Shown here one piece after another: positions 1 to 64,000 of a DNA stretch of 64,000 nt. The notes under the pieces were generated by a model that did not search any database, was not told where the DNA came from, and saw nothing but the letters and a program-made list of their open reading frames with translations. The first letter of the stretch is position 1. Every line of letters begins with the position of its first letter. Source of the DNA: Antedon mediterranea (lineage: Eukaryota > Animalia > Echinodermata); assembly GCF_964355755.1 (NCBI RefSeq), contig NC_092680.1, positions 21,895,045 through 21,959,044 on the forward strand, in the 5' to 3' direction. Made by a program: the position numbers and the translations under genes.

Positions 1-1111
1 GACCGAATATAGTGTTCATATTTATAGTATATACCAATAATTAACCTATCTACCGGATTTCGTAAAAAAACGCGAAAAACGAAGATCTTCGTGTTTGGCA
101 GTCAAGCGTTGTGTTTCCAAAAACGAAGATCTTCGTGTTTGGCAGTCAAAGTGTTAAGTAATTGGTTAAATTAGATTATATCCATGGAAATTTTGATGGG
201 ACTTTTTGCTAAATCTCAACCCTCATTTACATTGCATGTTATTTTTCTTTGATGAATTCTTTAAACAGCATTTAATTGTGTCTTGTTATTAAACCAGATG
301 TATAAAGTAAAGTAAACTATCACCGACATGACAGTACAGTAGTCTAGGTTTGTGTCAATGCTGCCATACTGTTAGTAATAATTGATATTAAAGTTTTATA
401 ACTCTACCGGTATATGTTCTAAAATATGACATTTTTGGTTACTACAGGTGCCATTATATGTATGAGACATTCTAAGGCCATGTGACACGATCAGCTGATA
501 TATTAAAATAACTGTCATTTTAAAATATATTTAAGAACCATCCTAAACCTGTACCTTCAAATAGTGTTTTAATAAACCTTTACTTCTGACATACAAATGC
601 CTAAGTCATTTCTTCTGCTCTTACTGGAGGTTAGTTATTTTTTTTATTATTGTTCCATATTTTAATATCATTATTTATTCTATGGTCAGTATACTGTACT
701 GTTTGCATTAAATGCCATTCAAAGAATAAAAAGGTAATTTCATCAAAATCCCTTTAGTAGAGTTAGTGTACTTAAAAACGGTTACATTAGTAGATTAAGT
801 TTATCTTTTAATAGTTTTAGTCAAGGCCCATCCCCATATTGACATTTTTAATTCCAATCTTCATCTGTTTCGTCGTTGAATTTAAGTGTTTTTGATTTGT
901 TGTAATTATCTGTTAGATTTGTTTCTTCTGCTGTTTCTGGTTTTAAAAATAAAATAAATGAAAAATAAAATATCAATTCTACCAGACACACCCAGGCTTA
1001 TAAGAAGTTAGTTTGACTTGACTAGTGAATATTGAGCCTGGCCTCTGGGTTAACCTAGTAATACATTGCCTGGTTGGAAATACTAACACTATTCATACTG
1101 CAAATACCTTG

Positions 1112-1271
1112 CAGTAGCGTAACAGCTATGCACGACGCTCACTGGCTAAACCCAGGGGCCCAGAGCTTAAGGTGCCCCAGAGCATGAGCAGCCTCAATTC
1201 AACTACCCTGTGTTAGAGGGCCCCTTAGGAGTGCTAAACCAGGGGCCTTTGCCCTGTTCGCTATGCCACTG
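1112..1271. mobile_element. hAT-type MITE
   Basis: Imperfect TIRs CAGTAGCGTAAC / GCTATGCCACTG; exact 8-bp target duplication ATACCTTG at 1104-1111 and 1272-1279. Confidence 0.75.
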
Positions 1272-2889
1272 ATACCTTGAATTGCTTGCTTCAAAAATTT
1301 TTCTTATGGTTTTGCACATTGTACATGAGTGATTTTTGGTACTCAAAATGAGCTCATTACTCACCTTACAATCGGTATTGAGTACCCTGACAGTAGGGTA
1401 ACATTGATTTATGGCAACAACTTGTTTTAATGGCTTCAGTTTGATAAACTACAAAAAATACATACTGTAAAATTATTGCTTCTTACTACTTGGCATTGCA
1501 GATTCAAGGACTAACTAGTCTTGTGATCCTAAATTGATTTTTATTTTAATTTCATGTTTATTATTTTCATTATTTTGCAAATAAATGATATATAAATTCT
1601 ACTGCTATCCTATCAGAGTTCTGTACCTACTGTTTAGTGTGTCGTTTGACCTCATAGATAAAACCGAATGATTGTCTTGTAAAAATAATTACTGTAGTCT
1701 GGTAATTTTAATAGAAAAGTTCTTATTAAGATAATTGCTTAAGTTGTTATTAAGATACCATCAAAGTTTGTTTAAGAATGAACTTAGTATCCTGTGTGTA
1801 TAATGCTTGAATTCAGTTTGTAATATCATGTCTGTATTTTTACCACCTGCAACATTTTTACATGTTGAATTTTTTGACATTTGTAATTTAATTATTTCAT
1901 GTTGATTGATTTTTATTATTTTACAGGTATTTATTTTTGTTATTACGTATTTTATGGTATCAAAAACAAAACAAAAACAGGACCGATGCAGCTGTAACAC
2001 ACACACACACACAACATATTATGTAATTAACAATTCAAGTAATGTACCATCTAAGTACTGTACATTGTTCTTAATAATTTAAACATCTTACAGTACCACC
2101 TAAATATTTTAAAAACTATCTAAAAAAGAAACAAAAATCCACACTTTCTGTATAGATCACTATTTAGACTTTCTTGTTATATTTAACATTTTTGTCTCCA
2201 CATGTGATAAGTTCTGCTATTTTATTTTTAACAAATAATAGATATATTTAGTTTTCTTCAAGATTGATGTGTTTGTAGTTTTTAGTGATGAGTGATGTCA
2301 AATCATTAAACCTACACATTTCTATTCATTTTTATAGAGAGAAAGCTGACACATAATTTTCATTTAGATTTTTTTAAATTTATAACATGTCTGTAATAAC
2401 TAGAAATTCAGCTATAGAGGTGTACAGGTAGTTTTTTTAATCTTGTTACTTAATTAACAAGTAAATTAAGGCTAAGCAAAACTAGTGTCTCATCGTGAAC
2501 ACAAAATCCATTTCACATGCGTATTGTCTTTCAGTGTTACTGACGATGGATATGGAGTAGATGAGTTGATAAGATGTAAAAAATGAAAGAAAAGACCAAT
2601 TCAGGCAAAAGTGACAGTTTAACTCATCACTGAGTGTTCTGAGCGGAAAAATACTTATTTATAATTCTAATTAGCATCATTTCTCTTTCTTGGCAACTCA
2701 CAGAAATGCACAGATTGACAATTAAAAAAAATAATAATTGAAATGAAAATGACAAATTATTAATCTCTATTAGGATTATTCTGTTTACAATTAAAACAAA
2801 TTGTTTCCTGTTTTAGATAAATTGAGATAAAATATCAATTGTTGTTAATGTTTGTTTTCAGACGGATTTATACTGGCTTGTAGTAGGCA

Positions 2890-5800
2890 ATGGCCAAAGA
2901 TCCCTTGTGTAAGTACATACTTGATTTATTTAAAATTACATCATATTCATACATAACATTTTCAGTATTCAATTTTTTGTTCAGATGATAGGGTTTTACC
3001 CGATTTTATTTATGCGAACATAGTACAGTAGTAGCATACTGTAAATTATTTTTTAGTTGTCACTTTATTTTTTTAAAGTGAAGTCAATAGAAACATTTTT
3101 CTTAGTTTTGAGAGTGACGTAAAATACAGCAAGTTGTTTAGTTTTGAGAGTGACGTAAAATACAGCAAGTTGTTTAGTTTTGAGAATGACGTAAACTAAA
3201 ATACAGCAAGTTGCTTGATTAAAACTGTTAAATACCATTTTGATAATTTTTACAGTTACTTACAGTAGGCATGTTGACACAGATGCAGTTAAAGTATGTC
3301 ATATTATTGTGCAAAAGTGATAGCAAAGTAAAATTGTGAACTGCAGAGCAAAACTTTATTGGTACAGTGCAACTTTCGGTCCTTAACAAACATTGTGTTA
3401 CCATCATAAGAATTGTTTTAAATGGATATACTGTAGTACGAATGAAAACGTTAAAATGGTTCACTCAACCGGTTTCTTTTATTCGGTTGCAGAATGGAAG
3501 ATACAAAGACATAAAATTTGACAAAGTTGTACGTTAACACAGTGTAACTTCATGGTGTGAACAGGGTCTTAGACAATTGTTAGATAGATTTTAGTTGTTT
3601 TTTAACAGGGTGTGAAGAATGTGGAAAGAGTCATATAGGGGATTGTCCAGTTCATGGTTCGTTAACTAGAGTGAGAGATAAAGTAATACCGTCTCACGCT
3701 AGACTCACACTACCACATCACATGGTTTTAAAAGAGTTGGAACTTAGAACTGGAAACCAACAAAGTAAGTATCACATTTATTTATACAAAGTAAGTCTTA
3801 CATTTATTTATACTGTATAGTCCAAATGATGTGCTGCCTTGTGTAACCCAAACAGTTTGAAGGTTTTGACAGCAATATGCTACTGTACATCATATCATAA
3901 TTAGATATTACATGTAGTAACATACATTATCAGTCATTAATGAGGCAAACAACATTATTCCTGAATCATACACAATTATTTTATACCAGCAACATCATAC
4001 AAAGAAAGAAGTACAGTTTGCAATGTCTTGTTATAGCTAGCATGATCCTGGTAGTAACTGTAAAGGATAGTACTGACTTGTGTAAGTTCACTATCAACCC
4101 AAATAGTTTAAAGATGTTTAAAGCAACACACTATAGTATCATTATCATGATTAGATAATATTAATATTTAATGTAAGTACTAATATTTGTCATTAAGAGG
4201 CAAACAACACCCACGCAATTAATAACAGCAACATGATATGAAAGAACTACAATGTTTTTTATTAATACAGCAGCTAGCATGTTATTAACTGTAAAGTAAT
4301 ATAGTAAATATAATATAAATATTTTTAATAAGTGTTAAATACAAAATTTACAAATATACATACAGAAGGAGAGCAGAAAACTAAGGTAGAAGTTCCTGTG
4401 TTTTTACCGGGGTCATGCCCAGTTGAAGGGTGTTTTGACCAGTTGAAGAGTGTTTTGGCCAGTTATAGGGTCATGTCCGGGTCAGTTAAAGAGTATTTTG
4501 GGAAGTTTTCTATCCAATATTCCCATAAAGCTTGCATACAGTTATTATGTATAACATTGTGTAAGTGATTGTAACTCACCACTAGTTTTGTCTTTGGTCA
4601 AATATGAAGAGTGAAATAATTTGGATCGTGAAACTTTGTGTTAAACACAACTTTGCAATAAAATACCCAATGTACAGAGTTTTGATTTAAACCTGTACAG
4701 TGCCAACTACAGCATTTGTAGTCTTTATTTTTGCCAGGTTTCGTGTAGACATATAGGCAGCATGCAATGATAATATAATACTTGAATCTAAATGAGTAAT
4801 CACAATTTATTTAAATTATCCTTTGCCTATTTCCAATGTTTTGTTTCATTATCAACGTTGGCTGGATTCCGACCTATGTTCACCGTGCAACGATACAGAA
4901 CGCGCACCAAGGCTATTTTATTTATCGTTATCGTGATTATTGTTGATTTATTTGTTGTAATCTATATTTGTGTTTTAATTAATGTATTAATGTACCACTT
5001 ACAGATAGTACTGTGACCCATCAGTTAGTACTGTGACCCATCAGTTACTACTGTGACCCATCAGTTAGTACTGTGACCCATCAGTTAGTACTGTGACCCA
5101 TCAGTTAGTACTGTGACCCATCAGTTAGTACTGTGACCCATCAGTTAGTTTTTAACAATAAACAGAAATGTAAAGAAATTCTAAAGCACCTGGTTGTGTA
5201 CTGATAAATGATAAAGATGACGAAATCTGTGAGAATGAGTAAAAACTATCCAAACCTTTTTAATAACAAATTTTTTCTAATCCGTAAATTACTAATTTTC
5301 ATTTAGATGATGTTTTTTGGGTTTATTTTGAGCCCTTTTTTCAATGACAAAAGAGCTGTAGAGACTCATTGATGTTGACTTTTGGTACCTACCTATATTA
5401 CATTATATAACATATTTCATAGAATCACAGTTTTTTTTAAATAAAATAACTATTTTGAATAAAATGGTTTAGCTTTTGCTAAATAAAAGGTTTTGTTTAA
5501 TGTTTTATCGCATAAATGACAGACTTGTTTAATAAAAAATGTCACAGAATTTTAGAAATTTACCAAAATTCTACTAATTGTGATCTATTCATCTTAAAGA
5601 ATTAGCGCCTTTTAAAGAGAATATTGTCAGTTGGTTTTTTTGTTAATTAAACATATTTTTACTTGATTGTATCAGATTGCTAGAATTGAGACACATTTGA
5701 AAATTACTACGGTAAACCATATTAAACATTTTATTGATAATAATTGAAAAGTATTTCCATTTAGGAAATCGCTAATAACACATTAATTTAAAACTTGATT

Positions 5801-8800
5801 GATGTTTGGAAATTTGCCAAGATACAAAAAACCCTCAAACAATAGATTTATTTGTAAGATTAAGAAATAAAATTTCTCTATCTATTATACAAATCTGTAA
5901 CAAAAATTGAAATTAATTTTCATAATTATGACAAAATTGATGTCTTCATTTCAAATTAGTAAAAGTTGTAAAATATTAACAAATTTCGCATTTCTTAGAG
6001 CTGTTTTCTGTCTACAGTATCTCTGTAGTATTTATTACAATCACAAGTATGTAACAAACAGTACAATATATCCTACGTGTTGGAAACCTAAAATGAAAAA
6101 TGTTGCAACCCTTTCATCCATTTTAAGACTTGTGTTTTAGTTTGTGCCCAATCCTAGCTCAACCAAGTTTAGCACCATAAATTAACATGTGGTTGCTAGT
6201 TTTGTGCCTTTTATTTATGTCACTATACATCCCACACAGCTTGAGATTGATGGACACCTTTAATTGTGTTTTATACTTAAACTAAAATACTTGTAATCTG
6301 GTTGAATGGTGAACGATAACCCAAAGTTTGTTAGTTACAAGTAGATTTTAACAATTGTCAATTGGTTTGATTTCAAACAAAACAAAGTATATTACATGTA
6401 TATATTTATTTATCCCAAGTCCCAGCTAACAGTCATAAGATTTGAACCAGGATTGTATGACTAAAGGTTCAGCATCTCACATATTAATTTATATAAAGTT
6501 TTTATAGAGTAGTTTGATGTGTTACTCATCTGACTATATATAGATAATTTGAACGTCGTCGTACAGTTTGTCCCAAGTCCTGGCTAACGCGTCATCGTAG
6601 CTTGTGTCATAACGTGCCATTCTCTTATCACATGGGGTGTCACATGTAGAATTAAAAGGTCTACTGATGAGTAAAAATTACAAATATTTTATTAATTGTA
6701 AAATATCTGTAATTACTGTCCATAACTGGGAATTTATTAGCGTTATTATAAATTGATTACAATAATCTTTTTCTGAAAACAACAAATAAGTGTAACGTTA
6801 TTGTTATTTATATAATGAATAACTTTACATTGTATGATCTTAATTTTTTTGGTCAGGTATAATTCATTTTTCTTTTGAGTCGTGGTACTTTTGGCTATTT
6901 CTTGCCTACCTAGTAGTTTACCTCTCTCTGAAGTAAGAATAATTGTGAAAAGAAGAAATTCCATTGAGCACCCCTATTGGATAATGTTATCATCCGTGTA
7001 CTGGGGCTCAAGTGGGCGCCATCCCACCTTGTAGTAGTAGTAGTAGTTAGTATCATCATTTCTTTTCGTAACGCCTTATAATTTTGTTTATACCTTTTTT
7101 CTTTTAATTTATATTGTTTTATTTTATATCAATTTATCAAATGATCCATTTCCATATTTATTTGAATAGAATTGTAATATCTTGCATAATTAATTCATAT
7201 AAACAAATGGTTTATATCTGACAGGCATCAGCTGGTAACCTTCACAACCATCAAGGTTGTCAAGTGTGAACTTGACCTTCCAACAGAAAGGTCAAGTTAA
7301 GTAGAAGGGATGACTATAGGTTCAATATCTAATATATAATTACAGTATTTATAATATAATATCCTTTTTTTTCATCTACACTGATGATTATAAATAACAG
7401 TAACACATTGATTAATGTTTATGATGAATACTATACTGTTGCTGGTGTTGTTGTACAAAGTGCTGGTGTCTTTTAGTCTCCTCACTTCTTGCTTAATACT
7501 AATAATATGATGACTTATAGTAGTATTATCAAATACCTATTTTGTATACCACTACCAGTATATCATATTATACTGGTATATTATATTTATTTTTATATAC
7601 CTGAGTGTGAGTGATTTATAAATAAAAAAAAAAATTCTTCTTGCCAGTTGTAATGATTAAAGGTAACAATAAAATATCAAACACTGTGTACAGTATGTTT
7701 CTACAAAACTTCATTACAGATCTTGGAGCATCTTGGTGTTTTACAGGAATTTACCTTAAAACCTAACTTACCTTTTCCTTGAGTGACACAATTCTTAAGT
7801 GGCACTTGTAAGCAATTACCATGTCTCCAGTTTTTATTAACTGCAATCAAATTGTACAGTGATCATAGCATTAATTTAACATGTTTCGAGTGATCTAAAA
7901 AAAACTGTCAACTAAATTTTACAAAAGATTATAGAATTCGTTTTGGAATTTATTTGACAGGTCCTGTTTTTAAATTATGTAACAGATCTAACTTGAATAA
8001 ATTATAAACGTTTTACAAACTGTTTTCTGTTCTTTTACCCTATCTAGAGCCAGGGAGAAATTGCAATTGTAAACTCTCGCGACTATAGAGAGTGGGATTT
8101 CTGATATAAAATAGTAGTTCATTGTTTATTGAAGATGATTTATGTATTTACAGTATAATAAACAATCTGTTTTTGTTTTGTCATTTCCAACAGTCCTTGG
8201 TGTTTTTGCCCGGAAGCTAATACAACGTCGAACTCAGTTTGGTCCCTTCATAGCACCCAGATCTCTGACAAAGGTGGAAACAAACAACAATGATACTCAC
8301 AGACCTTCTTTTAAGGTAGGAATATTGTCCCCCTGAAAAAAATAATTTTTGTTGTTGAATATACCATTTTAATGTCACATAATACAGTAGTTATCCACTT
8401 TGACCAAAAGTTGGATAAAAAAAAAATGTACACAAAAAAAATGTAATTTAAAGCAAAAAATAGTCAAATTGACTGGAAGTCAATGGGGTTTTGGTTGAAT
8501 TTAACAGTTTATTTTGTCTTTTCATTTATTTTTTACATTTTTTATGAAAACTGAAAAATGGCATATTCAAAGACTAATTTTTTTTAAACTTTTTATGTTT
8601 TTGGGGGACAATACATCTTTAATAAATCTTATCTTATTATAAAACATGAGACAGAACAATCAAACATTGCTGATGCCTATTCTATGCATCAGAGTGACAT
8701 CTCTGGCGCTTAACAATAGAGGCGTGATTAAGCATGTGTGCTCATCTCTATCTTTAAGTTCATTGTTCTAGTCCCTGGATTTTTTTTTCTATGTCATCTA

Positions 8801-11800
8801 TAAGTTGACACTTAGAATGGCATAATAATATTCTGGAGGTGTTGAGAAGTTTATTAAAATAAGCACATCTTTACTACTTAACTCATCATTATCTTTAGTT
8901 ACGTTAATAATGAGTATTGCCTCTCATGATCTGTGAGAATGTTTACTGCGACTGCATTTGCAAACGTATGTGGTATGGTTGCAATGAAAATGGCCAGATA
9001 TCAGATGTCAAAAAATACAATTAAAATATGCAAATTTAACAAGGATTTTTCAACTATATATTTAAGATGTAGATCTCCCAACATCCTCCCTAGCTTATTA
9101 TTTCATAATATTAATTCATATTTGTCAGATTTTTCAAAATAATATGCAGCAGTCGATCCTTGACACTAGTAGTGAGGATGTGTGTAATTGGATGATGTTT
9201 GTAAGACCTGCAGAAGAATATTTTGAACAGAATGTAGTAGCGTATCAGTGGAACAATGACGTTTACTTTACGACATCAAAGGTAAGAATTAAGAATCGCA
9301 GGAAAATACTTTAAACAGAATGTAGTTGCTTACTAATAAAATAGTGATGTTTTCTTTACGACATCAAAGGTAAGTCTACGTTCTTTGTAAGAATCGCAGG
9401 AGAATACTTTAAACAGAATGTAGTTGCTTAAATCAATAAAATAATAATGTTTATTTGACGACATCAGGTACAGTAAGTCTGTTAGGCCTACCTTCAGATG
9501 AATATTCTTAACAGAATTTTGTTGCTTATTATCATTTTATTGCTAGTACAGTAACTGTTAAGCTGTATGTCCGTTATGGGCATGTGTGTGGTATACTAAA
9601 GCATATCAGTCCAATAATGTACTCATTTACAGTAGTATATTCAATTATTATTTGTGTTTTGTTTTCAGGCAATTCCACCGCACACAGAATTAAAGGTCTG
9701 GTATGCGGCAGAGTACTCCAAAAATATGCAGACAAAACTATTATACAACCCTTTAAGTACAACCAAAACAGGTAAGGATTACTGATAAGTATTAATTAGA
9801 TAATTTATTTCATTACTTTACTCATTGTGTTCATCCCTTCATTCAATCTCTCTCTTATTAGTTAATTTATTCACTATTTCATTACTTCATTTATTAGTTA
9901 CTGTAATTCCTTCATTCATATGTTAATTCATCCTTCACTTTTTTAGTCAACCATTCATTCCTTCATTCATATGTTAATTCATCCTTCACTTTTTTAGTCA
10001 ACCATTCATTCCTTCATTCATATGTTAATTCATCCTTCACTTTTTTAGTCAACCATTCATTCCTTCATTCATATGTTGATATTCCTTCACTTTTTTAGTC
10101 AACCATTCATTCCTTCATTCATATGTTGATTCATCCTTCACTTTTTTAGTCAACCATTCATTCCTTCATTCATATGTTAATTCATCCTTCACTTTTTTAG
10201 TCAACCATTCATTCCTTCATTCATATGTTAATTCATCCTTCACTTTTTTAGTCAACCATTCATTCCTTCATTCATATGTTAATTCATCCTTCACTTTTTT
10301 AGTCAACCATTCATTCCTTCATTCATATGTTGATTCATCCTTCACTTTTTTAGTCAACCATTCATTCCTTCATTCATATGTTAATTCATCCTTCACTTTT
10401 TTAGTCAACCATTCATTCCTTCATTCATATGTTGATTCATCCTTCACTTTTTTAGTCAACCATTCATTCCTTCATTCATATGTTAATTCATCCTTCACTT
10501 TTTTAGTCAACCATTCATTCCTTCATTCATATGTTGATATTCCTTCACTTTTTTAGTCAACCATTCATTCCTTCATTCATATGTTGATTCATCCTTCACT
10601 TTTTTAGTCAACCATTCATTCCTTCATTCATATGTTGATTCATCCTTCACTTTTTTAGTCAACCATTCATTCCTTCATTCATATGTTAATTCATCCTTCA
10701 CTTTTTTAGTCAACCATTCATTCCTTCATTCATATGTTAATTCATCCTTCACTTTTTTAGTCAACCATTCATTCCTTAATTCATATGTTAATTCATCCTT
10801 CACTTTTTTAGTCAACCATTCATTCCTTAATTCATATGTTGATTCATCCTTCACTTTTTTAGTCAACCATTCATTCCTTCATTCATATGTTAATTCATCC
10901 TTCACTTTTTTAGTCAACCATTCATTCCTTCATTCATATGTTAATTCATCCTTCACTTTTTTAGTCAACCATTCATTCCTTAATTCATATGTTGATTCAT
11001 CCTTCACTTTTTTAGTCAACCATTCAATCCTTCATTCATATGTTGATATTCCTTCCTGTCGTGAGTCAACCATTCATACCTTCATTCATATGTTGATATT
11101 CCTTTCTGTCGTGAGTCAACCATTTACTAATTCATTAATTAAAATTAATTCAAACATCATAAAAAGTTAGATGTTTATAATTAGCAATATTTTAAACTGA
11201 AAAAAATTTACTATATATCCTCGGGTATAATCCCACTTCAGGTCTAATCCCACCCCTTACTTTATGTTTGATTTCACAAACAGGATAGAGCCCAGTATTG
11301 ACTTTTGGTCTACAGATGTAGGCCTTTTTTTCAGATGAGGTTTTACCGATCCTACTTCCTAAAGCCGGCCCAATTTCATGTTCTAGGAAGGTGGGATTAT
11401 ACCAGAGATATTATATGTTGTATATTTTAATAATACATACATATTTGCTTGTTTTGAAATCTATATACATTACTTTTGGTAAATGAACTAATGCATTATT
11501 TGATCCATTTGGTCACTCTTGTAACAACATAGTGTATTGGTGTAACATCACCTAATGCATTTGATTTTGTTTTTTTTCAGAATCACCTAATTTTTCTCGA
11601 CAATCAACGTCTCAGATGGGTGGAAGCCACTTATCAACACCAGAGTATGATTTTACTGACCTCAATGAGTTACCTCAAGAACCAGAATTCAAACCTGAAA
11701 TATCACTATTACAATCTAATTTGAATGTGCACCAGGTACTGTACTTTATCTTTTCCATCAAATGTTTTCATTTATTTGATCAAAGAACTTATAACACAAG

Positions 11801-14013
11801 AATCTCCTGTTTGTCCGAAGCGCGTAACAATTTCGAAAGGCATTGTGGGATAGAATAGAGCTATGGGTGGCGCCATTGTGAGCCATGGAGTAGGGCGCCC
11901 GCATCAAATTAGGAAGTCAAAATCATAGAGGGGATCTGCTAATACTCTTAATACTCTAGGGGGGGTAGAGTAATTGACTGAGGAGTAGGGAGCCCGCATC
12001 AAATTAGAAAGTCAAAATCATAGAGGTGATCTGCTAATACTCTAAGGGGGGGGGGGGGGTTAGAGTAATTGACTTCCTAGTTTGGAGGGGGCGCTGCTCC
12101 ATGCTGTGAAATGGCGTCGCCCAGTTTGACCTTTTAACCCTGTACATCCGATACTGTGTTTTGAATGCAAATTGAAGAACAGGAGATTCTTGTGTTATAA
12201 GTTCTTTGATTTGATACAATCACCAATTTCAGTGGTAGAACTTGAAAGTAAACTTAATTAAACTTTCTTCACATTATTATTGTTTTAAAGCAAAAAACAC
12301 AAAGTTGGTGGTCTTCATTTTATGCTTTGTATTATTTGTATGCCATTGGATGAAATAAATGTTTGTTGAATTGAATTGAAAGTACAGTTTGACAAGAACT
12401 CATTTGATTTCTAAAGTTTTAAACTGTGTTTTCTGTCCCTCTGTTTGTAGGCATCGGCTAGTTTGCAATCCCCTACACTTTCAGACCCTTGGAAATGTTC
12501 AACCTGTAATCGAGGATTTGGAACTTTTTCACTTCTTGAAGTACACACATGTGAAACGGCAACAAAGGTTAGACGTGGACGAAAACCAAAGTCAAAGAAA
12601 TTAATAGACACATCCACGAGTCGAGAAGGACCGCTTACACGTGCAAGCAAACAGATTATACTAAAGACGGGTAAAGATAAGTTGATTGGTCGCCATGGCA
12701 AAGGACGTAAACACAAGGAACAAGTTACGTACTCGTGTGATCACTGTTCAAAAATTTTTTTGAGTATGGAGAAATTAAGAACTCACAGTTATACACATTC
12801 TGGTGAACGGCCATTTGTTTGCACAAAACCTGATTGTAAAAAAGCATTTATCTCAAGTTATAAGTTATCACGTCACATGGCAACTCATTCACCTGATAAA
12901 ATTCATCAATGCCAATATTGCGACAAGAAATTTCACCGTAAAGATCATTTAAAAAATCACCTGCAGACACACGACCCGAACAAGGAATCATTTCGATGTG
13001 AAAATTGTAGCAAAGTTTATAACACAAAACCAGGCTTCAAAAAGCACATAGCAATGCATGCTGCAGACGCAGGTGAACTCACTTGTAAAGTTTGCGACAG
13101 AGACTTTGATAGTACGGAAATGCTCATAGAACATATTAAGGTGCATTCTGGGAAGAGTAATGGTGCAAAAGAGAAGAAACATAAATGCGATGAATGTGAT
13201 CGTAAATTCTACACGCGGAAAGATGTGCGGAGGCACACGGTGGTACATACGGGTCAGAAGAACTTCCTGTGTCAAACGTGTGGTCAAAGGTTTGGACGTA
13301 AAGATCATTTGGTGAGACACACGCGCAAGAGTCACAATGGAGAACAACTTGGGATGAAGATGGGTGAACATTTAAGAGCAGTTGGCACGGCAACGGTTCA
13401 TCAGATACTTCAACAGCATCTGGATGACCTTCCTCCGCTAACGATATCAAACTACGGGTCAAATACAGCATCTTCGTCGCTCGGTCAACCTCCGCTTAAC
13501 GAGGTTGACCTTATCAAAGTTCCACCCATTCCTCAAGTTAGATCTCACAACCGAACGATGACACGACCTCATACAGAAACAAGATTATCACCAAAGATCG
13601 GAACGCAGGTGAAAGAAGCTTCTGGGATGGCAATGGAAATGAGCATGATGGAAACGGATAGAGATAAAGATATGCAAGATTTGTCTGACACTTTGAATCC
13701 TAATAGCTATGATCTTGGTCGGTTACTAGGATTTTTACCGACAAACCACCCAATGCAGCAAGCTGGTAATCCCCCTCACCCGTCACGCGAGCAACTGCCG
13801 CCGCCAATGAAACAGTCTCCTAGCACTTTACCTCAGACCTCAACTTATGTAACGCAGTCGGATCTACCTCATTCACAGCCTATGGCTATTCCTAATCCAG
13901 GAATTCAACCACAGACAATCCGATACCCCTCTAATCAAAGTGGTATGAGCCAGGGTCAGTATAACCATCCAATGATTCAAGGGCTTCCACGCTTTCACCA
14001 AGCTTTTCAGTGA
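2890..14013 (+). CDS. PLAG1: PR/SET-domain-containing PLAG-family zinc-finger transcription factor (pro-orthologue of PLAG1/PLAGL1/PLAGL2), 7 coding exons
   Basis: Phase-consistent GT-AG exons 2890-2908, 3609-3764, 8194-8315, 9129-9281, 9669-9771, 11581-11735, 12451-14013. They encode [17 protein letters not shown] (PR knuckle) and [44 protein letters not shown] (PR/SET). Then come seven C2H2 fingers closely matching PLAG1 ([36 protein letters not shown]) and the PLAG terminal LPRFHQAFQ. Confidence 0.9.
3102..3213. repeat. 36-bp tandem repeat, about 3 copies
   Basis: TTAGTTTTGAGAGTGACGTAAAATACAGCAAGTTG repeated. Confidence 0.85.
5006..5149. repeat. 20-bp minisatellite, about 7 copies
   Basis: Unit TAGTACTGTGACCCATCAGT. 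Confidence 0.95.
8319..8618. mobile_element. Non-autonomous DNA element with TTAA-flanked termini (Kolobok-like); related ends start near 52402 and 55201
   Basis: Right end GGGGGACAATACATCT-TTAA, degenerate left end TATTGTCCCCC. TTAA-AGATGTATTGTCCC recurs at about 52398 and 55197, and the 55201 copy shares internal sequence in reverse orientation. Confidence 0.5.
9907..11125. repeat. 51-bp intronic minisatellite, about 24 copies
   Basis: Unit ATTCCTTCATTCATATGTTAATTCATCCTTCACTTTTTTAGTCAACCATTC. Confidence 0.95.
11213..11414. mobile_element. Small degenerate TIR element (MITE-like)
   Basis: ATATCCTCGGGTATAATCCCAC at the left end is an imperfect inverse of GTGGGATTATACCAGAGATAT at the right end. 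Confidence 0.45.
11781..12208. mobile_element. MITE with CAAAG termini and 7-bp TSD (P-superfamily-like)
   Basis: 31-bp perfect TIR CAAAGAACTTATAACACAAGAATCTCCTGTT; ATTTGAT on both flanks (11774-11780, 12209-12215). Confidence 0.75.
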
Positions 14014-14706
14014 AACATTATTCATGTCAAAACATTATTTTGTTGATCATAGCGTTATCTACAGTAGTAGTATCAGAATAAAAATAACATGGTTAATATA
14101 ATATATGGTACACTAAAGTAGCTACAGTATTAGCGGTTCATTTTACTTCTCAATTCAATAGAGGGCGTTCTTTATAGCAGCTATCATGTGCAATCAGGTA
14201 ACTAGGTGTGAGTCATCCTTAGCAACGCTATTTAGCAATGCTGATAGGTACAGTAATAAATTTTGGTGCCAATGTATGTGTTTAAATATACAAAACTTTT
14301 TTACTAAATAATAATTTATGTTATGTATAGTCTCCTAAAACATTTTAGAAACTCTGCCAAACTGCCGGGAAATGTTTGTAATTCTGTCCTGCCATGTAAA
14401 ATGGAATTGAATGAGTGAAAACAGGCAATTTGGGCCAGCTTAAATGCTGTCCAGTGTTGGCAGAGTTTATCTTTTTTTTAAATAATTTTTGGTATGATAT
14501 AAATATATAGATATAATCAATGAATATTCAAAACCTTGTTATTACTAAGAAAACTGAAACTAATCCAAATATATAGTTAGATTTAGAATATATGACTTTA
14601 TAATTATTGGCGAGCTATTTTGTCAAGTTTTTTGTATTCTCTTAAATTATAATCACATTGCAAGTAATAATGTTAAAGTGTAAATATATATTAAGTATTT
14701 GAGTGT

Positions 14707-14855
14707 GTGAGGGGGTGGGGTATATTATGGCTGGGAAGTTTGCGTGAGGGGGTTGGGTATATTATGGCTGGGAAGTTTGCGTGAGGGGGTGGGGTATTTT
14801 ATGGCTGGGAAGTTTGCGTGAGGGGGTGGGGTATATTATGGCTGGGAAGTTTGCG
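14707..14855. repeat. 37-bp G-rich tandem repeat, 4 copies
   Basis: Unit GTGAGGGGGTGGGGTATATTATGGCTGGGAAGTTTGC. Confidence 0.9.
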
Positions 14856-15308
14856 ATGGATGGGTATAGTAGCCTGGGTCTACCATTATGGGTGGGGTTT
14901 TGTGTGAGTGGGTTTAGGAGGAATTTTTTAAATATAAATTGTTTCCCTTCATTTAAACCTTAAACTTTTTAGTATACTATTATGTTTTAACAAATTTTAC
15001 TTCCCTTTTCCTTCCTTCCTTAAATTATTTTTACCAGATGTAACTCTTTTTAACCATATTTAATAATTGCTAATTGTGTTACGCTAAATTTATTTGAATG
15101 AGTTTTCGGAAAGAATTCAAAGCCAAAAAGTGTGTAAGCTGGTATAATTGTCTGGTTTTTTGTGCCAAAATTCATTCTTGGTTGTTTCACTGTCTCTTTA
15201 TAGCTTTATATTAACAGTGCCTTTATCATATCTTTTTAAACTGAATTAATTAAGTAACATTGTCATATTTTCTTATTAAAGTGTAAAGCAATTGTGTTCT
15301 TCTGAAGG

Positions 15309-15494
15309 TGTAAGTCCAACTCTTGGTAGGCCATACTTAGATGCATGTAAGTCCAACTCTTGGTAGGCCATACTTAGATGCATGTAAGTCCAACTCTTGG
15401 TAGGCCATACTTAGATGCATGTAAGTCCAACTCTTGGTAGGCCATACTTAGATGCATGTAAGTCCAACTCTTGGTAGGCCATACTTAGATGCAT
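15309..15494. repeat. 37-bp tandem repeat, 5 copies
   Basis: Unit TGTAAGTCCAACTCTTGGTAGGCCATACTTAGATGCA. Confidence 0.95.
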
Positions 15495-15691
15495 TTTAAG
15501 TTTGATATACAATAGATCCCCTTTGGGTTGGCCATAGTTTCAGAATGAATACGTCTTCTGCAGTAGTTTCTTTCATGGGAAATTGTCCCCTTAATAGGGG
15601 TGTCCCAAATTAGGGGTGTCCCCATTAATAGGGGTGTCCCCAAAATAAAGGTGTCCTAAAGGAGGGGCGTTCTACTAATTTAAGTATTATG

Positions 15692-16494
15692 ATACTATAT
15701 TCAGTTATTTTGATGTTTTATCTCCCAATACTAAGTTCAGTTATTTTGATCTTTTGTCTCCCATACTATATTCAGTTATTTTGATGTTTTATCTCCCAAT
15801 ACTAAGTTCAGTGATTTTGATCTTTTGTCTCCCAATACTATATTCAGTTATTTTGATCTTTTGTCTCCCAATACTATATTCAGTTATTTTGATGTTTTAT
15901 CTCCCAATACTAAGTTCAGTGATTTTGATCTTTTGTCTCCCAATACTATATTCAGTTATTTTGATGTTTTATCTCCCAATACTATATTCAGTTATTTTGA
16001 TCTTTTGTCTCCCAATACTATATTCAGTTATTTTGATGTTTTATCTCCCAATACTATATTCAGTTATTTTGATCTTTTGTCTCCCAATACTGTATTCAGT
16101 TATTATGATCTTTTGTCTCCCAATACTGTATTCAGTTATTTTGATCTTTTGTCTCCCAATACTATATTCAGTTATTTTGATCTTTTGTCTCCCAATACTA
16201 TATTCAGTTATTTTGATGTTTTATCTCCCAACACTGTATTCAGTTATTTTGATCTTTTGTCTCCCAATACTGTATTCAGTTATTTTGATCTTTTGTCTCC
16301 CAATACTATATTCAGTTATTTTGATGTTTTATCTCCCAATACTATATTCAGTTATTTTGATCTTTTGTCTCCCAATACTATATTCAGTTATTTTGATGTT
16401 TTATCTCCCAATACTGTATTCAGTTATTTTGATCTTTTGTCTCCCAATACTGTATTCAGTTATTTTGATCTTTTGTCTCCCAATACTGTATTCA
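15692..16494. repeat. 36-bp minisatellite, about 22 copies
   Basis: Unit ATACTATATTCAGTTATTTTGATCTTTTGTCTCCCA with alternating variants. Confidence 0.95.
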
Positions 16495-19230
16495 AAATTA
16501 ATACCAAAACTAAACGTGTTCTATGCACTACTTTACTGTATTTAATTTTAGATTTAATGGAAATCTGACTCATCTGTGTTTCATATATTGTACTACATAA
16601 TATGCATTGCCCTTATATACTCTGGATTTAGTTTTTTTCTCATCTTCTACTACCTCTTAGAGCTGTGCAATTTTTAATACCTAGGTATTTTCAAACTACT
16701 TAATCGATAGATTATAGTAGTCTATGTTGTAAATATTATTTTGATATGCAACTGCTTGCTGTGGTTTTAACTTGATTACTGTTACCTCATTATAACCTGC
16801 TCTTCCTCTTCATATTAAATACATTTACTTTTACATTTATTTGATAGTAAATGGTATTATACATCCGCCTTTTTCAAGTTAAAAAATAAATGAAACAATA
16901 CATATAAACTAGGTTTAATGATTTTAATTGGTATAAAACAGATTCCGCACAGTATTTAATCAAATAATGTTAACAAAATTTTCTGCTGATTTCAATATGT
17001 TCAAGACGTAAAGATTATATTCTGTAAAACTCTTCAATCTGCTCCAATTGTGTAGGTTATGAATACACTAATATATGTGCTATTACAAATAATCAACAAG
17101 TTGATATATAGTATGGTACCTCAGTCATTTAGCCCTTGCATGGGCCATTTTACTATTTTATGTCATTAATAAAATAGAATCTGACTATTCTCATATTTAA
17201 CATATTTTAATTGAAACATATAATTCCCATTCAAGATAATTAGATATTTTGAAGAAAACTTCTAATTTATTTGAAATGGTATTTTTAATATTTGCAATTT
17301 AATAACACTTTATTTTGGTAAAACTAATAATTCAGCTTTTCAGTGGAATATGTAAATGGTGTTAAATTTAAGAAGCAGTGTGATAAATAAAAGTGTTTAA
17401 AAGTGTAATTGTATTTAAAACAATCAGTAATGAATATATTGAATTAATATTAATCTCTGTGTTATATCACCTAACTTTATTAAATGATAATGCTATATGT
17501 CTTTATATTAAACACTAGGATAAATATATCCAAGCATAATAATTGGTGTAATGTTGAATAAACAAACTGTCAGATTTTAAAATTATTATATATGATTAAA
17601 AACTAAACCAATGCTGTACATCATAGAATGTCATTAAACATTATACGGTATTTCTGAGTATTTACAATATTATTCGTTGCAATTGAACATAGTGGTACAA
17701 CCAAATATGTAACCCTCCCTCCTCCGCCGCCGGCACCTCCATTATCATTATAAAACTGGTTATTAATGAGATTAAGATAATGATGTTAAGACAAGTTAAT
17801 GATATTACTGTGAAATGAAGATGGTATCATGTGGCTTATCATAATCATTACATTTTGATTGATTTCCACATTCATGTTATCAAATGTTTATATCAAATGT
17901 TACCACCAATTCTTTAGCTTTTTACAATGTTTACAATTACTCTTTGGCTGTTATACTGTCTCTTACAACTGTGGATTTAATGTTTAATTAAATTTTTTTA
18001 AATTTCTTATTTGCATGTGTATTTACATTTCTATTGTTTTACAATAATATGTATTGTTATGTTATCATTTATATTTACTAGATACATAGACCTATTGTTA
18101 TGTTATCATTTGTATTTACTAGAGACATAGACCTATTGTTAATATAGTGTGTGTTTTATTATTGGTATTATTATATATTCTGTTTAATTACATGACCTCG
18201 GCATTGACCTCCGCATATTACAGTGTTTGTTTTGGGTACCCGCTGTAATACAAATTGTCATATTAATTTTGATATTCACTCTTTTCAAAATATTGAAATT
18301 AAGTTGTGTCAAATGATGTATCATGCTTACTACTGGTGGTAACCAGTTAAATTAAAGTATTTTATTTGACGTTTATTTCTTTTCTCTTAAAATTTAATCT
18401 AGCATGCTTTGGATTTACAGACTTTTATTTCTGTATCACAGAACCGTAGCTGGTATCACAAATCTGCAGTTGAATTTAAAAAATTGTATTAAGCCACTTC
18501 TCATCAAATGTAGTATTAAGCCAGTTCTCATCAAATGTAGTATTAAGAACACTGTTTCCGGGTGACACACCTTGTGTTCTGCTGGTATACCCTTAATTAA
18601 TACTACCGTTTCAGATAGAATAACTTTAATGTTTTTATAGTTTGTTTTTTAATTTTGTTTTTATATTGTATCAGTATTAACAGCTCTATAGTAGTATCTG
18701 TGTATTTAGACTATATCATATATTATATATATTTATGAATTTTAAGAATAGCAGGAAGTATAGTGGTATATCCTTATGTACAGATATATAATAGTATTGT
18801 AAATTGAATTATTTTTCTTTAGGTTATATATTAATAATGTACATAATGTACATGAAACATAATATTCAATAATTATAGGCATTTCATATTTATAAGTAGT
18901 ATAAAATACCAGACTGATTGTAATATATCCATTTTTATACATTTTGCCAATATTATAAAACAAACTGTAAATCTAGTATTTAATATTTTTTGCATAATTA
19001 ATTAGCATGAGGTAGTTAGCATGAGATAACAAGATTGAAGTAAAGTATTCATATTTACAGATTGTTAGATTTTTTACAATCATTAAAAAAGACCCAGTGT
19101 TTAATTTCACACAAATTACACTGTATTGATGCTGATTAGTGGGGATAATTCTTTATTAACACTATAGTTGTTTTTACTTGCTTCCAGAAGACAGTAAGCC
19201 AAATACTGATAGATAAAAATGCTAATACCT

Positions 19231-19503
19231 TGTGTGTGAACAGGGAACATTGACATCATTCTGTGTTCAATTGTGTGTGAACAGGGAACATTGACATCAT
19301 TCTGTGTTCTTGTGTGTGAACAGGGAGCATTGACATCATTCTGTGTTCTTTTGTGTGAACAGAGAACATTGTCATCATTTTGTGTTCTTGTGTGTGAACA
19401 GGGAACATTATCATCATTCTGTGTTCTTGTGTGTGAACAGGGAACATTGACATCATTCTTTGTTCTTGTGTGTGAACAGGGAACATTGGCATCATTCTGT
19501 GTT
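19231..19503. repeat. 39-bp minisatellite, about 7 copies
   Basis: Unit TGTGTGTGAACAGGGAACATTGACATCATTCTGTGTTCT. Confidence 0.9.
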
Positions 19504-20491
19504 TCTTGTATGTTTAACTAGTTTACATAAATGTGGTAATCGTTTAATGCATGTACAAATGCTTGGATTTAAATTCAGACGTTACTACGTTTAAAGCTCA
19601 CCTATATGTAAATTGATAAATCAACTCCCTGCAAGTTTCAATAAATTTGGAAAATATTGTGTAATAATATAGGCACTATCCCTTTGCTGCCAATTACAAG
19701 ATGATATATGTACATATGCTATTAACTGGTGTTAGAACATGTTCTTAACTTTTGTACCATGCATGGAGGAATTCCTCTATGATTTTACTGGGGGTCTCAG
19801 CACATGTGTAAATTAATTCATAAGTAGATACTCAAGTCTACCTATTGCCAATTTATTATACATTTTGGTTCCAAGCTATCCCATTACTATTTGTATGCAA
19901 ACTTCTTCCTGTGGATAAATGACCATAATTATTGTCACTCTCTGTACAATTTTAGCTATTCTATGAACTTGTCACTGCTGCTTGGCTGTAGCACTCTCTC
20001 TACCATTTTAGCTATTCTATGAACTTGTCACTGCCGCTTGGCTGTAGCATCCCTGTCAATATCCAAGAACTATCTTCCAGTGAAAAGTAATGACAGTGTT
20101 GCGTTAATCTTGTTATCTCCATATATATATTTTTTTGCTGCATATGCAATAATGCCAAGGAATAATAAACACTTCTCCAAAATATACAAGTTGTTTCTGA
20201 GTTTTTGTTTGAAAATTATAAACCAAATCCAAATTGCCCAATTAAGTAGGTAATCAGTTATCAGCAATTTTCTGGATCGTCTTTCTAAACATTTGCTGTG
20301 ATTCGCTCCGCATTGCAGCAGTTTGTGAGATAATCTCAGATGCGCGCATATATATACTAAGTCGATGAAAGGGCCTGAGAACAGTAACACATTCAATTCA
20401 ATTCAACGTAAACATTTATTTTCTTTCTTTCAATCAATAAAAAATGAATAGGTATAAAAAAAGAAAGTACGAGTTTCAAATAATACAATTC

Positions 20492-20605
<114 letters not shown>

Positions 20606-20678
20606 CAAAGAGCTGCATAGGCAGGATATAGAAAAAAATCAAGATCAAATAAGTTAAAACTGCCTCAATATAGATTTA

Positions 20679-20721
20679 TTTTAACGACATGTTTCGGGCA
20701 TAGCCCATCATCAGGTGAAAA
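20679..20721 (-). ncRNA. Minimal type I hammerhead ribozyme of the PLE
   Basis: Minus strand TTTTCAC-CTGATGA-T-GGGC-TAT-GCCC-GAAA-CATG-TC-GTTAAAA: conserved core, 4-bp stem II, palindromic stem III (ACATGT), stem I with one mismatch. Confidence 0.8.
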
Positions 20722-20941
20722 GAATTGTAACAAAGGATAACATATATAAGTCACAAAATTACATAATAAAACAAATCAGCCAATCAAAGATGTTAACAAA
20801 CAAAAGGCATAGTTATAAAGGCACGCCTCCAAAAGCTATGGTGTACAAAGCAGGAATGGTTGCTTATAAAGCAGGAAATTTAAAACAAAGACAAAAGCTC
20901 AAGTGTAAATAATTGTTAATATGTGAATGTCTCTGGCAAAA

Positions 20942-23680
20942 TTAATGTTTAAAGGATCTAAATTGTACAGTTATGCCGGTAGGGGCAAGAGTGCCAAGCT
21001 TTACAATTATTCTTTCTTCTATAATTCTACGAGATGTCTCAGAACCATTACATACTTTAACACCAGAAATAGTAATATCTGAAAGGGAATGCTCATTATT
21101 ACAAAAATGGGTGGCTACAGGTAATCCGGGAGTCTTTAGTTTAATAGACCTTAAATGTTCTACAAACCTATCACCTAACCTGCGTTTAGTTTCACCAATA
21201 TAAAGCATATTACATTTACGGGTACATTTAGTACACGAAATACAATAAACTAGATTTCTAGTGGTGCACGTAATACGATCTGTGATAACATAATTACCAG
21301 AAGGTCCTACTATTTGGTTTGAACATGAAACGTAATTACATGTCGAACATCTATTTCTATTACATTTGAATGTTCCAGTTGATTCATTACCTTTGTTTTG
21401 TAATTTAGATTTAACTAAAGTGTCTTTAATGCTTTGATCACGTCTGTAAGCTATCATGGGTGGTTCTTGAAAAATATCTTTTGTAGCGGATTTATTTATC
21501 TTCAGTCAAAATTGAAAAGTTATCGCGGACAATGTTAATAACCTTCTTATTCATAGGATGATACGTGAGGACTAGAGGTATGCGGTCACAAGCATTTGTA
21601 TTATGTGTAGGTTGTAATGTGTCCTCGTGCGTTAACTGGCAAACTTTTCTTAGAGATTTCACAGTAATGTCAGATGGATATTCGCGTGCATTGAAAAAAT
21701 CGATCATCTCAGATGCTTTGATGTTAAAGTCATCATCATCGCTACATAAACGTCGAAGTCTAACAAGTTGCGAATACGGTATAGCATTCTTACAAGCTGG
21801 AGGATGCGAAGAGTTGTAATTTAGATAAGTGTGCGCGTCAGTATCTTTGTAGTGGACGGATGTAGAAAGACCAGGTTTATCAATAGATAAACTAATATCA
21901 AGGAAAGGCACACACTTGTCAGAAATTTCATGAGTAAACTTTATAGCAGGATGAAAATTGTTCACAAAGTTAATGAACTCATTAAGTTCATCTAAAGTTC
22001 CCGACATAACACCAACACAATCATCAATATACCGTTTGAATAAATCTGGTTTCTTTCCCTTATAATCTCGTAACACATTCTGTTCAAAATACCCCATAAA
22101 GAGGCAAGCAAAGTTAGGTCCCATTTTTGTACCCATGCTTATCCCAGAAACTTGCCGAAAAAACTTCCCATTGAAGTTGAAGGCTGTAGTATTAAGTACA
22201 AGTTCAGCGAGACGTAGTATTGTCGATGCGGGATATTTAATTGAATTATCTAGTTCAATAAAATGTCTCATTGCGCTAAGTCCATCTTGAATAGGAATTG
22301 ATGTGTATAAGGCCGTAACATCCATTGTAAAAAGATAAGCACTCGCAGATGAAAATGTATAATCTTTAAACAAAACTACAGCTTCTTTGCTATCCTTGAT
22401 GTAGGTTGGCAGATTTTGTACAATTGGCTTCAAGATTCCATCCAAGAACTCGCTAATAACAACTGTAGGCGCGTTACAAGCGGAAACAATAGGTCTACCA
22501 GGACTGTTAGTCTTGTGTATTTTAGGTAACATGTAAAAGCTAGGACAAGTGGCGTCAGAATTAATCAATATATGGGCTGTAGAAGGAGCTCTTTCTTCTT
22601 AATCATACTATTTACAGTCTTCTTAACAATACCAATATCAGAATCAGTAGGGTCGGCATCAAGTGGCTGATATACGTCAAGATTAGAAAGTTGTCTTTCT
22701 CCCTCTGTAATATATAGGTCCCTTCTCCAAACCACAGTAGCACCACCTTTATCTGCTCGTTTAATAACGTAGTCATGATTACCTTTAAGTGATCTAATGG
22801 CAGCTTGCTCTCCTTTTGACAAATTACAAATATTCTTTGGTTGTTTTAACTTAAGCTTGTTAATCTCTCGTTTGCAAGTATTGACATACAGATCAAGTTC
22901 AGCGAACATACCTTGTGGCAGTGTCCAGCTAGATGGCTTCTTATTCAGCAACTGTAATTCATCTTTTGTTGTTACATTTGTCTGATTCTTGCCGTGAAAG
23001 TTTGCTTTGAGTCGTAAACGTCTGTAATATTGATCCATGTCTTGTTTAAGCTGGAAATCATCAATCTCTTTCCTAATAGGAATAAAAGATAGACCCTTAG
23101 AAAGAACAGAGCGTTCTTCATCTTTAAGAGGCAAATCGTCAGGTATAGTCACAACTAGTTTAGACGTATCAGGGTGTGCTCTCGTTGGTCCTACCTCACC
23201 AATGGAATACTCTCTACAAACACGATTAGCTTTAAGTAATTTAGCTTCTGTCAATGACTTGTAATACCATTTGTTTAATCCATGGACGATACTTCGTATT
23301 TTGTCAAATTCGTAGTTGGTACAAGCTGCTCGTAGGTTGGTCTTATGATGTACCATTTGTTCATCATGATACGCAACTTTCTTTAAGTTCATCTGAATGC
23401 TCATACGCATAAACCGTCTGGAAACAGCATTGATACTATCAGATATGAACTTCTTATCAAAATAAGCAAAGGACGGTGACCAGGTAGATCTAAATGACTT
23501 GGGTATGACGTTCCATCTTAGACAAGTGGACAGAAAATAAACATTACTAGAACATCTTGCCTTACTGAACGTTGAGGTTCCAAAGCAAAAACCAAATGTC
23601 TTCACACATGGAGAATACAGGCTTAAGTCGTTGTTGAGAATCCGACGCGCTTGTTGTAAAACTTGCTTGGAATTGGCCAT
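20942..23680 (-). pseudogene. PLE polyprotein (RT-GIY-YIG) broken by two frameshifts
   Basis: Three ORF pieces: 23680-22565, 22568-21492, 21457-20942. Likely 1-nt loss near 22587 and a 4-nt TAAA duplication near 21492. Confidence 0.85.
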
Positions 23681-23859
23681 ACTTGTTATAAAACAAACAG
23701 GTATAGCTATATATATATATATATAGCCTATATAGACTAATTTTCACTTCACTCAATCAATAACAATAAAACAGATGGTATTAAAAAAATTAAAGAAAGT
23801 GCGAATTTCAAATAATACATTTCATAAATATATATATATATATATAGCCTATATAGACT

Positions 23860-24240
23860 AATTTTCACTTCCTTTTTCCTTTTTTTCAAATAAACCATAT
23901 AAACAGCAACATGTAGAAAGAAAGATGGCAAAGCCTGTGATGTGGAAGCCCACACAAAGAAGTAATAAATAAGTTAGACACTACACAAACAGTGACACAC
24001 AGGTACAGAAACAAACTTACAGGACACGAATCACAACACAAACAGACATCTCATACAGAACATGCACAAGCACACACATACACGAACACACATCACCAGG
24101 GGGAAACATTAATATTTAGAAATGAGGAAAGATTTGAATGTTTTATTAAATAAAAATTTAGTAGCCAAATGTTTAATTTGTAAAGGAATTTTATTCCAAT
24201 TTATGGGACCAGTATATCTGATTAAATGACATAAGATTGT
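23860..24240 (-). mobile_element. 3' relic of a CR1-group LINE
   Basis: Minus strand translates IRYTGPINWNKIPLQIK...FNKTFKSFLISKY*, a typical ORF2 end. A putative AATAAA-(GAATT)n tail lies at about 20391-20420, beyond the PLE. Confidence 0.5.
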
Positions 24241-26005
24241 GAATCATATGAATTGCAGTGATAATTATGTTTGTAGATGGAACTATTAATATAATAAAGT
24301 TCCTGTACAAGTTAATTATTTGCAACACCTTTAGACATTATGATTTGTACATTTTACTTTTATTATACAAAGTTCTCTATTCTTTTTTTTTTCATATCTG
24401 GACCTGGCAAACGTATATTTATTTTAAAAGTATACAGTCAACAGTGATTACTCACTGTTAGTTTTTTTTTTAAAGATATTTAATTCTCAAAATTAATTTC
24501 ATTATGCCAAGTGAAGCATCAGGCTGCATGCTGCATGATGAGAGTACATCATATCATCGTATGGTGGCGTGCTTTTGTTTTGATGATATGATGAAAAGTC
24601 CAAAAAAGATAATGTCGTCGTTTTTTTATTTTTACACAGTTGGAATTTCCGTAAGATTGCATTATCGATTTTTGTATTGTTTTGTGGTGTGTGTCAATCA
24701 AATTATGATGATGACATGAAAATGTATAGATAGATCTAGGTATTTTAGATACTACCTAGGACCTGCTTGATTAATCAATTTGCTAGAGTCTAGGCTGGGC
24801 TTGTTGTACAAGAGAGCAGTAGCAGCAAAAGAAAGGACGTTCCATTGTTCTTCTTTTGTGCCCACACAGTATTCTGCGGATAACGCAACAAAACATAGGG
24901 CCTAGAGTAGTAGGGATGGTATTCGTAGGGATAGTCCCATGTAATAGACAGTGTCAGAAGTTCAACTGACAATAATTTTTTTTTACTAATGTAGGCGCGG
25001 CCTAATAAATAATAGAACAATAAATACTGTTACAGTACTGTTTTCATTTTCTGATATTGATAAATCAATAAATGTTTTCATACTCTAGAAAAGAAAGAGT
25101 CTCAATCAGTCAATGACAATGACAATGTTAAATAGGCCTAGTTAGGCCTAGTTGTAATTTTGCTGGTCTAAAAATAGGAATTGTTTCTTGTTCTCAAAAA
25201 AATTTATTTAGGCAGACATTTCAGATAGAGAGACAGATATTTCAGGTTTGTTCATTTTACTTCTTAAAAAATGCTTTTTATGCATCTGTCATCTTTTTGT
25301 TCGTTTATATTGTCTATTATTGATAGTATGATTGATTGTATTATGACAGTAATTAAACTTTTATACAAATATTATATTACATGTAAATATATTCTTTCTA
25401 CCTAGTTTAGAATTTTTTTTCTTATTAAATATTTTTAGATAAAATATGTTTTATTTGTAAGTGTATCCTAATAGTACACTTTTTTTATTTGTGCGAAATG
25501 AAGAATAAATGAAATGAAATTTATTTGCAATGGATAAATATTTATTTTTTTAAATCAATACCGTTTTGATAATAAATAAGACACCAGGATAAAGAATTGT
25601 TTTTATTATTTCAAATTTTGCAATTAAGAAATTCTGATTTTATTTTTAGATAAATTGTGAACTTTAGATTAGGTAATTTAATTTATTATTGTATGAAAAA
25701 TTATTTACAGAAATTTTACTTTTGGAGACAATTTTGAAAATATTGGAATTTCCACTTTAAGGTTGAATTACTATCTACAGTAAGTATTTGAGCATATTTA
25801 TAACAATGATGTAACTAACAACGTATTCTGGAATCATTATCAACGAACAATACCATACTACAGTACTTTACTACTACAAATGTGTAAATCTTTCAATTTA
25901 TAGGAAACTTATAATGATAATGTATAGTATATTATACATACACAAGTCAAGTGAACTTTGACATCTTGTGAAAATTATGTGTTGTTGAACAATCAAAGGA
26001 CCAAG

Positions 26006-29000
26006 ATGTTGCATATATTCGTTGTGAATACTGGTACGATGGTTACCATGGACATGAGCCACACAATGCGCAGGTAAGTATCTTTTAAACTATTCAGCGA
26101 ACTTATTTATTTCTTTAAACAGATTCTGCACTCACTCCATACAATAGAAACAGATTCTGCACTTATTCCATACAATAGAAACAGATTCTGTACTCACTCC
26201 ATACAATACAAACAGATTCTGCACTCACTCCATACAATACAAACAGATTCTGCACTCACTCCATACAATAGAAACAGATTCTACACTCATTCCATACAAT
26301 ACAAACAGATTCTGCACTCACTCCATACAATAGAAACAGATTCTGCACTCACTCCATATAATACAAACAGATTCTGCACTCACTCCATACAATACAAACA
26401 GATTCTGCACTCACTCCATACAATAGAAACAGATTCTACACTCACTCCATACAATACAAACAAATTCTGCACTCACTCCATACAATAGAAACAGATTCTA
26501 CACTCATTCCATACAATAGAAACATATTCTGCACTCACTCCATACAATAAAAACAGATTCTGCACTCACTCCATACAATAGAAACAGATTCTGCACTCAC
26601 TCCATACAATAGAAAAAGATTCTGCACTCATTCCATACAATACAAATAGATTCTGCACTCCATACAATAGAAACAGATTCTGCACTCACTCCATACAATA
26701 GAAACAGATTCTGCACTCACTCCATACAATAGAAACAGATTCTGGACTCACTCTATACAATAGAAACAGATTCTGCACTCACTCCATACAATAGAAACAG
26801 ATTCTGCACTCACTCCATACAATAGAAACAGATTCTGCACTCACTCCATACAATAGAAACAGATTCTGCACTCACTCCATACAATAGAAACATATTCTGC
26901 ACTCACTCCATACAATAGAAACAGATTCTGCACTCACTCTATACAATAGAAACAGATTCTACACTCACTCCATACAATAGAAACAGATTCTGCACTCACT
27001 CCATACAATAGAAACAGATTCTGCACTCACTCCATACAATAGAAACAGATTCTGCACTCACTCTATACAATAGAAACAGATTCTGCACTCACTCCATACA
27101 ATAGAAACAGATTCTGCACTCACTCCATACAATAGAAACAGATTCTGCACTCACTCCATACAATAGAAACAGATTCTGCACTCACTCCATACAATAGAAA
27201 CAGATTCTGCACTCACTCCATACAATAGAAACAGATTCTGCACTCACTCTATACAATAGAAACAGTTAAAATAAAACAAGGAAACAATTGTTTACAATTC
27301 TCAATCAATGATCAAACAAATTCAGTAGTAGTGTGCATCTTTTAATAACATCATTTTCATAGACAATTTCTTGCTTTTATTGATATCTATCATGGTGGTA
27401 GTTCTTTGTTGTGAGATTTATATTAAAATGATTAAAGTGAGTAGAGGCAAAAACTAAATCTTGTTGTTCGTTGGTTTTCTTTCTCTTAGTGTGCTCGATC
27501 TACAACATGCTATTCATAAAGAGTATGGCATTGCAGTTGATAAACAAGTTCTTCTTGTGAGTGGAGGTCAGAGTTTAGATGTACAGCAGAGAGTTTGTAC
27601 GTTCAATGCTGGCACTGTAAGTTCACTTCAAAGTCATTGAAATGATTATAACTTTATGCAACTTCTGACGAAAACAGGTTTTACCTGTACCCATGCAAAC
27701 TTGTACCCAAATGTTTGCTTACTCGTACACATCAAGGGCGGGCTGATAGTGATACCCAAGTTCAATAATGCTGAACAATAACTAAATAAACTACTTTGTT
27801 AAAAAGTATATAATATGTACAGACTCTTATGAAAAAAAAAACAAAGCTATCTAGCTTTATACTGTGGTTTTGTACAGAATGTTCACGTATGACAAGTTCA
27901 ATTAATTTGTGCTTTATTTACAATACATCTGTCCTATTACAATAGCATAACATATTGTACGGTCTGTACCTGCCAGACACTGATCCATCTTAGTACACTA
28001 TCACACTTTTTCCTCTCCTTCAAGAATTTATGGCAGCAATTCCACAATAATATTAATACAATAATGAGAACAAAAATTATATTATTACGTATAGCTACTA
28101 AATAGTTAACATGATGCGTTAGTCAGAGTATTACTCTCAGTGTTAAATCTCAGGGTTAACATCATATATTGGTGCGTTGAGTTTACAGAACCTGATAACC
28201 TTATATACAATATACAGTACTGTACAGTACAATTTATTATTGTGCAATTTATTTATCCCATTGGAGTTCTTTGTACTGATTGGGCATTTTGGATAATGTT
28301 TCCATATAACCATCTTCATCAAGTGTTATTTTATCTTGATGTTTTTGATTTGAAATAGTATAATAGCATGGTTCCATTGATGTTTCTCCTACATTTGGTT
28401 TTATATACCCATCGTCATCAAGTGTTATTTTATCTTGATGTTTTTGATTTGGGATAGTATAATAGCATGGTTCCATTGCTATTTCTTCTACATTTGGTTT
28501 CATATAACCATCTTCAACCTCATTTGGCATTTGGCTAGTAGTACTCTGGCCTACTATATTGGTTACACAGTAAGACCCAGTTGGTCTGTCTGTTGCATTG
28601 GGCCATTTCTTTCTTATTTTGTTTAGAAGAGTGTAGCTTGAAAATACCAATATGACTAATAGGCTTATACCTAGAATGACAGACAATGCCATGACAGCAA
28701 TATCTGCTGATGTTGTTTCATGTCTTGAAGCCACGTCAGTTTCTGATGTTTCATGCCTTGCTGTACCTCGTATATCTTCAGAGGTATTTAGTGTGTTTGA
28801 AGCCATGTCAGTTGCTGATGTATTATGTCTTGTTGTAACTCGTATCTCTTCAATTATGAATGAAGCCATGTCAATTTCATCCTTTGTTGTAAATTTCTCA
28901 TTAGCTGTAGGTGACACAGACTGACCTGTAAACTTATTTGTTAATGACACTGCTGCTTGTTCAGTTGTCATTGGAATCCGATTGCCAACGACACATTCGT

Positions 29001-31911
29001 TTGAATCTGTTGATCCTTCTTGTGTAGCTCTACATATAAACCATTGCTTACTTGTGACAGATGCTATAGACACATCATGTATCAATGTGTTTGCTTCAAA
29101 TGCCATCTGACTCTTTGATGTCAAGTAAGTACCTGTATGATCTATCCAGTGGAGTGTTATTAGGGGATTGCCTGGTGAACATGTACAAATCAATCTCAAT
29201 TGTGAATCAGTTATTGTAATGTCAAAACAAGTAAGTTGAGGAATTGAGTTTCTAATTACCAATGCTACATCTGAGGTAGATGGAAGTGGTATTGGTATTG
29301 AAGGACCTTCTGACATAAAAAGCAAATAACAAGTATATGTTCCACTGTCACTTTCATCAATGTTATTAACCTGTAGAGTCTGATTATAATCAATGTTGCT
29401 AAGAGATGATACTCCATATACACTATACTTGGCTGGATCACTCAATACCATGTCATTATCTACAATTCGAATAGTGTCTTTCCACCATATTATCCAATGG
29501 CCATGCACTGCTTCATAAGTCTCCAGTTGTACATTGCAGGTAAAGTTGACAGAATCAGTCCCAACATCAGTAATAATGTAATTTGGAGTAACTGACACAT
29601 TGGAGGCTATTGCCATTTGTATGAGTGTGTAGATTATAATGAAAATAATCATAAATTTTGCCATAATTTCCTTATTACTCTGAAAGATGAATTTATATTT
29701 TGATATGATATTTTACACGCATTGTTTGGTATTCATAAACTGAAAAAGTATATTTCTTGAAAATAACATTTGTTTACTTATTATAATGTTAAAACAGATT
29801 CTATAGGCTTGTATTTTAATTCAATCTTAAATTATTTAAATGCTGTTTACAAGTTAAAGTTGGACATTTTTAAAGTACAAAAAACCTAAACAAAGCAAAC
29901 TTCACATATAAATATAATTTAAAAAACAAAACAAATCATACTGTACCCTGTGTGGTTTTTAGAAAGTTGTCATCTTTCAATACTTCCTTGTATCGTTCCA
30001 GGTGAATGCATTTCTACCAAATTGTTGTAATTACATTTATTATTATCCAATGATGCGTTTACTCAATTTGATATTAGGTCAGAGGTGATGAGTACATTCT
30101 ATCAATCAATAGTTGAAAGTGTTGTTACTTTATCCTTAATGATAATATTGTATGGTACAATGGCTGTTCCAATGAAGATAAACACAAGTTACACAAGGTT
30201 GTTAAACGTCCCTCAAAAATCATAGGCATACCCCAACGTTCTATTGTTACTTTGTATGCTGAATGTTTACTCAGAAAGGCAACATTGATCATAAATGATC
30301 AATACCATCCTGGCAACCATCATTTCCAAATTATGTCTCACTTACAGTCACAAATTGAGATCGATACTTGCAAAAACTAATAGGTCAGTTTCTTCCTTCT
30401 ACCCAACAGCAATCCGTGCAATTAATGACACACGTTAAGTTTATACTTCCCCGAAACTTTGAAATACTGGAATGGGATTTAGTTTTTTACCAACCCCGAA
30501 ACAAGTTCTAGAAATGCCGGGATGGTGTCCAGCGGGGGATAGTTTCACCCTGTAGTTTAAGTTCTATATTTGTTGTTAGCCGAAACTATTCAAATTTATT
30601 TCAATGTAAATGTGTTTTATATGTTTATAAATGACAATACATTGACTTGACTCTCTTTATTTGTTTAGGTAACAAAGGCTAGCACACGGTGCTGGAATGG
30701 TGTAATAATATGTAACTTAGAAACGTTTGTGAATATGATTAAGAAAGCCCTACCTACCTATATATATAATAATAATAATACCACATTTATATAGCGCCCT
30801 TTTCATGAGTAATCATGCTCAAAGGCGCTTTACAAGCATTATTACCCCAGTATTTTTTGGGATCAAACACGTATGGAAACATACTCCCATAATGCAGCCG
30901 GTAACCAGCGCAATATATATAAATCCAAAGGCAAATTACTGAAAAAAATGACAATGCTGTGGGTATCAGTGGCTGGATCTCAATGGAGATACAAAAATAA
31001 AAAGCGAAAAGCTAAATCAAAACGATAAAGTAAACAGCCAGAAAAGTTAGTAGAGCTTTCGGGCAACACTAGCCCTTCATCAGTGCAAGAATATATATAT
31101 ATTCAGGTTGAAATTATCAGACCGTTAGGATAGAGTGCTCAATACCAAGGTAGAGCATAAATAAATAAAATAACAGCAGAAAACTTGGTTACTTCATTGT
31201 TTTAATCACTACAAATTTGTTTCGTACGACCAGCATGTAGCTGGCCGCACTCTTCAGGTGAAATATAAAACATAAGTGACACAGTTGTCTCATAGTGCTT
31301 AATAGAAGTGAGTCATCAGGAAGTCGTATACAATAGCCTATTGTTTTAGATAAACTATTTGGATCTGCAATTTAGTAAGAATTTGGTTAGGACATCTGCA
31401 TATCAAGCAGGCGGTCCGAGTTCGAGTCTCGGTTGGGGCGACTTTTTCTCATTCTCACAGATTTCCTCATCTTTATCGTTTCAAATTAATTAATTAAATT
31501 TCAGTATATCACCGGGCGGTTTAGAATTAATGTTCTTTGCCTGATTTGTTTATATATATAAAAGTATCTCTTCGGAGATCCCGCCTCGTGAATAGAAATA
31601 CTGTAAGATGAGGGTGTATCAATTTGATCTCTGGTGCGCGTGCGTTCAACTGAGGACTAGTGCTGTTCCGCCGTACCACGCCGAGAGTGTTAAAGAGTCG
31701 CTATCCAATCGAGTTCGAACAATACCATGAAAGCCCCAGTGGTCTAATGGTTAGGACATCTGCATATCAAGCAGGCGGTCTGAGTTCGAGTCTCGGTTGG
31801 GGCGACTTTTTCTCATTCTCACAGATTTCATCATCTTTATCGTTTCAAATTAATTAATTAAATTTCAGTATATCACCGGGCGGTTTAGAATTAATGTTCT
31901 TTGCCTGATTT

Positions 31912-31949
<38 letters not shown>

Positions 31950-34900
31950 CAAATAGGTACGTGTTTCTTATTGAACTCCGGTACAGGTTTGCCATTTCAT
32001 GTATGAGTTGACGGGTACGAGTTAATTGCCATGAGTGTTTGTTGGATTGGATATCCAGCACCCTATACTGTATATTCTACACATAAAAGACACAATTCAA
32101 TCAACTTTTGGCACTCATCTTTGCATGGATATGTTTCGTTTGTGTGGATAATGATTTTTATAAACTGCTTATCTCTGTTTATATCTTTAATCACCTTTAC
32201 ATTGTCAAAATAGTGATTTAAATTAAATCTAATTGTTTATTGATGTTATTTAATTTATCCTCTTAACTTTATATTATTAATACATTATTATTATCATTTT
32301 AATGATTTTTCTTGTGTAGGATACAAACCCTATTTATTTGTTTGATAAATCTTTAATTGAGCAAGCAAACTATCAACATGGTAGTTCATTGATGGAAGAT
32401 GATCAGCAACAGTTAGATAATGAGCTGAAAGAACAGGTTGAAGCATTCAGACACCTTCCACCTAGCTATAATGCTGTTAGTTCAAGAACGCAAATGGCCC
32501 TTGTAAGTATAGCCTCTTAGCTTACTAAGATTAATTTGAATATGTGATCTTTCTTAAAGAGACTGGCTAGTTTTACAGTAGTCATTTTATATTCAAATGA
32601 ATGGAGCTATAGCTTGGTTTAACATGCTTTCTGTTAGCCCAGAATTCAATCTTCCTAAGTAAAGCCTCTAATATAGTTTATAAGCATCCTGTAAATTACC
32701 AGTTTTTTCTAGTGTGTATGAAATATAATAAATTGCTGTAGTCAAACCTAAATATTACGGTGGCTGATTTCCGCCAAAGAAAAAAATTATTTTATAATAA
32801 TACGGCGTTATAACGCCCTAATAATATAAAATAATTTTTTTCTTTGGCGGAAATCAGCCACCGTAAAATATAGTGTAAGCATTTTATTTATATATATACA
32901 CATGTTTTTGCCATAATCTGCTAAAATAATAAGTTATTGAATTTATCTACTTATATAGCAACTACACGATCGTGCTAAAGAAAAAGTGCAATCATGTGAG
33001 AATGTGGTTAGAGATCAACATCAACAACAGCAAGGATGGATGGCTGTTGTTGCTAACTTGGAAGATATCTCTAGGTAAGAAGAAGAAGCAATGAAACATT
33101 CATGACAATATCAACATCCATGACAACAATCAATAACAACATTCATAATAATCTAATGGCCAACATTTATAATAATATTAACATTAGGCATCTACTATGA
33201 AGTTCTATATAGCAGTACATTACCGGTTCATCACCTCGTACAAATAAGTTGCGCAACAGAATTAATCCAGCTTCTTTTTATCACTGAATGAATTGTGACT
33301 TTTTATTTTGTCAATGTTTTGTACTTTTTTATTGTATTGTATGAAAATCTATTTTCTATGTATATTTATTTGCAAGTGAAAATAGAAAGGCAAGGAAAAG
33401 AATAAGAAGGAAATAATATTATGTAGATAGTGTGCTGTTGAAATTATATTAAAATATTGTCACCAGAATGTATTCTTTCTTTCTTTATTTCCATTTACAA
33501 AATCATAAACATACATAAATAGTTACAAAACAAAAGAATGGAAAGTATTGCATAAAATATTGTGTTTTCAGAGCATTCAAACTTCGAACAAGTTCATTTG
33601 AGAATAGTTTGACTGATTTCATGTCAAAAAGAGAAGACTACTTCAAGATGTTATCCGAGTTCCCAGATGTTCTAAATCAACTAGAGAGAATTCCATTGCC
33701 ATCAAACCTGGTTGATTCTGCACGGCTTGAGAGTGAGAGTGATCGTGATAGCATGACCCTAATGAGATGGATTAGTAGACAGGTTACTTTTTATTTAATA
33801 ATTAGAATTATGTTAATTATAGGTACTGTGTATTCCTTGAAGAATATTTATATATTTCTTTTTGGTTAAATCATTTTTTTTTACTAGTGTAATAGTTATA
33901 TTCATAACTATTGTTAATAGTTATAATTGTGCTCAATAGGCTATTTAACATATTTTTATTTAAGTCTGCTTAATTTATAGTACTTATTGTATATGTTTTT
34001 TGTTTCATACCTTTAAGTGGCAACTTTCGTTGCTGTTGGTTTTGATGAAATGAAATGCCTATAATTTAATTATACTTTTACATCATTGTGTCAAAGGTGG
34101 TGTGAAATTGCTTATTAGCTTCAATTTCATAAAGCAGGCTATGTTGTTTTTGTAGGATGAGCGAAGTTCATTAGTTAACATGTACCAATTATGTGCAAAG
34201 TCGCTGGAGCAGTTTGAGCCAAACACGCTTCATGTTTTTAGCTCTGACATTAATGATGTTAAAGGTAAACAGCATTTGTATGTAATAATATTTGAAACGT
34301 CCTTTACAAAAAAATGGAATAGATGTTTTTTAAATTGACATGTACATTGTTTCAGGGGCAGATTGATTGCTTTGAAGAAAAGTAGTGTTAATTAAAATTG
34401 TCTATTTGTGACTCCCATCCCCCCTGTTTTCAACATTCAGGCCTTTTGTTGAGTGTGTTTAGTACAATATGATGGCCCTCTATATTAAACTGTCCTGGTT
34501 GTAGCATGGCAGAATTCCTCAAAGGTTATATCCATAGTCATTGTAAATGTACAAAATAATGTCATTTAGTATTACTTCTGAATCTAAACATTTCATTTTA
34601 TTATACCAGTGAAAGTTGATAACCCAGGTATGAAAGAAATCAAAGGCCTTGGAGACAGGCTGTTTGGATTAGAACAACTGTTAGCACAAGCAAAGAAGAC
34701 AAGGCAAGACCAGGGAGAGATGGCCCAGGTGTGTGCATTAGGTTTTTACTTCTAGTCCACATCTAAATAACATAAAGCATGTTAGCAAGTCTGTAGATGT
34801 TTTCACTGGGCAATCTAATGTTCAAATACTGAAAGCCAAGCCTATAGTTCCAGTATGAAATATGATGACAGGAATTGATGTTATATTGTCAATTTAAAAC

Positions 34901-37900
34901 TCCTTTTGTTCTGTGTTGGTGAACTTGAAACACTCTTATTCTGCCTGATACAATTGTACTTTTTGTAGTTTTGATGGATGAGTTGTGAATAACTTTTAAC
35001 AATTTGTATTTGTAGAGCTTTGTTCAGAATCAAACACGGATCAGTAACCTTAGAGACACCTCTGTTTTGCCACAACTCTGTGACAGTCACCAGAAACAGC
35101 TGGTGGTCATGATCAAGAATCACCTTCAATTAAGAGAAATCAGTCGTCGTTGTTTGATTGCAAAAAAAGAGCTTTGTCAAAATCTTCATGTTAGATTGAG
35201 GTATATTATTAAAATAAGAGAAGGAAATGCATTAATAATCTGGAATATAAATTCTCCCAAAACCAGAGTTTTTATTGCAAAAGATCTCAAAGTTGTTATT
35301 TTGTAATGATGTAAACTCAGAAGGTTTTTTGAAATATACATTTCCTGATAGGCTTGTTTTTTAACGTGTACCTGCAATGTTGAATTTTATACCTATAACA
35401 CTAATTCTGTAAAAATGCAAATTTGTTCCAGGTGGATAATGTTTGTAGAACAGCAAATTACCGGCATTCATGGCAAAATGGTCGTGTACCACGAGAATCT
35501 GAAGAGATTAAAGAAACGGTTGGAAATAGCTCAACAGGTTTACAATGCGCCAGAACTGTTTGCAAAAGCCTTGGTGGAGATTTACCTCAGAAGGCAGTTT
35601 GACTTTCAGTTCTCACAGGTTAGTTGTGACCATGTGTGTGAACTTAAGTCATTGTTTGTCATTTACAATCAATTTAATAAATTAAAAACATTTATGATAA
35701 ATAAATGTGTTACCTCTGGTTTCAGTAGTTCAATAAATCCTTATCCAAACAGTTGATTACAAAGACGGATTTCCACAAAAATGTGAAGTTGAGGAATTTG
35801 AGGAAACTTTCAAATCGTACAAGCTGAAGAACTTTAAACCTAATTATTAAATGGAAGATGAAATTATGTTCATATTTACCTACTGCCTTTACTCATATCT
35901 TGTATTTTTTGTAATAGAAATTTGGAGCGGTGAGTGAGTTGCAGCTAAGGGAGGTTGACAGACGCAAGGAGTTTTCTGCAATAATGCATTCACATTTTCT
36001 TAATGCTATGTTTCCTGGGCTTGGCAACCTTCCACCAGGGATCATGGTTAGAAATTTACACTTTTTAAAGCATTTTTTATTTTTTAAATATTATTAACAT
36101 GATTAGTGAAAGTTGTACATTTTCTCAAACAAATAGTTGTGTTGATTAATCTTAGATATTTATGTCCTATATATATAATAATGTGTAATATCTAATCTTG
36201 TCCATAAATGAGCAAACCTGAATAACCGTTTTTTGTTTTGTGTTTTCCAGCTTGAACCGTTGGTGAGTGATACTATTTTGCCTACAGTATCCCTTGAAGA
36301 TATCAAGCTACTTAAAGACCATGTACCAGAATTAGAACACTGCCTTCAGTAAGTGATTTTAATATTGTTACCACATAATATTCAACAAATAAAAGTAATA
36401 TTATTGCCATAAAATGACCATACCAAACCATTTTATAGTTTCATCTAACTACTGTAGTGTAAAATCAAAATTATTCTATAAAATCATTAAAGACATCATC
36501 AGCTTGCAAACTAAACAAACAATAATATTAAAACATTTGACTACATCTTGCAGATTTCCAGATGAAGGTTTGAGTAAAGAAACACAAACAGTTGACGAGT
36601 TACCAAATAAAGACTGGGAAAAGTTATCAATGAGAGATGTGCTTATAAAACAGCAACAAATACAATACAGTGATAAAGAAACTACTCCCACAGCTAACAG
36701 GGAGGAAGAGATATACATATCCCATATTGATGATAGATTTACAGATGAATTTGAGAAAAACTCAAAACAACCCATTGAGGAATCGGTTGAAACACTTAAA
36801 AATGAACCATTTGAAGATAATTTAGAGGATGATATTTTGCTGGAAAATGGTGGTCCTTTATCAGTGACTGGTATCACAATTGGTAGCCATAGCAACTTAA
36901 AAATGGATCCTCCTTTTGGGGCTTTATTGTCAACAAACACTGATAACTTTTTGTCGACACAAGATAGTGTTGAAATGCCATTTTACAGTTTAGCTGGTAA
37001 TCAGCTACAATCAGTTTTACCAAAACCACTGATAGGAACAGAGTTCACAAACAAAATAGAGACTTTGGAAGATGAACTTGAAGATTTGAAACGAGAGAAT
37101 GAAGATAAAGAAAGAAAGCTTAAAATATCTGAAAGATTGGAGGTTGAAATTAGACATCTTCAACAAGAAATCCAAGATGCAACTTCTAAATTTAACAAAT
37201 TAGAAAATGAAAAGGAACAGATTTCTAAACAAAATGTAAGCCTAACAGAAAAGGTAAATGAAAGTAAGAACGTTTTGTTGTCGGAAACAAAGTCAATTAG
37301 AGGTGAATTGACAAACATTAAGGATGATTTTAGTTCTTTTTTGACTGATAATAGAACAGCAGTTGTTCAATTAGAAACACATGTAAAGTTAATAAGTAAG
37401 GAGTATGAAAGAACACAAGTAGATAATGCTAATCTGTTAGAAGAAATGAAACAGGAAAAGGAAAATAAACTAAAAGAAGAAAATGTGTTTCAAAGAAAAT
37501 ATGAACATTTACTACAGGAACATGAATGTTATATAAAGCAAAACGATGAAAAACATGAAATGATGGATAAAGACATAAAGGAAAAAGAAACACTACTTGA
37601 GAAAATGTTGAAAGAGAAAGAGAAATTAGAAATTGTTCAACAGGAATTAAGTTTACAAATTCAGAAAGAAAATGAACTTAAAAAACAACTTGAAAAAAGT
37701 CAACAAGACTTGACAAATTTAAATAAACAAAAGCAAGATCTTAAAGACGAGTATGGTAACTCTTTAGAAGAATCTAAGAGAAAGCTTGAAAGTCAATTGG
37801 AAGATAAGAATCAAGAAATAATTAGGTTAAGATTGAGCCAAGAGGTGGAGATCTCTGACTTAAGACTAATTGTTAAAGATAAAGAACAATTGATTGATCA

Positions 37901-40849
37901 GCTTAAGGATGGCAAGGAGGAAATGTTGAAACAGAAAAGTGAAGAAAAAGAGCAACTTGTTCTTGAATTAGAAAGCAAGAAGTCTACTGAATTGAAAGAG
38001 TTTGAGAATAATTTACGAAAACAATGGGAAGAGGAAATAAAAGCTATGTCAATAGAGAATTTGATTGCAATTAAACCAGATATAAAATCTGAAGCAATAA
38101 TCAGAAAAGAGAATGAAGAATCTCTTAAAGGACTCCAAAAACAACTTGAAGAAACACATAAGAAAGACTTAAATGTAAGGCTAGAAGAGTTAAAAATAAC
38201 GAAAGATGAGGAAATAGCAGTAGCCAAGCAGACAGCCCACTCAGAAATTGAGGAATTGTTGGAAAAATACAAAATATGTGAAGAGAAATACCATACATTA
38301 CAGAAAGACTCTGTGAAGCAGACAAATCAGATGGAAGCATCGTTTATGACAGAAAAACAATGTGAGGTTCTAGCAGCTTTAGAAGAAGAAAGAAAGAACC
38401 ACAAACTGAAGATGGATAAACTCAGACAAAACATGGAAGAAAGTCAGAAAAACGCAATCAAAGACGTTTTAGATGATGCTGAATTACGGCATTCAAGAGA
38501 AATCCAAGAAATGATGAAAACATTTGATAAAGAAAAACAAAGCAGTCTGGATGATATGAAGACTAGCATCCAAGCAGACAAGCAAGTTCACTTCAATACT
38601 GCCCTCTCTAAATTATCAGTTGAGAAAGATAAGGAAATTGAAACTTTGAAAAAGAAAATTGCAGAATTTGAGAAGCAACGTCAAATGGATAAAGGTAATT
38701 ATACTTATTTCTACTTATTCGAACATAATATACTCTATAGCTGTTTTTAAAATCTGATGTCAAACTAATCAATATTAGTATTGTATATACCTCAGCAAAA
38801 TGTAAATTCTCATTGTTTCTAAATAAAGTCGTATTTGTTTTTGACAGAAGCAATTGATAAACTGCTTACTGAAAATTGTGACATCAGTGACATTGTCAAA
38901 CAAACAATTAGTGAGAGAGCGTTAGAAAACCAGAAACTTAAAGATGAGAATGAATCTCTACTAAAAAGTAAACAAGATCTGATGGACCTGCAAGTTAGGG
39001 GTAGTGGTTCCTCATCTATGGAGGAGTCGGTTTTGTACATGCAGAAGAGTATTCATAGGTATTATGTTGTATGGAACAGGGCTGGAAAAGATAGTGAACA
39101 AAGATTGTGGATATTCCAACAAATATACTACAGAGGCCATCATAATATACTAATAATATGTTTAAACCCAGAAACATACATTATCTGCTTATTGCAGTGA
39201 TAAACAGTGTTATGTACTGATTTACTGTATCCTATGTAATTGTCTCACTCCTTTATGATTTGTCTGATAACAATATCTTAAAGTTTTGTGTCCAACCTAT
39301 GGGTTAGTATCCATCTTTATACATTACAGCAGTAACGGTAAGCGGTATAAAAAATACTATTTCTTATGACCATTTACATTAATATGGAACATATCTTTCT
39401 ATATTCTGATGTATATAATTGTGTGTATACTTGATCTACCTTAAAACTGACTTCAACTTTACATAAATAATAAGATATATCAAGAGATAATGAGAATATG
39501 TTGAAGCTATAGTGAGTTTAAATTTGTTTCCCTAGTGATTCATCAACATTGGAAGATCAGGCTTCTGGTGGTCATAGACTTACAAAGGCCAAAGAAAATA
39601 CAGACTTTAGAAAGAGAATGGTAGATTCTACATCTAAAGCAGAAAAAATATCTATAATAGAGTGAGTACATTATTAAACAAGGAAGGTTGTAGTATTATT
39701 GCTCCCTTATAGTACTAATAAAGTTCTCATATTTTAATCATAACATTAATAACAATAATCAATCTGTATATTCATGGTCATTCTCTTGCACAGCTCCATC
39801 CTTGAATACTCTTCCACAATCAATCAAGAATGCCAACTCTATTGCCATCTTCAAATAGTTGCTGAAAACCCATCTCTTTCGCATAGCATATGAAATGCTA
39901 GTTCGAGCCTTGTGGTCGTAACGTACTTCACTGGTTCTGTACCTACACTTATCATGTTTCACTCATATCAATCAGTCTGTATATACATGAATGGTATCAT
40001 ACTTCACTGATTCTGTACCTAAACTTTTTCTATTCCTGATTTTGGCTTTCAGTATAGGTGTTGGAGACCTTGTTTTGATCTTCTTTGAAGAGCCACATGA
40101 CAACTATGTTGTGTTTACACGAGGACAGACACATTACTTTGTACATGCTGATTCATTGACAGGGCTTGGCTTAAAACCACATGACCCCAGCAAAAGGTAT
40201 ACATTTGGTGTAAAAGACACATTTATAGTGAAAATATTTGAATTAGGTATGGATTAATACTATTATGTATCGGAGTATTTGTTTTTTACATTCATGAGTT
40301 ATAATTCTGATACTGTGTACCCAAAAAGAGAGATTGCAGTACTCGTATGCTGCAAATAGTTTGAAAGAAAAGATTTGATAATAGTTTCAAGTTTAAAGTT
40401 TCTCTATTTTGTTCTTAGAGCTTGGATAATTGGCAGAATAACTGACAAGGAGTATTGTCAAGCTAAGAAGGTATGTCATCTTTACCATGCCATATTTGTT
40501 AATTCCTGTACATTATGTTACTACATATAAATATATGCTTCCGTTTCAACAAACATGCGGTATGCAAGATTTAATTTGATTGGTTAGGGGTCAAAATTGA
40601 AGCAACGTATACTAACCTTGAGCTTTCATGCCGAATGAAAGGTCAGGGTTGTGAGAGATGGCTTCCACTAATCATTTCCTGGTTTGGACCTATGGAGTTG
40701 TACCCTATTGGATTATCAATCTAACATTTATATCTTTTAAGGCCCAAAATAGGTTCAAGGTTCCAGTAGGCACCAAGTTCTACAGAGTAAAAGCTGAACT
40801 CTGCAGTATAAAGGATCACCGTAGGACAAAGGTAGAGAGTAAGACCTAG
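26006..40849 (+). CDS. RB1CC1: RB1-inducible coiled-coil protein 1 (FIP200, Atg11/Atg17 family autophagy scaffold), 17 coding exons
   Basis: Exons 26006-26073, 27490-27616, 32320-32502, 32959-33074, 33572-33782, 34156-34264, 34610-34728, 35016-35200, 35432-35618, 35918-36046, 36251-36348, 36554-38694, 38848-39058, 39536-39661, 40053-40196, 40419-40470, 40742-40849. Ubiquitin-like N-terminus MLHIFVVNTG..QVLLVSGG..AGTDTNPIYLF, QQQGWMAVVANLEDI, long coiled coil, Claw domain VGDLVLI..KEYCQAKKAQNRFKVPVGTKFYRVKA. Confidence 0.95.
26117..27264. repeat. 31-bp intronic minisatellite, about 37 copies
   Basis: Unit AAACAGATTCTGCACTCACTCCATACAATAG. Confidence 0.95.
28249..29664 (-). CDS. Ig-superfamily type I membrane receptor, single coding exon, nested in RB1CC1 intron 2
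   Basis: 471-aa ORF: signal peptide, V/I-type Ig domain (FTC..IWWK..LQVNNIDESDSGTYTC), second Ig-like domain (ICTCSPGNP..LHW..FICRA), Thr/Ser stalk, TM helix IAVMALSVILGISLLVILVFSSYTLL, Tyr-repeat tail. A splice acceptor (CTTTCAG) lies 15 nt before the ATG. Confidence 0.85.
   Translation of the reverse strand: MAKFMIIFIIIYTLIQMAIASNVSVTPNYIITDVGTDSVNFTCNVQLETYEAVHGHWIIWWKDTIRIVDNDMVLSDPAKYSVYGVSSLSNIDYNQTLQVNNIDESDSGTYTCYLLFMSEGPSIPIPLPSTSDVALVIRNSIPQLTCFDITITDSQLRLICTCSPGNPLITLHWIDHTGTYLTSKSQMAFEANTLIHDVSIASVTSKQWFICRATQEGSTDSNECVVGNRIPMTTEQAAVSLTNKFTGQSVSPTANEKFTTKDEIDMASFIIEEIRVTTRHNTSATDMASNTLNTSEDIRGTARHETSETDVASRHETTSADIAVMALSVILGISLLVILVFSSYTLLNKIRKKWPNATDRPTGSYCVTNIVGQSTTSQMPNEVEDGYMKPNVEEIAMEPCYYTIPNQKHQDKITLDDDGYIKPNVGETSMEPCYYTISNQKHQDKITLDEDGYMETLSKMPNQYKELQWDK
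30030..30438 (+). mobile_element. Rex1/Babar-type LINE ORF2 3' relic
   Basis: Pieces translate as FYQSIVESVVT, LHKVVKRPSKIIG..LY..KA..IIND..HP and RSILAKTNR..SFYPTAIRAIN. Confidence 0.65.
31046..31090 (-). ncRNA. Minimal hammerhead ribozyme in a PLE 3'-end fragment (about 30922-31090)
   Basis: Minus strand CTGATGA-A-GGGC-TAGTGTT-GCCC-GAAA-GC-TC; stem I weak. Confidence 0.65.
31206..31263 (-). ncRNA. Hammerhead ribozyme with long stem II in a second PLE-like 3' fragment (about 31103-31380)
   Basis: Minus strand TCAC-CTGAAGA-GTGCGGCCAGC-TACAT-GCTGGTCGTAC-GAAA-CAAATTTG-TA-GTGA: 11-bp stem II, palindromic stem III, 4-bp stem I. Confidence 0.8.
31384..31914 (+). mobile_element. (TA)n-flanked tRNA-containing repeat unit: 5'-truncated copy (31384-31550) followed by a longer copy (31561-31914)
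   Basis: About 167 bp nearly identical between the copies; each copy ends TTGCCTGATTTGTT then (TA)n. Confidence 0.65.
31733..31804 (+). tRNA. tRNA-like cloverleaf, Glu/Asp-type body, anticodon ATC; probably repeat-borne or a pseudogene
   Basis: Acceptor GCCCCAG/TTGGGGC, D arm GTCT/GGAC with A box TGGTCTAATGG, anticodon arm TCTGC-ATATCAA-GCAGG, T arm CTGAG-TTCGAGT-CTCGG; 72 nt, followed by a T-run. Confidence 0.55.
32755..32866. repeat. Near-perfect 112-bp palindrome (foldback/MITE relic)
   Basis: TTACGGTGGCTGATTTCCGCCAAAGAAAAAAATTATTTTATA and its inverse around a GGCGTTATAACGCC centre. Confidence 0.85.
39770..39893 (+). mobile_element. L2-type LINE 3' relic
   Basis: Translates SFSCTAPSLNTLPQSIKNANSIAIFK*LLKTHLFRIAY. 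Confidence 0.55.
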
Positions 40850-42220
40850 CCAGCCTACTAATTCTCCTGTGTATGCCATATTAAACTACAGATTAGTTAT
40901 TATTTAGTATTACTATTTCAAGATGTAATAGTCCACTTTAGGAAGTATCCCTACTCCAAATTTGTTTTTGTTATAATTATATAAACAAGCTTTGAATTAA
41001 TAACTTATATACACTATGTTACCAGTTAAGAGGAATCAGTTTGTAAACTTATGTTTACTCTAATACAATTCCACAAAATAAAAGGAGTTTTACTTTATTA
41101 CAATTAATAATTAAGTAGTACTTGGGTTTCAGTATGATTCACTAAACAATAAAATGAATAATATAAAATATAAAGGCCTATAAACATTAAATTAAAACCC
41201 GATTCATTACAATTTGTGCAATCAAATCTAATGCTATGCTTAATTTGAAAGTTTGTGTTGGTATATTCAAGTAGTATGTGAGAATAAACGAGGTGTATAA
41301 TTTGTAGTTTCTTGTTTAAATGTAGTAAGATTCTTTATTGTAATTCTATAAACATAACAGTAATTTGTGGGATGATTTATTTGAATGCCGTGTATGATAT
41401 TTAATGTGTAATAAAATAGGCTTATGTGAACATCTTGCTGTACCTTTCATTTGTGTCAATTCATATCCTTCAGTTTAATATAGAGAACACATATGTTAAC
41501 ATATGATTTTGATTGATCATTTACAAAATGAATGATATATAGACTTTGTTTATATTTTATGTTCAGTTTTATTTAATTCAGAAATCAATATGTAGTGAGC
41601 CCATTCTCCTGTTTCATATCCTTTATAATAATTTATTGTTTAACGGTTTAGTGTTTGTTCCAAGTGGAAATCAAGGTTGTTCCATAGACATTACAAAATC
41701 ATGTTTCTGTATTTTAACTATGGAATACATATAAAAGTATGTTATAAATCTCACTAAAAGGCTAATTTACAATAATGGTAAGCAGAAAACTGGGAGAAAG
41801 AAAGCGGGTTTCAATTGACCGTCTGCTCTGTGTTTGTGTAAATAATCATAAGAAATAGCCTGTACTAAACAAAAATATAGTTGTAGCCCTATATGATATT
41901 ACACAAATATCAGAAACAGTGATCCTACTTGCTGCAATTCTAAAAGCTGTTTTGTGTTAAAAACTGTAATTTTAATTAAAAAGCTTTTTGAACATGAGTT
42001 GTTTAGCAGCAATGAAGCGTTTTTAAACAAACTGACAAGAAAATAGTTTGAATAGTAAGTTTTATTATACAATAGTAGATGCCACCATAAAAAACATCTT
42101 AAAAGCAAGTCACACATTGTAAATCTAGAAATGTAAACTTAATACATTTGGAATAGTTGGGTTAAGTCCATCAAATTTGTACATAGTCTTTACATCAAGT
42201 ACCTTTGCTACCCAATTTTA

Positions 42221-42369
42221 AGCTCTGTCTACAGTATCAAACCAGTTTGACAAAAAAAGTGTGATGTGCCTAAATATGGTAGTAATATGTCCAAATATGG
42301 TAGTGATATGACATCATGTCCATATATAGCCACATTTGTCACATAAAGTTTGATAGTGTAGACAAAGCT
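42221..42369. mobile_element. PIF/Harbinger-type MITE, family A copy 1
   Basis: TIR AGCTCTGTCTACA(G/C)TATCAAAC, TTA on both flanks; inverted second copy at 59196-59320. Confidence 0.75.
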
Positions 42370-43625
42370 TTATAGTAGTACAATATGACCATGTCCTATT
42401 TCATTTCCCTGATTTGCACACATATTTAAAAAAAATAGTGGCAATAGGCTTGGAAGGCAGTGGTGAAAATATTATTAGAAAATGCTTCTTTCCCCACCTG
42501 AGTTATTAGTTATCTTAATGTTGATGCTTTGGCTGAAATATATTTCGAATAATGAGAGAACAACTTTATGTACTTTAAACTTTTGAATCCATCCTTGGGA
42601 ATCATTATCACATGCATAAATAATTTTCCTTTTAAACAAGATAAAGTTTGAATGGTAGACCCAAATATAGCTCTACTTTACAAAAACCTAAAAACTATGA
42701 AGTTGAAAAACATGATTAAAACCAATAAGATTATTTACACAATTGGTTTAAGAATCCTATAAGCCAAACGGTAAGGATTAAGGTTATAGCATGTAATAAT
42801 ATTTACAATCTTTAAACTACTGTACTATGACAAATATGTCATAAATAGTTCTATCTAAGAATTATTATTAAAAGATTCTATACATTTTACTGTATAGATT
42901 AAAAAATCACGTACTTAGCTTTTTGTCCACACACACATTTATATCTTTAATACCTTATTATAGTTAAACTCAATGTTCAAATACTGTACAATCTTTTACA
43001 AGCCAAAAATTACAAAATGTTTTAATGGCACTAACAAGACATTTGCAACTCACAAAAGTTGCTTTCAAAAGTCACTTTATATACTACTATGATTTAGGAT
43101 AATTCATTTATTTAATAAACATCAAACAAGTGCACCAAGAAATCAACATTGCTGCGACTAATATCAATCATTTTGTACAAATCATTTCAATTGAAGTATC
43201 ACTTGATACAAATGAGGTATGCAAACAAATAAATTACCCTATTTAAAAGAAAGCAATCTTGATATTAATATAGTAAACTAAGCACATGACTAAGAATGGA
43301 ATGTTTGTGTATTGATACAACAACCTGTTGTTAATGCCTGTTTTACAAAAGTTAAAGGATTTGAGCAAAGTAAAAATATCTCTTTTTAACTAATCAGAAA
43401 GAAACACAGTATTAATAATTATAATTGAGCATCCCAATTTTTTTGCACGTTTTAAAACAAAATGTCTCTTAAGATATGAGACCACTACACAATGCAACAT
43501 GCACGTACTGATGTTGGCTGTGTTTACTCCTGCACATTTGTTTTGTGAGATGTAGTGAGTAAATGTCTCTTAAGATATGAGACCACTACACAATGCAACA
43601 TGCACGTACTGATGTTGGTTTGTGT

Positions 43626-45944
43626 TTACTCCTGCACATTTGTTTTGTGAGATGTAGTGAGTAAATGTCTCTTAAGTTCATCAGTCCTTTTAAAGAGCAA
43701 TCCACACCGTCGACATGGGATTCCTTTTTTTGGGTTCCACTTATCCCATACAGATGCCTCTTCCATGAAACTCTGATAGCTTCTAACCCTACTAGCGGCC
43801 TCATCGTAATCGCTGTCATCGTCAGAAGAATGTTTTTTTCGTCGCTGTCTTTTGCGAGGTCTTTTGATGTCAAGTGATTCATCATCACTGGTATCTTCAG
43901 ATTGTATTTTAGTAGCTGGAAGGTCCATCTTTGCTATTGAAATGACGGCTGTGCTGCCATGCCCTGTCATTGCGCAATGATATTGATATGCGTGAAGATC
44001 TTTACATTTTCTACCACATTCTTTACATTGTCTTTTTTTTTCTTTTTCTGCCGAGTCATCATCTTCAGATTCTATTTCTTCTTGTACTGCCTTTTGTCTG
44101 CTGCCTCTTGCTTTCTTAGCATTTTGTGATGTAGAAGTTTTGCGTTTGTTGGTGCTTTTAGAGGTCCTATCCTTTGCTGGGCGTCCTTTAGATTTTATGT
44201 TAGTATTGTCTGAGTGCCCAGACATAGCAATGTGAAATTCTAATGTTGTGGTGTCTTTGAATTGTTTTTTACAAGTTGCACACTTTGGTTTTGTAATAGA
44301 CTTTGTTTGTGCTTTATTATTTTTAGTTGGTTTTTCTTCTTCACTTTCATCGGAAATGTCTGATTCAGATTCTTCTGAACTACTGCTATCACTACTGGTG
44401 AGATCAGCAATTCTTGACCTTGGTTTGACCTTTACAGCTCTATCTGAGCCTAGTTTTGATGCTCCATGACCCGATATTGCCATATGATAATACAATGCAT
44501 TTTTGTTTTTAAATTTTCTGGTACAAACACTGCAAAGTATATCAACAATATCTTCATTGAGAGTTAGTACTTGTTCATCATCAGATAGCTCTTCACTGTG
44601 ACTATAATCACCTTCATCTACTTCCTCTTCTTCGTCCACTTCCTCATCGTCTACTTCCTCATCATCGTCCACATCACTCACTTCATCTTTATTTGAATCA
44701 TTTTCCTCCTTAGTTGCATGACCACTTAAGGCCTCGTGGTAATTCAACATTTCTAAAGTTTTAAATTTCTTCCCACATTCAAAACAGTTGTAGCTTGATT
44801 TTGTTGAAGGTTTTCTTTCGTTTAGTGAACTTCCATTTTTAAGTATTTTGGCTTTTTGTGAGTCAGTTTTATTATTTTTGGTTGTTTTTGTTGCTTTATT
44901 TATTTCTGTTGTCTCTGCCCGAGTGTGACCACTAAGAGCACAATGCATATCTAATTCTTTCAAACTTTTAAACTTTTTCCTACAACCATTACAGTTGAAC
45001 GATTCGTTTCGATTCTCAAAAGTGTTTTTACTTTTACAATCACTGTTATTACTGCTTCTTCTTTTTCCATTCATTTCAGATTTTTGTTTTTCACTTTGTT
45101 TTTTCTCTGAATCTTTTTTTCCTGAATGTCCCTTTTGTGTTTTCTCAGCATCCTTTTTTTCTGAAAGCCTTTTTTGTATTTTCTCAGGTTTTTGTAGTTC
45201 ATTTGATTCCCTATTATCAGAATGTCCTGAAAGCGCTAAATGTAAATCCAAAGATTTAGAATCTTTGAACTTTTTATTACAACTACCACACGGCAGTTTG
45301 ATGTTTGTTGTTGCTGGAGTGTTATTCTCTTCTTGACTATCACTCGTGCAATCATTATCATGACCTGACATTGCATGACCTGACATTGCTTGACCCGACA
45401 TTTCATGACCTGACATTGCATGACCTGACATTGCATAGTGAAAATTAAGCGCTTCAATGTCTTTAAATTTTCGAGAGCATTCTCCACATTTCAGAGAGAC
45501 ATTTTGTTGTTTGGAGTTCGTCTTTTTCTTATCAATGGATGTGACATTTGTATCGTTTGGATTAGTATGTCCTCTGGCCGCACAATGGAATGACATAGTC
45601 TCTTTATCCTTAAATCGCTGCCCACAAGTTAAACATTTATTCAACATTTTTGTTGTTTTATTCAATGCATTATGTCCACTCTCTTTACTGTGTTGTAAAG
45701 AACAGTCTTGTTTTTTAACAGTTTTCTTTTTGGCAACATTCTTATTTAATGTATGTTTTTTACCAGTCATTGATGGTGGTAATTCCATACTCGAATCATC
45801 TTCCAATAACCCAGACATCATGCTATCTATCAGGTCCTCGTTAAAGTTTCCGTAATCCTGTCGTGTGCTTTCTATATTGCTATCATCAAGTTTTGGTATC
45901 AATACTTGCAAATATTTGATGTTGTGTATATCAATATCATCCAT
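43626..45944 (-). CDS. Protein with nine dispersed C2H2 (H-x5-H) zinc fingers and acidic/Lys-rich linkers, single coding exon
   Basis: 772-aa ORF; in-frame stop just upstream of the ATG; splice acceptor at about 45987; fingers C-x2-C-x3-F-x8-H-x-A-x-S-G-H. Confidence 0.85.
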   Translation of the reverse strand: MDDIDIHNIKYLQVLIPKLDDSNIESTRQDYGNFNEDLIDSMMSGLLEDDSSMELPPSMTGKKHTLNKNVAKKKTVKKQDCSLQHSKESGHNALNKTTKMLNKCLTCGQRFKDKETMSFHCAARGHTNPNDTNVTSIDKKKTNSKQQNVSLKCGECSRKFKDIEALNFHYAMSGHAMSGHEMSGQAMSGHAMSGHDNDCTSDSQEENNTPATTNIKLPCGSCNKKFKDSKSLDLHLALSGHSDNRESNELQKPEKIQKRLSEKKDAEKTQKGHSGKKDSEKKQSEKQKSEMNGKRRSSNNSDCKSKNTFENRNESFNCNGCRKKFKSLKELDMHCALSGHTRAETTEINKATKTTKNNKTDSQKAKILKNGSSLNERKPSTKSSYNCFECGKKFKTLEMLNYHEALSGHATKEENDSNKDEVSDVDDDEEVDDEEVDEEEEVDEGDYSHSEELSDDEQVLTLNEDIVDILCSVCTRKFKNKNALYYHMAISGHGASKLGSDRAVKVKPRSRIADLTSSDSSSSEESESDISDESEEEKPTKNNKAQTKSITKPKCATCKKQFKDTTTLEFHIAMSGHSDNTNIKSKGRPAKDRTSKSTNKRKTSTSQNAKKARGSRQKAVQEEIESEDDDSAEKEKKRQCKECGRKCKDLHAYQYHCAMTGHGSTAVISIAKMDLPATKIQSEDTSDDESLDIKRPRKRQRRKKHSSDDDSDYDEAASRVRSYQSFMEEASVWDKWNPKKGIPCRRCGLLFKRTDELKRHLLTTSHKTNVQE

Positions 45945-47396
45945 CCCTTCAGTTCACTGAAATGACCATCAATGGAACCATGTCACCTGTAACAAAAGGC
46001 GAGCAATTATCACACACTCAAAAAATGCTACTATTATTTTTATCAATTAAAACCTAAACGTCATTGTATTTGCAACAAAAATATTTTAATGATAATTGTG
46101 ATGAGCTCAAAATGTTAATATGCAAACAAATTAAAATAATGGCCTAACTAGCTTATTTACTATGTTTAAGTGTTAATTAATAATAATATATTACTGTATT
46201 TTCAAATGAAATTTTAAAAACACAGCCTGCAGCTAGCTGCTGAGTTTCTATCTAGCCGACTCTAGCCTACTCGGCAGTACTACACAGTAACGGATTGCCG
46301 TTTACACTCACTGCATCCATATCGAATAGGCCAATTCGAGCTGGGTATTTACTAAACTACTAAGAAAGTAGGTCGTACTGTATGTGTAGGGCCTCCTGCT
46401 CTCTACACTCGACTCGACTCTAGTTTAGGCCTGGCCCTGCATGTACGTGGGCAAGCCATCCCCGCGAGAATATTAGTATTTATTAATTATTAGTATTACG
46501 AATTAAACGCTATTATTATTCATTTATTTTAACTTACTTACATGAAAAAATATACACACTATATGCATAAGATGCAGAATATAGCATATGTTTAACAGAA
46601 AATACTGTAATATGTGCAGGCCTAGCCTAGATAATTTTATAGTGGGACGAACTGTAGAGACACACAGGGGGACGCTGTATTTACGCCCTCTTTTTTATGT
46701 TTTGGAAACGGTATGGGCGGCTGATTAAGTCAAAACAATCAAAACCTTTTATTGTACAATATTCATAAACAGTAACATCACGTTCTTAATTAAATACTAG
46801 AATGTTTGCTAGTGTAGTAATGTACTCGGAGCATTTCCCTGTTCAGTTTTTACCTTATTTAAATGTATTATTAATGAAATTATTTAAATAATCTTATTTA
46901 CATTTTTGTACTTATATTGGCTTATATTTATAGTTTAGTTATTTTATTTTCAACTTATTGGTGTTTTACACTGTTGGCTTGAAATAAAGAATAAAGAATA
47001 AAGAATTATTTTTTGATATTTTAATAATATGAACGTGTAACAATCCTGGTTCATTAATACCAGCACTTGTTGATATTTGGGGAAATATGGATTAATCTGG
47101 TAGGCCTATCTTTTACTGGATAACTTCGGTTTTAGAATCACCGATGCGTGACGTGTCGAATCCCGTGTCGAATTAATCAATAAATAGATTTTATTCGATG
47201 ATGACCATGAAAAGTGTATGCCAGTGCATGGAGTAAACTCCATGGCCAGTGTCATGCAATACATAGAATAGTAATTTAAAATCACTTTATTTTCATCCAA
47301 TTTTATAAATCAATAGGCCTATCAATTCAGCATTGTCAATTAAATTTCTTTATATCGGATACAAAAATAAAAGACAGTTTTCGTGTACCACCACCG

Positions 47397-47780
47397 CAGG
47401 CCCGTATGCAGCATTTATAATGGGGGGGTGCGAGCGAAGCGAGCAACAATGGCTGGGGGCCAGGGGGCCGCCAAGGGCCCCCGGTCAGGGTCCAGGGGCC
47501 GAAGGCCCTGGAAAAATTTGCGTTATTTGACGTTCTAAAGACTGATGTAAGACTCTCTGTTGTGGCTTGGGCTAGTTGAACGATGGACACCAGAACTTAA
47601 CGCTTTCATGATGAGGCCAACTCAGCAGGGGTGGCGCCAGGATCTTCCCGACGCGGGGGCTACATTCCCCGACGAGGGGGCTATGCGAGCGAAGCGAGCA
47701 TCACTAGGCTGGGGGCCACCAAGGGCCCCCGGTGGGGGTCCAGGGGGCGAAGCCCCCGGAAGCAACGCGTTCTAGCGTCA
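47397..47780. mobile_element. GC-rich ends of non-autonomous DNA transposons (two related segments)
   Basis: Starts CAGGCCCGTATGCAG and CAGGGGTGGCGCCAG; shared GCGAGCGAAGCGAGC and GGTCCAGGGG..CGAAG..CCC motifs. Confidence 0.5.
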
Positions 47781-50468
47781 TTTGAGGTCTTTTTAATCAG
47801 ATTTAGGGTAGCCATTTTTTCCATTTTTTATAATGCATAAATAAAATACTGCGTGCAAAAAAACGATGCGCGATGACGGTTTCAATCCATATTTTTCAAT
47901 TTAAAAAATAAAAGTTCAAAGAAAATTTTGAAAAATAGAGTTGGAGGTCCCGGAAATTGGACTTATTATACTTCAAAACATGAAAAAAAATATATAAGTC
48001 CCTATCATGGGTTGTGACTGAGCTAAGAAATGTTTGAAAAATAGAGATGTTAGGTCCCGGAAAATGTACTTCTTGTTCTTCGAAATATGACCAGCTTTAT
48101 TGTTGGGGCTGAGCTAAGAAAATGTTTAAAACTAGAGCTGCAGGTCTTCAAAAAATTGCATTTTATACTTTGGAAACATCAGGCCTAGAGGCTTAAAAAA
48201 CGCAAGCGTAGACCTTTTTCAGTCGGGGAAAAAAGTTTATTCCTCCCAGGGTGTATGCATGCGTACCATCTGGACTTCCGAGTGGTGAGAAATTCATGAC
48301 ATACAGGATATTGAAAATGTAATAACTATAGCTATAATGTTGGCTAAGCGAAAATGGCATGTTTTTTTGTTTAGTAATGGATGAAAAATTGATTTTAGGT
48401 GCCCCACGGTACAGAAGGTTACTTGTAAATTAAAAAATTGGTGAACAAACGAACAATTAACATAATTCGTTTTTGCTGTAGTGTAGCGTACGTCGACGCA
48501 GTACACGACGTAACCGTCGGTAAACTTCGCCTGGAAAATAACACATTACACATTTTGGTCCCTGGATGAAACTTGATATCACGCGTCTCGACCCAACGTT
48601 GAACGATTCGTACAAAGGGATACCGCCAGACAAGTGCGTACCTAGCTATTGTTTAGTAGTAAGTTAGATCGCTGGCAATAATGAATGCATATAAAGTGCA
48701 TAATATCACTCTGACGTACTCTCACGGTCAATGAAACGTCGCGGTTTTCTAGGCGCTGAAGCTAGCTACTAAGTGAACGCGAACGCTTTTTACTGTATAT
48801 TATATTCCCCGACAAAAAGTACACGTGTTCCCTGACTTTAAGTTGTCTGTATTTCTCCAGCAAACACTTTACCGCGTACCGCGTACATGAAGCGCTAAGC
48901 TATTGCTTGTCGTCACATGATCGACTGCGCATGTTTTACATCGAGTTTGTAGTCAGTTCAGATTCCGTAATTTAATTACCGGTATTTTTTCATTTTATAT
49001 TAGCATATTTTTGTTTGTATACCATTGATAATGTAAATTTTGTATATATATAATGATATTGTCTTTAGTTAAACAAGACAAGAAAAAATACCAACCGAGG
49101 AAATAGTGGACCTTTTGGGACTTGGGGGGGTGCGTCTGCACCCAACGCACCCCCCCTGGATACGGGCCTGTCACCGGTACACGATCCTCAATGCTGTCTG
49201 CAATTTGCGCGTGAAATCTGTTCCGATATACGTACACAATAAGTACACACAAAAAAACCCATAGCTGATTTTTATACTGAATACCAAAAAGCGATGTATT
49301 TGATGTCTTTCTTATTAATTGTGTATAATTCAACGGAATTTATTTTTACAACAAGCGCGTATTCTGGGTTGTTGTTGCAATACATAACTACGAAAGCAAT
49401 ATCGTCCATGTAATGTGTGAAATGGCATGGAGCGCATTGCAGCAGAAGCTGACGTCATCAAATCAGTGTATCAATATTACGCACTAATTGTTATTATTTT
49501 CACTAAACCGATTACCTGTATAAATAGTGAATTTACGAGTGTCTGTATGCCACTGACTTATATTTGATGGTATGATGAGTGCATGCTAAACGATTGGCGT
49601 GGGTGTTAGAATTCAATAAAACAAACAATAACTACAACCTGTTGCCTGCTATGTATCGGAATCACACACTGTTTATCGATTACAGTCGGTTCCCATCCGA
49701 AACGACGTCCAGGAGCAATATTGTTTAATTTCACAATTAATATTTAAAACATTCTTATGGATGGTAATCCTGCAGCAGTATTGTAAGCAACATACGATAG
49801 CTAAATGTAAGTAAAATGTTATCTATATAATTTGGTGATGATGCTTTTCTTAACTGAACAAAATAATAAATATAACTACTTCGTTCAGGCTGCTGTCAAA
49901 TTGTCATTGAATATGGTTTAGCAATTGTTGCTGATTGCGTTGGACTATTACAAATATAATACAGTCATGTTCAAAAGATGTTATTATTTCACAAATCTCG
50001 TGTTCTTTTAACACACGATGGAGAAATTTCATTATTTAAAGCGTCATATTTTGTTCTATTTTTCAGATTTATCTTCATTTTGAACAAGTTTGACGTTGAA
50101 CAATGACGTAATAGTGTGATTAGTGTCAAATGGAAAATTGTATAGTAGTTCTATTCTTATAATTCCTTGTTCAATTACTTGAATGTGAACAATCGTTGTT
50201 CAATTACTTGAATGTGAACAAGATGACGAAGCTGTTTGAAAGTATCCTTGCTCAACTCAACAGACAGGTGGCGTTGTTGAAACTCAATATTATAATTATT
50301 CAAGACAAGCTGGAAATGCAAATGTATTGCAATAAAAACAATGCAAATACACAAATCGCGTCACTCGTTAAAGGCAGTTCAACAAAACATAATAAGAGGA
50401 CTAAAATATTACGAAAAGCATTATATTTGTGTGTTGAATTTACTAACGTTTGTCATACAATTGAAATA

Positions 50469-51464
50469 ATGTCACCAAGACGAAGTTTGAAAAGACAAGC
50501 TGGCTTTGAGTTGGTTCCATGCGCTTTTTCTCAGACTCTTGCTGTCGAACCAGGTAGGCCTACAACGTCTCAACATTTGGACTCGGTTAACGGTAATAAT
50601 AATAATAACAACTGCTGCCAGCAACAACGAATGGTAAACGAGGATGACTTCTCACTGGACAAGTTAGCTCACCTAGGTTCCGGCGGTTTTGGATCAGTTT
50701 TTAAAGGTACTTATTGTGGCAGAAATGTAGCGATTAAATACATGCATGAAAGTAAAAGAAAAAGTCGAGCTTTAGTGCAGAGTTTTGAAGCCGAACTAGA
50801 AGCTGTCAACTTAGTTCATGAAAACATTGTTCGAATATTGGCGGCAAGTGACCCAACTGATGTACAAGTAGGCTGCTTTTTAATTATGGAGTACGCGGGT
50901 GATCGAAATTTATTACAATGTATTAATGACCCAACTGAACGATTTCCACTTCAGCGCAGGGCAAAGTATGCCTTTGATATAGTGAGCGCCTTAGAATACA
51001 TACACAGCAACTGTTTGGCACATTTAGATATCAAACCAGCTAATGTTATAATTTCACCAAATGATAGCTGTAAAATAACTGATTTCGGATGTTGTCGACA
51101 AGTAAAGAACGGTGTGGTTATTAATGGTATCACAGACCGATCTTACTTAACCGGTACGTATACGTACCGCGCACCAGAACTTTTACGTGGTAGTCTACCG
51201 ACCGTTAAAGCGGATATGTATTCCTTAGGTATAACTCTGTGGCATATGATGGTTCGTGAACAACCGTATGATGGAGATATGCACGTGGTTATATTTGCAG
51301 TGGTTGCGTACGGTTTGAGACCAGAATGTCCTGATAACGTGAATCTAAATGAACAGTGGTTTGTAAACCTCTTCAAGCAATGTTGGCATGCTTCACCAAG
51401 TGAGCGACCGTCGGCAAATGTTGTCAAGGAGACACTCTTTTGTAAACTTATTCGTTGCGTTTAA
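50469..51464 (+). CDS. MOS: Mos serine/threonine kinase (MAPKKK, oocyte maturation), intronless
   Basis: LGSGGFGSVFKGTY, VAIK, QSFEAEL..LVHENIVRIL, HLDIKPANV, KITDFGC, GTYTYRAPELLRG, VIFAVVAYGLRP are Mos hallmarks. Start set at MSPRR; the ORF stays open upstream to 50196. Confidence 0.93.
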   Translation: MSPRRSLKRQAGFELVPCAFSQTLAVEPGRPTTSQHLDSVNGNNNNNNCCQQQRMVNEDDFSLDKLAHLGSGGFGSVFKGTYCGRNVAIKYMHESKRKSRALVQSFEAELEAVNLVHENIVRILAASDPTDVQVGCFLIMEYAGDRNLLQCINDPTERFPLQRRAKYAFDIVSALEYIHSNCLAHLDIKPANVIISPNDSCKITDFGCCRQVKNGVVINGITDRSYLTGTYTYRAPELLRGSLPTVKADMYSLGITLWHMMVREQPYDGDMHVVIFAVVAYGLRPECPDNVNLNEQWFVNLFKQCWHASPSERPSANVVKETLFCKLIRCV

Positions 51465-51581
51465 ACGCCAATAAGAAACTACGATGTGAAGGCAATGTTG
51501 CCCACGCGCCATTATACTATTCAAGTCCAAAGTTTTATCTATGCCTATTGGCACAATGCCATGTACGTCTTTCTTTATTTG

Positions 51582-51923
51582 ATAATTGTGTATTTTAGAT
51601 ATTTTTTAATTTAATCATTTTCTAAAAAAAAAAATTATATATATATTATAAAATTGTACATTATTTATTTGTATGGGTCGTTATTTTTTTGCACAAAGTA
51701 TAATTAAATTGAAGGTATAATGCATGAATATTTTTATTTGATGGTATTTAATAACTGTGTATTTTAGATATTTTTAATTTTAATCATTTTATAAAAAAAA
51801 ATTATATTTATACTAAAAATTGTACATTATTTATTTATATGTGTCGGTATTTTTTTGCACAAAGTATAAATTGAATTGAAGGTATAATATATGAATATTT
51901 TTATTTGATGGTACGTAAATAAA
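51582..51923 (+). promoter_or_regulatory. mos 3' UTR: about 169-bp tandem duplication with CPE-like motifs and a poly(A) signal
   Basis: TTTTAAT at 51604, 51772, 51778; TTTTTAT at 51731, 51898; AATAAA at 51918-51923. Confidence 0.6.
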
Positions 51924-53039
51924 TTAATATATTTGATCCTTGAATCGAATTTTCTGATTTTAATTTCTCAAGTTTATGTATTTATAATTTATTAGTAGCC
52001 TACTCAACATTAAACGGAGTAGGTGTATCATAATGAAATTGTACCATTCGGGCCTATTCGACGTCATTGTTTTTGCGAAAAAATGTAAGGTTTTTGTCTT
52101 AAAGTTAACGCAAAAATAAGAACAATTTTTCGCTTAGATAAATTAATAAATCTGAGGAGTAAAATTAAGGAGGATTTAAAACAAAGTTTTAGAGACTTCT
52201 TGTTTGATAAATCTGGCCCAACGCGCCCCAGGTACGTAAATATTATGCTTATATAGTAAGTAACTTTATTGACAAACACTTTTGGATCATTGGCAACACA
52301 CTCATTAGTGGTGCAGTCAACTTAAACCACATACAAATAAACATTATAAACCAAACATACATACATATAGACATTAAATACAATGCAGTGGCTTTTCTTA
52401 AAGATGTATTGTCCCTTTGTCAAATTCCAAAAAAATAAAAAATAAAAGATTTTGAAAAAAAGTAGGTCATTTTGAAGTATCATAATAGTTATTAACTTTC
52501 ACAAAAAATTAGTCAATTAGTCAAAAAAAATCATTTAACTGAAATACAGACGTTTTTTGGTTAAACAAGGCCAACAGCCATAAGTCGCGTGCTCTCAGAA
52601 AAAAATGAACTTTCAAAAAGTAATGTACTTTAAAACTTGTCTGTACATCAAAACAGTTAAAAAAGTACAGAAAAGCGATAAAACGCATAGTGATACCATA
52701 CCGACCGACCGACATAGTGAACTATTGAGTCGCGTCCACGCGACTAAAAATAACTTTGACTTCCTTCCAGCATGGATTAATCCATGCTTCCAGTCAAAGT
52801 TTTCGTTCAAACCATATCTCATAATGCAACGCACTTATTTGGCTACTCTGTATGCATAATCATAAAACTTCCTCGCGATCTGTGTGAATTGGCAATTGAA
52901 TAAAAAATGTTGTATATTTTCTATTTCACCACTCTGACATATAGTGCAGTGGCCAAAAATGTCTTTAGACCATTTACAGGTTCGTCCATCAAGGGGTAAA
53001 GTATTCGATCTTAATTTAAATTTTAAGCTTGGTTATAAT

Positions 53040-53190
53040 CTGCATACTGCGCATGCTCTGATATGCATGAGGCGCGCGAGAAAGAGGATCATCGGGAGGA
53101 TTAAATCGCGAGAGCGAGCAGCTGCTGCAACAGCAGCAGACGACAAGAAGTAGTAAAAGACGGTGATCGCGGGAATTTTGATTGGTTTTG
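53040..53190 (+). promoter_or_regulatory. CpG-rich promoter / putative non-coding first exon of the SYCP2-like gene
   Basis: TGCGCATGC (NRF1-like) and TCGCGAGA (BANP/ZBTB33-like) motifs; ends at a donor TTG|GTAAGA. Confidence 0.5.
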
Positions 53191-53769
53191 GTAAGAAGCT
53201 TAGTGGGCCTAGGGCCTAGGTTAGCTAGACTAATTTGTTTGTTAATTTGTTACCCTTTTTCGGATGTTAATTAAATATTTGGGTAATAGACAGGCCTTAT
53301 TAATTAGCCTCTAGCCTAGGGCCTATATGTGAGCTAGGCTGACTGACTGAGGAAGCAGCATGCAAGCAGTCAGCATCGGAGGACCAGGCCAGCCAGCCAG
53401 AGCAGGAAGGGATTTCCAATACAAACGAGACACCATCAATATGCCTAGCTAGGCCCTATCCTAGGCCTACATACAATATAGCCTATTAGTATTAGAAAAT
53501 GTTTGCTGATCCAATAGGCCTATCTTAGAGGAAGGTGGCTCATAATAATACTTAAATTAATCCTTAGGGTATGTTAATAAATGTAAATTATAATAGGCTA
53601 CTACTAGCCTATACTAATAGCCTAGAGGCCAGGCTAGGTTAGGCCCTAGTACTAGCCTAGGCCTAGTGTAGTAGGCCTATATTATTTTAATGTGAATCAA
53701 ACTTGAAAATACAATATGAAACTGTTGACAGTGTTATCTCTAATCTAGCTAGGCCTAGGCTAGGCCTAA

Positions 53770-53948
53770 AGCTTGGTTCCCACTAGAACGTAACGCAAGG
53801 ACGTAAACGCAACGCAAGCGTTTTAACCAATGACAAGCGAAGTTATAGACCGTTAGCAATCACAAGCGAATACGCCATCGCTTGTGATTGGTCAATTCAC
53901 TTGCGCTGCGTTACGTCCTTGTATTGCGTCGCTAGTGGCAACCACGCT
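53770..53948. mobile_element. PIF/Harbinger-type MITE, family B copy 1
   Basis: Imperfect long TIR AGCTTGGTTCCCACTAG..CGCAAGGACGTAA, TAA/TTA flanks; related copy at 63424-63566. Confidence 0.7.
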
Positions 53949-54725
53949 TTAGTAGGAGTCCATGTGTCTGTGGGCCTAAATTCATTTTTTTTTCTTTTCA
54001 CACTACAGACATTCCTTGGATGAATTTCCCAAGACTAAGACTTAGAGGCCTATTCAAAGCTGAATAAACAAAAATGAATGTTAGTTTTTTTTTCATTCTT
54101 GTCCCACCCATTCTATATCAACTTTTCTACATCCTTGATACTATACTATCAAAAATGTAACTAAAACACTCCTTCTTGGGTGGATGCTGCATAATGATTT
54201 ATAGTTAATTCTTATAATGAATGTGCTCTTAATGCACTGTACAAAAACAAAAGGAAATGTCAAAATAAAAGTTTTAGATTTATAGATATTGGATATTTAA
54301 GAAAAATAAATTCATGATTGCAATAATTACAGCCGTTAGTTGAATGCGAGAAAGGTCATAGCAAACAATCAATGATCCTGAAGTCATTAGACAGACTACT
54401 GGACCTTTTGAACAGTAGAAATAGAAATGATTTCTACACCAGCATGCAGGTAAATCAAAAATACACTTTTTCATTTTTTATTTATTAATAATAATGTAAG
54501 GAATTCCATAAAATGTTTTTTTATGGTTTTAATCAATCAATACCAAGTTATAATTTGAAAATTATTGTACTTTGTACCTCACTATATTAGACTAGTATTT
54601 ATTCAGTATCATAATAATGTTTTGTTGTTTATTTCTTACTCTCTCAGTAAATAATAATAATATCCTGAATTTATATAGCGCCTAATGTTGTGAAACCTCT
54701 AAGTGCTGAACATTTTGTTTTATAG

Positions 54726-57700
54726 GCTTTGAGAGATATTAATATACTTTTAGAAGATTTTCGTCCTGATTCAAGTACCAAAAATGATTTAACCGTTAAA
54801 AATATTTTGTAAGTATGCCTACTATATTTGTACAACAAAAATTGTATGATGTTTTTTGCCAACAACATAGAAGATAGAAACTGGTGACAAATATACCTTG
54901 CTAAATATAATGTTATGTTACATGGATGATTGATTTCTATTTATATAATTCTTTCCTGATGTATTTTAAATTGATATTAATTGTAAATTAATTTAGGAAA
55001 CAACTAAATCAGTTCTTAGTAATAGCTGGAGACTTTGAAATGCAGATGTCATTAATTGAGTTGATGGTACGATTAGTGAGAAAATCAGAACGTCCATTTT
55101 ATGCTAAAAAATGGTTTCCACAACATCATCTCGCTCTCAAGTTTCTTGAAATAAAGGAATCTTGTTTTGATGAAGTATGTATTTTTTTAAATGTTTTTAA
55201 AGATGTATTGTCCCCCCAAAACATCTAAAATGAGTAGGCCATTTAGTTTCAATATAGTTAATCAATTCCAGAAAAAAATGTTTTCACTTAGAAAAAAAAC
55301 CCCAAAAAACAAAGTTTAACCAAAAATCTAATTTGGACTATTTTTTGGCTTCAAATTACAGTTTTTTCAGGTAAATAATTTGTTTGGATCAAATTTTTGG
55401 TCAAAGTGAATAACTCTTGAAATTAAAAAAGCATATTATAAAGAGAAACAATTTAAAAATAAAAATAAACTTCATATGAGGCTAGACTGGTGGCATTGAA
55501 ACTGCACACGCATTTCTTTTTTTAACTTGCAAAGCTAATTAATCAGTCTGCTAATTTGTGTCTAGCCCTGTAATAATTAAATTTACAATTTCTAGAAATT
55601 GAATCAAATTAAATAAATCAATATTTAAAATGATCAACTAATTCCTAAATAATATGTTTGTTATTACTTTAAAGGACTGTAGGAAATTCTTGAATATTTT
55701 AAATGAATCTGCTGGTAGAGAGAGGAGGTATGTTACTATATTTAGAAATATAATACGTATTGCTTATTTTGATGTTTCATCTTATTGGCATTACCTGTGG
55801 CGGAAGCATCAATTAATAATGTGTCTTTACTGTATTACTCTGACATGCTTAATTTACGGCGCTTATATTTATGGTTCTCGTCCTATTGGAATCACTTAAT
55901 AATAATTTACACCATTATTGTATTTAAAACATTTTCTCACTATAATCTTAATATACAATATACCAATTTATTTAATGTTAATATTATCTTATAATATTTA
56001 TAAAATATTTATAATTTAAACAAATAATATTAAAAAAAATTTCAGTATAAAAAGAAAATTTGCTAAAGGTGTTGTAACAATATTAATGTTATATAATTGT
56101 TTTTAGTGTCTACTCTAATATGTAGCTGCTGAAGGTGTTGTAACAATATTAATGTTATATAATTGTTTTTAGTGTCTACTCTTATGTAGCTGCTGAAGCA
56201 CACCTTGGATATCATAAGGTCAGTAACACTCAAGTCTATTCAGAAAATATACCATGTCATTTTCAAGTAAAATATTGTTAAATATGGAAACAAATATATA
56301 ATGTAATATTATGTAATGTATTCATGGAGAGATATTTATTGAAAGCCCGACTACTCAACAAATATTTTCCACATTAAACTCATAAACATTTATTATTTGT
56401 ATACTACTGAAGCAAACATAGTGTGGGTGGTTTTCAATTAAAGCAACTGGATTCTATTCCAATTGAGAATTAACTATATAAAATCTATAATAATCTTTCA
56501 GACTGATTTTAATTGTGTTGATTTAATATTCTTTTCTTTTTACAGTTAACTGTCCCAAAAGGAAATGAATTTTGGGTTGATTTCAATTCAGTTTCAAAGT
56601 GCCTTACCATCTATGTTGATGATGAAAATAATAATAGTGTTAGTTATTTTAACTTTTCTAACTGTCTCAAGTTGCATCCTCTTTTATATTTATCATAAGT
56701 TGTCTGAACATAAACTTATCTTGCTCATGAAATGATACAGAACATAAACTTGTCATTTTATTTATGAACTTAGAATTTATGTCTCAATTGTATATTTCCT
56801 TTCTATTAATGAATTCAAAATTTCATCTGTAGTAAAAACAATCAATATTTACTGCTTTGGAATTTGACAAAAGTTTGTTATTTATAATTAAAAGTGTTTT
56901 ACTTTTAGAATGCGTGGGAGACAATTACTATAGCAGATAATGATGTCAACAATTACACAATTAAAGGTATTTATCACATTCTGCATTTCAGAATTTGGCA
57001 TATTATTTAGTTTTTGTTTTTTAGTTTTTGAGCATTAATTTGGTATATTATTTTGTTGTGGTTTCTGTAGTTTTTAGGTATAATTTGGCATATTATTTTG
57101 TTTTTTTTAGTGTTTTAGCATAATTTGGAATATTGTGTTGATTTTGTTCCTTCAGTTTTTTTTAGCATAATGAATTGTTGGCCAATTAAGTTATGTTTTT
57201 GTTCATTTAATTTTTTAGTATATAAACTAATGTAAATATCATTTCATTTTTACTTTTTGAGCATTAATTTGGCATGTTGTTTTTGTTTACAGAGAGAGGG
57301 AGGAGGTTTAATATGCTACATCTGAACCTTACACTTCTTGTGAGTGATTTATTTGAAAAGTGCCAGGATAACAGTCAAGTTGTTCAGATAATGTTTGACA
57401 AATCTATTAATCTTAAACATGCATTGAATGTGGCATTTGGAAACAAGTCTTGCAGAAGAAGTGTAAGTAGCAGTGTAAGATTTAATCTGCTCGCAAAAAC
57501 ATAAAGATAAATAAAATCGATTTGTAGTTTAATCAAGTGAAGTCCCCGGTAAAAATTCCAGTTGAAGACCAGTTGGGAATTTTCCCGGTTGTGAATTGAG
57601 ACAATTACCAGTTGTAAATTTCCCAGTTGTGAATTTTCCAACTGGTCTGATAATCCCAGTTGTAAATTTTACCAGTTGTAAATTTCTCAACTGGTCTGAT

Positions 57701-60700
57701 AATCCCAGTTGTGAATTTTTCAACTGGTCTGATCAATCCCAGTTGTAAATTTTCCCAGTTGTACATTTTTCCTAGTTGAGAATTGTCCCAACTGGTAAAT
57801 TTCAGTACAAAATCGAATCACACAAACTACAGAACTTATTGTTTAACTGTTTATTTTATTAACTTTAATATTTACAATTACAGTAGTTACTTTCAATTCT
57901 GCAGTACTGTAGTTAATTACCCCACAAAGGTCTTAACGACCTGCATAACCCCTACATCTACACAAATGTCAGCATATATCCCTCCTGTTTCCTTTTTACA
58001 GGTCCATGAAAATGGAGATCTAGTATTTATTCAGTAATATATTTATGAAGTTATGGCCACGTACCTTCTTTATTTAGGCATGTTGAAAATTAGTCCTGAA
58101 AGAGAAAAACCAAAACAAATTGTTACTTATATAAACAATCTACTGGTAGTACAAGGAATAAATCAAATTCAAATCTCAAGTGTCAATTTATAATTTATAT
58201 ACTCTTACTGAAAAAGGAAGATGGAATAATATTAATAGAAATGAAAGATTATGCAAATTATGTGGTTCAATTTTTGGTCAAAATAAATAATCTTTATGAC
58301 ATCAAAATGGTCTATTCAACCAACATTCCCTATTTACATCATCATACAGTAAAATGAAAATCTTGCCTCGTCTATTGGTACTACAGGTCCTCGTCTATTG
58401 GTACTACTGTAATTAAAAAAGTATGTCCTTCCTTTTGCTGGCAAGATGGGGAATCAATTCCACCAACTTCTCCTATAAATGCTGGCAAGATAGGGAATCA
58501 ATTCCACCAACTTCTCCTATAAATGCTGGCAAGATAGGGAATCAATTCCACCAACTTCTCCTATAAATGCTGGCAAGATAGGGAATCAATTCCACCAACT
58601 TCTCCTATAAATGCTGGCAAGATAGGGAATCAATTCCACCAACTTCTCCTATAAATGCTGGCAAGATAGGGAATCAATTCCACCAACTTCTCCTATAAAT
58701 GCTGGCTAGATAGGGAATCAATTCCACCAACTTCTCCTATAAATGCTGGCTAGATAGGGAATCAATTCCACCAACTTCTCCTATAAATGCTGGCAAGATA
58801 GGGAATCAATTCCACCAACTTCTCCTATAAATGGAAGAAAGAAACCTTGTATAAAACGAAGATTCTGTATTGAAAGTATTATATTATAGATATCAGGTGG
58901 AAAGTCTTCAGTTACTGAGATGGATATTTCAGTAAATAGAACCACTAAAAGCAGTAAAGACATTTTGTCTGTAATACCAGTCTCTCCAGAATTAATAAGC
59001 TCAAGTCTACCACAAGACGAACCTTACCCAAAGGTAGTGTGTGTTTAAGAAACATTAAATTAATATCAGAAACAGGAGTTTAAGTTGTATCCTGAGTAGT
59101 TATAATATGCTACGATTTTGATGGAAAACTTATGAATAATGGTAATATAAGAATAATGGGATTCATTAAATCTCAAATTTAGTGAATGTATGTAAAGCTC
59201 TGTCTACACTATCAAACTTATGTGATGTGCTCATATATGGACATGATGATGTCATATCACTACCATATTTGGGCACATCACAATTGTTTGTCAAACTAGT
59301 TTGATAGTGTAGACGGAGCTTTAGTTGACTTATTGTGAAAGATCAAACAAGATCTTTAACAAGAATGTTTGTCTGAATATATTCAGATTGGAAGAGGAAA
59401 CAGTGATGTAAGAAGAGTTTCTGTACCTTTGATTGCTATGGTTTCCCCTGCTAGAGAAACAGTACCAAAATCAACTTTTAAGACATCTAAACCAACTCCT
59501 AATGCCTCAATAATGGCTACAAAAAGCAAGAACACTGGACACAAAAAACATGATAATAGTAATGACAAAAAAGGTAGATATTTATGAAATAAATTATGGG
59601 ATACAAATTAAATAGCACTAAAAAGTGACAATGCTGGTTATCAGTGGCTGAATCTCAATGGAGATACAAATAAAATAAGCACTAAATAAATGCTGTTGTT
59701 ATCAGTGGCTTGATCTCAATGGAGATACAAAAATAAGTAAATACTACAAAAAGTGGCGGAGCAGCTTTACATTTGTATCTATTTTTGCATTTTGACATAG
59801 ATGTTCCTAAAACACCCAAGACAAAGCAAGGTAGTACCAAACGAGTGAAGACGCCATTACGTATTATTATACCCAATGATAAATCAAGCACTGATAATGA
59901 AAAGTCTAATGATACTGATACAGACATGAAAAAACCTGTTAAAGAGAGAATAGAGATTTGTGAACAGATTGACATAAAACGTGAAGTTCAGACAGCACCC
60001 AACGGTGAACAGGTAGGCCATGAGGTTGAACTGAACATTGCTGACCTGGTGGTTGCTGACCTGGTTGTTGCTGACCTGGATATTGCCGACCTGAAGATTA
60101 CTGACCTGGTAATTGCTGACCTGGGCGATGGCCATGGTATACAGAACAATGAAGCTGAGAATGATTCTGATGCAGAAGATTTACCAAGTATGTAAATGTG
60201 ATCAAACAAATTAATTACCTTTTATGAAACTTTGATTATTTATTTAAAAATTTATTTTAATAAAAACACTGTTATCCAATCTTAATCATTGATTCTTGAT
60301 TCTCCAACGGAAAACCTGGTATTAAACATGTTATTTGTCTTAATTTCAGTAGTATCTTCTGGTCGTATAGTTCCAGTGGAAAATGATTCTGATGTAATTC
60401 CAGACTCATTGCCACCTTCTTATGACAGTCAACTTAGCAAAGTGGACAACAGGTAATAATATTAATGATGTCATATTTAGCCTCTAACAAATTGTCCTAT
60501 CGCTTAGAAATAAAAAAGTATTAAATAAAAATTAAGGTGTGTTCTTCTATTGAATAGAAAAGATTAATGTTTCACAGTTTAGGAGCTGTAAACTGCAAAG
60601 GCGCGATCACCATACAAGAGATGTTGCATAGACTAGAGATCTACATTTATTTAAGTTTGAAATATTATTACATTCACATGTATAAATATAAATTTTAGGA

Positions 60701-63700
60701 CAATCTGTTAGAGGCTAATATAAATACTTACATATTTGTCTTAATATTGAGAAGGAAATCTAAACAAAATGTCTATAATTGATTGCAGTGAGTTGTATAC
60801 TAAGAAGGTGTACTTAGCAGCTCTGACTCCAACACTAAGTACTGTCGCAGAAGAGGAAGCATCGCGTAGTAAGCAGACTACACCCAGTAATAAACCTGAA
60901 AGTCCAAGTGGATCCCATACTAAGAATCTTACACAAAGCAATGTACCATCACAGAATTCAGGTAAGCATTTATTTATTAATTATCTTTGATATGACGACA
61001 ATTTTAGTTCTTCCATTCTGCTGTAATGTTTACAGATCTAGTAAAAAATCTTGTATAACTCTGCCCACCAGTTTAACCCTGCCCACCAGTTAAACTCCTC
61101 CCACCAGTAAAACTCCGCCCACCAGTTAAACTAAAATTATTTTTGTCTGTATTTTGTAAAACAAATTTCATGTATACCTCAGGTGTAAATGTGTCAATAA
61201 AGTTTATCTTATCTTGAATATTAAATAAATTAATTAAATAAGTAAAGCTACTGAATCAATTTGTTCCTCCTATAATTAAGAATTTTTCGTTACATTAATC
61301 CATTTTTCGTTACATTAATCCATTTTTCGTTACATTAATCTATTTTTAAAGATATTAATCAAGTATCAGATGAAGACCACCTAAATGTATCACAGGAATC
61401 AGTTTGCTCACAATCTAGTAATGTACTACTGAAATGCAGCCAGACAAGAGCAAAACCCAAGTATAACCCTAGTCTAGGTGGATGGCAGATAAAAACACAG
61501 AAACCCTCAAGAGGAAAAGTAAGAGCCAGCCAACCAAAGGAGAATATCGATGAAGTCATTCTGGAAAATGAATCGGACCCATACGAATTTCAAGTAGAAA
61601 CAAGAGCAAGGAAACGTGAAAGTGATTCTCAGTCCTCCTCACCACCATCTTTCTATGCGAAGTATAGAAATAGACAAAAGGAATCAACAAAACAAAAAGT
61701 AAAAAAAACAAAAAAACAACAGAAAGGAAAAATAGGAAAAAAAAATGACGAGAAGAATGAATTAAATAAAAGAAAAACAGAAGACAAAATAGATCATTAT
61801 TCATTTGAAAAAACCGATGAAGAATGTGGAGCACAAAAACAAGTAAACAGAAGAGGTTATGATGATACCGATACTGAACCAATTCCATATGACGACTTTA
61901 TAAAAATGAAAGCAAAACAAAACTTAGAGAAGACGATCAGTGAAGAAGAGTGTCAGGAAGATTCATTAAGTGACTTTAAAAAGCAAAGTTGTAAAAAGAG
62001 TCAAACAAAAGGGAAAGGACGGAAAAGGAAATTTCTTCAATCAATTAATCCTGTCAAACAAATTAACAGTTTAAACAAAATACTGGAGAAGGAGAACAGG
62101 GGCCTAGAACGTAAAAACAAAAGAAACAAAATAGTAGAAATTGAGGTTCTGAGTGATGGAAATACTGATGAAATGGAGGTTCATCATCTTGAAGAATGTA
62201 ATGAAATGGACAACAGTTATAGAAGAAATAAAAAGCAAAGGAAGAAGAACATGCATGAAATAGAGGTTCTGAGTGATGGACATACTGATGAGGTTCATCA
62301 TCTTGAAGAATGTAATGAAATGAACAACAGTAATAGAAGAAATAAAAAGCAAAGGAAGAAGAACATGCATGAAATAGAGGTTCTGAGTGATGGACATACT
62401 GATGAGGTTCATCATCTTGAAGAACGTAATGAAATGAACAACAGTAATAGAAGAAATAAAAAGCAAAGGAAGAAGAACATGCATGAAATAGAGGTTCTGA
62501 GTGATGGACATACTGATGAGGTTCATCATCTTGAAGAACGTAATGAAATGAACAACAGTAATAGAGGAAATAAAAAGCAAAGGAAGAAGAACATGCATGA
62601 AATAGAGGTTCTGAGTGATGGACATACTGATGAGGTTCATCATCTTGAAGAACGTAATGAAATGAACAACAATAATAGAGGAAATAAAAAGCAAAGGAAG
62701 AAGAACATGCATGAAATTGAGGTCCATGATGAACAGCAAAAGAACATGGGTGAGATTGAGGTTATGCGTGATGCACATACTGATGATATTGAGTTCCAAG
62801 ATAGAGATCTTAATGAACTTCACACAATGGTTGGTTCTATGATTCGGGGTTGTAAACCAAAACAGCAAGGTGCGAAAAGTAAGCAAATGCATACGGTTGC
62901 AGATTACAACCAAATGCATACGGTTGCAGATTACAACCAAATGCATACGGTTGCAGATTACAACCAAATGCATACGGTTGCAGATTACAATAAAAAAAAA
63001 AAATTAGAAAGAAAGAAGAAAGAGCAGCAAGAAATAAACAATTACCAGCTTGATGAAAATTACACAAAGAGACAAGAAAGAAGAAAGCCAGGATCTGATG
63101 ATAGTAATGCACGGATTGAGGATTTTGAAACCCCTCAAGAAGTTGTAAGTTGTGAAGAAGATGAAGAAATTGACAAAGAAAAAAGTGAGAATGGTTCATT
63201 GAAGCTGCAGGAGCAAGAAGTAAAGATGAGTAAAATGGAAAACCTTATAGAAACAATTGAGATAATTGACACAGATGATGAAGAAGAGAAAGAAGACCTA
63301 AGTTACAGGAATGAAGAGGAAGATGTATTTGATGAAGAAGCATCTGTTACCAGCTTTGCAACTATGTGTAAGGTAGGTCTACTAAAGCATAGAAGTAAAC
63401 ATGCTGCAAACTCCAGTCAATTAAGCTTGATTCCCACTAGGACACAACGCAAGGATGAAAACCCAACCCAATGACCAGCGACAGTTTGAATAATCCATCG
63501 CTTGTGATTGATCAACTCACTTACGTTGCGTTACGTTCTTGCATTGCGTCTCTAGGGAACCAAGCATTACAAACTAAAATGATCTTAAATGGATTAAAGT
63601 CCCATATATAATTGTTTATCATAAAATATATAATATTTACAGACATTAGAAGAAATTTTAAACCGACAGGCTTTAAAAAAACTATTTATATCCATTATTC

Positions 63701-63856
63701 GGTTTCCTTTGAATTTTTAAAACTTTATTTTACTAATTGTTGTTCATAAAAGTTGTTGATGCCAATAATACATTTTTTGGGTTCTTAGGTCTTGATGACA
63801 GACGTGAAGAAATCTAGGAGATCTCGTAGACCTGTAAACTATGAAGAGCGAGGAAG
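54726..63856 (+). CDS. SYCP2: Synaptonemal complex protein 2-like (meiotic axis protein); start uncertain, continues past the window end
   Basis: Exons 54726-54808, 54998-55174, 55675-55727, 56173-56218, 56546-56638, 56909-56966, 57293-57462, 58890-59033, 59387-59573, 59801-60187, 60350-60452, 60789-60961, 61352-63372, 63789-63856. AGDFEMQMSLIELMVR, WF..FLEIKESCFDEDCRKFLN, EFWVDFN and WETITI resemble the SYCP2/SYCP2L ARM-like and Spt16M-like domains. Downstream low-complexity exons are less certain. Confidence 0.8.
57555..57800. repeat. Degenerate repeat of CCAGTTGTAAATTT / CAACTGGT motifs in both orientations
   Basis: Motif recurs many times within about 250 bp. Confidence 0.6.
58436..58833. 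repeat. 44-bp minisatellite, 9 copies
   Basis: Unit TGCTGGCAAGATAGGGAATCAATTCCACCAACTTCTCCTATAAA. Confidence 0.95.
59196..59320. mobile_element. PIF/Harbinger-type MITE, family A copy 2 (inverted)
   Basis: Same TIR and interior as 42221-42369; TAA/TTA flanks. Confidence 0.75.
62137..62730 (+). repeat. Coding 114-bp (38-aa) tandem repeat, about 5 copies
   Basis: MHEIEVLSDGHTDEVHHLEE(C/R)NEMNNSNRRNKKQRKKN. Confidence 0.95.
62884..62991 (+). repeat. Coding 27-bp (9-aa) repeat, 4 copies
   Basis: QMHTVADYN x4. Confidence 0.95.
63424..63566. mobile_element. PIF/Harbinger-type MITE, family B copy 2
   Basis: AGCTTGATTCCCACTAG ... CTAGGGAACCAAGCA, TTA on both flanks. Confidence 0.6.
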
Positions 63857-64000
63857 GTAAGTATTTTTTTACAAAAATGACCAACATAGAATTAAATCTG
63901 CTTAATTTTACGTTAAATAAGTTTAATTTAACCTGATTTTGAAGAAATAAATGTTGAAATAGACTATTCGCATCCATATCATTCATCTTGTGTTATGTGT

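Follow-up and report, generated by a model that had tools for sequence, protein, structure and literature searches.

Two families that the literature we searched handles separately, PRDM and PLAG, hold the described proteins closest to the one encoded by the crinoid gene analysed here. Within the PRDM family, a zinc knuckle before the PR domain is a feature of a subset of members, FOG1/ZFPM1 and ZNF408/PRDM17 are late-recognised members, and EVI1 is a PR-minus isoform with its own biology. The PR domains nearest to that of the crinoid protein are those of PRDM10 and PRDM15, which like it have a zinc knuckle and a single finger after the PR domain, PRDM15 also having one of the three tyrosines of PRDM9; their arrays, in contrast, consist of 10 or more fingers of another type rather than seven of PLAG type. 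With vertebrate PLAG1, PLAGL2 and therian PLAGL1/ZAC1 the crinoid protein shares the seven-finger array and its contact residues, and with PLAG1 and PLAGL2 the C-terminal signature, whereas it has about 330 additional N-terminal amino acids containing the knuckle, PR domain, post-PR finger and a basic patch. The same architecture (hereafter PR-PLAG) is found in PLAGL1 or 'PLAG1-like' models of sharks, turtles, crocodilians, birds, amphioxus, hemichordates and echinoderms, all of them automatic annotations with mixed names (PLAG1-like, PRDM10-like, PRD15 partial). Unlike FOG1/ZFPM1, ZNF408/PRDM17 and EVI1, the human PLAG paralogs appear permanently PR-minus, the link being visible in other animals only.

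The Prdm10/15 subfamily was defined by Vervoort et al. (PMC4760075, available in part), whose data set takes in amphioxus, chicken and soft-shell turtle. 'PLAG' occurs 0 times in the main text of that paper, and in the parts of its supplement that were searched three PLAG finger motifs occur 0 times and a fourth has 4 matches, in PRDM5 and ZNF510. A search of the open literature, mostly at the level of titles, found no paper on a PR-PLAG link. The layout is already visible in public gene models and, as a PRDM subfamily, is uncatalogued in the literature searched.

Gene structure and transcript support

The gene lies on the + strand of the window, the 64-kb stretch of Antedon mediterranea DNA in whose positions all coordinates are given. 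It has seven exons, listed here with their parts.

2890..2908, +: exon 1, first coding exon with the start codon, aa 1-6 (sequence, gene model, identity to P0001)
3609..3764, +: exon 2, PR zinc knuckle (C8, C11, C19, H22) and PR lead-in (PF18445 E 0.005 on the exon alone; X1 joint 3764/8194)
8194..8315, +: exon 3, first part of the PR domain, F77 at PRDM9 Y276 (PF21549 profile positions 14-44; alignment; X1 joints)
9129..9281, +: exon 4, PR core, R125, F146 at PRDM9 Y341 (PF21549 E 1.7e-15; X1 joints)
9669..9771, +: exon 5, end of the PR domain, Y162 at PRDM9 Y357 (PF21549 positions 102-122; structural alignment)
11581..11735, +: exon 6, poorly conserved linker (no Pfam match; low pLDDT; X1 joints to exon 7 and, weakly, to exon 5)
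12451..14013, +: exon 7, from the post-PR finger through the basic patch and the seven PLAG fingers to the C-terminal region and stop (520-aa ORF; PLAG matches; X1 contigs)
12496..12552, +: post-PR CCHC finger, aa 252-270 (profile match; modelled pLDDT about 87)
12571..12591, +: basic patch RRGRKPK, aa 277-283 (sequence; like the patch in PRDM15)
12730..13335, +: seven C2H2 PLAG fingers, aa 330-531 (contact residues of fingers 2, 3, 6 and 7 as in vertebrate PLAG1)
13984..14010, +: PLAG C-terminal signature LPRFHQAFQ (same end in coelacanth PLAG1, PLAGL2 and amphioxus)

All seven exons are bounded by AG acceptors and GT donors; upstream of exon 1 lie an acceptor at 2861/2862 and two in-frame TAG codons before the ATG. 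Four combinations of exon boundaries were tried, of which one gave an open frame of 756 aa and three were rejected, with many stops in each. The product is identical at 756/756 residues to P0001, an 'uncharacterized protein' of Antedon mediterranea at NCBI.

Run X1 was taken as RNA by guess, its contigs being spliced; the contigs of X2-X4 are genomic. One X1 contig carries GT..AG joints at exons 2/3, 3/4 and 4/5 (one run of one study, with exon 1/2 outside its coverage) and stops at 9771. A second takes in exons 6 and 7 together with the final 30 bases of exon 5, with a GT..AG joint at exons 6/7, and the X1 contigs cover exon 7 as far as 14326. The exon 5/6 joint is weak, its short side being 27 letters against a bar of 31. 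Of the two junctions that the sequence-only reading had singled out for RNA evidence, 11735/12451 is seen in X1, joining the linker exon to the finger exon; 9771/11581, which links the PR exons to these two, is seen weakly, with a short side. The proposal that six small exons splice in phase onto the PLAG finger exon agrees with the open frame, the identity to P0001 and the X1 joints. We conclude that this is very likely one spliced gene, whose product is a transcription factor of PRDM type with the DNA-binding fingers of PLAG, and that the PLAG from which those of protostomes and deuterostomes descend likely had a PR domain.

The last exon encodes the PLAG part of the protein

The order along the protein is zinc knuckle, PR/SET domain, post-PR finger, seven PLAG fingers and PLAG C-terminus. 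The seven C2H2 fingers are 63-70% identical to those of the vertebrate PLAG rows compared and have PLAG spacing; in fingers 2, 3, 6 and 7 the contact residues are identical to those of vertebrate PLAG1, and the protein ends in the PLAG signature. In a tree of fingers plus tail, PLAGL1 including sharks (99/97) and PLAG1 with PLAGL2 (100/98) form groups and the crinoid gene is the single pro-orthologue of PLAG1, PLAGL1 and PLAGL2, in line with its earlier identification as a PLAG orthologue. The PLAG1 binding fingers are described in the accessible part of PMC12764072. Because the contact residues of fingers 3, 6 and 7 are identical to those of PLAG1, these fingers are predicted to bind a PLAG1-type bipartite G-rich site, a GRGGC core plus a G-cluster. 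By analogy with PLAG1, the C-terminal region would activate transcription.

The sequence-only reading also had the last exon opening with an extra finger and an AT-hook-like RRGRKPK. Both elements are present. The finger (C252-x2-C255-x12-H268-x-C270) yields a profile that matches PR-PLAG proteins and 0/110 PLAG1/PLAGL2 rows. As to the AT-hook likeness, a similar patch follows the post-PR finger in 3/3 PRDM15 rows examined, and P0001 has no Pfam match to the AT-hook family at E up to 0.01. The AT-hook core is Arg-Gly-Arg-Pro; the crinoid motif is RGRKP, and that of the mussel orthologue P0133 is RGRP. Judged by its sequence, the patch is likely a putative nuclear-localisation or DNA minor-groove contact element.

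PR-PLAG proteins across animals

Nine of 13 invertebrate-deuterostome rows have the PR domain; the Saccoglossus row without it is probably a short model. Among 143 new representatives, drawn from the best 150 of 1868 matches, 17 combine a PR domain with a region behind it that matches PLAG best; named protostomes account for all 17. P0425, with a best PLAG match of 43 bits, was left out of the 17. Owenia and Potamilus are also PR plus PLAG, giving a protostome total of at least 19 (molluscs, an annelid, a brachiopod, arthropods and tardigrades); the two tardigrade proteins match the seven-finger profile only partially. PLAG homologues were found in a crayfish and two hemimetabolous insects; the accessible part of PMC3575645 gives Drosophila as having no clear homolog. 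Separate PRDM10-type proteins exist among the representatives. In the shark-to-echinoderm gene models named above the PR region is 48-65% identical outside crinoids, and one 'PLAGL1' cluster of the ESM Atlas has 347 members, 98% of them with PRDM2_PR. No non-bilaterian PR-PLAG protein was found among the 20 representatives named, and no cnidarian among the matches listed. The domain survey that the sequence-only reading had suggested thus turned up the combination in echinoderms, hemichordates, amphioxus and protostomes. Since it occurs in protostomes too, the layout was likely already present in the last common ancestor of protostomes and deuterostomes, and the PR-bearing layout is likely the original form of the PLAG family.

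Origin of the PR domain

In the PR tree, from which Candidula and Pinctada were left out, PLAG, PRDM10 and PRDM15 form a clade (98/94). PRDM10 (98/92) and PRDM15 with PRDM15-like proteins (96/88; 'PRDM15-like', as well as some 'PRDM9-like', labels are weak assignments of our own) exclude all 29 PLAG rows. PRDM10 and PRDM15 group together (84/94) with the PLAG PR domains outside, in a sister or paraphyletic position. Within deuterostomes the PLAG PR domains cluster as a clade (97/90) whose branching tracks the species phylogeny. A single PLAG PR clade appeared in 0% of 200 bootstrap trees; constrained together, it was not rejected (AU p 0.08). The predicted PRDM10/15 likeness of the domain is therefore upheld, though PLAG stands outside both, and the protein falls outside the Prdm10/15 subfamily, its PR domain being nested in neither clade and its array being PLAG-type. 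The separate PR and finger plus tail phylogenies support the proposed derivation of PLAG from a PR-bearing gene.

PLAG might instead be no duplicate of PRDM10/15 but a separate finger gene that acquired its knuckle-PR cassette, of PRDM10/15 type, through exon shuffling ahead of the protostome-deuterostome split. This is unlikely, though it is the strongest of the alternatives. The PLAG finger region scores about 80-113 bits against the post-PR regions of PRDM10, PRDM15 and PRDM4 (the last labelled from its matching Vervoort supplement entry), no more than unrelated arrays do, and the 20 named representatives include no non-bilaterian PR-PLAG protein. However, the finger arrays of PRDM subfamilies differ equally among themselves, PRDM15 has the same order of PR domain, single finger, RRGRKP-type patch and array, and the non-bilaterian sampling rests on the best 150 of the 1868 matches.

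Fold and active site of the PR domain

As had been claimed, the upstream exons encode a zinc knuckle and a PR/SET domain. P0001 matches PRDM2_PR (PF21549) at aa 52-171 with 116 bits against a cut-off of 27, and SET with 28 bits; the PR zinc knuckle (PF18445) matches at aa 6-30 with E 0.0036, under its curated cut-off, and C8, C11 and C19 are present in 28/29 PR-PLAG rows. The protein thus has the marks of the PRDM family: an N-terminal PR domain, a knuckle before it and, in the same protein, a C2H2 array C-terminal to it (with the exon 5/6 joint short-sided). For exon 4 the best solved-structure match is PRDM10 3ihx (E 9.8e-13). An AlphaFold model from an 18-row alignment left the PR domain at pLDDT <50 and was set aside; that from 60 rows had pLDDT mostly >85 over aa 1-180. 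In structural comparison this model comes closest to PRDM10 (Z 19.6, rmsd 1.7, 124 aligned), with PRDM4 next (Z 19.3, rmsd 2.0, 134 aligned).

The PRDM9 tyrosines 276, 341 and 357 correspond to F77, F146 and Y162 in the crinoid, so that the PRDM9-type set is incomplete. The register was fixed by the 65 + 16 residue spacing against 6nm4, and the structural alignment to 4c1q closes with 162 on 357. All three tyrosines are present in 0/29 PR-PLAG domains. The Y357 position is Tyr in 28/29 rows, whereas the Y276 column holds F 10, L 9, Y 5, V 3, H 1 and M 1, with Tyr in all 5 jawed-vertebrate rows where the crinoid has Phe. A column that is Asn in 6/6 PRDM9-like rows (some weakly so labelled) is Arg in 27/29 PR-PLAG rows, as in most PRDM10 and PRDM15 rows. 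Because two of the three catalytic tyrosines of PRDM9 are missing from it, the PR domain is likely a non-enzymatic effector module. Together, knuckle, PR domain and post-PR finger would probably form a co-regulator docking or activation module, not a PRDM9-like trimethyltransferase; a PRDM10 N-terminus containing the PR domain activates a reporter, according to the available text of PMC7368010.

With the same gene and history, the PR domain could alternatively be an active low-order (e.g. mono-) lysine methyltransferase brought to its targets by the PLAG fingers, which we consider slightly less likely still than exon shuffling. The modelled fold appears complete, the tyrosines at Y357 and, in jawed vertebrates, at Y276 are compatible with activity, one-tyrosine PRDM15 has been hypothesised to perform a single methylation step (PMC9861158, in the part available), and activity can survive loss of single tyrosines (PMC5519329, likewise in part). 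Against this, Phe stands in the crinoid at the Y276 and Y341 positions alike, residues in the Y276 column vary freely across rows, and the PRDM9-like Asn is replaced by Arg in nearly all rows. We thus favour the effector module.

Retention and loss in vertebrates

Vertebrate PLAG1, PLAGL1 and PLAGL2 had all been taken to lack a PR domain. Counting annotated proteins, from which the PR-minus calls in PLAG1, PLAGL2 and therian PLAGL1 were made, PR domains occur in 0/82 PLAG1 and 0/28 PLAGL2 rows but in 17/55 PLAGL1 rows: 7/8 in sharks and 10/10 in turtles, alligator and birds. Carcharodon and three salamander rows without PR are probably short models, and a lamprey model has a partial PR domain. 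Squamate, frog or teleost PLAGL1 was not among the matches listed, from which we infer no absence. Birds do have PLAGL1, contrary to the accessible part of PMC3575645. Consequently, of the suggestion that PLAG is a PRDM offshoot that lost its PR domain in vertebrates, the PR-bearing origin stands and the general loss does not: losses are paralog- and lineage-specific.

That two adjacent genes, PR-only and PLAG, were fused by read-through or by gene predictors is highly improbable. In its favour, the locus appears in many bird annotations as two entries, 'PRD15/PRDM10, partial' (about 212 aa) and 'PLAL1, partial' (474 aa), three birds have annotated 202-aa PR-only PLAGL1 isoforms and the crinoid exon 5/6 joint is short-sided. 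Against it, one X1 contig runs from the final 30 bases of exon 5 through exon 6 into exon 7, the last exon has its first methionine at its residue 106 with none before finger 1, and genomes annotated independently of one another, from arthropods to birds, repeatedly show the joined form.

For the single PR-PLAG gene, we propose that after the vertebrate genome duplication the PR exons left the coding sequence on the PLAG1/PLAGL2 line, whereas sharks and sauropsids would have kept the domain in PLAGL1; on the way to mammals it would have decayed and then disappeared in therians, whose PLAGL1 would start at a new methionine at finger 1. Trees of the neighbouring MYB, SGK and EYA genes pair the 6q and 8q copies (PMC3575645, in part). 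This conflicts with the pairing of PLAG1 and PLAGL2 (alternative AU p 0.011), on which the number of losses depends.

PLAGL1 imprinting is eutherian. The therian PR loss likely preceded it, and the oncogenes PLAG1 and PLAGL2 and mammalian imprinted PLAGL1 likely lost the domain later than the origin of the family. PLAG probably makes up a fifteenth PRDM subfamily that has been overlooked and that goes back to the protostome-deuterostome split, with human PLAG1 and PLAGL2, both proto-oncogenes, and PLAGL1/ZAC1, an imprinted growth gene, being PRDM genes fixed PR-minus, and with PLAGL1 loss proceeding stepwise on the mammalian stem shortly before imprinting and leaving coding-exon relics in the 5' untranslated region. 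The PLAG oncogenes and ZAC1 would thereby gain an origin among chromatin-regulator genes and the PRDM catalogue a subfamily, and the layout accounts for database entries wrongly named 'PRDM10-like' and 'PRD15'. The PLAGL1 of birds, reptiles and sharks would be a different kind of protein from mouse Zac1; chicken PLAGL1 would be a ready model for the role of the lost domain, directly testable by adding or removing it.

All 29/29 therian PLAGL1 rows are without PR. Platypus PLAGL1 retains a decayed PR remnant, identical to turtle at 21/50 positions versus 33/50 for the crinoid, even as its fingers are closer to turtle than the crinoid's are (156/206 versus 134/204). Upstream of the therian ATG, a galago model matches the platypus linker in register (9/25 identical, 3/10000 shuffles), platypus being the only significant one of 11 targets.

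A crinoid gene joins a PR domain to PLAG fingers

The sequence-only reading had six small upstream exons spliced onto the PLAG zinc-finger exon, and our splice model bears this out. Its coding exons are as follows.

2890-2908, + strand, coding exon 1, small
3609-3764, + strand, coding exon 2, small
8194-8315, + strand, coding exon 3, small
9129-9281, + strand, coding exon 4, small
9669-9771, + strand, coding exon 5, small
11581-11735, + strand, coding exon 6, small
12451-14013, + strand, coding exon 7, last, 1563 bases

All introns are GT..AG. One of the four exon-boundary combinations tried gave an open 756-aa frame, the product of which is identical to P0001, an Antedon mediterranea protein that NCBI lists as an 'uncharacterized protein'. 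In sequencing run X1 (a single run of a single study, whose guessed RNA status is backed by its spliced joints), joints 2/3, 3/4 and 4/5 lie in one contig and 6/7 in another. Thus, of the two junctions proposed for an RNA check, 11735/12451 was joined, whereas 9771/11581 had GT..AG ends and a short side of only 27 letters; X1 coverage excludes joint 1/2. The first methionine of the last exon is residue 106, within finger 1, and therefore the full finger array requires the upstream coding exons.

The 3′ end of exon 4 and its donor are tandemly repeated into intron 4 (window 9210-9470, period 88-98), which yields decoy donors; the X1 contigs use the first. Intron 5 is mostly filled by a 51-bp tandem array of 23 copies (window 9906-11094).

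The PR domain groups with PRDM10 and PRDM15

Pfam profiles placed a PR domain upstream of the fingers (PRDM2_PR, aa 52-171, 116 bits; SET, 28 bits), together with a weak match to the PR zinc knuckle at aa 6-30. A structure model built on 60 alignment rows predicted a confidently folded aa 1-180. PRDM10 was its top structural match (Z 19.6, rmsd 1.7, 124 aligned), followed by PRDM4 (Z 19.3, rmsd 2.0, 134 aligned); classical SET enzymes reached Z near 10. As had been proposed from its motifs, the domain is PRDM10/15-like: a tree of knuckle plus PR (69 rows, 166 columns) united PLAG, PRDM10 and PRDM15 (98/94) to the exclusion of PRDM4 and PRDM9-like rows. Ahead of the seven C2H2 fingers come a single CCHC finger (aa 252-270) and then a basic patch (aa 277-283). 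Both had been noticed before, the patch as AT-hook-like, but they look inherited from PRDM genes and not like a new AT-hook, because a finger also lies soon after PR in PRDM15, PRDM10, PRDM4 and PRDM9-like rows and all three PRDM15 rows examined have a similar patch.

Deuterostome PLAG PR domains formed a clade (97/90), with shark and sauropsid domains adjoining amphioxus. Because the order within this clade follows species phylogeny, the tree argues for inheritance of PR in these genes rather than separate gain. PRDM10 and PRDM15 paired (84/94) with no PLAG row inside; PLAG rows did not form a single clade in the free tree, and constrained monophyly was not rejected (AU p 0.08). PLAG may have arisen either from a duplicated PRDM10/15-like gene or by capturing the PR cassette of such a gene; the likeness of PLAG to PRDM finger arrays is no more than generic.

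PR and PLAG fingers are widely combined

Among 179 PLAG rows, a PR profile made partly from the same proteins it scored matched 9 of 13 invertebrate-deuterostome rows, the one lamprey row (partial) and 17 of 55 PLAGL1 rows, but 0 of 82 PLAG1 and 0 of 28 PLAGL2 rows. The PLAGL1 matches came from sharks (7/8) and from turtles, alligator and birds (10/10, two partial); salamanders (0/3), a platypus short isoform (0/1), therians (0/29) and unnamed rows (0/4) had none, every absence being judged from annotated proteins. The claim that vertebrate PLAG proteins lack PR thus holds for annotated PLAG1 and PLAGL2 but not for PLAGL1 as a whole. A search of 1.84 billion representative proteins with an amphioxus isoform without the finger array gave 143 new proteins among the matches listed, at least 17 of them with PR and a PLAG-type array, all 17 named protostomes. 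With Owenia and Potamilus, the protostome set reaches at least 19 proteins (at least 12 molluscs, 3 arthropods, 2 tardigrades with partial finger arrays, 1 annelid and 1 brachiopod), the matches listed having taken in no non-bilaterians. Public gene models already show this layout, and in the ESM Atlas PR is present in 98% of a 347-member PLAGL1 cluster.

FOG1 is a PRDM member that was recognised late, and PR-minus oncogenic isoforms exist among PRDMs. Among the papers listed by literature searches, none linked PR to PLAG. A 14-subfamily Prdm survey has neither a PLAG mention nor a PLAG finger motif in its text and four of its five supplementary files, one in part (PMC4760075), and PLAG is absent from the available part of a bivalve PRDM survey (PMC10451705). 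We conclude that PR-PLAG is a real, widespread PRDM subfamily, likely ancestral to PLAG genes and apparently undescribed so far.

Breaks in exon-skipping bird and turtle PLAGL1 isoforms (P0231, P0101, P0109) coincide with crinoid introns 1, 2 and 4, which suggests common intron positions. In birds, the PLAGL1 half with PR (P0301, P0335 and their cluster mates) is widely annotated 'PRD15' or 'PRDM10-like', partial. Four bivalve orthologues (P0133, P0338, P0339, P0365) have an insertion of ~160-380 aa within PR.

Probable loss of PR on some vertebrate lines

Descent of PLAG from a PR-bearing ancestor is supported, but loss across vertebrates is not, as shark, turtle, alligator and bird PLAGL1 retain PR. 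In a fingers-plus-tail tree (44 rows), ambulacrarian and amphioxus genes fell outside the vertebrate PLAG1/PLAGL2/PLAGL1 clade, PR-bearing shark 'PLAG1-like' genes were PLAGL1 (99/97), and PLAG1 paired with PLAGL2 (100/98); pairing with PLAGL1 instead was disfavoured (AU p 0.011). The PLAG1-PLAGL2 pairing would mean one loss, on their common stem. By contrast, published trees of neighbouring genes place the 6q copy with the 8q copy (PMC3575645, available portion), so the two lines may have lost PR separately.

The long platypus PLAGL1 isoform keeps the post-PR finger and, in decayed form, the second half of PR (PF21549 E 1.3e-5). This remnant is identical to turtle at 21 of 50 positions, against 33 for crinoid and 30 for annelid, whereas platypus fingers are closer to turtle than crinoid or annelid fingers are. 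In marsupials and eutherians, the protein begins five residues upstream of finger 1. A galago model extending upstream of the therian ATG matched the platypus linker in register (9/25 identical, 3/10000 shuffles) and was not significant against 10 other targets. PR loss from PLAGL1 likely preceded its imprinting, because opossum PLAGL1 is biallelic (PMC3507640, in part) and the imprinted CpG island is eutherian (PMC3217256, in part).

Salamander PLAGL1 models (P0235, P0237, P0300) retain the finger that follows PR; in one of them the final piece of PR is also present (19/26 identical to turtle).

Proposed roles of the PR module and fingers

In the accessible text of PMC5519329, the catalytic tyrosines of PRDM9 are 276, 341 and 357; by alignment and structural match they correspond to crinoid F77, F146 and Y162. 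Across 29 PR-PLAG domains the full set of tyrosines never occurs; jawed-vertebrate domains have two of the three. PRDM15 retains only Y357 (part of PMC9861158), and the PR-containing N-terminus of PRDM10 is an activation region (part of PMC7368010). Because of this incomplete tyrosine set, its parallel in PRDM15 and the PRDM10 activity, the module of knuckle, PR and post-PR finger would quite probably provide a conserved surface for docking or for activation. A rival reading would make it a low-order methyltransferase.

The crinoid gene is a PLAG. Its finger region shares 63-70% identity with vertebrate PLAG proteins, and at positions -1, 2, 3 and 6 of fingers 2, 3, 6 and 7 it has the same residues as porpoise and coelacanth PLAG1. 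In PLAG1, fingers 6 and 7 contact a GRGGC core and finger 3 a G-cluster (PMC12764072, in part). Because these contact residues match, the crinoid fingers are predicted to bind a PLAG1-type GRGGC plus G-cluster site.

Other features of the window

50163-51464, + strand, Ser/Thr kinase, single long ORF (Pkinase E 1.4e-46)
33519-39200, + strand, multi-exon coiled-coil gene, no match in a Pfam search
20942-23743, - strand, retroelement remnant, three ORFs (RVT_1 E 8e-7)
28249-29712, - strand, Ig-domain protein, single ORF
43626-45953, - strand, 775-aa ORF with dispersed C2H2 fingers

The kinase presumably resembles Mos, and human MOS, we assume, adjoins PLAG1; if the kinase is Mos, its synteny with PLAG would be ancient. 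We take the coiled-coil gene to be RB1CC1/FIP200-like, its human counterpart presumably lying on 8q near PLAG1, and the retroelement to be Penelope-like. The Ig-domain protein has a likely signal peptide and a membrane helix, and tyrosine motifs recur in its tail; the 775-aa ORF ends in a repeated His-x-Ala-x-Ser-Gly-His pattern.
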